From: Fimicolochytrium jonesii
Lineage: Eukaryota
NCBI RefSeq assembly: GCF_025526975.1
Contig: NW_026515671.1
Span: forward strand, 248,001-312,000
Direction of reading: 5' to 3'
Length of the DNA stretch: 64,000 nucleotides
The position numbers were made by a program, and so were the translations under genes. Under the pieces are notes generated by a model. It was given only the letters and a program-made list of their open reading frames with translations, was not told where the DNA came from and ran no database searches. Below are positions 1 through 64,000 of the stretch, one piece after another (the first letter of the stretch is position 1; every line of letters begins with the position of its first letter).

Positions 1-1089
1 GCTAGATGAAATATAGAAAGCTGCTGCTGGACAGCCTTGTGAATACCCGCTGTATACATCAACGCTTTTTGTCCATATTCCTCTTCCGTTTTGCAATACA
101 TACCCAGATTGGTACCCAGATCTATGTGTGCTTGGCTTTGTTCCTCCTTTGTGGTTCCGTCGTTTTCATACCGCTTGGCGCTATTTGCAACGCTATTCGC
201 AAGGCGGACTCCGTTTCGTGATGTCGGCAAAACTTGGGGACGATCACGTGGGTCCTAAATAAACCCGGAACTTCCGCGCGTCACAACTTTCGTCTCTCAA
301 AGCTGCTTCGGGTTGGTCATTTTACATTGCATTTCCAGTCGCAATCTAGTCCTGGTAAGTAGCAAAATGTATCCCGAGGGCCGACGGGTGTAGTGGCCAG
401 CAGCGAAAGGGCCTCCTGCGGATGTCCTAGCGACGGCAAGTCCTCCCATTTCCCGCAATGATGACCATCGACAGGTACTTCAGAGACCCCTACACACAAC
501 ACATCACCCAATTCCCCGGCGGAAGCATAGCCGCATCGCCTATATCGCTTCATCGACAGCGGCATCACGCTAGGAAGCCCCGCCGGTACTTCATCTCACT
601 TCCGCTTCCAATCCTCCCACGCCCCGACCTGCCCCAGCCGAGGTCGCGCTTTAGAGCGTGCCGGGAAACCTGGAGCTCGCGAGGACCTAGGCCGTGCGGT
701 GTTCGTAGGGTGGGGTCGAGGGTGGAGCGTATGGTGTGGATGATTGCTCTGTGGGGTGACTGTATGGGGGCGATGGGGGATGTGTGCTTGCGCCGGTGGA
801 GATGTTTTGGGCGGAAGTGGTGTTGGTGTTCGGGGCGCGGACGAAAAAGAAGTTTCGATGATTGGATTGATCTGAGCGGCGGTTGTTGTGGGAGATCGAT
901 GTTGTGATCAGGAGGCTGCTGGTCGGAAATGCTAGCTGGCAAATGGAAATGAAAGAAGAGGGCTAATGCATGGGACTGATCTGATGTTTTATGAATCAAT
1001 CCTGCAGCTCGAATTAGCGTCTCCCACCCCACCCACACGAATCCCCTCACGCACTCACCCGCGCCGCACATCACTAGCACATCGACATC

Positions 1090-1411
1090 ATGACAAGCAT
1101 ATCACCCGAGTGCAACGATCTAAAAAAACAATACGACGATTGTTTCAACAAATGGTACGCCAACAAGTTTCTCCAAGGGGACACGACACCCGCTTGCGAG
1201 GAGATCTTTCAGCTGTATAGGGCTTGTGTTTGGGTAAGTTGCACACCTCGTACTTCGTTTTTGATGTGGGGAGGTTGCTGGTTATGGCTTACTGATGTGA
1301 TTTCTTCTGCAGAGGGCGATAAAAGAAAAGAACCTAGACCAACTGATAAGCGATGCACGGAAGGAGAAGCCGTTCAACGAAGCGCCGGATATGAGTGGGT
1401 CGTCGTCATAG
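1090..1411 (+). CDS. MDM35: Mdm35/TRIAP1 mitochondrial intermembrane-space twin-CX9C protein (2 exons: 1090-1233, 1313-1411)
   Basis: MTSISPECNDLKKQYDDCFNKWYANKFLQG..CEEIFQLYRACV matches the family. GTAAGT donor at 1234, CAG acceptor at 1312; exon 2 reads RAIKEKNLDQLISDARKE...*. Confidence 0.93.
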
Positions 1412-1642
1412 CGTAGACGGTAGATACCAGTGAATGTACAGAACATTCGCAATGTGCTAGCCGACACCATCCAACCCCACACCCAATTTTGTAATGTAAC
1501 ATAGCAGACTCCACTCAATTCCAACCTCTTGAGCAACCATGTGGAATAGCTCTCGCGACATTGCCGCAAGTTTTGATTGGTCATTCGGCCACGATTCCAG
1601 CAAGTGCGAAGTGAGAGTGTGATAGATACATCTGAAGCACTT

Positions 1643-4600
1643 CTAAACAGTGAACGTAAACGGCAACCCATTGGTGCTATGCAGCACAACCTTCCGCTCG
1701 CCCACCCACTCAAACCGCACCCCGTCCATCACCGCCGTCGGGTCATTCAACGCTTTCTCTGTTCGGGTCGAAATCAGAAATCACAATCAGCTCAAACCCA
1801 ATATCCCCTCACAAAATTCCGACCCCACTTACCATCAGGAGGCCCCAAACTAAAAGTCCTAAAACTCTTCATATGCCCCACACCCCCCACACTCGCCAAC
1901 GCTGCAACCCCCGCCGCCCCGCCCGCACCGCCGCCAGTGGCCGTGGTCAGCGCGCCGACGAGGGTGCCGAGGAACCCGCCCGTGGGCTGCCAGAACCGGA
2001 GTGTGTTTTCGATTAGGGAGTAGGTGGCGATGAGCTTGCCGTCCGGGGAGAAGGAGACTGCTGTTATTGGTTTTGTGTGGCCCTGAGGGAGGTTCATAAA
2101 GGGTGTTTAGCTGACGCAGAATCACGGCGCGGAGGAACCTTTGGTGAAATGAATTTACATACCTCCATAATCTGCACCTTAGCAGCAATCCGCACATCAT
2201 ATACAACCCCCACACCTTCCATCGTGCCCACCGCGAGTCGTTGACTCGTATGATGGAACGCTACGTTAGGGAACCGTTTGACCAGTTCCGCAAAGATGAC
2301 GGTGACGATATGTTGCAGGGCGTCGCGGATGTGCGGCTGGTTGGGGTCGAGGCATTTGACGATCGCTTCGACCATGCGGCCGAGGTGGGGGTAGAGGATA
2401 AGGGGTTTCTGAGCAAGAAATAGTCAGAGTGTATCAGTGAGAATGGTTGATGGATATGAAGCTAATCATAAATTCCCTCACCTTGGCAATGAACATCCCC
2501 AAAAGCCTCAGCGCCCCCGCTCTCTCCACAGCACTTTTCGAATGCATCAAATCAAACGACAAAGTGCTAATAAACAGCGCCGGATTACACGTCGCAATCT
2601 GCACAATCGCCTGCCGCGCCGCCGCCACCAACGGCGGATTCAGCGACGGTGTCGTAACAAGACTGGGCGTCGTCGGCGGAGCACCCGTAGGTGTCGCCCC
2701 ACCATTCCCACTTGTATTCGCACCGCCACCGCCACCACTCAGCCCCGAAAACCCAATGAGCGTCCTCAACAACGCGGTCCCATTCACATGCACCTCCCAA
2801 TCCGCCCACCCGGCTCCCAACAGCTCCACTGCGGCCGTGCGATACACATTCCGCGGCGAATCTTCCTTCAACAGCTGATCCAGCGATTCCGCCACGTCTT
2901 TGCAGACAGTGGGCGATAACGACTCCGGTTGGGTGGACCCGATTATGCCGAGGATGATGACGGCGCGGATGTTGAGTTTGCTGTAGTGCTTTGTGAGGGA
3001 GGGGAGGTGCGTGTGCCAGTAGGCTATTCCCGAGGCCTTTTCTTCGGGGGTCATGCGGAGGAGGGTGGAGTGGAAGATGGTGCGGGTGGTCGATTGGATT
3101 TCGGCTGCGGTTCGTGTTAGCGTATTTGGCTTGATTAGCGCGGAAAAACATCAAGCAGGAAAAGAGGGATCAGCAACTCACGTATAGGATCCTGCCAATA
3201 CTTCGCTAAAAACGAAAACGACGGAAACGCATACTGGTTTCCGACCGTCGCCGGCAACGAGTCCCCATAGAACGCCATCAACGCGACCCACTCCTCCTCC
3301 AATCCGCGGCTCGTCAACAGCGCACGGAACGTCGCCATCGTGTTCAACAACCGCGCCGCGCTGATGGTCGGCGAGACACCCCATTCCATCACTGCGTCTT
3401 TCGTCGGGGCGATAAAGGATAGGTGCCCGTTGGCGCCGCGCATCCCGAAGGCGATGTTGCGCTTAGGCCGCGATAATCCAACCCGGACTTCAATCAGTTT
3501 GTCAAGATCCGTGCTGAGACCCCATGTATACAGCGCAGATAGGATGGCTTGCACGACCTCATTCTCCAACGCGCCTCTTGTCCCGTCCGCGTTGGAGTCC
3601 TGTGACCCTCGGTTGGCAGTCGCGGAGGTATCCGATTTCCGAGCCCCTCCGGCGATTGATGACGGGGACGGTGACCCCGGCCGACTCCTAAAGATATCCT
3701 TGAAGCCTTGCGAGAAATGGTGGAGGTTCTGCGATATCATATTCGGTGACCCCGTCCGATTCTGGTTGGCTGCACTATCTGGGTACAGCGCGGACGACGC
3801 GGTCCGCGAATGTGTTGGCGTTGCCCTATTCGTTAATGTCGCGGTTGTGGTCGTGGTCGACACAAACGACGGCGCGACCGAAAGCGGCGGTGTAGGTGGG
3901 GGCGTCATCGTCATCTTGCCCGTGGTTTCATTCACAACCCGTTTTGTATTGACCAAAAGCGCCAGTATACACGGGATGGCATCCTCGGCCGTGCTCACAG
4001 GGTACGCCGAGAAACTGCGCTTGATGTTCGCGTTCCTAAATGCCAGCTGCGGAAACCGACAATCCAGCGAACAATCCGAGCTGCCAATGACATCCAGCAC
4101 GTCCGCCCCGTCGAGGGTTCGATCGAGATGGCCTGTTTTCAATTGCCAGACGTACGCGGTCCCATCGACGCATTCGACGATAACGATTTCGTCGATGATG
4201 CGCCAGTGGAGGGCGGTGACTGCGTCGGTGTGGCCAAAGAGGTGGGCGGTGCAGGTGAGGTTGTCCAAATCGATGAAGGCGAGGGAGTGGTCGCGGGCGA
4301 CTGTGACGACTGAACACCGGGATCGCTGTTGTGCGTCAGCTGGAACGGGGAGGATGGATATTACCTCTTCGGCGTGGTTAAGGAAGGAGGCGAGGAGTTG
4401 ACCGTCACTGAATGTCACAGATGGTGTGAATCGAGACATGTGGCATGGAAGTGGATCGCAAGACGCCTTACTCGAGATTCCAGATCTTAACGAAGCAATC
4501 CTGCGCAGCGCTCAACAACAGATTCCGTCCGCCACACTCTCGGGGACTAGGCACATACAGGTACGTCACAGGCCCCTTATGGCCTTCGAGAGAGACGGCG

Positions 4601-6544
4601 GGTTCGCTTTCGGAGGTATCTGACGTCTGAAAGAACTCCGCCATGGTCAGGAGGGAAATAGCTCCAGTGTCTGTTCGCAAATGTCGGTAAGAGAGCATTC
4701 TATCATCGGCGATAGCAGTTCGATGAGGGGATCACTCACCATAGCCAAGCGCCACATATTTGTGCAACGCGGACGTCAAGGCGGTCACGTTCTTTTGCGA
4801 TGTGGCGTCTCCAGGCCACAGTGCACGCAAATCAATTTCTACACTCCAACTCGTCAATGTTCGTTCGCAGTGAAGAGCGCAAATCCAATTTCCGACTCGT
4901 CAATATACCTGCGGTTTGTTCACATGCACCGGTAGGCACTTGAGTGCTCTTCAGCTCCGACCCAACAAGACTCCCGAAAAACTGTTGGTACGTGATCTTG
5001 GCGGTCGAGTGAAAGCGGAGGAGTCTTTGATGCCCGACTGCCTTTCCGTGTGAATAAAACACATAAGGACTGCTATCCGGGTCGTCGATTGGGCTGTTCA
5101 GGACGGCAATCTCCGTGACGCTACACGTCCAGGTATCAGCATCGGGGTTTTCTGTTGCATGTAGCTAGACGTGGCCCATCTCTCACCTCACGCCACCTCT
5201 CGACGGTCCCGTCTCCATCTTCGCCACATAGTAAATCGTGCTCCCCTGCGCAAACAGGACGATTGCACCAGTCGGCACAGAAGACGCCTGCTCCGCTTTC
5301 AACACATCACTGGCGGCTCCGATGTAGAACACATGCGCGGAGCTGGACGTCCATAGCAAGAATGTCTTGGCCGATAGGAATGTCCCACCCTCCCATATCT
5401 TGCCTTCTTTGCAAGGGATCTCGGAGACGGCAGAGAGCGCGCCGTTCGCGGTCGAATATAGCTTTAGGGATTGCGTGAGTGATCATTCTGGTATTACTAA
5501 GAAGCACCTGCGAGGCAACCTACCTTACATTGCGCCCGCTGCTGAACCATGATGATACTCTTGTCAAAACGGTTGATGATGACACCAGACGGCCCGAAAC
5601 TTCTTGTCTTTTCCAATGGGATTTTCGTCTCCGGTGTGGCTGTCAACGCCTGCCCATCGAAGATCGCCGTGCACACTTCACCGGAGAATGTCGTGCAGAA
5701 GATCCGATCTACGTACTTTGTATCTGCAGGGAGCCCTGTCAGGATTGGATTTGTGGGATGAATGCACGCAACCGTCTCGTTACCGGTCGGGTAGATGGCC
5801 ATCGAGTGAATCCAGTCCGCATGTATGTCGATGTTCTTGGTGCTCTTCAAACAGAAGAATCAGGGCTGTCCCTCCCCAAGTAGCCATCCGAGAGGAGGCC
5901 TTACCACAAGTGATGCAGATTCCAGGACAGCCAGCTTCCTAGAATGTCCCGAACACAAGATCCACCGGCCAGAAGAGCTCATCTGCGGTAGGGAGGTGAA
6001 TCAGACAACTTCTCACCGGGAGCCAAACATTAGCCTGATCAGTCTTTGATGAAGGGTATACGTACCTACCTTCATAGCAGTCATAACTCCACTGAACGCC
6101 TCCGGGTTCGCCTGCAAACAGCGGCCGTCGGTGATATCCCACATGACAACCTCGCCATCTTCGGACGCGGTGAGGATGATGTTTTCCTTCTTTGCCGCTC
6201 CTTCTACTTCGATCTTGGCGAGTGTTATCACGCATATCGAGCTTCTGTGGCCTGCTAGCAGGACTTTTGGGCGAAGCTGGAGTGCGGGAGCTCGCGTCAG
6301 TTTGGAGGAGACATTGCGATCAGGTCGCATGCGTGAAGGAGCGGAAGCCTCAAACCCTCCCGAAATGACGAGTCCTCACCATAAAGGGTTCCTCCTGGTC
6401 AGCCGCGAATATCCAGGCTACCCCACTCTCGAAGCCCGCCACTACGACACACCCATCTTCCGTCGCCGCTGCCGCTGTGACCACCGACGATGAGTCGAAA
6501 GGCGAGGAGAGCCAGCAGCCTAGTGGGGCTATCAGGGAGGTCAT
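1643..6544 (-). CDS. WDR7: WDR7/WDR72 (rabconnectin-3 beta)-like large WD40 protein, multi-exon
   Basis: N-terminal exon LLAGHRSSI..TASEDGEVVMWDITDGRCL; internal WD repeats (GHKGPVTYLYVP, GHTDAVTALHW..VWQLKTGHLDR); C-terminal GHTKPITAVSFSPDGKLIATYS..LRFWQ; last exon ends VRFEWVGERKVVLHSTNGLPFTFTV* (stop 1643-1645). Internal exon boundaries approximate. Confidence 0.82.
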
Positions 6545-6818
6545 AAGCTACGGCGATATGAAGCGGCGTCTGTGCTGAATTGGGTTCTCTGTCCACAGAT
6601 AGAGTTTCCAGCCGACGATGGGGTGCTGGCTTCGAAAGCCCTGAACTGAAAGCCTTCTCGAGTCCGTGGGAAAACGACGAAGACGTCTCGCGTTCGCAGT
6701 TCTTTCGCATGCATGACACAATCGCAAGCGGGTTCTCCACCAGCATCAGCTCCACCAGCTCCACCAGCGCTAACATACACACAGTATACCGCCCCAAACA
6801 GCAGACATACAGACAAAG

Positions 6819-8150
6819 ATGGCCGCCAGCAGCACGAAGGATCTGGACCTCCTGGCCTACTCGCTCATATCACAGTTCCTCACACAACACAACCTCACAG
6901 ACACCCTCGCAACTCTGCAAACGGAAGCTCCCGCAAGCATCTACGATGATCTGCAGAAACACAGGGTCCCCCATAAACCACTGACAGCCATCCTAGAAGA
7001 ATACGACCTGCTGACCGCACAGGATCAGCTAGGCAGCTTATCCATCACACAGCAACGGCAGCAGGTCAAGCGGGATGACGATGAGCTGTTTGCGTTGGGC
7101 AGGGGACGGGTGCCGATCGAGCCGTCGAGGGTCTATGACACGATACACCTGGCGAACATCGTCGCTGCAGCAACTGTCACGCTCCCATCCAACCTTTTCC
7201 CTGCTGCAGAGTTGGCAGGCCCGAACGTGCCCGTACTCGTGACCGCTTCAACGGATAAAACCATCCGTGTGTCTCATAAAGACTCTGGCAAGCTGCTCGG
7301 GGTCCTAGACCACCAGAAAGCGGCGTGTCTGGCCTTGGACTTCTATCCTCCCGACAAACGCTTCCTGCTCACCGCGGGGATGAACGGCAGCCATCATGTG
7401 GCTGATCTGACGACGGAAGCGGTTGCGCAATCATTCAGCGATCACGCAAAGTATGTCGTCCGAGCATTATTCTCGCCGGACGGGGCATGGTTTGCTACGG
7501 GGTCGTATGATCGGTCTGTCAGCATCTACAAGCGGACAACTGACGCTGGGGTCATACCGCCAAAATTCGAAAAAGTCCACACGGCAGCCTTCCCCGGCGC
7601 CGTCGAGTCCCTCTGCTTCCTCCCCACCGCGACAGACCCGCCCACTCTCGTCATAGGCTCCCGCGACTCCAACTACCTCAACTACCTTACCCTCGACCCG
7701 TCGCGCGCCTATCCCACCACCCGTCACAACATGAACGCCAACGGCGACGACTGGATATCCTTCACAGCGATGGACCTCCGCCCTTCACCCACCGGCCACC
7801 ACCTCGCTTGCTACACCGACTCCAAAGCCGGGCGGATCATCATCTTCCGCACCCACTCCACCATCCAGGCCCGCAACCTGTGGGGTGTTGTCGCGGACGG
7901 GTTCTCGCAGCCGCGGTGCTGCTGGGACTCCTCCGGGAGATTAGTGTTTGCGACGAGCGATGATATGAAAGTTTATGTGTTTGATGTGCCGAGTGGGCAG
8001 GTTGTGAAGAGGTTGGAGGGACATACTGGGGTTGTGAGGGGACTGGGGTATGATGGTGAAAGACAGCAGTTGGTGTCGTGCTCGTTTGATAGGACGGTGA
8101 GGGTGTGGGAGACGTCGGAGGATGGGGATGAGGGGAGCATTTCTCGGTGA
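6819..8150 (+). CDS. LisH-motif plus WD40-repeat protein, single exon, 443 aa
   Basis: N-terminal LAYSLISQFLTQHNLTDTLATLQTEA is LisH-like; WD40 repeats include DHAKYVVRALFSPDG..TGSYDRSV and GHTGVVRGLGY..SCSFDRTVRVWE. Confidence 0.85.
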   Translation: MAASSTKDLDLLAYSLISQFLTQHNLTDTLATLQTEAPASIYDDLQKHRVPHKPLTAILEEYDLLTAQDQLGSLSITQQRQQVKRDDDELFALGRGRVPIEPSRVYDTIHLANIVAAATVTLPSNLFPAAELAGPNVPVLVTASTDKTIRVSHKDSGKLLGVLDHQKAACLALDFYPPDKRFLLTAGMNGSHHVADLTTEAVAQSFSDHAKYVVRALFSPDGAWFATGSYDRSVSIYKRTTDAGVIPPKFEKVHTAAFPGAVESLCFLPTATDPPTLVIGSRDSNYLNYLTLDPSRAYPTTRHNMNANGDDWISFTAMDLRPSPTGHHLACYTDSKAGRIIIFRTHSTIQARNLWGVVADGFSQPRCCWDSSGRLVFATSDDMKVYVFDVPSGQVVKRLEGHTGVVRGLGYDGERQQLVSCSFDRTVRVWETSEDGDEGSISR

Positions 8151-8754
8151 AGTTTCCGCCTTTTCTTCATAGCTCATATTCGATTGCACAAGCTATAATC
8201 TCGCGATGCCACGGTACACCACCTTCTCGGTCAACGACCTCTGCGGTAGTAGGCTTCCGTGGAGGTATTGCAGTGTGAAGATACCTAATCTTAATACTCA
8301 AGATACCCAACTCTAGCTTCTTGTACGTTGGGAAGTTAGCCTCCGTATATAACTAAAGTCTGCTCAGTCGGCTGAGTAACCCTGGGTTGGAGCGCCTTGC
8401 TTTGCGTAGGGAGTTGGTTCATGGCGGTGTTTGACCCGGGTGGGCAGGGATTTCGTCACGCCGGGGGGGTTTCCTCACGCGTTTTGTCCATTCAGACCTT
8501 GTCTGTCTGAAACTTCGAGAGTCGTGAGCCATCGGAGGAATGTCAGGAAAGAAAAGCTTAACCTACATACGGTGACGAGTGGCTCGGCGGGCTGCCGCTG
8601 GGGCGCCTTGGATGCCAGAAATGGGACGGGCATTTCGGCGCCGCCTTCGGTGTACTAACTTTCCGAGCCCCATGCCTGCAAACATCTTGAAAGGCGACAT
8701 CGAGAACTATAGATATCGAAAAGTTTGGAAAGCCCTCACTGAAAGCCCCTCGCC

Positions 8755-10776
8755 ATGCCGGAATATGATCCCCAGGAGGAACAGCTGATACGCAAGCTGG
8801 ACAAGAAATTGATACCGCTATTGGCCCTGCTATATCTTGCGTCACTGGTGGTAAGTCGCGGTCGCTAGCTAGGTTTAGGTGTTGAACGGGCTGGCGCGGG
8901 CCTTCTCGTTGAGAACGAGCCATGATGATGGGCGTCCGGACCGTATAGCTCGTTAGGCCGTCTTGCCAGCCACTTGCTTTATTGACTTTTGCGCTAATGC
9001 ATACCTTGGCAACCTCACAGGACCGCGGCACCCTCTTCCACGCCCGAGTAACAAACCATGCAACCGCATCCGGACTAAAGCACGACCTGGGCGTCAGCGA
9101 CGACGCATACGTAGTGGCACTAGTCGTGTATGGCATCGCATCCGTGCTCCTCGTGTTTCCCTCCACGTTCGGTCTGAGGATGTTTGGCCCCGCGAGGTGG
9201 CTGGCAGGCATTGTTGCGGGATGGGGGTTTCTTGCGGCTTGTTCGGCGGCTACGTCTACGTTGGCGGGATGGGTTGTTGTGCAGATTTTGATGGGGGCGT
9301 TGCAGGCTGGGTGAGTTGAGTTTTAGAATTCATCTTGGAATGAAGATGGCGCCTGATAAGGTGGACTACGCTGACTTTCCTTTTCTGTGTCGTTCCTTTT
9401 GCCAGGTTTCTACCCGGGATACTACTCTATATCCTGTCGTTCTACACGCGGGAGGAATGGGCATCTAGGATGTCGTGGGTTGTCTCATCGGGGACGGTCG
9501 CCACCTCGTTCTTCGGTATCTTTGTCGATTGGGGATCACAGTTTGATGGGGCGAAGGGGTTGCAGACATGGAAATGGTTAGTTGTTTCGCATCTCAGACT
9601 CCATTCGGGTAATTTATCAGTCTTGCTCAAATGCTCTCTTTTAGGATGTTCGTGTGCAGTGGATTATTTAGTATAGTCATAGGAGCAGTGACGGTCATGT
9701 TCCTTCCCGATTATCCACAAACGTGCGCGTTTCTGACTCCAGCAGATAGAGTCTTAGCAGTAGCTAGAGGGCACGATGGATCGGAAGGCGGAGTTCACGA
9801 GTCTGAAGAAGAGGAGACTCAACGGCGAAAGTCAGTCACGCCAAGGCTGAAAGGTCCACGCGTGCGATTCGATTCAGGGCAGCTGATCGAAGCGCTAACC
9901 GACAAACGAAACTGGCTTTTCGCCTTCGCTTTTTGCTTCATCTCCGTCGCCATGGACGCGCTCATTTCTGTGGGACCGGAAGTCACAGCTACGTCTTTCT
10001 CCTTGACCACCCAGTTCCTGGAAACCCACGAGAAGGACCCAAACGCCGTAGAGAACGCCATCGAAGCGGCAGACGGAACTCGCCAGGCCCGCATTTTTGC
10101 CGCCATCCCCTACCTGATCGGCGGCATCGTCGCCCCCATCTTCTCCTGGAACTCCGACCGCACCGGCGATCGCGCCCTCCACGCAACCCTCCCACTCATG
10201 GCCTCCTCGCTAGGGTTCGCGCTACTGGCCTTCGTGCCCGTAACGCTCGCGCACGCCGGGCCAGTGCGCTACTTCCTCGGCTTGCTCCCCGCCACCGCCG
10301 GCGTCGTCGCCGCGTACCCATGCTTGCTCGCTTACGCCCTCGATAAAGCGCAGGGTGACACCAGCCGCGTTGCCGTCGCCGCTATCACCTTCTCCATCGG
10401 ACAGGCATTTAGCCCAGCCATCTCATCGCCAGGCTCCGTCCTCCTCCGCGATTCAACAGCTCCGACAGGCCACGCGGTCGGTCTTGGCGTCTGCGCATGC
10501 GGCGTCGCCCTTTCCGCTGCCAGCGTCCTGCTCATCCGATGGCTGTACCGCGGTGACGAAACCCAGATGTGGGGTAAAGGCCCCGCGCTGCGCCGTCTGC
10601 TCAATGATGAGGATGAGGATAAAGCGTGGGGAGTCGAGTTGAGCCAGGCGGACATGTTCGGGTCCATTAGTGGCAAGGGAAAGAAGCCGCGCAAGGCGTC
10701 CGGGTTTTGGTCTGATAGGCGCGACTCCAATGCGGGGAGTGATTGGGATTTGAAGGAGTATGCGTCGACGAAGTAG
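8755..10776 (+). CDS. MFS transporter, allantoate/nicotinate permease (ACS)-like, multi-exon; start uncertain
   Basis: LIRKLDKKLIPLLALLYL..(intron)..DRGTL, GLQTWKW, FLPDYPQTCAFLT, WNSDRTGDR motifs; many hydrophobic helices. Confidence 0.85.
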
Positions 10777-11149
10777 TAGGTTGGATATGTAGTAGCCGTT
10801 GGGGGGACCTCGGAAGGATGGACTGTGCGGCATTTTGGGGCTTGTAACGTAATTTTAGACATTTGATGAGTTGCGAGGTATTGCATAATATAACGACTTG
10901 CGTCGCTTTTAAACTTGAAGCACCGCAGTAAAGTGATGCTGGGACGCACACGGATTATCCGGGGTGTGAGTAAGATCCATTCGAAAGCCCACATAAATAC
11001 AGAAACCTTTTACCAAAATTGAAAGGATTGCGTCATGTCCATGTCCATCGCACAACACTGCCCTTTCCGCAAACCCATTCCTCAACCCCCTCCAAAAAGA
11101 ATGCCAGTCACTCGCTTACACCGGGTGAATTCAGTCTCCTTGCTCACAG

Positions 11150-13095
11150 CTAGTCATACGGCACTGCTTTCTGCGATATGCCCAACTCCGGATCCACCAT
11201 CGCCTTCGCGGCCGCCCCGCCATCCCCCGCCGTCAACATCCCCGCAAACTTGATATACACAGCCCCCGCAACGGCAATCCACATCGCATTCCCGATAACA
11301 ACCCACCCAACCGCAATCTTCACCGCAAAGATATTCATCACAACCATCGCAGCGCAAAACACGATCCGGTAACATCCAAATGCCGCGGCTGTCGTGTCGG
11401 CCGTGTACGCGTTCGTGATGGCGAGATTGACCATGGTGTTGAGGGTCGCGTCGACGTGGCCGAGGGCGGCACTGACGGCGAGGAAGGCGGCGATGGGTTG
11501 CGGGTCGGCGAACTCGGAGGGGAGGATGGAGAGGAGGCCGAGGTAGCCGCCGAGACCGGTGAGGAGGAAGGAGCGGACGAGGGGGGTTTGGCCGTAGCGG
11601 TCGTAAATGAGGCCGTTGAGGTAGGAGAACAGGCATTGGGTGAAGCCTGAAGGAGAACAATGGTGTTAAAATCTGAAAGAAAAGTTGCCATTCCTTTTGG
11701 CCGACGACGGCCACCATTCTCTACACCACGCGTAACGTCGGAGGAACATGCATGCGGATGTACGGCTTATACCCTCGCGTCGACCCCGAAGCCACGCCCA
11801 GCATGTACTGTACACTCCAAACGCGTACTCATCGCCACTCACCATAGCACAGAAAACATTTCGAAACAGCAGCCTGCCCCGACCCAGCCGGCAGCGTCTC
11901 CGTCAACCTCCCAAACATCAACGCCAAGTTACACCCCTGGATCCAAATACTCGGCGCAACAACCGCGCTCTTCGGCATCCGCATCACGCGCCACACGGCC
12001 TTCACATTCTCTCGCAGCGACGATGGGGCTGAGGACGTCGTTAGCGATGTGGGGACAGCGGCCATGGGCGCGGCAAAGAAGAGCATCAGGGCGCCGAGCG
12101 AGACGACGATCAGCATGGCCCAGATCATGGTTGAGAGCGAGAGACCGACTTCAAGGAGGATGAGGGCGAGGATGTTGCCGAGGACTCCGTTGGCGTTGCA
12201 GATTGTGAAGAAGAGCCCTGTGAAGTAGCCTGGAAAATACAGGAGATGGTGGTCAGAACGGTGGACGCTGCTGTAAATGTGCGCGGTAGCGACGTACCGG
12301 TCAATGTGCCGCCGGCATGCCCGCAAAGCCTACTCAACCATAACCCTTGGTTGATCCATAGAGTTCCTGAGCCAATGCCGACTAACGCAGCGGCAACTAA
12401 CACTAGCGCCTCCTAATTCACAAAGAAACGAGGCATCAGCTTCAACCGTACAGTCTCCCGCAATGTGTTTTCGCATCTTTATCCTCCAAACTCTCCCATC
12501 AATCGTCACTCACCACCCGCGTGTTCAAGCTCGCAACAAACGCCACAAACGCGATGGACGCAACGCACATGGCCCCTTTTGGTCCCAACGCATCGCCGAC
12601 GCTCGACGCTGTCAGGGATCCCAGTGCAAAGAACAGGTAGATGACCCCCAGGACGTACGTGCCTATGTCCGGATACAGCACTGTGATATATGATTGGCCG
12701 ACATTGCTGAGTTTCCCGGAGGAAAAGATAAGAATGTTGGAATAAGTGCCTTAGTAACGTCGGGCCACCCATACAGAAGAGACTACTCACAACGCAACAA
12801 AGATGAAACAGAAAGCAACGCCCAAATACGCCGTGTTCAAGGTATACCCCCTCACATCGCCATGCAAGCGCCCTGCCTCCGCGTCGCCCTTGTACAGATC
12901 CACATCGTGGAGACTTTGGCCGCGCGATCCACCAAACTCGCGCGGAAGGGTTCCATGGGAGTCGTAGGCACCGGGCGATGGCAGTGGCTGTAGCGCTGCT
13001 CGCGATTGTCGCCGGGATAGCGAGGTTAGGCTTGGCTGGCGAGGCGCGGTGTTGACGAAGTCTTCGGCGTTGGGGATGAGGGAGGCTGTGGACAT
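11150..13095 (-). CDS. UNC-93/MFSD11-like MFS membrane protein, multi-exon
   Basis: LGVAFCFIFVA; LGVIYLFFALGSL..VGDALGPKGAM; AAALVGIGSGTLWINQGLWL; GLFFTI..LGN, typical of the UNC-93 family. Confidence 0.8.
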
Positions 13096-14478
13096 GGCTG
13101 GTGGGGCTGGTGGATGTTTGGGTCGGTTGCCGGTGGGTACAAGTGTGGGTGCGCTTTGTGGGATGAAATGTACACTGTGTTCACAGCCGGTCAAGTTGAG
13201 TGGGGCTTCTGATCGCTCGACGCCAGCAGCGATACTTCACGCCTGCAGCCGAGAGCAAAGATAATATTTGCGAGCGGTATACACTAGTAAGTTCCTTTCA
13301 TTTGAACCCAACTCCCAAGCTAGCATCGGCAAAGCTAGCACCGGCAGAACGCGTCATATGTTTGCACCTCGAGAAAGAACATGAAATGCAAGGGGAAAAA
13401 CCTTCGACGTGTTTGCCCCCACGCGTCAAGTAATGGCCAGAGTCGAATTCGACAGCGCGTTATCTGTGCCAAGAACTCCGCCATACCGCTGCATCTCGCT
13501 CCTGCTAGCGTGTGGTAGAGAAGGGGGTCGGCGTTAATGGATGCAGCCGTGGAAAAGTACGGTGAGGACAAAGAAGGGAGGAGGAAAGGAAAGGAAAGGG
13601 ATAAATATGTACGGCCATATCTTGAGGAGCGGTCTGGCGAACGTGTGTTTGGGGATGGTGGGATGCAGGCGGCGCCGGGTCTCGATCTCGGCCCGCGTGA
13701 TGAATAAGTTGAGGGATTCACGTTCTCAGGAGTTATAGATGGTAACGGCTATGTCTATATCACCTGCAGGTGCAGCCTGGCGGCTCGGGAGTATTTTCCT
13801 TTCGGCCAATGGATGTTGGAACAAGAGTAAACGACCTACTATAAAGACACATCAGATCATCCATCCGTGCCACTCCGCACTTCTGTCGCTGCGTCATGAA
13901 TCCGCTCACACTTCACTTTTCGGCTTGGAACCCGCGACTCTTGTCCTCCACTTTTGTATAACATCCGTGAGACCCCCATTTCCAAGCGACAGTGTACCCT
14001 CCGTCGCCATCTCCTCTTCGAAAGTCAAGCTCTTCCCCCGCACTCTTGTCGAGCGCCGTCTCTCGCGATTGCCCTTCTCATCATCCATTATCCGCACTCC
14101 TCCGCTTCACGCGTGCGTGGTCACCCTCCTCATCAACATTATCAACATCCATCCTCGCAAAGACCACCTCCTCATCAGAACTCAACGGATCCACGATGAG
14201 TGAGCGAACAGCGTGGGAGTGCGCGACCGTTGTCTGCGATGAGGCGGGGGTGTGGGCGTCGACGGGGTGGGGGAGTCGGTAGATGGAAAGGATGGTAGGC
14301 TAGGGAGAGGGACAATTGTTCTCGAATGATGTGGCGTCTTGATAAGTTAGGACTGGGGTTGGATAAAAGTCCGAGTCGGAGTCGGTTGGGTGGGGTGGGA
14401 GGGTAGCCGCACCGTGGGTATAGGTGGGTATAGGCGGTGTGCCTGTCTGCGTAGAAGCACCGGCGTTCTAGCTGGAGG

Positions 14479-15162
14479 ATGGGTATCCGACGACCATTGG
14501 CATCACTCGCCTTTCAGTGGTATCCGTTTCCCACTTCCTATGGGCCCGCGGAGATCACCCCGATGGGCGTGAGCGGTACTGAACACTTGAAGCACAATCT
14601 GGGTGAGAACAAAGCTGTCCGACACCTCGAACTCCGTACCAAACAGGCCTTTTCGGCGACGGATCTGCGGAATGTTGGACGGTTGCTCAAGGATAACAAG
14701 GTGCTCGAGTCGCTTACTCTTAAAGCGGACGATCATTTGTCCACAGTCGACTGCAGAGTCATCGAAAAGTTTGCCGCAGGCCTGAAGGCCGCCAGCAAAC
14801 TCGAACATCTCGACATGCATGTGCAATTCCCGGATGACGTTGCGAAACATCATGTCATCAGATCGTTCCTGTGGAAGGATGGCAAAGCCGATCGCGCATG
14901 TCACAAGCTCCTGCATCTAAGACTGGACGGCACGCTCGGACTCGCGACATACATCACCGCGCTCCGGGAAATCGATAAACGCGCCCAGCATCACTTTTTC
15001 GGAATGTCACTGAAGGACCAGCTAGATATCACGCGACCAGCTCATCTCCCCAAAAGCTTGTTCCATTTGAACTCGGGTCCAGACGTTTTGGCGAAGCACC
15101 TGCGCGACGCGTGCAAACTGCGCCATGAAGCAGAATTCCCGGATTGCGTTTACTGCTCGTAG
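14479..15162 (+). CDS. Hypothetical protein with weak RNI-like leucine-rich repeats; 5' exon unresolved
   Basis: 227-aa ORF with LxxNxxLxxLxL-like segments (LGENKAVRHLEL, LKDNKVLESLTL, SKLEHLDM). Confidence 0.45.
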   Translation: MGIRRPLASLAFQWYPFPTSYGPAEITPMGVSGTEHLKHNLGENKAVRHLELRTKQAFSATDLRNVGRLLKDNKVLESLTLKADDHLSTVDCRVIEKFAAGLKAASKLEHLDMHVQFPDDVAKHHVIRSFLWKDGKADRACHKLLHLRLDGTLGLATYITALREIDKRAQHHFFGMSLKDQLDITRPAHLPKSLFHLNSGPDVLAKHLRDACKLRHEAEFPDCVYCS

Positions 15163-17077
15163 AACATGCCCGTAGAATATTCGTCAGCTTAGCTATAGAT
15201 CAAACTAGAGAGAGACCTCATAGTCGGCGTACTGACCTGGTATCCATCCCCTTGTACGTATTTGATGTCCTGTTAGACCTCTTGGAACGCAGCTAGAGTG
15301 CCATCTTTATCATATCCAGCTTGCGCTTGATACACTTATGTTGCTGCGGGATCCCGTAATCCCCGAGACGAAGAGCGCATGCTGCACTAGACCTTGTGTA
15401 GCGGGACCGGCCCAAAGATGAAGAGGGGTTGTCTTTGGACTGTGTTCGTTTCCATGCGAGTCCCTGCCCGTTACGGCAGTTCATCAGCCTTGCTCAGATT
15501 CCCAAGGAAAGTACCGACATTGGAGATCGGGAGCTGCCGGTGACCTGATCCTGTAGCTGTGGTAGACCTCAACGAAAGATTCCGTGGTAGCGACAATGTC
15601 TTCAACAACCCATTCTGGTTGACCGCGGACCTCGATAGGTTCAGGAGGTTCGTCTACGTCTCGTGGTGAATATTCATCTTTGCGATGTGGTCGTAGAATG
15701 TCGACAAGAAAGACAGGCCAGATGCGGCTGATCTTAAGTGTTCGGTGTGATGGGAAGTGTGGGCTCTCTGTTAACTTTCTGAAAAGCCTTTATGTTTCTC
15801 TTCCGTTAGCTGTACCCTCCCAAACACCACCCTCAACGACCCTCCTCTCCCCAACCACACCCTGGACTAAAATGTGATCATTACGATTTTCTCTTCGAAG
15901 GTACAGTACTTTGGATTGGGTATTTCGACTGGGGCAATGCGCGCTGTCAAATACTGGCAAACGCTGTGATCCATCTCCTCTGAAAGCGGGGCTCGTTACT
16001 ACATAGCCTTCTTAGATCCACAGGTTTTGCAAACGTTTTCTGTTCGTAAGATCCTGCTTCCAGATCCACAGCGTCGCACCGTCTTCTTTCTTTCGGGGAA
16101 ATCCACTGCCAACAAGCCAAGTCCCCAAGATCTTCTCGCAATTGCAAACCTGATTCTGCCCTGTCTTGCATTCGCAGTCTTTCTGGTGCTCTTGGGGGTG
16201 CAGCGCGGCTGTTTTGGTGTTCCAACCTCCCGAATCTCCAAATGGCATTCTGATGAAACACATTCCGGACAGCACATCCTACGCGACGATGTGGGCCATA
16301 GATTGTGTATGTCGGTAGCGAGTACTGCACTGTGCTAAGGGTTGTGACGGTCCAGTTGGGTGAGGCAAACTTTATCACATTATAACATGCTGGGAAGGTG
16401 CTATACATCCTTTTCAAGGCACGGACACAGCGAAGTCAGGGACGTAGGCCCGCACCATACTCCGCCTGATCTGTGGACTACATCAGACTCTGACCCAGCA
16501 TCGAATCAGGTTCCAGCCCAGACTTGAGAATAGCAAGGAGCGAGAAAAGGCAACATGATCCAGAGCAGAAACTTACAGCTCTATGAAAGAGGATGCTGCT
16601 ATCAATCTGAAGAGTAGCGCAATCCTGGAAATTATGCCTCATTTAAATGCGCTTGCCGCATATGTATCTCGTTCTTATATAGGGCTGTAAAACAAAAGCT
16701 TCAATCCAGGTTGACGGCGACAAAAAGCTCTGGCCCCGGAGCAGAACGGAGCGAATCTTATGGAGGGCTCAGTTCCCGGGCCGAACGCGTTCCTGAGTCG
16801 TTCCTGTGTAACTATTCTGGAACGGCGCGCGCGCAGCCATGAGATTCACCCCAGCGGTGGCTTCCCAAGTGCAACTTCCAAGTGCAAGCCAAGCTTCATC
16901 AATTTCAACAACAGAGGCCCTTCCGCCAAGCATTCGGCAGATCATCAGTTCACCGCCTTGCAACCCCAGGCAGCCCGCCGCACCACCGCCATAGAGGCAA
17001 CACTCTCCCTCCTCCTTCTCCCCCAGCCCGTTCCTCCTCCAGCTCCCTCCCTCTCCCTCTCCGACCACCATACAAAG

Positions 17078-18575
17078 ATGCTGAACAGACCACATGACGA
17101 CGAGTATGGCATATCCATAGACGACGACGACGATGATATCTTGTCTCCTCCATCAAGGCACAGCGCTACCGAAAGGAAGTCTGAAAAGAAAACATCGAAT
17201 GGAGGAAGGAGTTATAGGAGTGTTTTCAACCTCGAAGACGAGTATACCGACGAGGGGGTGACTAAGAGGATGATGGGTTTCGGGAGGAATACCGCGAGGT
17301 CAATTGTAAGTAGCGGAGCGATAGCGAACAATTACGCGCGAACGAAGTGAGCTCAACTGGGTCGTAGCCCGAGCGAAGTGATGAGAATCTGAGCGACAGC
17401 GAGCTCAATTGCACCGGAATCTGAGCGGAGCGAGGCGCAAGGATGCTTGAGGACTGGGCTACGCCCAGGAATGCTCCAGAGCCGAGAGAAGCGAGGAGAA
17501 TGCGAGCGATAGCTAGCCCAATTACGCCGGAGTCCGAGCAAAGCGAGGCACAAGGATGCTTGACGATGGGGTCGTAGGCCCAGGAATGGTCGAGGGTGCC
17601 GAGCGGAACGAGCAGGGTATCGTTCAACCAACCAACCATCCAACCAACCATCGCTTCGCCCATCCACAACGCTCATCCACAACGCGTGGTCAGTAACGGA
17701 GTCTAACCAAAACGTTCCTTCCTGATTTACAGACCAGCGGCCGGGGGATAATTGGGATATTATTCGGAATTCTGATCTTGATTACGTTACTGGCATACGT
17801 CGTCGGCCCACTGGCCATGACGTTCTGGAACCTGCAATCGGCACCATCGCCACCTTCACCGCACACGCAAAAGCCCGCTCATCTCGAACTGAACCACACA
17901 AAATTAGCGTTACTGGTCGAACAACGAGCGCTCATGAACATGGCCCCCATCCTCCTACACTACATGGCAACAGTCCCCGACGACTGGCCATTCCACGTGA
18001 TGCACACAGCCGCCAACGCACACATCTTCCAAGAAAGCTACGCGCTCCGAAAGTACGTTAAAACCGGCAAATTGAACCTAACCCTCATGCCCGCGCACAT
18101 CATCCTCCGCAATGCGCCGGACGTCTCGGCCTTCCTCACAAAAACATGGCTCTGGGACCAGTTCCCAGCCGCCGAACACATTTTCTTCTTCCAACTCGAC
18201 GCCATGATCTGCTCCAACTCCCCACAAACCATCGACGACTACATTCAGTTCGACTGGGTCGGCGCCCCTTGGCCGCATTTCCCGCACCTGCGCGGCGGGA
18301 ACGGCGGGTTCTCGATGCGAAGGAAATCCCGCATGCTGAGGTGCCTGAGGGACCGGAAGTGGAATCCGGGGGATCAGCCGGAGGATGTGTGGTTTACGGA
18401 GTGCATGCAGTCATACCCGGACGCGCATATGCCGACGCTGGAGCAAGGGAGGGCGTGGGCGGTGGAGGGGTACGATAATCCGGGGTATTTGGGGATACAC
18501 AAGCCGTACAATGGGGTCAATGTGACGAGTCACTTTGGATTTTGCCCCGAGGCTGCTATGCTCTTTATTCCATGA
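17078..18575 (+). CDS. DUF5672-domain type II membrane protein, possibly glycosyltransferase-like; exons 17078-17305 and 17733-18575
   Basis: FFQLDAMIC..DWVGAPW..GGNGGFSMRRK..PEDVWF motifs. A phase-0 GTAAGT..TTTACAG intron (17306-17732) joins the frames and gives one TM helix (IIGILFGILILITLLAYVVG). Confidence 0.85.
17369..17598. repeat. Diverged tandem duplication, two units of about 113-117 bp, inside the DUF5672 intron
   Basis: Both units read CCGAG.GAAG.GA.GAGAAT..GAGCGA.AGC.AGC.CAATT....CGGA.TC.GAGC..AGCGAGGC.CAAGGATGCTTGA.GA..GG....GCCCAGGAATG; units start at 17369 and 17482. Confidence 0.85.
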
Positions 18576-18961
18576 GGTGGATCGAGGCAACGCTGGCGGA
18601 GGGACATCGGAGAGGCCGACCACTCGAAAGTACCACTCGAAACACCACGCGAATCGAAAACAGGAAAGATCTCGATCCGGACTGCATACCATTGCGAGTC
18701 CTCGACTTACAGACACTTGATATTGGAACGAAGGGAGGGACATGCCGGCCCTGGGGCGTTTCGAGCTGGGTATTAGATCTTAGAGAGCGTTGTGTGTCGA
18801 ACTTCTTTCTTGGACTCTTGACTTTGCCTTGTCACGGAACCGCGAATTCGCGGTCACGTGGCGAACATATTAGAAACTTGGTAATTTAACACGAGTGCTT
18901 TCATACTCCCCAGCGTTTTTCTGTCGACCATTTGTCGTTCACCAACACACACATATCCACA

Positions 18962-21110
18962 ATGGCGAACAAAAAGTCGGTGAACAAACGAGGCCAAAAG
19001 CCCTCAGGAGGGGGCAACAGCGGCAACGGGCCCAAGAAACTAAAAAAAGACCCCGGAATCCCCTCCCTCCTCCCTTTCAAAGACAAACTCCTCCGACAAG
19101 CCGAAGCCACCAAAAAAAAAGCCGCCGAAGAAAAACTCCGCCAACAGAACGATCGCAAGACCCTCCAATCCAAAAACCGGCCTCTCACCAATGCCACTGA
19201 TCTCGCCACCCTCGCCCAGGACGCCGCTTCCCGCTCGCACACCTTTGATGCCTCCCAACCCGCATTAGAAGACAGTTTCTCATTGGGAACAGCCGTGGAT
19301 GCCGCTGCGGCGGGTCTGAAGGATAATTCGCGCAAAGCGTATTACAGGGAGTTTAAGAAGGTTGTGGAGAATGCGGATGTGATTTTGGAGGTGCTTGATG
19401 CGAGGGATCCGTTGGGGTGCAGGACGAGGCAGATCGAGGAGATGGTGTTGAATGCGGGGAGTGATAAGAGGGTTATCTTGATTTTGAATAAGATTGGTGA
19501 GTTGGGGATGTCGGGTTCAGCGGGGCCGCTCCGGGATGTGGTAACTTATGTTTGGTTGTTCAGATCTGGTCCCGAGGGAGATAGTAGAACAATGGCTCAA
19601 GTACCTCCGCAACGAATTCCCAACCATCGCATTCAAAGCCTCCACGCAGAATCAACGCACCAACCTAGGCCACTCGACCATCTCCGTCGACATAGCGTCC
19701 GACCGTCTCCTTAGCACCTCCGAATGTCTAGGCGCCGACAATTTAATGAAGCTGCTCAAAAACTATTGCCGGAATGCAAATATCAAGACCGCCATCACCG
19801 TCGGCGTCATCGGGTTTCCCAACGTCGGCAAATCGTCTGTTATCAACTCCTTAAAACGGAGTAAAGTGTGTAATGTCGGATCCGCACCGGGTGTAACTAA
19901 AGTGGCGCAGACGATTCAGCTGGATAAGGGGATCAAGCTACTCGACTGCCCCGGGATCGTGTTCAGTCAGAGCTCCCGCGCGGGCGATGAGGCCGAGGTG
20001 CTGTTGAGGAATTGTGTGAAGGTGGAGCTGTTGGATGATCCGGTGTCGCCGGTGGAGGTCATTGTGGGGAGGTGTGATGCGGGGCAGTTGATGAAGATAT
20101 ATGGGGTGGGGGCGTTTGGGGATACGAGGGACTTTTTGGTGCAGGTTGCGAGGGTTAGGGGGAAGCTGAGAAAGGTAAGCAACTTGAACTCTAGCTCCTG
20201 GTTTCGTGCGGATTTTCGTGGGAGCGTTTTTCCATCGCTCTCTACTCGCCCGCTCGCTCTACCTTGCTGTGATGAGAACATGCAGTGTGATCCGCGGGGT
20301 TACGCGGCGTGTGATTTCCACTTATTTAAGTCTCTGAGCATTCACGGAGGGCGATCTGGAAAGAGGAGGGGGAAAGGAAAACGCATTCTCATCCCGTTTT
20401 CCACGACGCCAAACTCACCCACTCCTCCCTCTTTTCCCACCCAGGGCGGCATCCCCGACATCGAATCCGCAGCCCGCTCCATCCTACAAGACTGGAACTC
20501 CGGCCGCATCCCCTTCTACACCATCCCGCCGCAAGCCGGCCTCCCCGTCGCATCCCACGTCTCCGCCGCCATCGTCGAGTCCTGGTCCCGCGAATTCGAA
20601 CTGCCGGATGTCGTCGAGACAGAGGGCAAGGATTTGGCTAGCGCTGCGTTTGCGGAACGGGAGGAGGATGCGATGGTTGTTGAGGGTGTGGTGTATGATG
20701 TGGGTGGGGAGGAGCAGGGGGATATGATGGATGTCGTGAATACTTCGACCACGCAACAAAGTAGTCTCGGACCTATCAAACCCGAAATCCGCTTCCGACC
20801 GACACCCTCCGCCTCCGCCTCCACAACTACGCCGATGCCACAACCCCTGCCAACAACCCCCCTAACCCAAGAAGAAGCCGACCTCAACCCGCGCGCCAAC
20901 CGGGACCTCAAAAAGCAGCAAAAGCTGAAAAAGAAGATGGACCGTAAAGCATTGCGTGCCGAGGCAGCAAATCAGGACGGGATGATGGATGAGGCTCTGG
21001 GCGGCTCTGGAGGTGCGGGAGGCGCGCCCGGTGTGGATGAGGTGTTTGGCGTCGCGAGACAGTTTGCGATGACGAGTTTGCCGGGGGGCGATAGTGATGA
21101 TGATGAATGA
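18962..21110 (+). CDS. NUG1: Nucleolar circularly permuted GTPase Nug1/Grn1/GNL3 (nucleostemin family), multi-exon
   Basis: [100 protein letters not shown]. Confidence 0.93.
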
Positions 21111-21356
21111 TGAATGATGGAGTAGAGAGGTTATTTTTGTATGTAGAATTTTTGTAGAGCTTGTTGCAAAGTTTTTGCGTGTCTTTTGACTGAATGAATG
21201 CGAGCGAGCGAGCGTGTTCTCCTGTTCTGACTCGCCCTCTCGCTGACCGCAATGGTGATGTCACTGAGGCTCGCTGAAATCCTCCCTCTCTCTAAACCAA
21301 CGGCGCAAAGCCCCATTCACCCAACAACAACAAGCAACGAGAATACAGTGTAGCGG

Positions 21357-22959
21357 ATGGCCTCAGCGTCCGCTCTCCTTCGCAACAGCTTCCACCCATC
21401 TCCTACAAGATATCCACTCCCTGCTGCCGCTGCCCGGTCGTTGGCAGCTCCCTTATCACTGGCTGCTCGGTCAAAATCACACCTCATTCCAACACATACA
21501 CATCGTCTCGCACTTACTCAGAGAACACCGTCCCTTAACCCTCGTACTCTCCTCAAGTCCCGCCACCACCATCACACAATGACCCAGTCCATCCCCAACC
21601 CAGCAGAGTCGGGCCTCGCAAACGTTGCGAACTTTAGAGACGTCGGCGCGAATTATAACAGGGATATCGCGGGGTTGTATGTGGAAATGTCATTTGGGGA
21701 GAGGGTTGAAGGTTGCAAGGTTGGGTGGTGATTGATTTTGTGGTTTTCTGCTTTCGGTTTAGGGGACATTCAGAATTGCCCGCGTTGAAGGAGGGAAATT
21801 TGTTTAGGTCTGCTAGGTTGGGTGAGTGTTGATGCGGCGGGAGATGGGGAAGGACGGTGGGCGACTGGAGCGAGCGATAGCGAGGAGAACTGGACTGTCA
21901 GGCACACAGGCGGTGCTTAAGGGGTCCGACCGCCAGAGGCGCAAGAATGCTTGAGGATGGCAGCGTCAGTGAGCCGAGGTCGTCTCGCGGTGGAGGCAGC
22001 GAGCTCAAGCCGATCGCATCAAATCAACATGCCTCGCGCTTTATGCTCTCCCATCCGCAACATCACACTCACACCCAAACCTCCTCCCTCACCTCATCAC
22101 AGACGACGCAACAGCCGCCGACGTAGAAGTCCTCAAAAGCAAATACGGCATCAAAACAGTCATCGACCTCCGCTCCGACCTCGAACGCCGCGAATGCGAG
22201 CACGTCGCCTCCACGTTCCTCTTCCCCGCCATTGAGCAAGAAGTCAACGAAGAGCTCTACCCAGTAGGCCCCAACCCGCTCCCACCGCCGGGATTCATCG
22301 AAGCCGGCTCCGAGGAAGAAAAAGAACTCCAACGCCGCGCCTCCCTCTCCTCCACTCGATCCAAAGACAGTTTCCGCCGCCGAACGCGCCACACGATCGA
22401 ATTCGCCGGCCCCAAATTCCGCAAACAAGGCGTATGGAAACCGCTCTCACTGTGGCAAAAAACGAAAGTGGTTGCCCTCATCGCCGCGGGTCAGAAACCC
22501 CGCGCCGTGCAGATGATCGGCGAGGAGGTCATTGCGCCCCAGGGGTTGATCGGGCTGTACAAGAATTTCATCGACTACTGCTCGGACGAGATCGCGCAGG
22601 CGCTAAAATTGCTCGCCGACGCGGATAACTACCCCGTGCTCGTCCACTGCACACAGGGTAAAGACCGCACGGGGATCGTCACCGCCATGGCTCTGTCTTG
22701 CGCGGGCGTTCCCCTGGAGCAGATTGTGACTGATTTTCATAGATCGCAGGCCGGGTTGGATAGTCAGAGGGAGGTGATGGTGAGGGAGATGGCGAAGACG
22801 GGACTGGCGCCGGTTTTCTCGGATGCGCCGGCGGAGGTGTTGAGGGAAACGTTTGGGTATGTGGCGGAGAAGTATGGGGGGGTGGAGCGGTATTTGGATA
22901 AGGCGGGCGTGGGGAAGGAGGTGAGGGAGAGGTTGAGGAGGAATTTGGTGGCGGCTTAG
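21357..22959 (+). CDS. Tyrosine/lipid phosphatase of the Y_phosphatase3 (MptpB/IphP-like) family, multi-exon; alternative start at 21579
   Basis: ANFRDVG, LFRSA, GIKTVIDLRS, catalytic HCTQGKDRTG, IVTDF, KYGGVERYL. The N-terminal extension is Ala/Arg/Ser-rich like a mitochondrial presequence. Confidence 0.88.
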
Positions 22960-23645
22960 ACGACGACGTATGGAGCCGTGCTCGCAAGACAGGGCGTTAG
23001 CCCTCAGCACCCGTAGTAACCCGCGACAGGGGATGCTTCCGTACGTAGCGATAGGAAGGAATGGGGCGTCTGCATTCGGCGGTGATTACGACGGGGACAC
23101 ACTTCCATCAGGTCAAGGCTTTGGAATCCATAGCGCTTTGACGGACAGTTTCTTTTTCTTTGTTCGACACGTTGTATGCAATTCCCAAGTTTTCCATTTT
23201 CCATCGTACATATTGCACATACATACATCCGACCTGCCTCTATACACGTTTGTGAATTGTCGGATTCTTTCTATATACAGCCCTCATTGCTTGCACTGAT
23301 CTCTCCCTTTGTGGTATAGTGTGATACGGGTATTGTCTGATTCTACGGAGAGAACTGAATCCGGTATGCGTGCTCATGCCATCTTTGATTTTGCTACTCC
23401 GGCCCTTCCGTTTCGTCCTGCGATGTTCGGTGAAGTGCATCTTCGGACTTTTGTTTCCGTGTAGTATCCCCGTCCGAGGTTTTGGGCATCCCGTGCTTGC
23501 GGATGCATGTCTGTTGCGAGGCGGCGCACCTTCCTCCATTTACCCTTCTTTCGCCCTCCCCCTCCGCGTACTTCCCCACCCCCAGCGCTCATCGACATCC
23601 CCTCACGAAAAGCAATGTTCCGCTGTCCTCTCTGCCCATCCACTC

Positions 23646-24288
23646 TCACTCCCCGATAGAAGAATGGAACAACCTCAAAATCCGCCGGGACGTAACAAGG
23701 TGCTGCCACCGCTCCTTATCCGCTTCCGATACCCTGCGCAAACCCAGAAAGTGAGCCACGGTGGACATTTCGGACGCAGGAATGTAGCTGTGCACTCTCA
23801 CCGTTGCTGGTGCGTCGCGAGATAGGTGTCAAGGTCCATTTGCGATGCGACGTGGTAGTGGACGGTGAAGTATGCCTAGAATAACATATCTGACGTGATG
23901 AGACAGAGTTCCCACTGGGCTTTTCCCAAGACAGGAACGAACGCGGGCAAATCTCACCTTCGCACCACCCTCCTCACTCAACCAGTGCAACCCAACCGGT
24001 TTCGGCTGCGTGAAGATCTGCACGCCCGTAAATCCTACATGAATCACCCAATCCCAACATCAGTCCTCCGCGTGGTCCATATTCCAAATTTTCCCCCCGA
24101 AGCTCCTCACCATGAACCTCACTACATATCCCCCTAGTAAACTCTGTCAAATAGTCAGCGTAACCTGTGGCGAGCGCGGCGGGGACTGAGAGGTTGACTT
24201 CGTAGATTATGGGGGAGGTTGAGGATGTTGATGTGCGCCGGAGGAGGGGTGTGGGAGGGGATGGGGATGTTGATAGTTGGGCGGACAT
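23646..24288 (-). CDS. DUF4286-like small protein, about 4 exons
   Basis: IIYEVNLSVP..YADYLTEF..GFTGVQIF..LTVHYHVASQMDLDTYL..SRRIL pattern resembles DUF4286; stop at 23646-23648. Confidence 0.62.
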
Positions 24289-24622
24289 TTTGTCGGTGGG
24301 GTGGCGGAGATGTCGTTGCTGTCGTTGGGGGTGGGAATGGAGGTGTGAAGAGAGGAGCGTCCTGTGGTTGAAGCTGGCCGAGTGGCGCAGTGCACCTTCC
24401 CAAAGGCCCCAAGGGCAACCCTCATATTACCCAAACGATCTGCCCTCCTGCCAGAATACACTTGCCCCTCAAATACCTATTTCATACGTCGCATACTCCT
24501 GTCTGGCATTTCAGCGCCACATCTTGCTTCCTTTTTCGAATTTTTTACAAAATTTCAGTTTCGATTGACCTCAGTTTTAAAAGTGTTTCACACTCTAATT
24601 GGCACAAACACGGGAGGGCAAG

Positions 24623-27600
24623 ATGGACGACCAGGAAGAGCGACAAATGCAAGTGGACGAGCCACGAAATGGTGATGAGAGAGAACCGCCTTCAAGCGAG
24701 GTACTGTTTGTCGTTCTGGCGTAGACGATAGAAATCGATGTTGACGAGCAATTAAATAGGCCGATCATGAGGGAGAGGGCTCCGGTGATGACACGGCGCG
24801 GCCTTCAGCGGGTCGAGTAGGGGTATGTGGTGCAGAGTTGTCGAACCGCTGTGGACATATTGGGAGACTGCCTTCTTACATCACAGTGTATGGGCAGATG
24901 TACAGCGATGACGACGAATCCGAAGAAACCGAGGATGACGAAATGACCGAAGCCGACAAACAATTCATCGTCTCCGACGCCGACGAAGAAGAAGGCGGCG
25001 CGGAAGTCTCCGACGACGCCGAAGGCAACTCCTCCTCCCAAAAACGCCGCAAAAAGCGCAAACGACGAAAGCGCGCGCCCTCCGACTCCGAAAGCGATCT
25101 AGACGAAGACGACCTCGATCTCGTCAACGAGAACAGCGGCGGTGGCGGGCGGCAGTTCAAACGATTGCGACGGAAGGGGGATGACGATGAGCTGGCGAAG
25201 ATATTTGAGGATGAGGAGGAGGCCCCTGTAAGGGCTGTGGATTATGATGATGATGATGGGATGGAGGACTTCATCATTGATGATGAGGAGGGGGAGGTTC
25301 CCGAGGTGGATCGGGCGGAGAAGCTGGCGCAGAGGAAGAAGGAGAGGCAGATTTTAGGGCATAATTTGGGGAGGGGGTTGGGGATTTCTGATGAGTAGGT
25401 TGAGGAATGAGTGCCTGTCGGTTCGTTGACGGCATTGCGAGGATGTACTGACGGATCACCGTTACATAGCATGTGGAGCGAGGTTCAGCTCCTATTCGAT
25501 TACGAGGTGGATTATGGATGGGCGTTGCATGGCAAGGTATAAGACGACATATGCCGCGCGAACACGCCAAGGCCGCGTCTCTGATAGCTCATTCCTTCTC
25601 TTTCCCAGCCTGACCTGATGGACGTGGACGAAGTCGATGACGAAGGCGTAGTCCAAAAAGACAAGACCCTGAAGCTGACTGATGTATATGTGGTGCATTG
25701 CCGCGATGTGGGTCGAACAACAGACTGACACCTCCTACGTGTGGATTTTATGTAGATTTACGAGCCAGCAGAGATTGCAGAGAAGCACTTGACCGACGCA
25801 GATGAGCTCATTCGCGTCAACGATGTTCCTGAACGGTATCAGGTATTCTATCCGGCTGTTATCGACCCTTTCAATCCCACATCATGATCATTGATCGGAA
25901 AATAATTGCAGTCACGCGGCGACCTACCCATCCCCGAAGCCGGCGAGCTCGAACGCGAAGCCCTTTACATTGGTCAACAAATCTTCACCGAAAAGCATAT
26001 CGAAGACGAAGTCACCCTCACCCACCCCGTCGTCGAATCCATCCACAAAGTGCTCGAATTCGTCCGCGGAGAGAACGATCGCCAGGAACGACCGCACTAC
26101 GAAGTGCCTTTTATCATGACCCATCGGAAAGACTACGTAGCTGGCCGGCTTGACCGAAACGATATGTGGCGCGTGGTGGATCTGGATCAGCAGTTTATTG
26201 CGCTGGAGCAGAAGAAGAGGAACCTGTCGGCGTTGTTCAAGGATATCGTGTCCCTTTCGCCGGAAGCGGTCAATGATACGTATGTCGAGCAGTGTCTGAG
26301 CAAGGCGACGACGGTGGAGGCCGTTGCGGATGTGTCGCAGTATATTCAGCTGCGGTACTCGAATGAGATGGCCCAGGCGGAACAGTCAAGGCGGAATACG
26401 TTCAAGAAGGCTAGGCGTAAGACGGCCTATGAGATTGGGAAAGAAGCTGGGTTGTCGAAACTGGTCGAGATGTTCAATTGCGATGGACGGCAGATTCCGA
26501 ATAATATCACGGGTGGAGCGACAAAGACGGATGTGCCGGCGGAGACTCCGTTTCAGGTTGCTGCGCGACTCACGGGTGCTTTGTTCGCTACACCTGAAAA
26601 GGTCCTGGACGCAGCACGCTCGATGGTCGCAGCGGAAGTAGCCGCTGACCCCGCCTTCCGAAGCTTTGTCCGCAAAATTTACCTCTCCGACGCAACCCTT
26701 ACCGTCACTCCAACGCGCAAGGGCAAAAGCGAGATCGACTACAACCACCCCTTCTACTTCTTCAAATACGTCACCAACAAGTTTCTCTGGGACTTCCACG
26801 ACGGCGTGTTCCTGCAGGTCATGAGCGCCGAAGACCAGAAGCTGATCGAGACGGATATCCGCATCTCTGCGGAAGAAGAGTTCCTGAACGATATCATCCG
26901 CCGCGTGTCGTTTGCGTCGGAGACCCCCGTCGCTCAGGCGTGGAACGATGAGATCAGGAAGGCAATGCTGCATGCGTGTAGGGATATTGTGTTTCCGCAG
27001 CTGGTGAAGTGGCAGAAGGAGAAATGGGCGATGCAGAGCGCGGATTTTGTGGCGTTGGAGTTCCAGAAGGCTTTGGAGGCTAGGATTGAGATGGCGCCGT
27101 ACACGCGGGACCCGGATACGGTCGAGGAATGGGACCCGCGGGTGTTGGCGATTAGTTGGGGGGATGGGGAACCCAATGCGCCGACGTGGGCGGTTGTGTT
27201 GAAAGAAACAGGGGAACTGCTCTCCACAACCAAACTCGAACGTCTGCGAGGCCCACAGGAGCAGCGTCAACCGGACATCGACACTATCTACGACCTCATC
27301 GCACGTCACCAACCCGAAGTCATCGTACTGGGCGGGTTCACACCCAACACCAAAACCCTACTCCACCGCACCCTCGAAGACGCCCTAATCGCCGGCCGGC
27401 TCAAAGACGAGATCAAGATCATCTTCACCGAAGACGAAGCCGCCCGGATCTTCATGAACTCGGAACGCGGCCTCCGTGAATTCCCAGAGGGCGCGTACCC
27501 GCCCCTCGTGCGGTATTTGGTGTCGCTGGGACGGAAGGTGCAGGATCCGACGACGGAGTATGCGGGGTTGATGATGGCGCACGATTTCAGGGATGTGTTG

Positions 27601-29734
27601 GCGTTGCAGTTGCATCCGTTGCAGCGATTTGTGCCGGATGTGAAATTGAAGTGGGCGGCGCAGAAGGCGTTTGTGAATGTTGTTAATAGTTGGTGAGTTT
27701 CTTTCTGTGGGGTTCTTTTGAAGCTGGACTTTTGGGGATCAAATTGTGACTGATTTGGCGTCATTCGGTCGACAGTGGCGTGGATATCAACCTTGCCGCA
27801 CAACATGCACATAGAGCCACGACGTTGCAATTCGTTGCGGGATTGGGACCGAGGAAAGCTCAGTCCTTCCTTTCCAAAATATCGCGATTGGTAAGCGTGC
27901 TGGCGCTAAACTTGATGAATAAACTGTTCTTCAATCGGAGATCCATTTCTACCTCCATTTCTAGGGAGGTCGCTTAGAAACCCGCGCCCAACTCATCCGC
28001 AAATCCCTCTGCGGCAAACGCGTCTTCATGAACTGCGCCTCCTTCATTCGCATCCGCGCCCGCAACTTTGCCCGCTACGAAGCTAACCTCGACGTCCTAG
28101 ACGACACGCGCATCCACCCCGAAGATTACGACCTCGCGCGCAAGATGGCCGCCGATGCCCTCGACTACGAGGACGCCGCAGTGGAAGATGAAGAAAACCC
28201 GTCCGTGCACGTCGCGGAACTGATGGAATCCGACGCGGATCTTGTCAAACTGGCCCATCTCGCCCTCGACGAGTTTGCGCTTGAGCTGGAACGCCGTATG
28301 AAGGAGAAGAAGAAGATGGCGCTGGAGGACATCATGAAGGAAATCATGCGACCGTTTGGCGAACGCCGTAAACCCTTCACACCCGCGTCCCTCGACGAGA
28401 TCTTCACCATGCTCACCCACGAGACAAACGAAACCCTTCGCGAAGGCTCCGTCGTCTCGGCCCAAATCACCCGCGTGGTTGAACGACTGCTCAAACTCCG
28501 GCTCGTCTCCGGTCTGGACGGGCTCATCCACATTCGGCAAATACCCTTCGACAGACATACCAACCCGCCGACATCGCTTGTCGGGCTGTTCAGAGAGGAC
28601 ACGCTGCTGCAGGCCCGAGTTGTGCGTGTGGATAAGGAGCGGATGGTGGTGGAGATGTCGTTGATAAATGTGGATCCGGATGCGAGTAGGGCGAGGGTGC
28701 CGGTGGATGTTAAGTTTGATAAGCTGAGGGAGGAGGATGAGGAGAGGGCCCAGAAGAACAGTGAGTATTTGAATACCATTTGCTACAGTTCTCGCATCTG
28801 GATATTCTTTTGGCTGAGCCTCACGGCGAATCTTTCCCTCCAGTTGACACAAGAAGAAGCAAACGCACCGTCCGCACCATCAAACATCCGTACTTCAAAC
28901 AAATGGACTACAAGCGCGCCACGCAGTACCTCGCCGACAAACCCGTCGGGGCTGTCGTCATCCGGCCGTCGCTGAAGGGCAATGACCACTTTTCCATCAC
29001 CTGGAAGGTTGATGAGGATGTTTTCCAGCATGTTGGTGAGTGTTGAAGAACCGCGGGCATGATTTGTTTTCGTGGATGGCCGATATTCGATATCCGATTC
29101 TTACGCACTTATTCCATTCAAAAGACGTACTGGAAGAAAAGAAGTCGAGCGAGATGGACCTGGGCCGGGTACTGAAAGTCGAAGGCGAGGAGTACGCCGA
29201 GATCGACCAGATCATCGCGGAGCATATCGAGGCGACGAGTCGCAAAGTGCAGAGCTTGCTTGCGCATGCCAAGTTTCATAAGAAAACGATGCCTGAGATG
29301 AGTACGTGTTCACAGATTACTCTCCTATACATCCTCGTGCCCCGTAGCTGATATATATATCCTCCATCCCCACAGTAAAAGAAATCGAACACCAAACCCT
29401 CACAACCTCCCGCTCCGCCTACGGCCTCCTCGCCCACCCCGACCAACCCTGCCATTTCCTCCTCGTCTACAAACACCCCCATACGCGCCGACCGCCCGCA
29501 AAAGACGAGGTCGTCGTCCGGCCCAAGGGGTACATGTTCCGCAAACGCATGTTTTCGAGTGTCGATGAGCTGTTGAGATACTTTAAGGAGGATGAGGGGA
29601 GACGGGGGGCCGCGCACCATCATCAGCAGCAGCAGCAGGGAGGGCATCATCATGCGAGGGCGCCGCAGGGGATGGGGATGCACCTGGGGATAGGTGTGCA
29701 GCCACCAATACCAGGACATTATGTTCGGAGGTAG
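24623..29734 (+). CDS. SPT6: Transcription elongation factor / histone chaperone Spt6, multi-exon
   Basis: Acidic N-terminus; HYEVPFIMTHRKDY; SLGRKVQDP; GVDINLA..LQFVAGLGPRKAQ; LDDTRIHPEDYDLARKMAADAL; S1 domain; tandem SH2 (IKHPYF..VIRPS..ITWKV). Confidence 0.95.
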
Positions 29735-30255
29735 CGATGCGGATAGTCGGGGTTGCGGCGTCGGTTGTGGGAAGGGCGGTGTGATTGTTTAGTCGGGGAG
29801 TATTTGTATGATGGCGCTCTGCGTTGGAAAACTTTGCATACACACACAGCCTTGGGCCTTCACCTTATGAAAATGTACATTTATTCTTTGGAGAGAGAAG
29901 AGAAGGTGCGGCTTAGCTCAAAACCTAGTGGGCCGAAGTTTTCCTGGCCCCATTGGCCCCATGAATAACTCAGACGAGAGTACGAGGTAAGAGCCACTTT
30001 TCAACCGTGCGATCAAGTTTTATATATTTTCACCCCAATGCAACACTTCGGCGCCAATATCAAAGTGTGCCAACTACTCTTAAATATGCAAAACTCATAC
30101 GCAGACCGACAAGATCATGTAAACACGGTTCTCGCGCGAACTCCCACAACCGCATGCCATATCCCTCCGAAGCCTTCCTTCCATCCATATAACGTTCCGA
30201 CAATTGCCTTTCCAATACGCTTTTCCTAAATCTGTTTACTCTACCGGATAACCCA

Positions 30256-32224
30256 TCACGCATTCTCCTGCCTAGGCGCGATCAAAAACACCGAATGTTG
30301 ACCGCCAGCGGAGGCCTTGATGACCCGTCGGCCTTTCAAGCCAACCAGAAACGGGGTGTTCTCATCACCACCGCCTTCATTGCAGAGCTGACCCATGTCG
30401 CCGTAGCCCCAGGAATAGAGGTTGGATCTGGCTTCAGTGGGATTGTCCGAGTCCATCGCGACGGTGTCTGAGATAGCGAGGTTGAAGGACGAGTTTGAGG
30501 AGATTTCGATGATGTTTGTGGGTTGGAGAGAGGTGATGGGCGTGGGGGAGTTGTACGGGGTTTCCCCGACGTCGCCAAGACCAAGTTGGCCGGAGTCGCC
30601 GCGGCCGAAGGCGTAGACTGTGCCTGTGAAGAGATAAACAGAGAAGGGCTTGGATGAGTGCTCTGTTTACCCTATGGTGTCAGAAGGCAACGACCAAGGA
30701 GTGTTTACGTACCAGTACCATCGAGAAGAAGCGAATGGTGTTCTCCGACCGCCATCATCCTCAACCCACTCGCTTCATCATATCCTTGGACTCGTTGCGG
30801 TAACGCAATCGGGTCCGTTCTAGCACCAATCCCGAGTTGCCCATAATTGTTCAGTCCGTAACCAAAGACCGCGTTCGTCTCGTGGACGAAAAAAGAGGAG
30901 TATCCTCCGCAATACACGCGTTCGAACTTCTTGGAGGCCCGGGCACCACTTTCGGCGAGTTCGCTGGGGTAGAACGAAATTGCCCGCGGGAGCAGCTGAG
31001 AGCCACGGCTGTGTCGTTCCATGATTCTATGACCAAGCTGTCCTTGCTCCCCGTTTCCCCATGAATACATCCTACCTGTGGTGGATGGAAGATGAAATGA
31101 GAAATGTGTGAGTGATGATGTTGGAATGCTTGCCCAATGAGGATGAGAGAAATGTGGATGAACATACCATTATTGTCAACACACGCAACATGATTGTTGC
31201 CCGCCCCAATGCTCACAATCTTGCGAAGAGTGTTCATCTTGAATGGTCGCGGTTGGATCTCAATTCCAGGATAGAATCCAAAGATTCCCGTGGCCCCCCG
31301 GAATGTACCCCAACAGTAAACGCTGTTGTGATTGGATAGCAGTGGTCGTCAGATGGTCATGCAATATGCAAGGGGGGCAAAGCAAAACGACCGCATTACT
31401 TACTCGCCATGGTTGGTCAAAGCTACGCTTATCGAATCCCCGCAGGCTACCTGCACAATCACCTTATCCTCCAAGCCCTCTACGGGTCCGGGCTCCATCT
31501 CCTGCCCTCCGCGACCAAGTGCCATCTGATCATTGCAGCCCCAGCTGTACAGCTGAAAGAAAATGGAAAGGAGGGATAGGTAATCCGTTATAATGCATCG
31601 TAGACCGATAGCATGCACGCTAGGTACATACCTTTCCGTCTTGGGAGATGGCGATGTTGTGCAGGCCGCCGGAGACCACGTGCACGATGTTTTTATCGTT
31701 GAAATACGCCAGTCTCGAGGGTCGTTCCTTCTCTAGAATATCTTCTCCTAGCCCAAGCTGGCCGCAGTCCCCGCTGCCGACCACCCAGACCTCCCCGACC
31801 TCTGTATACGGCATCGGGATAGTCCATCCTAAGGGGAGAGAGAGATCGAGAGAGGAACCGGGTGGGCATCAGTATTATTACTCAAGCAAGGCTGGCGGCG
31901 ATGTAGCCCTCGCTCACAGTCAAAGACAGAGGCTCGCTTTGGTCGCCCAAAACCCGCGACTGTTCGTTGTCGCTCAGAGCACAGGGCAGGCTCGCCGGAG
32001 TGGCATCTTTGGCGGGGGACTTGCTCCGCCCGCTACCTCTCGGGCTTCCATGGCAAATCAAATGCACAAGGAGATATGTACATACGTTTCCTCGCGGTGG
32101 CCGGAGAAGTCTCCTTGGTCTTCCTCGCCAAGGGTGCCGAAGCCTTGGTCCTTTTCACCGGTCGCTTGCCGGGCGATGAAGCAGGGCTCGGGGCCTTTGT
32201 TCTGGGTTTCGCAGTTCGTCCCAT
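30256..32224 (-). CDS. RCC1: RCC1 Ran guanine-nucleotide exchange factor (Pim1/Prp20/Srm1), multi-exon
   Basis: Basic N-terminal tail; repeated [64 protein letters not shown]. Confidence 0.9.
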
Positions 32225-32607
32225 TGTTTCGGCGGGGGTGATACAGAGTGGGTATAGTATGTACGGTACGTAGACGCTTCCAGGAAGAGGAAGAGCCGAC
32301 GAGGTGGTCTCTTTTATATAGGGGGGTTAGGGGGAAGTGTGTTGTGAAAAGGGGGCGTTCAACAGCGTCGACTGTCAGACTCAGCCCTCTGGAGGTCGCA
32401 CTTGCGCCCCCGTCAGTCGGCGTCGAGTTCCCTTCGCGTACATTGTGCCATTCTCGGACACTCAAACAGACAGACACTCGTGCATACAGACACCCCCCGC
32501 AAGTCCTCCATATGTACATACGCTCTAGAAAACCTTGTTAGGCAATAGTCTCGTTGTCTACGTCACCACCACCTCTAGCACACTTTCTTTGCGACTGCAT
32601 ATTCTGC

Positions 32608-32775
32608 GCCAGGGGTGGAGACTTCATGACTCCAAAGGTGAGACCGTCGCTTTCCGTCAAAGGCTGACAGGCCAACCGCATTAAAGCAAAAGGCCTTCAA
32701 AAGCTACGCTGGTACTGCCAAATGTGCGAAAAGCAATGCCATGACGAAAACGGCTTCAAATGCCACTGTATATGA
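32608..32775 (+). pseudogene. KIN17: KIN17/RTS2 5' fragment (N-terminal zinc finger) truncated by an LTR
   Basis: GGDFMTPK / ANRIKAKGLQKLRWYCQMCEKQCHDENGFKCHC matches the KIN17 N-terminus; followed by TGA and an LTR start at 32776; not in the ORF track. Confidence 0.88.
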
Positions 32776-33047
32776 TGTGGACTACCTTCCAGACGGGTTG
32801 TTTAAATGATGTTCGTATACAATAACTATGTTGCTGTAAGGTATTGTAGACCGACTGGGTGTTCGCCCAAGCTGCTTTTCGCTATGCAGTCAAAGAGTAA
32901 CTGCTCGTTCAATAGGAACGTGCGGGAGCACTGTTAAAGTACCGGTGAGGCCAGAGTCCACTGGAGAACACGCTCAAACGTCCCGCAGACACATGGTTCT
33001 CCAACTTAACCGGACAACCCACATGACCCCCCCCCCCCCCCCCCCCC
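32776..33047 (-). mobile_element. Probable 3' LTR (32776-33023) with polypurine tract (G21 on minus, 33027-33047) of a minus-strand LTR retrotransposon
   Basis: TGTGG...CCACA termini; C21 run lies 3 nt outside the right end, in PPT position. Confidence 0.62.
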
Positions 33048-33141
33048 AACAGATTCTGCGGTGCGAACCCACTCCAGCAAGCTCAAGCAAAGTAGAATAT
33101 GAAGGTGTTCGGGATGGCACACCAGCGCAATCCTTACTGGT

Positions 33142-33201
33142 TCATGGTGGAACATGTTCCAGTTCTCATGGTGGGACATGTTCCAGTCCTCATGGTGGAA
33201 C
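33142..33201. repeat. 24-bp tandem repeat, 2.5 copies
   Basis: TCATGGTGGRACATGTTCCAGTYC units at 33142, 33166 and 33190. Confidence 0.9.
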
Positions 33202-33360
33202 TTTTATCGACCTCAGAAGTCAGGATAGTATGTCATTCAGGAAGGCTTTGCTGGAAAGACCGTCGTGTGTAGTGAGTCTTGCAAACCATTTTGTTCCTAT
33301 CGTAATTGCCGTCCACGCTGCCTGCTACCACCAGTGGGCGTCCCAGCTGTGAATGCAATG

Positions 33361-34092
33361 TGTAACGTCAGAGGAAACTTAGACAATAATGGGCCCTTCC
33401 GAGAGTGTCGGGGATATCTCATCTTCACTTGTCTCTCATATTATATCTCTTTACTTCTACTCGATCCAAGACCCGGGCTGGCCACCTGAGCTCTCGGTGA
33501 TACATCACATAAGGCGCCAAGCCTCACAGAAGCCACGCAAGCCCCACTGGCAGCCCATATATAAAGCTGTCAGTCAAGCGGCCGCTGCGAAGAGCTTCTT
33601 ACTTTTTTCTTCACTACAATACACTGCTCTCAGCCCTCTCGGAAGAACTCAATATGGTCTATGTTTCCTCTGACGTTACATGGTAGCACCACCTACCGCT
33701 AGCATCACCAAGACATTCCTCGTCAACGTCGCCACCTCTACCGGACGTCGCCCTTACACTCGTTCACAAGCAAGAATGGACGCACAGACTCGAGCTCGCA
33801 TTGCGGCTGTCGCAGCTGCTTTCGCTAGTCAGCAACGTGCTCTTATGCAAGACACCCAACGAGCCGAACGTTTCAAACTTCTTATGGACGCTCGCAAGAA
33901 CAAGCTCATCGAATACGATGGCGCCAAAGCTGCCAAAAAGATCGAAGAGTTCGTTACGTCTCATCACAACTTTCTCGACTCTCTCACTGTCCCGGCTGTA
34001 CCAGCTGGAACAGACGGTACTGGAGCTGCCAACGCCATAGCCTTTACTATGGCAGAGTACGCCTCTACGCTCACTACCTATCTCAAGGGTAC
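33361..34092 (+). mobile_element. 5' end of a tRNA-primed LTR retrotransposon: LTR 33361-33680, PBS 33681-33693, gag-like ORF interrupted at 34093
   Basis: Perfect 18-bp terminal inverted repeat TGTAACGTCAGAGGAAAC/GTTTCCTCTGACGTTACA; internal TATATAAA; TGGTAGCACC PBS directly after; gag-like YDG..IEEF..YLKG. Confidence 0.8.
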
Positions 34093-36499
34093 TGTTATGG
34101 ACGACGGGCCCATACCATAAGCTTACCTACTGACAGCCGCCAATGTCAACCGCCAAATGTCAAACGCCAATGTCAATGTCAATGTCAGTGTCAATGTCAG
34201 TGTCAATGTCAATGTCAATGCCACTCCCCCTCTCTCCTCTCATTTTCGCCAATCCTCCCGCAATATCGCCACTCCTCCTCTCTCCTCTCATTTTGCCAAT
34301 CCCCCCTTGGCTTCTCCACACCCCCCACTACTTCCCCATAGCCAGCAGCTGTGGCAATGCTCTCTACGCTCGCCACGCACGCTCTAGGAGCATAGCTGGC
34401 GCCCCCCCAGTCCCCTCTTGTTGTTGTTGTTCTCTGATCTGCTGGGTTGCCAATCTATAAATAGCCGGCCTCTCTTCGTCCATTCCCTTCCTCCCCAGCA
34501 GATTAACACCAGTTCTTCTCATCTCCTGTTCTAGTCCTTGTTTCTTGTTTCGCCAATACAATCTCTTGTCGCCTATCACTCTCGCCCTGACTTCTCTACT
34601 TCGCTTCCGCCTCCCTTGTCGAGATCATAACAGTTTGATCTGCTCCAACACTGCGAAGTTCAGAACCCGTCCAGCCCTGCATCCGACAAACCTTTTTCGC
34701 CATGTCCCAACCCGAATCCGTACCTTTCACTGCCAAGCAATGGAACGATATGTGCCAAGCCATCGCCGCCTTGCAAAGCCAAAACGCCAACTTGCAGGCC
34801 AACCTAGCGCAAGCCCAAGCCGACGCACAAGCTGCCCAGAGCATCGCCGCCCAGGTTCAAGCCGATACGTACACCCGGTCCCAAGTCACCAACCCTGCTC
34901 TGGAGCCAAGAATCAGCTCACCCAAGAAGTTTCATGGTACCCGCAGCAAATTCCGTGGGTGGTTGAACAACATCCGGTTGATGTTTGCTCTCCAGCCCGA
35001 CCGCTACCCCAGCGACATCATCCAGATCCAAACTATTGGCACCTACCTCACAGGCACTGCGCAAGCCTGGATGGCGCCCCTAGTCGAACGCCAAGATCAC
35101 AGCCTTCATGACTTCGATAGTTTTATCAGTCAGATGCAATCGGTCTTCGGAGACAGCGACAGGGTCCGCACCTCTGAAAACAAGCTCCAGAACCTTCGCC
35201 AAACCCGTGCAGCAACCGAGTACGTCGCTGAGTTCCGCCAGCTACAATGCGATGTCTCCTGGAACGACCAGGCCCTGATTGCTACCTTCCGCCGTGGCCT
35301 CAAAGAAGACGTCAAAGACCTGATGCTCACAATGCCCCCTGCGGCCACCATTGATGTGGTGATGGAGCAGGCTATCCAGTGCGATAACCGGCTGTTTGAG
35401 CGCCGCCTGGAGCGAAACAGAAGCCGCCAGACCTTCCCGGTTCCCCATACCTCGTTTACTACTACCACCACTGTCGACCACAGCGAGCCTATGCAGATTG
35501 ACGCCGCTCGTCCCCGCGGCCCTCTGAGCCCTCAGGAACGCCAACGCCGCATTTCCAACAACCTCTGCCTTTACTGCGGTGGCGCGGGGCACATTGCAAA
35601 AGTCTGCCCCGTCAAGAACAAGACCACCACCCGTGCCGCCAACGTCGACATCAAAGAACCCTCCACCAAACAGGGTTTTCCCAAAGTCCAGCCGCAGTAA
35701 AGCCCCAGCGACTGGACAACACACACCGCCCCGGGCCTCCTAACCTCGCAGCTCCTGCAACGGGAGAGGCCACCCCCCTGGTTCCCGACTCCGTTATAGC
35801 CGACACAACCCTCCTAGCCGCTGCCCATGTCAAAAACTCCGAAATTAACCCCCGCGCCATGCTTGCGCTGGGTCCCGTCGAACCCTTCAACTACCCCGTT
35901 ACCATCATGGTATCATCCAGCCGCGCCCCGATACCTACCTCAGCCATGATCGACAATGGTGCCCTGTCCTGCTTCATTGACAGAGACTTTGCCCGAAAAC
36001 ACCGCATCGCCCTAGTCCCGCATCAGCGTCCACTGACGATCGAACTCGTTGACGGTCAACCCAGCTCTGCTGGGCCAATCACCCATCACACCCGACCAGT
36101 AGGCATGTGGGTTGACGACCACTTCGAAGAACTCGTCTTCCATGTCACCAAATCACCCCATGCTCCAATCCTCCTTGGTCTCCCCTGGCTCCGCCTCCAC
36201 GACATTAACCTTGACTTCAAGAACCTTTCGGTCGGTTTCCGTCGCGACTGTCTGTACCATGAATTCGCGAATTGGGACAACTCTCCAGCACCCCCGAGCC
36301 CAGCACCCGCCAGAACCCCCGAGCCCTTGATCCGCATCCCCCAGGATGAAGTCCCCGTCGACGAAACATGGTCGATTCCAGTACCCAAGGTATCTCGCTC
36401 CAGCACCCTAGAACCGGCTCCCACGCCGCTCCGAGTCTCGTTCATCTCCGCCCCAGCCTTCCAGGTCGCAGCAAGGCATGACCAGGTCTTTGTCGCCTA
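34093..36499 (+). mobile_element. Ty3/gypsy chromovirus copy 1: 5' LTR 34093-34632, gag, protease; truncated by copy 2
   Basis: LTR TGTTATG...CATAACA; near-identical to the reverse complement of about 40090-42447. Confidence 0.93.
34702..35700 (+). CDS. gag: Gag (PEG10/RTL1-like capsid plus CCHC knuckle) of chromovirus copy 1
   Basis: PKKFHGTRSKFRGWL, YLTGTAQAW, LRQ..EYVAEF, FRRGL, EPMQID, CLYCGGAGHIAKVC. Confidence 0.92.
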   Translation: MSQPESVPFTAKQWNDMCQAIAALQSQNANLQANLAQAQADAQAAQSIAAQVQADTYTRSQVTNPALEPRISSPKKFHGTRSKFRGWLNNIRLMFALQPDRYPSDIIQIQTIGTYLTGTAQAWMAPLVERQDHSLHDFDSFISQMQSVFGDSDRVRTSENKLQNLRQTRAATEYVAEFRQLQCDVSWNDQALIATFRRGLKEDVKDLMLTMPPAATIDVVMEQAIQCDNRLFERRLERNRSRQTFPVPHTSFTTTTTVDHSEPMQIDAARPRGPLSPQERQRRISNNLCLYCGGAGHIAKVCPVKNKTTTRAANVDIKEPSTKQGFPKVQPQ

Positions 36500-36991
36500 T
36501 GTTATGATCTCGACGACAGAGGCGGAAGCAAAGTAGAGAAGTCAGGGCGAGAGTGATAGGCGACAAGAGATTGTATTGGCGAAACAAGAAACAAGGACTA
36601 GAACAGGAGATGAGAAGAACTGATGTTGATCTGCTGGGGAGGAAGGGAATGGACGAAGAGAGGCCGGCTATTTATGGATAGGCAACCCAGCAGATCAGAG
36701 AACAACAACAACAAGAGGGGACTGGGGGGGCGCCAGCTATGCTCCTAGAGCGTGCGTGGCGAGCGTAGAGAGCATTGCTCCAGCTGCTGGCTATGGGGAA
36801 GTAGTGGGGGGTGTGGAGAAGCCGAGGGGGGATTGGCAAAATGAGAGGAGAGAGGGGGAGTGGCATTGACATTGACATTGACACTGACATTGACACTGAC
36901 ATTGACATTGACATTGGCGTTTGACATTTGGCGGTTGACATTGGCGGCTGTCAGTAGGTAAGCTTATGGTATGGGCGCGTCGTCCATAACA

Positions 36992-39900
36992 TCACCCCTC
37001 TCTTGAGCGGCGGCGGCGGCGGCGTCGAGTTTGGTGTGGCCGCACAGGAGGTGCTACGGGGACAGAGGAAGGCTTGTTGGGGTACGCGCTGTGGAAGTCC
37101 TGGAGGAGTGCGTCGGTATGGGTGAGGTGTTCCACGGGCTCCCAGGTGTTCTCAGAGTCAGGCCAGCCCTGCCATTTGACCAAGTACTGAAGGCGACGAC
37201 GATGGATGCGAGAGTCAAGGATGGCTTTGACAACCCACTCTTCTTGACCCTCAACGGTCTCTGGGGGCGCGGGTTCGGGTTCGTGTCGTTTGGGGATGGT
37301 GAAGCGGGGTTCGAGGAGCGAGACATGGAAGACATCGTGGATTTTGTACGTAGGCGGGAGCTTGAGCCGGTAGGCGACGGGATTGATTTTTTCAACGATG
37401 GGGAATGGCCCAATCTTGCGATGGTCGAGTTTCTGAGAGGGCTGGGTTGTCTGGAGGTCTTTGCGGAGGAGCCAGACGTGGTCGCCAGGCTTGAAGTGCG
37501 GTCCAGGAATTCGTTTGGCGTCGGCGTAGCGCTTCATTTGATCTTGGGCTTCCTTGAGCTCGAGGGCGAGCTGTTCATGGACTTCCCTGATTTGTTTAGC
37601 GCGGGCTTCAGCGGCAGGGTTGACGGATTCGGAGGTAGCAGAGGCCGCGAAACTGAAGCGGGGGTGGAGACCCTTGTTGGCGTAGAAGGGGGTGGTCTGG
37701 GAGGCGGACTGATGGGTGTTGTTGTAGGCGAACTCGGCGGACGACAGAAGCTGTTTCCAGTTGTCCTGTTGGTGGTTGCAAAAGCATCGGAGATACTGCT
37801 CCAGGATCTGGTTAGTGCGTTCCGTCTGGCCATCGCTCTGGGGGTGGAAGGCCGAGGAGAGGTTGGCTTTCGCCCCAAGGAGTTCGAGAAGTCGACGCCA
37901 GAACCGGGACTTAAACTGGGGTCCTCGGTCAGAGATGAAAACGTTGGGGAGGCCGTGGAGACGGATGATGTTGTGGAAGACTAGGTCGGCGGTGGATTTG
38001 GCGGATTCTGACTTGCTGCAGGCGAGAAAGTGGGCCATCTTGGTGAGGCAACAGTTGACGTTCAGGATGGAGTCGTACCCGTCCACGGGAGGCAGACCGG
38101 TGATAAAGTCCAGGGACCAAGATCCCCAAGGGCGGGTAGGGATACTGTTGGGCTGGAGTAGGCCGTATGGTTTGTGTCGACTGGATTTCGCTTGGCTACA
38201 GGTATCGCAGGACTTGACGTAGGCCTTGACGAAGCGCCACTGGCTGGGCCACCAGTAGTTGCGGGAGGCGAGTTCAAGCGTCTTGGACATCCCAAAGTGG
38301 CCGGCTAGGGGAGTATCGTGCATGTCGTGGCAGACTTCAGCTCGGAGCTCGTTGGTGGGGACAAAGACCAGGTTATTGTGCAGCAGGATCCCATCTTCAT
38401 CTGAGAACCGCTTGATACGATCTTGGGTTTCCTCAGTTCGTTGGGCGAGGGGTATCTTGAGCTTTTCGCGAATGGTCTTAGCGAGGGGAACATAGGCCTG
38501 GGCGGCCTTAATCTTGTCAAGCAGCGTGGTATCCATGGGTGTGAGGTAGGCAGCCGCGAGTTGAAGGCATTCGGGAGTCAAAATTGTGGTTGCCTGGGAG
38601 CGGAACGCTTCTTCCCCCTCGTTTAGCTCATGTTCGGAGCGTCGGGAGAGGGCATCGGCTTGGTGCTGCTGGGGACCGGGGCGATAGGTAATGACAAAGT
38701 CAAAATCCGAGAAGAATATCGACCAGCGGGCTTGGCGGCGGTTCAGGGTGCGGGTTGTCATGAAGTACTGAAGGTTTTTGTGGTCAGAGTAAACGGTGAT
38801 CTTGTGACGGGCGCCAATGAGATGGTGGCGCCACTGGGCAAAGGAGTCTTGGATGGCCAGAAGTTCCTTGTCGTAGATCTCGTAGTTGATCTCTTCGGCC
38901 GTGAATTTGCGAGAGTGGAAGGCCACGGGGTGGAGCTGATTGTCCTGGTCAGGTTGGAGGAGAACTGCGCCAAGAGCGAAGTCGGAGGCGTCAGTTTCGA
39001 CGACGAAGGGCTTCTCTGGGTCAGGGTGAGCAAGGATGGGGGCGGTGGTGAATGCTTTCTTCAGGTTCTCGAAGGCGGTGTTTGCGACGGGTGTCCAGGC
39101 GTACGGGATGTCTTTCCGGGTCAGGGCTGTGAGCGGAGTAGCGATCTTGGAATAACCTTGGATGAATCGGCGATAGAAGTTGGCAAAGCTGAGGAACCGC
39201 TGGACGCCTTTGACAGTCTTGGGAGGTTCCCAATCCGTGATGGCAGCGATCTTCTTGGGGTCCATCTGGATGCCTTTCTCGGAGATGATGAAGCCTAGGA
39301 ACTCAACGGATTCGCGGTTGAATTCGCACTTCTCTGGTTTGGCGTACAACCCATGCTGTCGGAGGCGGGACAAGACTTCGCGGACATGTTTGGGGTGATC
39401 TTCGGGGTTCTTGGAGAATATCAGGACATCGTCGAGGTAGACGACAACAAACACATCGAGAATGTCGCGGAAGATGTCGTTCATCAGGTACTGGAAGACG
39501 CCAGGAGCATTGCTGAGTCCAGAGGGCATGACATTGTATTTGAATAGGCCGTAGCGGCAGCGGAAGGCGGTCTTCCATTCATCGCCCGGGCGCATGCGTA
39601 AGAGGTTATAAGCGCCGCGGAGGTCAATCTTGGTGAGACGGCGGGCGCCACGCAAACAATCCATGATACCGTTGATCAGGGGCAGGGGGTAGCGATTCTT
39701 CACCGTGATGCTGTTCAGGCCTCGATAATCGACGCAGAGGCGGAGAGAACTGTCCTTTTTCTTCACGAATAAGACTGGCGCACCGGCAGGGGACTTTGAG
39801 GGTTTGATGAATCCTTTGGCGAGGTTTTCTTCGAGGTATTCGCAGAGTGCCTTCATTTCTGGTTCGCTGAGGCTGTAGATTGGGCCGAAAGGTGGCTGCT

Positions 39901-40915
39901 TGCCTTCTTCCAGATCGATTGGACAGTCGTAGGGCCGGTGCTCGGGGAGAGTGTCAGCATTTCTCTTTTCGAAAACGTCGGCGAAGTCTCGATACTCGGG
40001 GGGCAGGAAGTCTTTGATGTCTTTCTCGGGTGTCGGGGGGTTACTGGGGCTAGGCGAGGCCGGGAGATCGGGTTTCGCAGGGTTGGCGTAGGCGACGAAG
40101 ACCTGGTCATGCCTTGCTGCGACCTGGAAGGCTGGGGCGGAGATGAACGAGACTCGGAGCGGCGTGGGAGCCGGTTCTGGGGTGCTGGAGCGAGATACCT
40201 TGGGTACTGGAATCGACCATGTTTCGTCGACGGGGACTTCATCCTGGGGGATGCGGATCAAGGGCTCGGGGGTTCTGGCGGGTGCTGGGCTCGGGGGTGC
40301 TGGAGAGTTGTCCCAATTCGCGAATTCATGGTACAGACAGTCGCAACGGAAACCGGCCGAAAGGTTCTTGAAGTCAAGGTTAATGTCGTGGAGGCAGAGC
40401 CAGGGGAGACGAAGGAGGATTGGAGCATGGGGTGATTTGGTGACATGGAAGACGAGTTCTTCGAAGTGGTCGTGGACCCACATGCCTACTGGTCGGGTGT
40501 GATGGGTGATTGGCCCAGCAGAGCTGGGTTGACCGTCAACGAGTTCGATCGTCAGTGGACGCTGATGCGGGACTAGGGCGATGCGGTGTTTGCGGGCAAA
40601 GTCTCTGTCAATGAAGCAGGACAGGGCACCATTGTCGATCATGGCTGAGGTAGGTATCGGGGCGCGGCTGGATGATACCATGATGGTAACGGGGTAGTTG
40701 AAGGGTTCGACGGGACCCAGCGCAAGCATGGCGCAGGGGTGAATTTCGGAGTTTTCGACATGGGCAGCGGCTAGGAGGGTTGTGTCGGCTATAACGGAGT
40801 TGGGAACCAGGGGGGTGGCCTCTCCCATTGCAGGAGCTGCGAGGTTAGGAGGCCCGGGGCGGTGTGTGTTGTCCAGTCGCTGGGGCTTTACTGCGGCTGG
40901 ACTTTGGGAAAACCC
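36992..40915 (-). CDS. pol: Pol (protease, RT, RNase H, integrase, chromodomain) of copy 2, reached by a -1 frameshift from gag
   Basis: [83 protein letters not shown]. Confidence 0.93.
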   Translation of the reverse strand, partial: GFSQSPAAVKPQRLDNTHRPGPPNLAAPAMGEATPLVPNSVIADTTLLAAAHVENSEIHPCAMLALGPVEPFNYPVTIMVSSSRAPIPTSAMIDNGALSCFIDRDFARKHRIALVPHQRPLTIELVDGQPSSAGPITHHTRPVGMWVHDHFEELVFHVTKSPHAPILLRLPWLCLHDINLDFKNLSAGFRCDCLYHEFANWDNSPAPPSPAPARTPEPLIRIPQDEVPVDETWSIPVPKVSRSSTPEPAPTPLRVSFISAPAFQVAARHDQVFVAYANPAKPDLPASPSPSNPPTPEKDIKDFLPPEYRDFADVFEKRNADTLPEHRPYDCPIDLEEGKQPPFGPIYSLSEPEMKALCEYLEENLAKGFIKPSKSPAGAPVLFVKKKDSSLRLCVDYRGLNSITVKNRYPLPLINGIMDCLRGARRLTKIDLRGAYNLLRMRPGDEWKTAFRCRYGLFKYNVMPSGLSNAPGVFQYLMNDIFRDILDVFVVVYLDDVLIFSKNPEDHPKHVREVLSRLRQHGLYAKPEKCEFNRESVEFLGFIISEKGIQMDPKKIAAITDWEPPKTVKGVQRFLSFANFYRRFIQGYSKIATPLTALTRKDIPYAWTPVANTAFENLKKAFTTAPILAHPDPEKPFVVETDASDFALGAVLLQPDQDNQLHPVAFHSRKFTAEEINYEIYDKELLAIQDSFAQWRHHLIGARHKITVYSDHKNLQYFMTTRTLNRRQARWSIFFSDFDFVITYRPGPQQHQADALSRRSEHELNEGEEAFRSQATTILTPECLQLAAAYLTPMDTTLLDKIKAAQAYVPLAKTIREKLKIPLAQRTEETQDRIKRFSDEDGILLHNNLVFVPTNELRAEVCHDMHDTPLAGHFGMSKTLELASRNYWWPSQWRFVKAYVKSCDTCSQAKSSRHKPYGLLQPNSIPTRPWGSWSLDFITGLPPVDGYDSILNVNCCLTKMAHFLACSKSESAKSTADLVFHNIIRLHGLPNVFISDRGPQFKSRFWRRLLELLGAKANLSSAFHPQSDGQTERTNQILEQYLRCFCNHQQDNWKQLLSSAEFAYNNTHQSASQTTPFYANKGLHPRFSFAASATSESVNPAAEARAKQIREVHEQLALELKEAQDQMKRYADAKRIPGPHFKPGDHVWLLRKDLQTTQPSQKLDHRKIGPFPIVEKINPVAYRLKLPPTYKIHDVFHVSLLEPRFTIPKRHEPEPAPPETVEGQEEWVVKAILDSRIHRRRLQYLVKWQGWPDSENTWEPVEHLTHTDALLQDFHSAYPNKPSSVPVAPPVRPHQTRRRRRRRSREG

Positions 40916-41886
40916 TGTTTGGTGGAGGGTTCTTTGATGTCGACGTTGGCGGCACGGGTGGTGGTCTTGTTCTTGACGGGGCAGACTTTTGCAATGTGCC
41001 CCGCGCCACCGCAGTAAAGGCAGAGGTTGTTGGAAATGCGGCGTTGGCGTTCCTGAGGGCTCAGAGGGCCGCGGGGACGAGCGGCGTCAATCTGCATAGG
41101 CTCGCTGTGGTCGACAGTGGTGGTAGTAGTAAACGAGGTATGGGGAACCGGGAAGGTCTGGCGGCTTCTGTTTCGCTCCAGGCGGCGCTCAAACAGCCGG
41201 TTATCGCACTGGATAGCCTGCTCCATCACCACATCAATGGTGGCCGCAGGGGGCATCGTGAGCATCAGGTCTTTGACGTCTTCTTTGAGGCTACGGCGGA
41301 AGGTAGGCATCAGGGCCTGGTCGTTCCAGGAGACATCGCATTGTAGCTGGCGGAACTCAGCAACATACTCGGTTGCTGCACGGGTTTGGCGAAGGTTCTG
41401 GAGCTTGTTTTCAGAGGTGCGGACCGTGTCGCTCTCTCCAAAGACCGATTGCATCTGACTGATAAAACTATCGAAGTCCTGAAGGCTGTGATCTTGGCGT
41501 TCGACTAGGGGCGCCATCCAGGCTTGCACAGTGCCTGTGAGGTAGGTGCCAATAGTTTGGATCTTGATGATGTCGCTGGGGTAGCGGTCGGGCTGGAGAG
41601 CAAACATCAACCGGATGTTGTTCAACCACCCACGGAATTTGCTGCGGGTACCATCAAACTTCTTGGGCGAGCTGATTCTTGGCTCCAGAGCAGGGTTGGT
41701 GACTTGGGGACGGGTGTACGTATCGGCTTGAACCTGGGCGGCGATGCTCTGGGCAGCTTGTGCGTCGGCTTGGGCTTGCGCTAGGTTGGCCTGCAAGTTG
41801 GCGTTTTGGCTTTGCAAGGCGGCGATGGCTTGGCACATATCGTTCCATTGCTTGGGAGTGAAAGGTACGGATTCGGGTTGTGACAT
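40888..41886 (-). CDS. gag: Gag of chromovirus copy 2
   Basis: 332 aa, nearly identical to 34702-35700. Confidence 0.92.
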   Translation of the reverse strand: MSQPESVPFTPKQWNDMCQAIAALQSQNANLQANLAQAQADAQAAQSIAAQVQADTYTRPQVTNPALEPRISSPKKFDGTRSKFRGWLNNIRLMFALQPDRYPSDIIKIQTIGTYLTGTVQAWMAPLVERQDHSLQDFDSFISQMQSVFGESDTVRTSENKLQNLRQTRAATEYVAEFRQLQCDVSWNDQALMPTFRRSLKEDVKDLMLTMPPAATIDVVMEQAIQCDNRLFERRLERNRSRQTFPVPHTSFTTTTTVDHSEPMQIDAARPRGPLSPQERQRRISNNLCLYCGGAGHIAKVCPVKNKTTTRAANVDIKEPSTKQGFPKVQPQ

Positions 41887-42447
41887 GGCGAAAAAGGTTT
41901 GTCGGATGCAGGGCTGGACGGGTTCTGAACTTTGCAGTGTTGGAGCAGATCAAACTGTTATGATCTCGACAAGGGAGGCGGGAGCGAAGTAGAGAAGTCA
42001 GGGCGAGAGTGATAGGCGACAAGAGATTGTATTGGCGAAACAAGAAACAAGGACTAGAACAGGAGATGAGAAGAACTGGTGTTGATCTGCTGGGGAGGAA
42101 GGGAATGGACGAAGAGAGGCCAGCTATTTATAGATAGGCAACCCAGCAGATCAGAGAACAACAACAACAAGAGGGGACTGGGGGGGCGCCAGCTATGCTC
42201 CTAGAGCGTGCGTGGCGAGCGTAGAGAGCATTGCTACAGCTGCTGGCTATGGGGAAGTAGTGGGGGATGTGAAGAAGCCGAGGGGGGATTGGCGAAATGA
42301 GAGGAGAGAGGGGGAGTGGCATTGACATTGACATTGACACTGACATTGACACTGACATTGACATTGACATTGGCGTTTGACATTTGGCGCTTGACATTGG
42401 CGCCTGTCAGTAGGTAAGCTTATGGTATGGGCGCGTCGTCCATAACA

Positions 42448-42768
42448 CATGTGGCTCATGGGTTCACTGATGGCAACCAAACCAATACACCTCGTCCGAT
42501 TGCCTCGGCAACAAGTGCTCGTGGCGGCCGCGGAGCCAGTCGCGGTCGAGGTAGTTGTGGCGGTGGTCGTGGCGGACGATTCGCCCCTTATATCAATCCT
42601 TGAATTACGGAATTCAAACAAGACTTAGATGATATGACCTTTGGGCTCAATGCCCTTGGTACGTCATACTACCCCCCTGGAGTGAGTCGTCTCACTACAG
42701 GTCAAGTCCCCACCAACGTCAACAGCCCTTTCGTCGACGTGGACAATGACAAACTACTTATGTTCCTT
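42448..42768 (+). mobile_element. Degenerate RGG-rich gag-like remnant, possibly the continuation of the 33361 element
   Basis: Plus-frame translation ARGGRGASRGRGSCGGGRGGRFAPYINP*; same strand as the gag interrupted at 34093. Confidence 0.35.
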
Positions 42769-42769
42769 G

Positions 42770-45066
42770 TCAACGTCCAACGACTCCTTGTCCCCTTTGT
42801 AACAATTTGGTGACGGACTCGTCTCCTGCTCCCCCCCCCTTAGAGTTTGTCGTGGGGAAGTAGATGTTCAAGCCAACGCAACGCCAGCGCTCGTCGGGGA
42901 CCGGAATGCAGCGTAGGAGCCCGAAGTTGGAAGCCTGCTTGTTGCGTTGGCAGCCGGGACAAGTCCGGACGTACTGGTGGACCTCGCGCTCGAGGCGGGG
43001 CCAGTAGTATAGCGTGAGGAGTTTGGCGACGGTGCGCTGGACACCCAAGTGGCCGCTGTTGGCCAGGGAGTCATGATAGAACCTGAGGAGGGGGCCCAAA
43101 GGCCCTCGGGGACGTAGCGGCGGCCATGGTACAAAAGGAAGCCGCGGTCGTCGCGCGTGAGGCGGCGGGCAAAACCCGAGAGGGTAGAGGGGTCATCGGG
43201 GTTCGTCGCGGTGGTCTGCAGGTGGGCGAGGGTGTCCTTGCAGAACTTGTCATCGTCGAGCGCAGTGAGCCACTTGGCGTCGGTAGGGAGGCGGCCGTTG
43301 ATGTCCGGTAGAGGTGTCCCGGTGACAATGGAGAACACTTCGACCTTGATCTGACAGCTGGCGCACTTCGGGGCGTACAGCGGTGTGCGGCTGAGTATGT
43401 CGGCGATGTGATTAAACTTGCCGGGGAGGTATTCGATAGTGAAGTCGTAGTCCTGAAGGAACTCCACCCATCCGGCCTGGCGCCGGGAGAGATGAGGCTG
43501 GTTTTGGAGGTATATGAGGGATTTGTGGTCGACGAATGCACGCAATTGGTGACCGATGAGGTAATGGCGGTGAGCGCGGATCACTTTGACCAATGCGAGG
43601 AGCTCCTGTTCGTGCACAGGGTATCGGGTTTCGGCCGGAGCCATTTTGCGTGAGTAATATGAGATGAAGCGGAGGCGCAAAAGGTTACTGAGGCCCTTTT
43701 TTGTGGTGGGCAGTGGGTTCAGCATGGGAAAGTCGCCGTCCATGCCCTGACCGATCCGGCCCCCTACGGCGAAGCCTAACGCGTTGGAGAAGACGTAGGG
43801 GAACTTATCGGGGTCAAAGAACGCCAGGCAAGGGGCTTCGGCGACTCGCGCCTTGATGGTGTCGAAGGCTGCTTGTTCCTTGGCGCCCCGCTGCCACGGG
43901 CGGGTGCCGGATTGAAGGTTGGTCAGTGGGAGGGCTGTTTCAGCATAATGCGGAATGTATTCCTTGACATAGTTGACTAGCCCCATGAAGGAGAGGAAGT
44001 CAAGGGCGCTGGTGGGTTTGGGTCAAGCGTGGACAGCCTCGACCTTGGACGGGACGATGGAAAGGCCGTCTCTACCGACCATGTGCCCGCAGAACTCAAC
44101 CTGGTCCACTGCCCACTGACATTTGGACGGTTTCACGTGAAGGCGGTGAGCCGAGAGGGTCTTGAGCACTTCGGTGACATGCCCGATGTGTGAGTCCATG
44201 TCAGGGCTGAAAATAAGGATGTCATCGAGGTAAGAGATGAGGTATGAATCGTACTTGTCACCCAGGAGTTTGTTCGTGAGGCGTTGGAACGTCGCGGGCG
44301 CGTTTGTTAGCCCGAAGGATAATACGATGTACTGGAAGTGGCCGAAGCGCGTCCAGAAGGCAGTCTCCTCACTGTCTTCCTCCCGAATGAGGATGCAGTG
44401 GTAGGCATTGCGGATGTCCATAGCGGTGAAGACCTTCACGCCGACGAGGCGGTCCTGAAGCTCATTGAGGTTCGGGAGGGGCGTGGCGTCCTTATGGGTC
44501 ATCTTGTTGAGGGCCCGGTAGTCGATGCAGCAGCGGAGGCCACCGTCCTTCTTCGGGGCAAACAGTACGGGTGCCCCCCAGGGGCTCTTAGAGTGGGAGA
44601 TCCACCCGCGGGATGATAGGCGCTTGAGTTGCTGCCGTAGCTCGTCGAGTTTGTCGTTGGCCAAGTGGCGGAGTGGGAGCATGATAGGCTTGAAACCGGG
44701 CTTCAGATTGATGCTGAAGTTGTCATCACCGCGGTCCAGCGGGAGGCCGGTCTGTTTGGTGAAGAGGGTATCTGTAAACTGTTCCAACGTGGGGTGAAGA
44801 GGGTGGTCGGCAGCGACCGACGCGAGTGGATCCCGCGGGGTGGTGTCCGGAGGGGTGGCCGTGCCTTTCGGTCTGCTAGGATCGCACGTTTCTTCCCCTC
44901 GACCGTGCGAACGAAGTTAGCCTCGGCTTCGGCGACGTCCGCGAGGGCGACGTCTGTGGCCAGGTCCACCTCCGTGTCCGTGCGTGAGACCCATGCGGTA
45001 TAGACCTCGGCGGTCTTATCCCTCTTGATCGTCGGTTGAATTGTTTGGCCATGAGGAAACCCTCCT
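42770..45066 (-). mobile_element. Degenerate Ty3/gypsy pol (RT, RNase H, integrase N-terminus)
   Basis: KKDGGLRCCIDYRALN, FGLTNAPATFQ, YLDD, YPVHEQELLA, HLGVQRT..YYWP..CPGCQ; stops, frameshifts and loss of the integrase core. Confidence 0.88.
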
Positions 45067-45117
45067 CATTTAAGGCCACAAGCTTGGGGTAGAAACGGCG
45101 GGGGCGAGGGCCCGTAT

Positions 45118-47006
45118 TGTTGTGTTATTACTGGGAAGTAGCCGATGAAGAGTAGAACCATTACTGGTCTTAATGTATTACTTGTTGTATGTCTATATAC
45201 TCCGGACTCTGGCGTCGGGGTCTTTGTTTCTCTGACCGTGACCAGACTGCTTACGCGATGACAGCAACTGACAGGATAGTTCGCGTCTCTGCACAACACT
45301 CCCCCGACTCGAGCTGTCCAAAAGTCAGCCTGTCCAACTCCCGCTCTCAACTCCATTCCAATCAACAACACACTCTCTCTTTCCGACACCCAAATCCAAC
45401 CAATCCATCAAGATGCCGAACGGTGGTCCAACTTGCCCGATCTGTATGGTCAACCCTGCCATCTACAACGGGCCATGTGGGCACCTCTTTTGCCGTACGT
45501 GCATCGTCCAGGAGATCCTCTCTCATTTGCACGCCCCACGCTGTGGCGTTTGTTGGTGAGTGGTGAGAGGAGGTAATTCAACTGATAAACGTGTATTGAT
45601 TGCCTCTCTTAGAGCCCCGTGGCCAGTTTACTTAACCCGGGACCGGCACAATCGTCAGTGCTGCATGTGCGGCACTAATCCCATCTCGTGTCGCATGGTG
45701 ACCTCGTGTGGCAACTGCACCATATGCAACGGATGCTCCATTTATCTTGTTCGGTGTCACCCGCCGAATCAAGTTCGGTGTCCGTCGTGTCATGTAGCTT
45801 TTGACGCTCCGCTGCTCACTTGGCTCCGAAGAGCCATTATTCAACAATACGGCGTGTAGTGTAGACTTCACTGTCGTAGCCCACATAGTTCCCGTAAATA
45901 AACAAACACCGGTCTCAGAAGCGCTTTCGTTTGGATGTCCGCTATCATTTCTTTTGTTGAGATATACTGGAAATCTAGCTTGCGTTCAGCTACAAGTTCC
46001 CGAATAAAGTGGTGTCGAACGTCAACGTGCTTCGTCCGCTGATGATCCACGGGATTGTTCGCAAGTTTGATGGCGGCTTGGTTATCTTTGTAAATCAGTA
46101 TGGGCTTGTCGGATGCGCCCAGGATTTCCTGTTTCATCCGAGAAAGCCACAGCGCTTCTTTGGCTGCTTCTCCGAGCGCTACATATTCCGCTTCCGCCGT
46201 AGATACTGTAACAGCCGCTTGCCGTTGTGACTTCCAGGATATTGCTCCCCCGTTTAAGGTGAACATGTACCCTGAAACCGAACGCCCAGTCTCTTTGCAT
46301 TTTGCGAACTCCGCATCACTGTATCCCCGGAGTTTGTTATCTGACTCGTTATTGTATTGTAGGATAAGCTCTTCCGTTTTGGCAACGTAACTGAAAACCC
46401 GCTTAGCCGCCTTCATATGTGTCTGTGACGGCTTAGCCAGAAACTGGGATAACTTAGATATCGCGAAAGCGATATCAGGGCGAGTTCCAATCATAAGGTA
46501 CATCAATGACCCTATCATCGATTGATACGTTGCAACGTCTGCCGGTTTCTCATCCGCAGCTATAATCTCAAGCTTCACATTGGGATCCAGCGGCGTGTCG
46601 TGCGGTTGCATCTGCTCCAACCCGAACTTCCGTAGTATATCACTGATGTAATTCTGTTGTCCAATAGTGAGGGTTCGTTGGATGCGATTTTGTCTGACTT
46701 CTATTCCGAGGAGGTAAGAGAGCTCCCCCATGTCTTCCATTTCGAAGCGTAATTTCAACCCTTCTTTAATTGCTTCCCGTTCCACTTTGCTCGTTGAAAG
46801 AATTGTCAAATCATCAACGTAGACGGCGATGATGATAAAACCTCAGCCAATGCGCTTTATGTAAAGAGCATTGTCTAGTTTGGAAACGTTGAAGCCTTTC
46901 TCTCGTAGGTAAGCGTCCAACACCTTATTCCACAACCGAGGTGACTGTTTCAGTCCGTACAGAGAACGTTTGAGTTTAACCGTTGTCCCCTCTGGTAGGC
47001 GAAGGT
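45118..47006 (-). mobile_element. Ty1/copia remnant A: 3' LTR 45118-45298, PPT, cargo region, RT/RNase H 45868-47006
   Basis: LTR TGTTGTG..CACAACA followed by CTCCCCC (PPT on minus); SLYGLKQSPR, YVDD, GTRPDI, YSDA, STAEAEY, RTKHVDVRHHF. Confidence 0.9.
45413..45859 (+). pseudogene. Two-exon tandem RING-finger gene (exons 45413-45555, 45613-45859) antisense within copia A; splice-junction codon now reads TGA
   Basis: Exon 1 CPIC..PCGHLFCRTC..RCGVC is C3HC4; exon 2 CCMC..SCGNCTICNGC..RCPSC is RING-like; 57-nt GTGAGT..CTGAT..TTAG intron. Confidence 0.78.
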
Positions 47007-50003
47007 TGAAACAAGAATTCGTCGCTGCCAAGATATTAGCTGCGCCAAACTACGAAGAAGACACACCCCTGTTTATTATTACGACCGACGCTACACCCAT
47101 TTCATGGGGAGCGATACTCTCCCAAGTTGATCCCAAAGGAAGAGAAAGACCGATACAATTTGAAAGTTGATTGTTTACTGAACAGCAACGAAATACCTAC
47201 CCGATAGTCAAACTCGAATCACTCGGAGCCTACAAAGGAGTTCGCAAATTACGAACTTACGTTTGGGGCAGACGTTTCGAGCTCAGAATTGACGCCAAAC
47301 CCTTGATTCAACTACTACAAAAACCCGAATTCCCCGACAGTACCATCACGCGATGGGTAGCACAGTTAATGCTATTCGACTTTGAAATCAAACATATCAA
47401 AGGAGGAAAGAACCCCGCGGACGGACTTTCTTGAAAACCCTGAGCAGACGATGATACCGACACCGAAAACGAAGACTCCGACGATTCGGAAATGCACGTT
47501 TTACGAGTCAACTCAGCAACGACCGAATGGAAAAGTGATTTGAATGAAATTCCAATACCTGACCCATATGACCGTACCTACGCGATACAAGTATCCCAGC
47601 CAACGAAGAAAAATCCGAAACCGATGTACCCGATACGCTCTACGATCATCTTTTCTTACGAAATGGAAGGCTGAAACCACCCCTGCGAATCATCGAAAAT
47701 GAACAGGATCAAGAAGAAATTATTCGATTCATGCACGAGAGCAAGGAAGGCGGAGGACATCGAGGCATCCTCGCTACATTTCAGAAGATACGACAACGCT
47801 ATTACTGGCCAAGACTATACAAAGAAGTGAAGGCCTACGTTCAATCCTGCAACAACTGCCAATTCAGAGACCCGCGACGTGAATTTGAACCGCTTTATAT
47901 CGAAATCCGAACGACACGACCCTTCCAGAAATGCGGACTAGACTTCGTATTTATCACAAAAGGAACAAACGCAAATGAAGGAGGGATGATTTTACGAGAT
48001 GACGCAACCGCTTACCCTGAAGGACGAATGATCAGAGGCAAGCCAACTGCACACAAGATTGCTGCTTTCTTATATGAAGAAGTATTCTGCCGACACGGAC
48101 CGATTGAAAACCTAGTATCCGATGGTGGACCTGAAAACGTCAACGAAATCGTACGACATCTTACCGAACGATACGGTGTCAAACACCAAATCACAACTGC
48201 ATATCACCCGCAAGCGAATGGATTAGTAGAAAGAGGACATGCTCCGATCATCGAAAGTCTTTTTTGAACCGCACCGACTCCGAGAGAATGGCCAACCGTA
48301 TTCCCTGCTGCATTATGGGCAGATCGAGTTACCACGAAACGAACGACACAGTTTACACCCTTCTATATGATTTATGGAAGAGACGCCGTACTACCTATTG
48401 AACTCACATACGAAACATGGATGATAGTACCGAATCTTTAACAACCCATGACAACCGAGACACTCCTACAACACCGCATTAAACAATTCTGATACAGAGA
48501 TAAAGATCTGAGGCTAGCGACAGAGCGACTAATCGCAAGCCAAAAAGCGAACAAGAAGTATTGGGAGAAACGACACCGAATCAGAAATCGACCTTTTGAA
48601 CCCGGCGATATCGTTCTCCTGCACAACATGAAACTATTGACTCAACAAACCGGCAAGACCGACAACAATGGTTTGGACCGTACAGAATTACCAAATCCAA
48701 CGACAATGGCTCGTATTATATCGAAGAATTAGACCGGACACCGATACGCAAACCTGTAGCCGGAGACCGATTGAAGATATTTCGAACTCGAACCCAGACA
48801 CAACCAATAGTCGAAGACAATACAGAAGATGAAGAAGAAACAGACGAAGAAGACAACATTACGGACGAGAATTGATGAGCACATCAATATTTGACAAAAG
48901 GAAAGATGTAGTAGTGCGCTTCGAACTGCGCATGAAATCGATAATATTTCGACGCCAATTATACGCCTAGAATCTTCAACAAGCGAATGAAATCACCTTT
49001 ATACGACAACGTAAAAATACCGTCAAAAGTTCCAACAATAAATCGACACACTCGCGTTCCCGACACTCTGACGTTTACCAAATACAACCACGTTTACCGA
49101 AACCTTGCTTCACAACAACGTTTTTTCCTCGGATACGACTGACATGCGAGAGATGTAGGCATAGGAGAGGAACACATGAAAGCGCCCCCAACCCAACTCT
49201 CAACCAACCAGAAGCTCACACGACGCCCGAAATGCTGAAGAAACCAACTGCGAAACGAGAAAACCAATTTCCGGTGGCCGTATACGCCGAACGTTGCAGA
49301 AAACCCCAAGAAAAGATTAGCAATAAGACTGTATCAGCGCCAAAATTGCGAATGGAAAAAGGAAAAACTACGTAGACCGCCGCAGGAAAAGAGAAAAAGA
49401 CCCGATGTAGCTAAATCCTCTAGAGACGACTAGTAGAGAGTTTGGACTTCGACAAACTGCAGTAGCCTAGAAAGATCCATATAAAAACCCACCTGTTTTC
49501 CCCAGACCTTTGTACGATAGGCAAGACTCAGATCTGTGTACGCAGAACACAGATCCCGATCAACAACAGAGCTTTCTACTTCTCTACTCCTAACGACTTC
49601 TTCCAGTTTCAGATAGACTTTCAAGGCGCGCTCACAGACTCTGAGAGCATAGACAAGACGACCCTGAGGGTCGCGACTTGTACTTTGCTGACGTCGCCGA
49701 GGACTTGATAGTTCAGGAATCTCGGAAGAAGAGCTGAGAGTGAGATTGGATAACCCCGTCGTATTGTTTCGCAGTCAAACCTGCAGATATTTCCGAGTTC
49801 GTATTTCGTACCCGTACCCGTAATTCCCGACCCCGTTTAAGAAGAAGGACTCCTTTCAAAGCACCTGGATATTAAGGTTGCAAGACGACGCTCTCGCCTG
49901 AGATCTCTTCTTGTGCTATTGAGAGACCGGCAGCTTATCTTTCCCAACACCCAGCCGTACCCATCGATTCGACAGACCCTCGCTTCTGCCGGCCACCACC
50001 ACA
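47007..50003 (+). mobile_element. Degenerate Ty3/gypsy 3' half (RNase H, integrase) with PPT and a 3' LTR of about 1.1 kb (48907-50003)
   Basis: TTDA..GAILSQ, GGGHRG..RYYWP..CNNCQ, SDGGPE, YHPQANGLVERGH; AAAAGGAAAGA PPT, then TGTAGTAGTG...CACCACCACA. Confidence 0.85.
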
Positions 50004-51890
50004 GCGTCTTACGACCCGGAGCAAGATTTATAGTGTTCACGGATGCATCGGTTTTTGCAATAGGCGGATGGCTTGCCCAGCCGGCGAATCCATCAGAGCA
50101 TTACCCATCACCGTTGCCTACCTCAGTAAACGGATTTAAGAATCTGCCACCGTTAAAGCCGATAGCTTTCTTTGGGCGGAAGATGCAACCCGCTGAAACA
50201 CGTTACCCCTTGCACAAACAAGAGCTATTAGCTCTGGTTAGCATATGCAAGGCAAACAGGCATTACTTGCAGGATCGGACAAATGACCGCCCGTTTCGCG
50301 CGTTCACCGATCACGCTAGTTTGGTCTGGCTGCAGACACAGCCCTTCCTGAGCCATTGCCAAGCATGATGGGTTGAATTCCTGCAACAATCCAAATTTGA
50401 TATTGAATATCAACCTGGTCGTTGGAACACCGTCGCGGATGTGTTGAGTCGTAATCCTTATTACGCTCCTTGCTGCGCCGAGTGTAACAAGCAAGTGGAA
50501 ATCGCTGCGGCCTTGGGGATGTCCGTCGAGTATATTCCTTTGGGGAATGTTACGCTTGAGGATTGGATACGAACCTTGGAGGCTGATGAGTACTTCGCTT
50601 TGCGGAAAGAGGCGTTGTCACAGCCAAAGGAACGACAGTCAACATTCGATCGCCGTTTTTCGATCGATGACTATGGTTGTTTACTGTACCACGATAAGTT
50701 CTATGTGCCAGCTGCTTTACGAGGAACTGTATTGCAGGCGTACCACAACTCGTTGCTATCTGGCTCGCATACGGGGGTACAAGGTACATTGGGCAAACTC
50801 CTACGTGAGTTTTACTGGCCCGATATGGACGCAGATGTGAGAGGGTACATCAAGACTTGTGGGTCTTGCCAAAGGTTCAAGTCGCTGAACAGTAAGTGCG
50901 TTGGCTTACTTCGTTCGCTCCCAGTTCCCGACCGACGTTGGCACACAATGGGTATGGACCCTGTCTGGATGCCAATAACACGGTCATTGGGGGGGAAGGT
51001 GCAGAGTGATGCGTTTTACGACAGTTTTATTGTCTTCATCGACTATCTGTCAGGGTGCGCATACTTTATACCTGCGGCATCCACGATAACTGCCGAGGAG
51101 TTGGCCCATCTTTACTTCCGTGAAATATGGCGCCATACAGGTACTGCAGCTCTGATCGTCGGAGATCGAGATCCCCGCTACCTGGCAGATTTCTGGAAGG
51201 TGTTTCAATCGTTGTTGGGCTCAAAGCAGAGCTTGAGCACGGCACGACCCCAACAGATGGACGGAAAGGTCGAACGGTGTATCTCTATCTTGAAGAAGAT
51301 GATTAAACCGTACCTTAATGTAACGGGAGACGATTGGGTTGACAAACTACCGATGTTGGAGTTTGCCTACAACCGTACGCAGAACAGCACTGGATACTGC
51401 CCTTTCGAGGTTGATTTGGGTAGAATTCCGCAGGCGCCGATGCATTGGCAAGTTGACACAAAGGTGTTGCAACGTATGGACGATATCTCGATCCCATTCT
51501 TGCATAAGTCACAATGTGAGCTCATCAAACAGATGGAGAAGCGTGCTGAGGCATACCGATCCATTGAACTCATAGTGCAGCAGAAACTGCAGGAAGCCCA
51601 GGACAAACAAGCGAAGTATCACGATCGTGGACGTCGTGTACAGAGCTTTCGTCCAGGAGATAAAGTCCTGTTGAACAGCGATGGGATAACGATCCCTGCT
51701 TTCAATAAGAAGCCGCTCAAGTTTAGACAGAGCTGGCTAGGACCCTTCATTGTGAAGAGGGAAGGACCACACCCGGAAACATACGAGTTAGAGCTGCCAG
51801 CTTTGATGGGCGCTTTATACCCGGTCTTCCATACGGATATCTTTAAGCCTTGGCACAAGCCGACTTCAGATCCGCACGCTGCAGGGGGGG
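50004..51890 (+). mobile_element. Degenerate Ty3/gypsy RNase H plus integrase, same family as 42770-45066
   Basis: VFTDAS..IGGWLAQ, AETRYPLHKQELLA, HTGVQGT..FYWP..CGSCQ, DRDPRY, DGKVER, WLGPF, PVFH. Confidence 0.88.
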
Positions 51891-53545
51891 ATTCTGAGCT
51901 CCCTGACGCATCTCCCAACCCACAATCTGACACTGATCAATGGGCAGAGGCCCCAGAGGACCTAGACGACCAGGAAGACCAGGAAGATGACGACTTGGTG
52001 CACTACGGACGCATCACATGCTCCCAGAGCACTCGAATACGCCAAAGCAACCTTGCCTATGCCCTGGCCACCGAAGTACTGCACACAGAGCCCAAAACCC
52101 TCAAGCAAGCTCTAAACTCCAACGACTCAGCCAAGTGGAAGGAAGCCATGGAGGCTGAATACGTATCCCTTGTCAAGAACGGCACCTGGGAGCTCTGTCC
52201 GGCACCCAAAGATAGCAACCTTGTTGGATGCAAGTGGATTCACAAGATCAAGACGAATGCTGAAGGCAGTATCGAACGCTACCAGGCCAGACTATCCGCC
52301 CAAGGCTTCTCACAAGAATAGGGAGTTGACTAGAACGAAACATTCGCACCAGTGGCCAAGTTCGACACCATTCGGCTACTCTTGTTGTGGGGAGCAGCAC
52401 AGGACCTCGAAATGGACCAAATGGACGTGTCCACCGCATTCCTGAACCCGACACTCAGTGAGGAGATCTATATGAAGCAGCCACCGGGCTACATCAAGCC
52501 AGGAGAAGAGCATCTTGTGCTTAAACTCAAGAAGACACTCTATGGTCTCAAACAAGCCCCCAGGGAGTGGTACATCGAAATCCATGGCACTCTCGTTGAG
52601 AAAGGCTTCACTCGTCTTGATTCAGACCATTGCGTCTATATCAGGTTCTTTGAGGGCTGGCTACTCATCCTGATCCTCTATATGGACGATCTCATACTTA
52701 TGAGGCACAAGAGACTCGATCTTGACAGCTTCAAGGCCAAGGAACTTCAAAAGGCGTACGAAATGCGTGATCTAGGTGCCCTGCACTACTTCCTGGGTCT
52801 TTTAGTCCCTCGAGACCGAGCCAAACGACTCCTGACGCTCAACCAGACTGGGTACATCGAAAAATGTCTTGAAACATACGGGATGACCGATTGCAAGCCT
52901 GTATCAACTCCCAGCGTCGTGGGAAGCCCTCTCACCAAGGAAATGACACCTCAAACGCCTGAAGAGACTGCAGAGATGCAGAACAAGCCCTATCGAGCGA
53001 TTGTAGGCAGTCTGATCTCTGCAATGTTCGGCACAAGACCAGACATAGCCCAAGCAGTTGGAGCTGTGAGCTAGTTCTTAGCCAATCCAGGCAAAGGACA
53101 TTGGAAAGCTGCCAAACGCATTCTGGCGTATCTCAGGACGACCAAACACTTCCAACTTCGACTGGGAGCCGTCCAAGAAACCCCCAAACTCGTGGGATGG
53201 TCAGACTCAGACTGAGGAGGCTGCCCAGACACTCGAAGATCGACCACAGGATACCTCTTCACCTTCTGCGGTCCAGTAAGCTGGAAATCACGCACACAAC
53301 GCACTACAGCACTCCCCTCCACCGAAGGCGAATACATGGCACTCACAGACGCCTGTAAAGAAGCCATGTGGCTCAGATCTCTACTCAGAGAACTGAGCAC
53401 GCACCAAGACCAGACAGGACTCGTTCAAGGCCCCACAGTCATCTGGGAAGACAACCAAGGAGCTATGACACTCGCCACAAACCCAGTTCACCATGCACGA
53501 ACCAAGCACATCGACATCTGAAACCACGTCATTCGTGAACAATTG
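51890..53545 (+). mobile_element. Degenerate Ty1/copia RT plus RNase H (different family from copia A and B)
   Basis: EPKTLKQAL, KNGTWEL, QMDVSTAFL, LYGLKQAPR, YMDD, TRPDIA, STEGEY, HARTKHIDI; in-frame stops. Confidence 0.9.
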
Positions 53546-53929
53546 ATCAGGTTGTATTAGCTAGATTGGGTTTTATTGAGCTGGTGGAAGCCTGTAGCAA
53601 CTTCCGCGGGCTCCGCGGACTTGGCAGACGTCCATGGGGGCATTAGCAGGCTACACAGACTTGGCAAAACCTTACCAACCTTAACTGCGGCACTCAGAGA
53701 CGCCTTGGGCGTTCTGAAGGGGTCGCAGAGGGTGCTTTGGACGCCCCAGCACATAGCTAAATCCCCAAGAAAGAAGCCCCAGATTTGTGTAAAAGGCAGA
53801 CCTGTTGCCCGTCCCCTCTCTTCACGTTATCCTCTTCAATACACCACTTTCTATCGCACTACTCTAGCCACACTACCGTCTTCTACATCACAACACTGCC
53901 CTTTGGGCAGCTTCGTCCCTCAGTCATCG

Positions 53930-55628
53930 GCGAACCAGTCTTAGTGACCTCTCAGATACACCTATATCAGCTAAGGTTTCAATACTTCCGACTTCAAAGA
54001 TATCAAATCCGATCGTTGGCCATCTTCCTACACGGTATGGGAAGAGGTTGGAGAAATCCATATGGATGATGACCAGGTTTGAATCGTCAACAGGATTTGC
54101 AAGTTCCAACATATCTGGGAACGTCGCAGCATGCGGGAGGCCAGTAGTATTGTGTAAGAATCCTTGCAAGAGTCTTATTAAAACTGAGATGTCCTCCGGT
54201 GGTGAGATCATCATGGAATTGCCGTGAGATTGTTGCGAATATCTTCAGGAACGTATAAACATCCTTCAGGTTCCATTCCATTTTCGAACGTATAGCAAAG
54301 TTGTCTAGAAGGTTTCTTGTGTTGAGGCTTCCGAGAAACTTCGTCTAGGTAATCCAAATGGGTCTTCGCGTACCGCAATTTTCCATTCTTCCTCTTGGTA
54401 GGTAGGTGAGCTTTGTCTGTTGTAGCGTTGAAGGAAGCTTCACCGGCAAGCGCGTTGCTGATCTGCGTATGCATGTCAAGGCGAGATTGACAATCTATAC
54501 ACCGAGGCACATAGATTGGATTGCGAGAAAGCATATCGGCTATGATTCCACCATCCAGGTAGATACTGGATGTCGAAGTCATACTCTTGTAGCTTCTCCA
54601 CCCATTTGGCTGGTCTTCTGCTCAAGTGGGGTTGCGTTTGGATGAATTCGAGTCCCTTGTGGTCGCTGAAACTTCGGAAGTAATGACCAATGAGATATGG
54701 TCTATTGGCGAGCAACATCTTCACAAGAGCTAGGAGCTCTTGTTTGTGCATAGGATATTGAGTTTCTGCATCCTTCATCTTCCTTGAGGAAATAATTTGT
54801 TAAACCGAGGAAGCTCTGAACTCCTTTGGTTGATCTTAGAGTAGGCCAATCCTTAATAGCTTGGATCTTTGAGGGCGCAATGCGAACACCATGTCCTCCG
54901 ACAATATGTCCTCACCATTCGATTTCTTCCTTGGCCCATACACACTTTGAATGTTTGATGAAAAGGGCATGTTCTTCGAGCTTCTTCAGGATACAATCAA
55001 CTTGTTCCCGATGTTCGGCAAGAGTTTTTGAAAAAATGAGGACAATGTCCAAATAAGTAGGAAGGAATTCGTCATAGTCTTTATGAAAGATCTTATTCAT
55101 AAGTCGTTGAAATGCGGCAGGTGCATTGGTTAGCCCGAATGGCATAACCAAGTGTTCGAAGTTTCCCAATCGAGTTTGTATTGCTGTTTTCTCTTGATCT
55201 TGTCTGCCTATAAGAAGAGAATGGTATGCTTCTCGAATGTCGGTAAGCGTAAACCATTCACAACCTTGATTCCGATCCCTCATCTCACAAATATTGGGTA
55301 AAGGAGTACGATCTTTCTTGGTGATGGAGTTGAGACCTAGATAGTCCCAACAAATACGTAGTTTGCCATCTTCCTTCTTGGCAAAAACGACACTAGCTCT
55401 CCATGGACTTGAGGAGTGTTGTATCCATCCTTTTTCGAGCATAACGGAGATTTGCTTCCTGAGCTCAGCGAGCTCTTCCTTGTTCATGTGACAGAGAGGT
55501 TGCCAAATGGGTTCAGCACCTTCAGTGAGTTCTATCTTGAAGTTGTCTTTTCCACGATCAGGAGGTATACCTTCTGGTTCCTTGAAGAGCGTATCGACGT
55601 ATTTATCTAGGATATCCTTAAAGAACAC
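53930..55628 (-). mobile_element. Degenerate Ty3/gypsy pol (RT, RNase H, integrase N-terminus)
   Basis: KEDGKLRICWDY, MPFGLTNAPAAFQ, YPMHKQELLA, GGHLSFNKT..YYWP..CKSC; frameshifts and deletions. Confidence 0.85.
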
Positions 55629-56199
55629 TTGTCTTGACGGCTTGAGGACGCGATTGAAAGCAGATGCAGCCGACGATGACTTCCTCGATGTCGTACATCA
55701 AATGAAGCAGAACCGATTCGATCTGGCTCCTATGATCACCACCGACACGAAACTTACCACGCAGGCAGGAATTGCCAAAGTTATCAAGCACGCTTCACTC
55801 TCCAGAAGAGACATTGCTCAAGGAATGTTGGAGATCCTTTGTAACGCTGTCATAAAGTCTGGCACCGATGTAGTCAAAAGATGCACGATTTATCGCACAC
55901 CAGTGCTATTGGAGACCAGGGCTATTTGGAAGTCAAATAGCACCAACTTTGCGATGCACCTATGCGCTGGAATATCACACCAGTGCTATTACAGGACCAG
56001 CAGTACGTCGTTGTATGTACATCTGTTTCGAAAGCACAGGACTGGGCAATTCAATTCAAGAACATTACCAAAGCCAATCGCTTGAGGGCAGCCTGGATTT
56101 GGGCACATCTCCCGTCGTCACCCGGCCTTGCTAAGTTACGTCCCAGATCTTGAGTTCAGCATTGCACTCAGCACCCCATCCTCCGACACCCTGTCTGAC

Positions 56200-57129
56200 A
56201 TGGGTGATGATCACTACCCTATCCTCACTCCAATGGAGGCAGACGAGGCCCTCTCACAGTTCCCCGCAGGCCAGGAAGAGCCAGAGTCTGAAGTCTACAA
56301 CAGAGGCCGCCGCAATTCCTTTGACCGGCGTCAGGAAGAGTGGGACTACACTCAGAGAATGTCGAAGGAGGGTGAGGACCAGGACAATAAGCCCAGTGCC
56401 GTGCCTTGCAAACCAGGCCCTGACGATACCATTGCCATCACTTTGCCTTTGAAGAGGAAGCTGATTCCTGAGAATCTTGCGCCAAGATTTTGACCGTTGT
56501 CCGAGGAGGAGATACAGAGGATTAATGAGGCAGACAAAAACCTGAACACCGTTCGCTCTACAAAGACATGGGTCAAAAAGTGGAACCAGTACAAGGAAGA
56601 GTGCCACTTGACTAAGAAGATGGCACTGTCAACGTTGCTCAATTGAACAAGGTGAGAACCCACAACTGCTTCCGCACAGTCCATTTGTTTGACCTCAAAG
56701 CTGATATCTACTTCACGCAAACCATCTAGGACTTGGAGGCCTTCATCATTCAGGTCAAAATGGACAACGGGGAAGGGTTTTGTGACTCCAGCTTGGATAC
56801 TGGCTTTGGTAGTCTTGGCCGCTATTTCAAACTCAAAGGGGAGGAAAACAACCGGGTTGTCAATATTCAGTCTGACACTGAGTTCCGTGGTGCACGTACT
56901 ATTCTCAACGTGAGGATGGCCGACCTACATAAGATGGGCAATGGTGGGACCACGCAGCCTCTGACCTCAGCCTTGAAGAATTTCGCACTATGCTGGGTTC
57001 AGCCTTCTGCTCAGTGGACACGCCGGAAGGCCTTCTCCACTGCGTTTACCTCTACCTGTCAGTCTTCCTTGTTGAGCGTGGAGGAGAGGCAAGCCGCATG
57101 GAGGTTACAGATCTGAAGCTGAAGATGAT
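56200..57129 (+). mobile_element. Crypton-like (DUF3504/ZMYM-QRICH1-type tyrosine recombinase) remnant with an intron, truncated by a copia LTR
   Basis: NTVRSTKTWVKKW; FIIQVKMDNGE..SSL..LGRY; F..ARTIL..RMADL..GNG; LSLEE..DTPEGLL..VY..ERGGE..DL; intron about 56652-56729. Confidence 0.7.
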
Positions 57130-60100
57130 TCTTGTGGTTATAGGAAGTAGCCGATGAAGAGTAGAACCATTACTGTATTACTATTAGTTATATCTATTAC
57201 ATTCTTAGGTGTCGGGCACTTCACTCCTAGCCGTCTGCGCAGACTGCTGAAGCGAAGGCTTACTAATGACGGCGTTTGACAGGATTAGGGATAGGGTTAG
57301 GGATAGCTCACGTCTCTGCACAACACTCCCCCGACGCGAAATGCCCAAACAACCCTAAAATCCGGCTGTCCACATCGCCGACGACTGCATACCCCTCTTC
57401 TTCTTCCATATCCGACCCCATCCAACCGGTCCAGATTCATTTCCCCTCTCATTGGGCAACTTCGACCACATCCGCTCTTGTTTACGGCTCTCTTTGTCTC
57501 AATCCGCATAGTGCCCGGAGGTGAACAAAGGCTGGTTTCGGGAGGGCTTTCGTCTGGATGTCGGCGACCATTTCTTTTGTTGATATATACTGAATATCTA
57601 CTTTGTTTTCAGCCACGAGTTCCCGAATGAAATGGTGTCAAAGGTCGATGTGTTTTGTCCTCTGATGATCTACCGGATTATTGGCGAGTTTTATGGCGGC
57701 TTGGTTGTCCTCATAGATCAGGACGGGCTGGGGCTCGTCAGGGACCCCCAGGATTTCCCTTTTCAACCGAGAGAGTCAGATCGCTTCCTTAGCCGCCTCT
57801 CCAAGCGCCACATATTCTGCTTCCGCTGTGGATACCGTCATGTTTTTCTGCCGTTGGGATTTCCAGGATAAAGCTCCCCCATTCAAGGTGAACGTATAGC
57901 CCGAAACCGACCGTCTCGTCTCTTCACACTTCGCGAAATCCGCATCACTGTATGCCCGCAGCTCGTTATCTGATTCGCCATATTGCAGGACAAGCGTTTT
58001 GGTCTTGGCAATATAACTGAAAACCCGCTTGACGGCTTTCATATGAGTTTGCGAGGGTTTGGCTAAGTACTGAGAGTGTTTGGATACGGCGAATGCGATG
58101 TCTGGTCGGGTTCCAACCAGTAAGTACATCAATGACCCGATCATTGACTGGTACGTTTTGACGTCTGCCGGCTTCTCCTCCTCCGCAGTCATAACTTCTA
58201 GTTTCACATTTGGGTCCAGCGGAGTGTCGTGCGGTTGCATCTGTTCCAGCCCGAATTTTCGCAGGATGTCGCTTATATACTTCTGCTGTCCAATAGTGAG
58301 GGTCCGCTGGGTGCGATTTCGTCTCACTTCTATTCCTAGGAGGTGGGAGAGCTCCCCCATGTCCTCCATTTCGAAGCGCAATTTCAGCTCTTCTTTAATA
58401 GCGTCCCGTTCGGATTTACTGGTTGAAAGGATGGTCAAATCATCGACGTAGACGGCAATGATAATGAAACCTCGTCCAATGCGCTTTATATAAAGAGCAT
58501 AGTCCAGTTTTGACACATTGAAGCCCTTCTCCCGGAGGTAAGCGTCCAAGACCTTATTCCATAACCGGGGCGACTGTTTAAGGCCGTATAGGGAACGTTT
58601 GAGTTGAACAACGGTACCGTCGGGCAGGCGAAGGTATATTACGGTGTCGAGGTTCCCATTCAGGAAGGCGGTTTTCACGTCCATCTGATGGATTTCTAGG
58701 TCGTGTGCCGCTGCAATGGCCAACAACATCCGCAACGTGTTGAATTTTACGACGGGCGCAAACGTTTCATGATAATCTATCCCCTCTCTCTGCGTGAAAC
58801 CCCTTGCGACTAGACGAGCTTTGAACTTCTTTATGGTGTTGTCAGGGTTGCGCTTTACTTTGAATACCCACTTAGAATCTACTGTGTGTCCAGAGTGGTT
58901 TTGACCGGGATTTTGGGCGCTCTGGTCATCGGGTTTTGGACCAGAATTCTGGGCGTCCCCAGAAATTCGGTGGTCAACCCATCGACCGGGTGCTTCCCAG
59001 GTTCCATTCTTTGCATGGGATGCAAGTTCCTCTTCCATAGCGGCTTGCCATTTGCGTGCGTATGGAGATTTCATAGCGGCTTTCAGTGTGGAGGGTTCGT
59101 CTGTGTCTACCGTCGCTGCTAAGAGCTCTGCGCCGGGTCCTGATCCGGGTTCAGCTCCAAGGTACTGACTCCCGTCGTCTTCGACCCCCAGAAATTCCGA
59201 CAACGCTACTGCGTCCTTCACAAATTCATAGGGTTCCCAAGTGGGGTCGTCAAACCCTACCCACTTAACAAGGTATTCCTTCTCCCCCAAATCTCCATCC
59301 CCACGCCACAAAAGCATCTTTTCAACGGCGTATTCAGCATCTGAGTTTGATTCAGGGATGGATTCGCTACGACTGTTGTTTTCTTTGAAAGTGACGTCCC
59401 GGGATTCAAAGATCTCCAACGTTTCTTCATCAATGAGTCGGTATGTGCCATGTTTGGTGGCATGGTAGCCAAGAAGCCGCAACGGGCCTAGCGCCCATGC
59501 CGAAAGCTTACTTCTCCTCTTTTGTTTAGGGATGTGAAGGAAGGCTTCACTCCACGGTGTCCGCAAATTCGAGATATCTGCGGGTCGTCCGTACCATCTA
59601 TGGTATGGGGTCGTTCCGGTTGCACTGGCCGGCGTCCGCTGTCTAAGATAATTGACCAATACAGCCAATTCATTCCATAGATTTTCTGGGACATTACTAA
59701 TCCACATTATGGCCCGAATTTGGTCCATAATAGTCCGGTTGAAGCGCTCCGCAATCCCGTTTTGTTGGGAAGAGTATGGCTGCGTCGGAACCAGCGAGAT
59801 CCCTGCTTCCTTTAATTCATCCAGCATCTCGGTCGACATGTATTCCCCCCCGTTGTCGCAGCGCAACTCTTTGATCTTCCCATTACAATGGCGCTCTGCA
59901 AACGCTTTAAACTCTTTCCACTTCTGGTGCACCTCGCTCTTATTTTTCAAGATGTAGATTACTGACCATCTCGAAAACTCGTCAATAAACGTGAGGATGT
60001 ACCGCTTTCCATTAAAAGATTTCGTTTTAGGACCGACGTCCAATACATCTGAGTGGATCCTGTCCAATAATTTGGTTGCAGGCCGGGGGTTTTGCCCAGT

Positions 60101-60507
60101 GAAGGGCTTCCGTGTTTGTTTTCCTTTTTTACAGCCCACACAGAGTGGGGGTTCGGCGTTTTTGGTGTTGAGTTCGAAGTTGTATTCTAAACTCGCAGCT
60201 TGAAGCGCTTTGGATCTGATGTGTCCAAAACGCTGGTGCCATAGTTTATTGACGTTGCGGTCTTGGGCTTTCCCTCAAGTGCCAGAATAAACGCTTCCGG
60301 CTCTGCTTCAATATACCCTTTCAGGAACGGAAGTCGTCCATTATGGGTCACTCGCAACACGGATGTCCCATCTCGTCTGATTTCCGCATGTCCTTTTCGG
60401 AGTTGGATGTCGTAGCCCTCATCAACCAAAGGTGCCGTACTGCATAGATTTTGGCGCGCATTGGGCACATAGAGCACGTTTCAAAGGGTAATGTGTTTTT
60501 CCGGCTC
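57130..60507 (-). mobile_element. Ty1/copia remnant B, related to copia A: 3' LTR 57130-57325; pol with pre-integrase, integrase, chromodomain, RT and RNase H; 5' end cut by chromovirus copy 3
   Basis: WHQRFGH, CKKGK, HSD, IDEFSR, RCDNGGEY, QNGIAERFN, ARLVARGFTQ, QMDVKTAFL, YVDD, YSDAD; LTR shares GGAAGTAGCCGATGAAGAGTAGAACCATTACTG with the 45118 LTR. Confidence 0.92.
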
Positions 60508-63500
60508 TGTTATGATCTCGACGACGGAGGCGGAAGCGAAGTAGAGAAGCCAGGGTGAGAGTGATAGGCGACAAGAGATTGTATTGGCGAAACAAGAAAC
60601 AAGGACTAGAACAGGAGATGAGAAGAACTGGTGTTGATCTGCTGGGGAGGAAGGGAATGGACGAAGAGAGGCCGGCTATTTATAGATAGGCAACCCAGCA
60701 GATCAGAGAACAACAACCACAAGAGGGGACTGGGGGGGCGCCAGCTATGCTCCTAGAGCGTGCGTGGCGAGCGTAGAGAGCATTGCTCCAGCTGCTGGCT
60801 ATGGGGAAGTAGTGGGGGGTGTGGAGAAGCCGAGGGGGGATTGGCGAAATGAGAGGAGAGAGGGGGAGTGGCATTGACATTGACATTGACACTGACATTG
60901 ACACTGACATTGACATTGACATTGGCGTTTGACATTTGGCGGTTGACATTGGCGGCTGTCAGTAGGTAAGCTTATGGTATGGGCGCGTCGTCCATAACAT
61001 CACCCCTCTCTTGAGCGGCGGCGGCGGCGGCGTCGAGTTTGATGTGGCCGCACAGGAGGTGCTACGGGGACAGAGGAAGGCTTGTTGGGGTACGCGCTGT
61101 GGTAGTCCTGGAGGAGTGCGTCGGTATGGGTGAGGTGTTCCACGGGCTCCCAGGTGTTCTCAGAGTCAGGCCAGCCCTGCCATTTGACCAAGTACTGAAG
61201 GCGACGACGATGGATGCGAGAGTCAAGGATGGCTTTGACAACCCACTCTTCTTGACCCTCAACGGTCTCTGGGGGCGCGGGTTCGGGTTCGTGTCGTTCG
61301 GGGATGGTGAAGCGGGGTTCGAGGAGCGAGACATGGAAGACATCGTGGATTTTGTACGTAGGCGGGAGCTTGAGCCGGTAGGCGACGGGATTGATTTTTT
61401 CAACGATGGGGAATGGCCCAATCTTGCGATGGTCGAGTTTCTGAGAGGGCTGGGTTGTCTGGAGGTCTTTGCGGAGGAGCCAGACGTGGTCGCCAGGCTT
61501 GAAGTGCGGTCCAGGAATTCGTTTGGCGTCGGCGTAGCGCTTCATTTGATCTTGGGCTTCCTTGAGCTCGAGGGCGAGCTGTTCATGGACTTCCCTGATT
61601 TGTTTAGCGCGGGCTTCAGCGGCAGGGTTGACGGATTCGGAGGTAGCAGAGGCCGCGAAACTGAAGCGGGGGTGGAGACCCTTGTTGGCGTAGAAGGGGG
61701 TGGTCTGGGAGGCGGACTGATGGGTGTTGTTGTAGGCGAACTCGGCGGACGACAGAAGCTGTTTCCAGTTGTCCTGTTGGTGGTTGCAAAAGCATCGGAG
61801 ATACTGCTCCAGGATCTGGTTAGTGCGTTCCGTCTGGCCATCGCTCTGGGGGTGGAAGGCCGAGGAGAGGTTGGCTTTCGCCCCAAGGAGTTCGAGAAGT
61901 CGACGCCAGAACCGGGACTTAAACTGGGGTCCTCGGTCAGAGATGAAAACGTTGGGGAGGCCGTGGAGACGGATGATGTTGTGGAAGACTAGGTCGGCGG
62001 TGGATTTGGCGGATTCTGACTTGCTGCAGGCGAGAAAGTGGGCCATCTTGGTGAGGCAACAGTTGACGTTCAGGATGGAGTCGTACCCGTCCACGGGAGG
62101 CAGACCGGTGATAAAGTCCAGGGACCAAGATCCCCAAGGGCGGGTAGGGATACTGTTGGGCTGGAGTAGGCCGTATGGTTTGTGTCGACTGGATTTCGCT
62201 TGGCTACAGGTATCGCAGGACTTGACGTAGGCCTTGACGAAGCGCCACTGGCTGGGCCACCAGTAGTTGCGGGAGGCGAGTTCAAGCGTCTTGGACATCC
62301 CAAAGTGGCCGGCTAGGGGAGTATCGTGCATGTCGTGGCAGACTTCGGCTCGGAGCTCGTTGGTGGGGACATAGACCAGGTTATCGTGCAGCAGGATCCC
62401 ATCTTCATCTGAGAACCGCTTGATACGATCTCGGGTTTCCTCAGTTCGTTGGGCGAGGGGTATCTTGAGCTTTTCGCGAATGGTCTTAGCGAGGGGATCA
62501 GAGGCCTGGGCGGCCTTAATCTTGTCAAGCAGCGTGGTATCCATGGGTGTGAGGTAGGCAGCCGCGAGTCGAAGGCGTTCGGGAGTCAAAATTGTGGTTG
62601 CCTGGGAGCGGAACGCTTCTTCCCCCTCTTTTAGCTCATGTTCGGAGCGTCGGGAGAGGGCATCGGCTTGGTGCTGCTGGGAACCGGGGCGATAGGTAAT
62701 GACAAAGTCAAAATCCGAGAAGAATATCGACCAGCGGGCTTGGCGGCGGTTCAGGGTGCGGGTGGTCATGAAGTACAGAAGGTTTTTGTGGTCGGAGTAA
62801 ACGGTGATCTTGTGACGGGCGCCAATGAGATGGTGGCGCCACTGGGCAAAGGAGTCTTGGATGGCCAGAAGTTCCTTATCGTAGATCTCGTAGTTGATCT
62901 CTTCGGCCGTGAATTTGCGAGAGTGGAAGGCCACGGGGTGGAGCTGATTGTCCTGGTCAGGTTGGAGGAGAACTGCGCCAAGAGCGAAGTCGGAGGCGTC
63001 AGTTTCGACGACGAAGGGCTTCTCTGGGTCAGGGTGAGCAAGGATGGGGGCGTTGGTGAATGCTTTCTTCAGGTTCTCGAAGGCGGTGTTTGCGGCGGGT
63101 GTCCAGGCGTACGGGATGTCTTTCCGGGTCAGGGCTGTGAGCGGGGTAGCGATCTTGGAATAACCTTGGATGAATCGGCGATAGAAGTTGGCAAAGCCGA
63201 GGAAGCGCTGGACGCCTTTGACATTCTTGGGAGGTTCCCAATCCGTGATGGCAGCGATCTTCTTGGGGTCCATCTGGATGCCTCTCTTGGAGATGATGAA
63301 GCCTAGGACCTCAACGGATTCGCGGTTGAATTCGCACTTCTCTGGTTTGGTGTACAACCCATGCTGTCGGAGGCGGGACAAGACTTCGCGGACATGTTTG
63401 GGGTGATCTTCGGGGTTCTTGGAGAATATCAGGATATCGTCGAGGTAGACGACAACAAACACATCGAGAATGTCGCGGAAGATGTCGTTCATCAGGTACT

Positions 63501-64000
63501 GGAAGACGCCAGGAGCATTGCTGAGTCCACGGGGCATGACATTGTATTTGAATAGGCCGTAGCGGCAGCGGAAGGCGGTCTTCCATTCATCGCCCGGGCG
63601 CATGCGTAAGAGGTTATAAGCGCCGCGGAGGTCGATCTTGGTGAGACGACGGCGCCACGCAAACAATCCATGATACCGTTGATCAGGGGCAGGGGGTAGC
63701 GATTCTTCACCGTGATGCTGTTCAGGCCTCGATAATCGACGCAGAGGCGGAGAGAACTGTCCTTTTTCTTCACGAATAAGACTGGCGCACCGGCAGGGGA
63801 CTTTGAGGGTTTGATGAATCCTTTGGCGAGGTTTTCTTCGAGGTATTCGCAGAGTGCCTTCATTTCTGGTTCGCTGAGGCTGTAGATTGGGCCGAAAGGT
63901 GGCTGCTTGCCTTCTTCCAGATCGATTGGACAGTCGTAGGGCCGGTGCTCGGGGAGAGTGTCAGCATTTCTCTTTTCGAAAACGTCGGCGAAGTCTCGAT
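60508..64000 (-). mobile_element. Ty3/gypsy chromovirus copy 3: 3' LTR 60508-60999 and pol with a 1-bp frameshift near 63650; runs off the window
   Basis: Near-identical to 36500-39990; pol is split into ORFs 61000-63666 and 63492-63863. Confidence 0.95.

Follow-up and report, generated by a model that had tools for sequence, protein, structure and literature searches.

How does a retrotransposon start reverse transcription when its 5' long terminal repeat (LTR) is not followed by a tRNA binding site? The question is raised by a full-length Ty3/gypsy chromovirus of the chytrid Fimicolochytrium jonesii, found within the window, i.e., the 64,000-nucleotide stretch of DNA analyzed here. Our results make it very likely that this Tcn1-like chromovirus uses the 5' end of its own RNA as the primer for reverse transcription. 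The self-priming mechanism is already known from Tf1 and has already been proposed or predicted for the Tcn1 clade, and the basic mechanism will not surprise a specialist.

The element and its genomic surroundings

The chromovirus (copy 2, 36500-42447, minus strand) shares the window with two further copies. The main features are:

41956..42447, minus strand: 5' LTR of copy 2, 492 nt with TG...CA ends, from self-BLAST and end sequences
40888..41886, minus strand: gag, 332 aa, Retrotrans_gag/Ty3_capsid, with a C-terminal CCHC-type motif
40909-40915: slippery site GGGTTTT at the end of gag
36992..41086, minus strand: pol open reading frame, open over 1364 codons, -1 relative to gag
36992..37004, minus strand: polypurine tract AAGAGAGGGG plus TGA, adjoining the 3' LTR
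36500..36991, minus strand: 3' LTR of copy 2, differing from the 5' LTR at 14 of 492 positions
34093..36499, plus strand: copy 1, with 5' LTR (34093-34632, 540 nt), primer (34497-34506), PBS (34635-34644), gag and an incomplete pol
60508..64000, minus strand: copy 3, with pol running past the window edge and a 3' LTR (60508-60999)
25906..27696, plus strand: exon of the host Spt6 gene

The LTR boundaries were set by four LTR copies, each of the form TGTTATG...CATAACA. The pol of copy 2 encodes protease, reverse transcriptase (RT), RNase H, integrase and a chromodomain, with Pfam matches to RVT_1, RT_RNaseH, Integrase_H2C2, rve, SH3_Tf2-1 and Chromo, and the protease motif was found by a regular expression. 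The features by which a chromovirus is recognized are all present: Gag, the PR-RT-RH-IN order with a C-terminal chromodomain, TG...CA LTRs and a polypurine tract. The RNase H catalytic motifs and the YLDD residues are present, and three positions deviate from conserved protease and RT motifs. GGGTTTT at the end of gag is compatible with a putative -1 frameshift into pol. A PDB search returned only Ty3 and retroviral enzymes. Additionally, 6-nt TGTCAA/TGTCAG units form a tandem array in U3 (42320-42400, and in the LTR copies), and the U3 of copy 1 carries an additional 48-nt duplication.

The host had been guessed to be an early-diverging fungus, and the guess was right: over 596 aa, the Spt6 exon matches a protein of F. 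jonesii, a chytrid of the Spizellomycetales, with 100% identity, and the runner-up matches are other chytrids at 53-57%. Among named single-domain RT relatives, the best is from Powellomyces hirtus (78%).

Even though its frames are open, copy 2 is probably no longer active and part of a rearranged cluster, since no target-site duplication was found at 36500-42447, the LTRs differ at 14 of 492 positions, and protease and RT motifs depart from the conserved pattern. The pol of copy 1 ends abruptly at 36499 against the copy 2 3' LTR, and the 5' flank of copy 2 (42447/42448) is a different gypsy element, with RT-RNase H at 42868-44916. The exact joint at 36499/36500, the foreign 5' flank and the missing target-site duplication suggest recombination between insertions. 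Decayed gypsy and copia fragments, with pieces of RT, RNase H and integrase, form a dense nest at 42868-60274, including two copia RT copies that are 79% alike (45881-47006 and 57504-58635). The nest borders on a gene-rich region, whose end lies near 29 kb, and is possibly a centromere-like or heterochromatic island. No LTR pairs are present in the remaining gypsy and copia fragments of the window. A 320-nt segment between 45-nt inverted repeats (33361-33680, repeats 87% alike) is a possible MITE.

The primer binding site and its complement in the LTR

The features around the primer binding site (PBS), given in the order of transcription, are:

42125..42132, minus strand: TATA box TATAAATA, its first T 41 nt upstream of the first A of the primer
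42106, minus strand: initiator-like A within a CA, 26 nt from the TATA box, a putative alternative start
42082..42091, minus strand: predicted self-primer AGCAGATCAA, the predicted 5' end of R, starting at LTR position 357
42028..42033, minus strand: candidate polyadenylation signal AATACA, putative in function
41954..41955, minus strand: GT spacer between the terminal CA of the LTR and the PBS
41944..41953, minus strand: PBS TTGATCTGCT, without a TGG start

The sequence directly after the LTR is GTTTGATC, and the PBS starts 2 nt past the LTR. No tRNA-type PBS was found, as there is no TGG within 0-5 nt of the LTR. The PBS has a perfect 10-nt complement in its own LTR. Self-priming elements have been recognized by an LTR complement of at least 10 nt to a region that starts 0-5 nt past the LTR (PMC6317226), and the element described here, with 10 nt at 2 nt past the LTR, falls within this definition. 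In copy 1, the counterpart of the primer is AGCAGATTAA at 34497-34506, with its PBS at 34635-34644, and a C-to-T change gives a G-U wobble rather than a mismatch. Both the lack of a TGG PBS and the perfect complement had been described in the initial annotation, whose four coordinate pairs for copies 1 and 2 proved exact. Its distance of 34 nt between TATAAATA and the complement holds from the end of the box, and becomes 41 nt from the first T (42132).

The transcript would start at 42091 or shortly before, judged from the promoter layout. The primer A lies 30-35 nt from the TATA box in 21 of the 25 relatives with a matching complement (about 32 nt in most), the others being L002 and L030 with 38-40 nt, one locus with 27-29 nt and one without a TATA match. 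The longer distance of 41 nt in the window element and the rival initiator at 42106 speak against the model, although distances of 35-46 nt between TATA box and start are reported in several fungi (PMC9604717). The A at 42106 is the only purine between TATA+23 and TATA+40, and only pyrimidines lie from there to the primer A. The helix is retained (p 0.90-0.93) in every RNA modeled with a start between 42091 and 42140, so that starts within this range would still be compatible with self-priming. At the place of the AATACA, the relatives L063, L064 and L074 have AATAAA.

Folding of R-U5-PBS, proposed earlier as a check, gave a divided answer. The primer-PBS pairing probability is 0.87-0.93 in folds of 148-242 nt and 0.72 in a 292-nt fold, whose minimum free energy structure lacks the helix, and the probability is 0 in copy 1 folds of 170-264 nt. 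The helix is thus predicted at the shorter lengths, and its weakening in the 292-nt fold and its absence from the longer copy 1 folds count against the model.

Ten bases are a short match, and the 5' region is no more stable than its shuffles (z 0.94), both of which speak for a coincidence and the latter also against the model. However, when the 492-nt LTR was shuffled 5000 times with dinucleotides preserved, only 6 shuffles contained a perfect complement to any 10-mer that begins 0-5 nt past the LTR. Relatives were fetched from metagenomes with a 47-row Gag alignment; of 336 relatives the best 80 were taken, which gave 79 loci with a Gag identity of about 40-50%. An open inverted-repeat scan upstream of gag showed a recurring layout, from which the junction RACA-GT-TTG was defined afterwards. 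It is found in 48 of these 79 loci, and many of the remaining 31 have little upstream DNA or are broken there. Among the 34 evaluable loci, i.e., those with the junction and at least 300 nt upstream, a perfect complement of at least 9 nt is present in 25 and of at least 10 nt in 24, compared to 0.12% of 6800 shuffles for at least 9 nt. Five of the nine loci without a perfect match have one mismatch or wobbles, and four have no recognizable R region. As a negative control, none of 107 phage loci that share the same 16-mer by chance has a complement. A search of viral contigs for Gag relatives found none, the 16-mer matches there being due to chance. Together with the covariation described below, which refutes it, these counts leave the chance match a negligible probability.

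The 25 matching loci carry 11 distinct PBS 10-mers, and in a cross-matrix of these types, matches between different types never exceed 8 nt. In an alignment of 18 rows, compensatory change on both sides is seen at 9 of the 12 helix pairs, and the covariation score is 0.558 vs. 0.160 in shuffled alignments (0 of 500), with all slid controls at most 0.083. The rows were picked from the matching loci, and the count of 25 in 34 is therefore a fairer test than this score. RNAalifold, unprompted, returned the same helix together with a bulge and two spacer pairs. Compensatory changes in diverged subfamilies had been named in advance as a check on self-priming, and their presence across distant relatives supports that interpretation.

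The primer might also come in trans, if priming at the PBS were due to a small RNA such as a host tRNA (its 3' end or a half-molecule) and the LTR complement were incidental. One 10-nt primer is shared by four deep Gag lineages (the window element; L002/L030; L063/L064/L074; L079), and a primer in trans would enforce such constancy. About 5% of plant Tcn1 elements use tRNA-Met (PMC6317226). However, half-tRNA priming in plants was found only in copia lineages (PMC6317226), the PBS lacks a TGG start, the window has no tRNA gene and the PBS site no tRNA-like match, and Rfam returned only a sub-threshold lncRNA match at the site. Above all, the 11 PBS sequences each track their own LTR, for which a fixed tRNA cannot account. 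We therefore regard priming in trans as highly improbable. The shared primer is possibly the ancestral Tcn1 primer; the base of the Gag tree is poorly resolved with long branches flagged, and we claim no order of events from it.

A further rival is a structural or packaging hairpin that closes R-U5, with priming by another route. Long-range 5' pairings do play structural roles in other retroelements. However, the 3' arm lies exactly at the PBS and the 5' arm starts at an A which, in most relatives, is at promoter distance. Additionally, the near-absence of wobbles in the helix (see below) suits templated copying better than a plain stem, and we consider this explanation very unlikely.

The junction and the predicted position of the cut

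The self-priming model leaves the question of where the RNA would be cut. The relevant feature follows the primer:

42074..42081, minus strand: conserved CACCAGTT, in which an invariant C is predicted to be bulged and the next two bases are predicted to pair with the GT spacer

We compared the 32 distinct elements in which both anchors are present. All 32 have a C directly after the primer, and the spacer is GT in 30, GC in one and AT in one. In 31 of 32 elements each, the C at +3 pairs with the spacer G, and +2 with the spacer T. Further on, pairing is predicted between the GTT of 42074..42081 and AAC at the LTR end. Positions +6 to +8 are able to pair with the LTR end across the set, and +8 pairs with an LTR purine in all 32 (CG 22, TA 7, TG 3), with four changes on the Gag tree, so the stem covaries at one pair. 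This stem is weak: p is about 0.17 in the window element, the duplex energy of -7.6 barely improves on the -6.5 of cross pairs, and RNAalifold omits it. A leader-LTR duplex 3' of the PBS was better than shuffles (p<0.05) in only 2 of 32 elements (median p 0.68), in a crude test that stems of 3-4 bp could escape.

Two primer lengths can be compared at this junction. In Tf1, the retained primer is copied into PBS DNA (PMC11042837), and such copying should erase wobbles inside the primer. In our set, G-U is found in 3 of 315 helix cells and, at the +2 pair, in 10 of 32 elements; this pair changes seven times on the Gag tree. The rows are related and not independent, so that the Fisher value for this contrast is too strong. 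A primer of 13 nt, extending past the bulged C and through the GT-spacer pairs so that it ends flush with the LTR and no spacer is copied, would agree with the two spacer pairs, both also predicted by RNAalifold, and with Tf1, in which the PBS abuts the LTR at positions 1-5 (PMC11042837). It would also be expected to produce a CA-GTG-TTG junction, or to turn GT into GC where +2 is G. However, the junction with the extra G occurs in none of the 79 loci, and the ten elements with G at +2 retain the G-U pair. Within self-priming, the 13-nt primer is therefore the unlikely variant. That a wobble is tolerated at +2, is nearly absent from the helix, and is accompanied by no extra-G junction points to a +2 base that is probably not copied, a primer ending at nt 10 or 11 and a cut at the bulge. 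The cDNA would then probably carry the GT spacer, which integrase would have to trim. Ty3 and retroviruses likewise have a short spacer between LTR and PBS.

The proposed self-priming would then run as follows. Pol II would start at or just before the A at 42091, as placed by the TATA box, and RNA nt 1-10 would pair with the PBS about 130 nt downstream, a pairing for which the complementarity is present and the covariation argues. The helix is predicted to be extended by the bulged C, the two GT-spacer pairs and the short LTR-end stem. By analogy with Tf1, the RNase H of the element would cut the RNA, and the wobble tolerance places this cut behind nt 10 or 11, at the bulge. Synthesis by RT would proceed through GT into U5-R, leaving, unlike in Tf1, a cDNA end with two extra bases that integrase might trim, and the PBS would be regenerated when the retained primer is copied during plus-strand synthesis. 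Such regeneration would explain the joint change of primer and PBS. Both the RNA cut site and a two-base trimming by integrase are predicted from the conserved junction (CAA, C-R-C, against CA-GT-TTG).

A possible U3 lock and the relation to known self-primers

The primer has a second complement, overlooked in the initial annotation, upstream of the TATA box:

42142..42153, minus strand: U3 site TGATCTGCTGGG, 12 nt that are perfectly complementary to 42083-42094 (CCC and primer nt 1-9)

A 12-bp inverted repeat thereby flanks the TATA box. The U3 site is present in all four LTR copies and arose in 3 of 20000 shuffles, in a test made after the site had been seen. Among 25 relatives it was found in none, with best matches of 4-8 nt, and is thus without covariation support. 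The U3 pairing has an energy of -21.8 vs. -13.6 kcal/mol, and in modeled RNA that includes the site, primer-PBS pairing falls to 0.00. The site may guard the 3' primer copy and block RNA started upstream, or it may be a neutral local inversion. Tentatively, and with the odds against it, we suggest that it could act as a built-in lock that masks the primer in any RNA containing U3, so that only RNA from the element's own promoter can prime. If so, the second primer copy at the RNA 3' end would be silenced and transcripts starting upstream of 42153 disabled, and the lock, the cut at the bulge and the 2-nt spacer would make up a distinct Tcn1 variant of Tf1 priming. In Tf2, start-site control of self-priming works by omitting the primer (PMC5341516).

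Self-priming has been shown for Tf1, with a primer of 11 nt cut between nt 11 and 12, and proposed for Cryptococcus Tcn1 (PMC7175516) and Tj1 (PMC4600332), the latter having been expressed in S. pombe; it has also been predicted for 83% of plant Tcn1 elements (PMC6317226). Hairpin priming in chromoviruses is only mentioned in PMC3601003. Like Tf1 and Tf2 (and Tj1, Tosmo1-3 and Tcry1, which are also experimentally studied self-primers), the window element is a chromovirus with no tRNA PBS and with RNase H intact, and its PBS, as in Tf1, is complementary to the predicted first RNA bases. Unlike in Tf1, the perfect match extends over 10 nt (9-12 in relatives), the PBS is preceded by a GT spacer, a C is predicted to be bulged, and there are two open reading frames instead of one. 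Tf1 requires three duplexes, including a leader duplex (PMC10085805); of this 'pretzel', only the central duplex is firm in the window element. The initial description as Tf1-type is apt for a PBS complementary to its own LTR without tRNA, and less so for the junction, where the Tf1 PBS abuts the LTR. The tRNA-primed chromoviruses (Ty3 and the plant Tekay, Reina, CRM and Galadriel) have the same gene order, but here there is no TGG-type PBS and the PBS covaries with its own LTR.

The window element most likely belongs to the Tcn1 clade, judging by its sequence. Overlapping gag and pol frames and a chromodomain are shared with Cryptococcus Tcn1, the moss PpatensLTRs, Selaginella SM-Tcn1 and BatDenTy3-1, by which the clade was earlier reported from the chytrid Batrachochytrium (PMC2864245). 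The start of RT is identical to SM-Tcn1 at about 75 of 108 residues (about 69%, counted by eye). In the SM-Tcn1 sequence (PMC2864245, supplement 3; regions 392-413 and 491-513, read by eye), the LTR end at 496 is followed by GT and TTG..., the junction layout found here, and a 12-nt complement at 395-406 (15 nt with flanks) is followed by CACCAGT. PMC2864245 states that no evidence of self-priming was found in SM-Tcn1. This element, published as lacking a priming site, thus appears to carry one in its own sequence file. The window element differs from SM-Tcn1 in its primer letters, the longer TATA spacing (41) and the U3 primer complement.

Our literature search found no report on the window element or on self-priming in chytrids, though the element table of PMC6317226 may list such primers. 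The results therefore add a well-supported chytrid case to the Tf1/sushi self-priming group, in which bench work has so far been done mainly in fission yeast, and they provide covariation evidence for self-priming in the Tcn1 clade, which is absent from the papers on the clade that we consulted. Further additions are the 2-nt spacer and bulged C unlike Tf1, the evidence for a cut at the bulge and the U3 hairpin; for Tcn1, spacer and bulge may already be visible in figures of Butler 2001 and of Goodwin and Poulter 2001. No second self-priming family was found in the window by searches for the junction and the post-primer motif.

Some relatives have long leaders. A TGGTATCAGAGC in the leader of L057, which we take to resemble the plant tRNA-Met PBS, was considered as such a site and dropped, as it is absent from L039, L048 and L050. 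These leaders are about 300 nt long and consist of repeated units of about 115 nt (L039:1910-2200, L048:88-340, L050:497-770 and L057:1133-1430, with similar ones in L040, L045 and L052). In L039, L048, L050 and L057 they contain recurring GGATTACCC motifs with inverted arms of 9-10 bp, 87-88 nt apart, and are possibly a structured packaging or translation element.

Follow-up and report, generated by a model that had tools for sequence, protein, structure and literature searches.

A spliced antisense gene for a predicted RING-type E3 ligase in a Ty1/copia retrotransposon of the chytrid Fimicolochytrium jonesii

Genes lying antisense to gag-pol have been described in LTR retrotransposons, and the closest counterparts of the gene reported here are found in plant elements with an aORF-3R, among them maize Grande with its gene23, rice RIRE2, Retand and PvRetro13 (accessible portions of PMC7264820 and PMC11963269). 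In these elements the frame has the same position and orientation as at our locus and is conserved among elements, and for Grande antisense transcription from its own promoter has been demonstrated, according to the same portions of the two articles. Our gene, too, lies between pol and the 3' LTR, antisense to gag-pol. As described there, however, most of the plant elements belong to Ty3/gypsy, their 3' regions run to kilobases and their domains are TRP28 or SMC-like, whereas ours is a 450-bp two-exon gene with a recognisable E3-type domain in a copia element. Among fungi, Boty/BcGypsy1 of Botrytis has an antisense gene, brtn (Zhao et al. 2011, as cited in the accessible parts of PMC7264820, PMC8365987 and PMC4227169). 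Like ours, it is an LTR element of a fungus with an additional gene on the antisense strand, and it has a chromodomain, as our lineage also appears to have. It differs in being gypsy rather than copia, and its accessible descriptions, on which this comparison is based, mention no RING. Reportedly, brtn contains an intron. REM1 of Chlamydomonas, also an LTR element, is said to have an opposite-strand ORF with a PHD zinc finger and a chromodomain; it differs in having a PHD reader rather than a RING, and in superfamily and host. The arthropod CopiaMBD elements, as far as the accessible part of PMC6673714 describes them, are copia elements with an acquired chromatin-related domain by the integrase, comparable to the chromodomain-like segment of the sister element copia B and the Powellomyces hirtus protein P0122 (see below), but their MBD lies within the sense pol ORF and there is no separate antisense gene.

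Such genes are easily missed, since neither of our exons was found among annotated proteins and a plant survey counted only extra ORFs of at least 250 codons (accessible text of PMC6317226). A literature search, whose coverage stopped short of subscription journals and Repbase, found no copia element with a spliced antisense RING gene. The term RING has no occurrence in the accessible text of PMC11963269 or in the main text of PMC6317226, nor does it appear in the supplementary text of the latter, whose full extra-ORF domain table may lie outside that text. Antisense extra ORFs in gypsy elements were already known; what appears to be new, and is in our judgement a real feature, is an assayable domain together with an intron, in a copia element.

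The element and its antisense gene

The window, by which we mean the whole stretch of 64,000 nucleotides analysed (contig NW_026515671.1, positions 248,001 to 312,000), holds intron-bearing host genes over roughly its first 33 kb (1-33 kb), after which LTR elements lie nested. The element of interest, copia A, lies on the minus strand and comprises a 3' LTR (45118..45298, 181 bp, TGTTG...CAACA), a PPT (45299..45305, GGGGGAG, the same in A, in B and in the homologous locus L018) and a pol fragment with the end of RT and RNase H (45868..47006). It has no gag, integrase or 5' LTR, its pol has one internal stop (46843-46845), and it is truncated at about 47006, where unrelated gypsy-like sequence takes over. 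Its RT matches RVT_2 (Pfam, E 1.9e-15), which supports assignment to Ty1/copia; the PPT adjoins a TG...CA LTR, and the order integrase-RT-RNase H is seen in copia B, where rve precedes RVT_2, the integrase having been lost from A. The best pol match is a P. hirtus copia, at 50%. Copia A is a dead element, and its copy of the RING gene is a pseudogene.

The surroundings hold other elements. From 42320 to 60500, truncated gypsy and copia pieces are densely nested and abut without LTRs; they contain CGA/TGG-to-TGA stops and may form a heterochromatic cluster. A young chromodomain gypsy family, several copies of which are 94-100% identical, occupies 34087-42447 and 60497-64000; its LTRs contain hexamer repeats (GACATT/GACACT), one copy is inverted and one lies inside copia B. 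On the plus strand, at 50369-52321, a single open frame joins a gypsy-type integrase to a copia RT that follows it, probably the deletion junction of two elements, and the copia to which this RT belongs (copia C) is far from A and B (37% to A).

A sequence-only reading had placed an intron-containing gene, antisense to copia A, between its pol and its PPT and 3' LTR, and the gene is there with every coordinate as first read. On the plus strand, a leader (45306..45412) precedes the ATG at 45413; exon 1 (45413..45555, 143 nt) encodes a C3HC4 RING (C8, C11, C22, H24, C27, C30, C44, C47), and a 57-nt intron of phase 2, antisense to the genomic RNA (45556..45612), separates it from exon 2 (45613..45859, 247 nt), which encodes a RING-like domain with eight conserved Cys and a conserved C-terminal Trp/Arg segment. 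The tail-to-tail arrangement with pol is likewise as described, 8 nt separating the RING stop (45857-45859) from the pol stop (45868-45870). The spliced product spans 129 codons, of which codon 48 is a TG|A stop, and the window copy would yield RING1 alone (47 aa).

The intron has the signals first proposed for it (GTGAGT...CTGAT...TTAG), which host introns at 1-33 kb also use (11 pattern matches, one confirmed by frame joining). Since its length is a multiple of three and it contains one in-frame stop, splicing is unprovable from the window alone, but it is settled by the intron of L018, which lies at the same site and in the same phase, directly after the last RING cysteine, and is 61 nt long, not a multiple of three, and contains stops. 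Alternative splice sites that would open the window frame were rejected, as the RING ligands were lost or the donors poor. The codon split by the intron is Arg in L018 and a stop in the window. The suggested CpG-type change (CGA to TGA) fits what is seen at the internal pol stops of A and B, three in all: two face CGA in the other copy and the third faces TGG. The RING segment is not bounded by a TSD or TIR, there being no direct repeat of at least 5 nt, and one 5-nt inverted match, in flanks of about 50 nt.

That exon 1 encodes a canonical RING was confirmed: the eight ligands have RING spacing and the match exceeds the Pfam cut-offs of both zf-C3HC4 (E 1.3e-5, 25.4 bits, cut-off 21) and zf-RING_UBOX (28.5 bits, cut-off 25.2). 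All eight ligands are invariant between the window copy and L018, although RING1 of L018 scores under the Pfam thresholds (zf-RING_2 E 5e-4, B-box E 1.5e-4). A RING1 profile matched 25 PDB sequences at E<=0.01, including RNF4 (E 6.6e-7), TRAF6, COP1 and an equine herpesvirus RING, and exon 1 shares the C3HC4 ligand pattern of RNF4, TRAF6 and COP1 and matches their structures. The top match, 4ap4, is a 133-aa chain in which the RNF4 RING occurs twice, and in size and layout it resembles our two-finger product. In both RING1 copies a hydrophobic residue (Ile/Val) precedes the second Cys, and both are without the Pro that is usual between the last two Cys of the RING consensus. The junction Arg, right after the last Cys, occupies what we take to be the "linchpin" position of active RING E3s. 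Among 1.84 billion representatives a single sequence matched at E<=0.001, the RING of a fish DTX3L (E 9e-5), a generic RING match that points to no close host donor.

Of the tandem RING originally claimed, the first finger stood, as did eight invariant Cys in exon 2, but the spacing of the latter is not that of a RING and exon 2 has no match in Pfam up to E 1. In the window the invariant Cys are spaced 2-6-8-2-2-14-2, the third being out of RING register, whereas in a canonical RING ligand 3 stands one to three residues ahead of ligand 4; the VRCPxC motif and the Trp/Arg tail are kept between the window and L018. Matches of this domain in PDB were weak and mixed (RIP E 0.026, NOT4 RING E 0.052). 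Since a comparison of the profiles of domains 1 and 2 was not significant (probability 0.8), internal duplication is not supported. Domain 2 is RING-like, not a member of the RING family. The AlphaFold2 models, with mean pLDDT of 38 and 31, were too low for use.

A distant homologue and a sister element without the gene

The choice of loci rested on a motif in the element's RNase H and made no use of the RING; it gave 49 metagenome and two genome loci. In one of these 51, L018, both exons of the RING gene were matched (45% identity and E 1.4e-8 for exon 1, 32% and E 5e-4 for exon 2). As in copia A, the L018 gene lies between pol and PPT on the strand opposite to pol, and once spliced it is open over 126 aa. 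The gene is therefore not confined to one locus, and its cysteine pattern and splice position are kept. Between the two products 48 of 119 residues are identical (score 202, against a mean of 7 and a maximum of 59 in 2000 shuffles). Identity by codon position is 0.49/0.66/0.26, with third positions saturated, and 33 of the 48 identical residues are encoded by different codons, which argues for selection at the protein level. Only two copies are known, and dS between them is saturated. The gene, at 40% identity, has diverged to an extent consistent with pol of copia A and L018 (RT 51%, RNase H 59% identical), as co-descent predicts. Thus the proposal of a heritable antisense cargo with a real intron is supported by position, orientation, intron and cysteines shared with a distant element, and we consider it very probable that the element inherits the gene as cargo and that selection maintains it.

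The pol of L018 is 82% identical to P. hirtus TPX55991 and has a frameshift. At L018 1064-1213 the pol frame is without its usual stop and enters antisense exon 2 for about 45 codons, either through a lost stop or as a true overlap. The ATG of the L018 gene is only 28 nt from the LTR edge (114 nt in copia A), a distance that could hardly accommodate a promoter outside the LTR. At L018 1556-1790, and also in L017 and L045, the LTR is directly followed by a PBS-like GGTTATG(A/G)GCCCAG, presumably of the half-tRNA-Met type, and by more coding sequence, an order that we infer to reflect tandem copies, circles or collapsed multi-copy repeats.

The other 50 loci are not all informative negatives, since many are distant, plant-like or short and a loose PPT pattern was present in 19. 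In L017, the closest outsider, only 12 nt lie between pol and PPT. In L012 and L042 a PHD-like finger lies on the opposite strand, downstream of a copia fragment and about 3.6 kb past pol; these fingers, which likely belong to a host gene, were not retained as candidate cargo. L050 holds a copia pol nearly identical to that of L025 in a bacterial MAG contig, likely a eukaryotic contamination of the bacterial bin. Protein searches by word index, restricted to near lengths, gave no match for either the read-through gene or the exon-2 alignment; a RING query of metagenome_contigs gave 153 pattern matches, none confirmed, and scans of viral_contigs gave no loci.

Copia B, also on the minus strand, has a 3' LTR at 57130..57325, a PPT and short 3' region without the RING gene at 57326..57481, and a pol with integrase, RT and RNase H at 57482..60496 that is 82% identical in amino acids to that of A; it is interrupted at 60497 by a gypsy LTR. 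The absence of the gene from B and its short 3' region, both noted from the start, hold true (156 nt from PPT to pol stop). The similarity that had been seen between B and A next to the PPT amounts to a 26-nt stretch before the ATG, at a similar distance from the PPT, but is marginal, as 40 of 1000 shuffles reach its score. The two LTRs share their PPT-side end, and a block of 33 bp (45134-45166 and 57143-57175) is 100% identical between them while the rest has diverged; it is likely a functional cis element, and it was not found in the LTR of L018.

From a quick tree of 57 rows, in which 17 of 50 loci with a match were left out (coverage below 200 aa), 18 rows were chosen for the final tree. 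There A and B are sisters (support 100/100) and L018 groups with two P. hirtus proteins (100/100); the clade of all five is not firm (86/79), although a tree placing B outside it was rejected (p-AU 7e-5). Two of the three clade members with a readable 3' region have the gene, A and L018, and B does not. The objection that other copies might lack the gene, raised together with the original claim, therefore applies to the sister of A and not to L018. Since the gene is in both A and L018, one early gain followed by loss in B is the simplest account; alternatively, the 3' module may have been exchanged between families. As a sister with such similar pol is without the gene, the gene may be dispensable.

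A chromodomain-like segment follows the integrase of copia B (59210..59329, minus strand; Pfam Chromo E 3.2e-5, 24.2 bits, cut-off 25.1), and another, also below the cut-off, is at residues 2-32 of P0122 (E 4.6e-5, 23.7 bits). A and L018 are without the region that would hold it, and we infer that chromodomain and RING gene occurred together in one element. In the plant survey, chromodomains were found only in gypsy chromoviruses (accessible text of PMC6317226).

What the gene might do for the element

The likely role of the product is that of an accessory E3 ligase, predicted from its sequence, which would be expressed from the LTR. We give a probability of roughly 0.55 to the reading that the gene is an inherited accessory gene for a predicted ubiquitin ligase, with which the element would counter its control by a host silencing or restriction factor. 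Lying inside the PPT, the gene would be copied with every transposition, and the intron would survive since the genomic RNA would hold only its reverse complement, unspliced; an antisense promoter in the 3' LTR would drive a separate mRNA. RING1 would bind an E2, domain 2 might serve as a dimer-like partner or as a substrate-binding finger, and the substrate would be a host silencing or restriction protein, which is the least supported step. The product, a predicted ligase, differs from RNF4-type E3s in that its domain 2 is non-canonical and it has no known substrate module. Put in its full form, that a chytrid chromodomain copia lineage encodes a spliced antisense two-finger E3 degrading such a host factor, the proposal is tentative, and possible rather than probable.

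The same anatomy would be expected of a ligase that limits its own element, either by ubiquitinating its Gag or integrase or through an antisense RNA that damps the element, as a form of copy-number control. With an AATAAA at about 45897, the antisense RNA would extend across the end of pol and might pair into dsRNA, as suggested for antisense ORFs in the accessible part of PMC7264820, and a loss in B would then be harmless or helpful. Long retention of such a gene, however, requires selection at the level of the host or the family, and the AATAAA is not kept in B, and we regard self-limitation as unlikely. A zinc-finger protein inherited in the same way might instead lack ligase activity and serve as a scaffold, or bind nucleic acid or chromatin and cooperate with the chromodomain integrase during targeting or nuclear import. 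Such a protein would suit a second domain that is no canonical RING and a C-terminal segment in which basic residues and Trp are kept; known antisense ORF products are nuclear or DNA-binding, according to the accessible parts of PMC7264820 and PMC11963269. It would leave unexplained why all eight RING1 ligands, the Ile/Val before the second Cys and, in L018, the Arg after the last Cys are present, and why the PDB matches of RING1 are to E3 RINGs, and we accord this a low probability as well.

Explanations without benefit to the element fare worse. A passenger, i.e. a host gene captured at the DNA level, captured twice, or inserted independently, would account for an intron suggestive of cellular origin, for its absence from B and for a count of two copies only, and its host donor could be absent from databases. 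Yet the gene has the same site, orientation and intron in elements only 51-59% alike, with silent sites saturated and the L018 frame open, and there are neither flanking direct repeats nor a donor-like match, which makes a passenger improbable. A chance cysteine-rich frame, or merely a non-coding antisense RNA, would be compatible with the broken frame and the 3n intron of the window copy, but it is largely refuted by the Pfam match above cut-off and the protein-level conservation in L018, and hardly deserves credence.

Implications for antisense genes of LTR elements

If the predicted ligase does act against host control, the gene would parallel, in a retrotransposon, the RING proteins with which viruses counter host defence, and would be an antisense accessory ORF to which an enzymatic function can be assigned. 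Herpesvirus ICP0 is a viral RING E3. The chytrid copia lineage also appears to carry a chromodomain, a domain confined to gypsy chromoviruses in the plant survey (PMC6317226, accessible text). Of antisense extra ORFs in LTR retrotransposons it has been written that "their functions are yet unknown" (PMC7264820, accessible part), and these functions are still puzzling largely since the products resemble nothing assayable. Here, an E3-type RING and an intact natural copy in L018 make activity and substrates directly testable, and the case shows that an LTR element can keep a spliceosomal intron, provided that it is antisense, while pol diverges by about 50%.

Follow-up and report, generated by a model that had tools for sequence, protein, structure and literature searches.

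A caged chromodomain behind the integrase of a decayed Ty1/copia element, and a Ty3-type Gag in its relatives

Nested elements and a decayed copia copy

The stretch of DNA analysed here (64 kb, hereafter the window) begins with a gene-dense, intron-containing host region (1-32000; SPT6 is recognized by Pfam at 25.9-27.7 kb), which ends abruptly at a 30-kb accumulation of LTR fragments. This transition could be a heterochromatin border, and the focal copia copy sits in the accumulation beside it. Three young copies of one Ty3/gypsy chromovirus occupy 34087-42447 and 60508-64000, with LTRs that are 96-97% identical; one copy lies within an inverted copy of itself and one within the focal copia element. 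At 33361-34086 (plus strand), an LTR-like unit of 320 bp, whose ends are inverted over 45 bp, is followed by TGGTAGCA, which we take to resemble a tRNA-Met primer site, and then by a gag-like frame that is cut by a gypsy insertion and weakly matches the Gag profile of the chromodomain-bearing copia elements (8.3 bits). A second, related copia copy (45118-47004, minus strand; 75-84% DNA identity to the focal copy in RT and RNase H) is cut within RT, has no chromodomain region and adjoins an opposite-strand gypsy RNase H-integrase fragment. At 50369-53540 (plus strand), the end of a gypsy RNase H and an H2C2 integrase are joined, in a single frame of 650 aa, to the start of a copia RT near 52.0 kb; this RT groups with ordinary copia (P0072), and the join is probably the result of local deletion or recombination. 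Degraded open frames without Pfam match lie between TE fragments at 56086-57116 (plus strand).

All features of the focal copy lie on the minus strand, in the order protease, integrase, RT, RNase H that is proper to Ty1/copia. The C-terminal part of the copia protease region (60275-60507) was recognized in three-frame translation by comparison by eye with P0012 and P0013. The zinc-binding (HHCC) region of the integrase (60116-60247) scores 22.7 bits on PF13976, under the cut-off, with the motifs WHQRFGH and CVGC read directly; it is followed by the catalytic core (59768-60052; PF00665, rve, 42 bits, aa 75-169) and by a C-terminal SH3-like domain of copia type (59372-59593; PF25597, SH3_retrovirus, 49.2 bits, aa 228-301). 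RT and RNase H extend over 57482-59098 (from Pfam and translation), with 214.8 bits on PF07727 (RVT_2) vs 17.5 on RVT_1. A polypurine tract (57326-57332), identical to that ahead of the LTR of the second copia copy, precedes a 3' LTR of 193 bp bounded by TG...CA (57133-57325), which shares 62% identity with the second copy's LTR near 45118-45299. A chromovirus identity for the element was rejected because its integrase does not follow RNase H and its RT is not of the RVT_1 type; a chromovirus-like trait is present in the chromodomain at the integrase C-terminus, where a cleavage site is presumed.

The open frame of the focal pol runs from stop to stop over 57776-60274 and encodes 832 aa; it is only part of pol, and the continuous ORF of 787 aa given in the original prediction has to be corrected. 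Stops are found at 57776-57778 and 57638-57640 in the RT/RNase H region, the latter in RNase H, and at 60481-60483 in the protease region, and there is a frameshift near 60270. Moreover, a gypsy chromovirus has inserted in the protease region at 60507/60508 and displaced the 5' part, so that gag, the primer binding site and the 5' LTR of the focal copy fall outside the window. The 3' LTR of this insertion, foreign to copia (60508-60999, minus strand), is 97% identical to LTRs near 36.5-37.0 and 41.95-42.45 kb, and its pol (61003-63960) contains RVT_1, an H2C2 integrase and a Chromo match of 58.2 bits. The focal copy is thus a dead, decayed fragment, with three stops, a frameshift and a gypsy insertion in its protease. 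No RIP-like dinucleotide bias was found in it.

The chromodomain and its conservation

The chromodomain occupies 59192-59335 of the minus strand (ORF aa 314-361). Its peptide reads in translation as first quoted, from EYAVEK beginning at 59335 to ALSEF finishing at 59192, and it is placed in frame between integrase and RT as had been predicted, after SRDVTF (59404-59387) and ahead of EPSTLK (59098). Pfam Chromo (PF00385), the search proposed for checking the prediction, gives the isolated domain 24.9 bits (E 1.9e-5) and finds it in the whole ORF with 19.4 bits (aa 317-355), both under the cut-off of 25.1; its close relatives pass (P0001 35.9, L001 46.2, P0012 49.5 bits). In a sequence search of the PDB, the best 60 of 64 rows were all chromodomain proteins, with cpSRP43, a chromodomain protein whose structure was determined together with a non-histone partner, in first place and HP1/CBX proteins alongside. 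The predicted aromatic cage is borne out by Y315 (59332-59330), W338 (59263-59261) and F341 (59254-59252), which align with the HP1 positions. A motif of the chromodomain, composed after the sequences had been viewed, occurs in 0 of 100,000 shuffles of the focal ORF. An AlphaFold2 model from an 11-row alignment predicts three strands and a C-terminal helix with pLDDT 77-87 over the domain, and it aligns with Chp1 by VIA-align over 52 residues (Z 6.9, rmsd 1.9). In Foldseek, the leading rows for the model are all chromodomains, readers of H3K9me/H3K27me first (prob 1.00), with a best E of 4.6e-3, so that no row attains E 0.001. The domain is a true type I chromodomain with a full cage in a copia element, and the model predicts an HP1-type fold for it.

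The domain is a trait of a family. In a homolog search with aa 200-520 as the query, the best 13 of the 120 listed matches (991 in total) carry Chromo, SH3_retrovirus and RVT_2, with 37-61% identity to the query and the chromodomain at the same place; one further listed homolog has PF00385 with SH3_retrovirus and RVT_2, and a 15th starts within the domain. A further 30 chromodomain copia proteins came from a profile search over 1.84 billion representatives, and chromodomain and copia domains occur together in 45 of 266 collected proteins. The same arrangement, gag included, was seen in 2 of 67 metagenome loci. The five named relatives all come from the chytrid Powellomyces hirtus, and 'chytrid' as a description of the lineage, and of the likely host of the focal copy, is an extrapolation from these five. 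The possibility of an isolated chimera, of a recent capture from the neighbouring gypsy element or of a misassembly finds some encouragement in the window itself, which is made of nested and recombined LTR fragments and includes the in-frame gypsy-integrase/copia-RT join near 52.0 kb. Yet this order and position recur in dozens of independent sequences from NCBI, ENA, JGI and Logan, and the focal domain is 70% identical to that of P0001 and 37% (17/46) to that of the neighbouring gypsy, without a DNA match. This confirms the strong difference from the neighbouring domain noted at the outset; the family data refute a chimera, a misassembly or a local capture, which we regard as almost certainly excluded.

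An aromatic residue stands at all three cage sites in 43 of 44 aligned domains, a count that leaves out the degenerate remnants P0179 and P0197 and four truncated members, and that is biased because a profile of caged domains was used to choose the rows. Among 11 sequences, pairwise identity averages 0.48 for the domain, 0.57 for SH3 and 0.49 for the start of RT, vs 0.21 and 0.17 for the flanking linkers; conservation like that of SH3 and RT and far above that of the linkers indicates selection, and the chromodomain is apparently heritable and under selection in the lineage, judging from these alignments. The linker from SH3 to RT has a median of 88.5 aa in 26 chromodomain elements vs 100 aa in 95 others, and an Arg-rich motif, defined post hoc after the sequences had been viewed, is found in the linker of 1 of the 26 vs 66 of the 95. 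The chromodomain takes the place of the variable integrase tail rather than extending it.

Phylogeny, Gag and the origin of the domain

An RT phylogeny had also been proposed as a check on copia membership. In the RT-RNase H tree (75 rows, a subset of 148, with multi-element proteins dropped; LG+G4; no gypsy outgroup), the focal copy falls among copia RTs as sister to P0001, within a 100/100 clade of 12 rows, all of them chromodomain-bearing. The backbone of this tree is weakly supported, and the chromodomain character needs 4-7 changes. In the IN+RT+RH tree (46 rows), holding together 18 elements, picked by chromodomain and Gag family, was 14.3 lnL better than the free search (p-AU 0.71), so that a single origin would be allowed.

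The lineage is more unusual than the original prediction had seen, through the Ty3-type Gag of the relatives. PF03732 is found in 14 of 14 lineage members with a full capsid region (13 above the cut-off), 7 of which also pass Ty3_capsid, and PF14223 in 0 of 14; ordinary copia controls have PF14223 in 4 of 4 (63-114 bits), and two of them are also weak on PF03732. The copia-type Gag (PF14223), which is usual for Ty1/copia, though not formally defining, is therefore absent from these relatives. The lineage Gags align as one family, and the partial Gag of the sister P0001, left out of profile building, scores 37.8 bits on their profile; the best outside matches of this profile are gypsy Gags with 32 bits, ordinary copia reaching at most 9.8. 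A capsid-only copia profile gives the lineage Gags at most 13.7 bits. Our assignment relies on Pfam and on this capsid-only profile, and not on the profile-profile comparison, which gave 98.6% against gypsy Gags and 82.8% against copia Gags but is biased because the gypsy set was selected by the query profile. The protease of the lineage is of copia type (PF22936). From the sister P0001, we infer that the focal copy's own Gag was Ty3-type. A homolog search with the Gag region of P0013 returned no match except itself, hence no Gag donor was found. The Ty3-type Gag suggests an exchange of modules between the Ty1/copia and Ty3/gypsy superfamilies; alternatively, the capsid may be a retained ancestral type. 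In the open-access literature, we found no description of a Ty3-type Gag in copia.

With regard to the domain itself, the one published precedent in copia that we found is that of diatoms, and no description of a fungal case was found in the open-access literature. Llorens 2009 (PMC2774666) describes a putative chromodomain for CoDi-A, other copia having none, and Ustyantsev 2017 (PMC5348765) names integrase chromodomains for chromoviruses, CoDi-I and Chronos only, with CoDi-I of diatoms as the sole copia exception. In plants, chromodomains were not found in copia (PMC6317226), nor anywhere outside chromoviruses (Neumann 2019). For fungi, Muszewska 2011 ties the chromodomain to gypsy and the centromeric copia of Ganoderma is described without one; the words chromodomain and chytrid do not occur in Donnart 2017, on ascomycete copia.

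It might be argued that the lineage and diatom CoDi-A inherited the domain from a common ancestor, as an old copia trait with many later losses, and that it was not gained independently. An AU test joining the lineage with the diatom-linked L009 family did not reject this (lnL 37 lower, p=0.075), L009 serving as a proxy through one cluster that holds an Attheya diatom protein, in place of named CoDi sequences. There are further chromodomain copia groups (P0228/P0239/P0256, P0270, L046), and a tree that joins the first group to the lineage is not rejected either (p 0.43), on a weakly supported backbone. Against shared descent, the L009 family lies at a distance of 2.1 substitutions per site, with polyproteins that reach 2,000-2,400 aa and have no SH3_retrovirus matches, and Pfam Chromo is found in just 2 of its 120 listed proteins; moreover, the focal clade is surrounded by chromodomain-less copia, so that many losses would be required. 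We consider shared descent improbable, and a gain independent of CoDi-A likely from these comparisons. Of the convergent gain originally claimed, a copia lineage with the domain family-wide holds, whereas independence from CoDi-A was not settled by the AU test on the proxy.

Several of these other groups deserve mention in their own right. Members of the L009 family (L009:1-4092, P0279-P0398) are very long copia polyproteins (to ~2,400 aa) with a chromo-like motif directly before RT; L009 has an additional canonical chromodomain further upstream, and some family members have a Tudor domain (PF21743). Beyond the lineage, chromodomain copia groups are P0228/P0239/P0256, in which the Gag differs and is without PF03732 and which may represent a separate gain, and P0251/P0270. 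In L046:2-3439, which is a highly divergent copia, a canonical chromodomain (Chromo 35.2 bits) lies between integrase and RT.

A tree of the chromodomain itself (49 columns, 46 rows) has no well-supported branch and does not distinguish a gypsy from a host donor. The donor may have been an ancient gypsy element, since the lineage also has a Ty3-type Gag.

Proposed function and comparison with known systems

We think it probable that an inherited HP1-type chromodomain behind the integrase SH3 domain tethers copia integration to chromatin methylated at H3K9 or H3K27. The protease would cut the polyprotein so that the chromodomain stays at the integrase end, cleavage after the domain being suggested by its position. 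The integrase-borne domain would then likely bind methylated H3K9 or H3K27, and the integration complex would be tethered to TE-rich silent chromatin, which would steer insertion. For the focal domain, methyl-lysine binding is presumed from its cage and its resemblances. A count of IN/RT cleavage-site motifs (17 of 26 chromodomain elements vs 48 of 97 others) does not discriminate. Tethering seems the most likely function because the tail is where targeting resides in Ty1 and Ty5, because a caged retrotransposon chromodomain is known to bind methylated H3K9 and because TEs of a chytrid are marked: Ty1 and Ty5 have their targeting determinants at the C-terminal end of integrase (PMC5911963), H3K9me2/3 is bound by the chromodomain of MAGGY (PMC3350952), and TEs of the chytrid Spizellomyces punctatus have high H3K9me3 and H3K27me3 (bioRxiv 10.1101/2025.03.17.643675). 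The nested-LTR surroundings of the focal copy fit a heterochromatic setting, but nesting is no proof of targeting because relaxed selection also yields it.

A real and selected chromodomain might instead serve integrase activity or stability, or bind another methyl-lysine or a non-histone partner, without targeting heterochromatin. The Tf1 chromodomain modulates integrase activity, the integrase without it being more active and less specific, and loss of the MAGGY chromodomain reduces transposition. Domain and target also lack a fixed link elsewhere: Skipper-2 targets tRNA genes despite its chromodomain, and among the brown-algal elements, of which ECR-like ones are an example of this missing link, intact chromodomains also occur in non-centromeric elements. 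The first place of cpSRP43 among the sequence matches would accord with a non-histone partner. On the other hand, the three-residue cage persists in elements whose domains share 33-70% identity, and the structural neighbours of the model are mostly readers of H3K9me/H3K27me. We regard a role other than targeting as rather unlikely, though with an appreciable chance of being right, and continue to favour tethering to methylated chromatin.

More tentatively, with slightly less than even confidence, we propose that this is an undescribed, old copia lineage and an inter-superfamily mosaic, composed of a copia PR-IN-RT-RH core, a Ty3/gypsy-type capsid and a caged chromodomain replacing the integrase tail. 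Such a copia 'chromovirus' of early-diverging fungi would have arisen independently of CoDi-A and would home to H3K9me3/H3K27me3 chromatin. The Gags belong to a single family, and the 18 tested members are united in the best IN+RT+RH tree that was found. A chromodomain serves as a nearly diagnostic feature of gypsy chromoviruses, and a copia lineage of fungi with the full cage would mean one more origin for this targeting module. Such a lineage would also be a natural experiment on whether a reader of histone marks suffices to redirect a copia integrase, in chytrids, for which the chromatin marks of TEs have now been mapped. Moreover, a Ty3-type Gag in a copia lineage would mislead domain-based classifiers.

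Among known systems, CoDi-A and CoDi-I of Phaeodactylum tricornutum share with the focal lineage the copia domain order and a chromodomain at the integrase C-terminus. CoDi-A belongs to Branch 1, is a diatom element, and its domain is called putative; the focal lineage, in contrast, stands among ordinary copia RTs, and has named chytrid members, a full three-residue cage and a Ty3-type Gag in relatives. The chromoviruses with a type I chromodomain (MAGGY, Tcn1, Skipper-1 and the gypsy element at 61003-63960) are alike in having a caged chromodomain after an SH3-like domain, and in the Gag type of the relatives. They differ in that the focal integrase precedes RT, the RT is RVT_2, the SH3 is PF25597 and not PF24626, and the protease is of the PF22936 type; furthermore, the focal chromodomain is internal in the polyprotein and needs release by cleavage. 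The Chronos elements of oomycetes (PMC5348765) are likewise LTR elements that acquired an integrase chromodomain separately, but they belong to Ty3/gypsy and have an additional RNase H. In Ty5 and Ty1 of budding yeast (PMC5911963), the copia integrase tail also bears the targeting determinant, which leads Ty5 to silent chromatin; there, however, short segments bind Sir4 or Rpc40, in place of a folded reader of histone marks.
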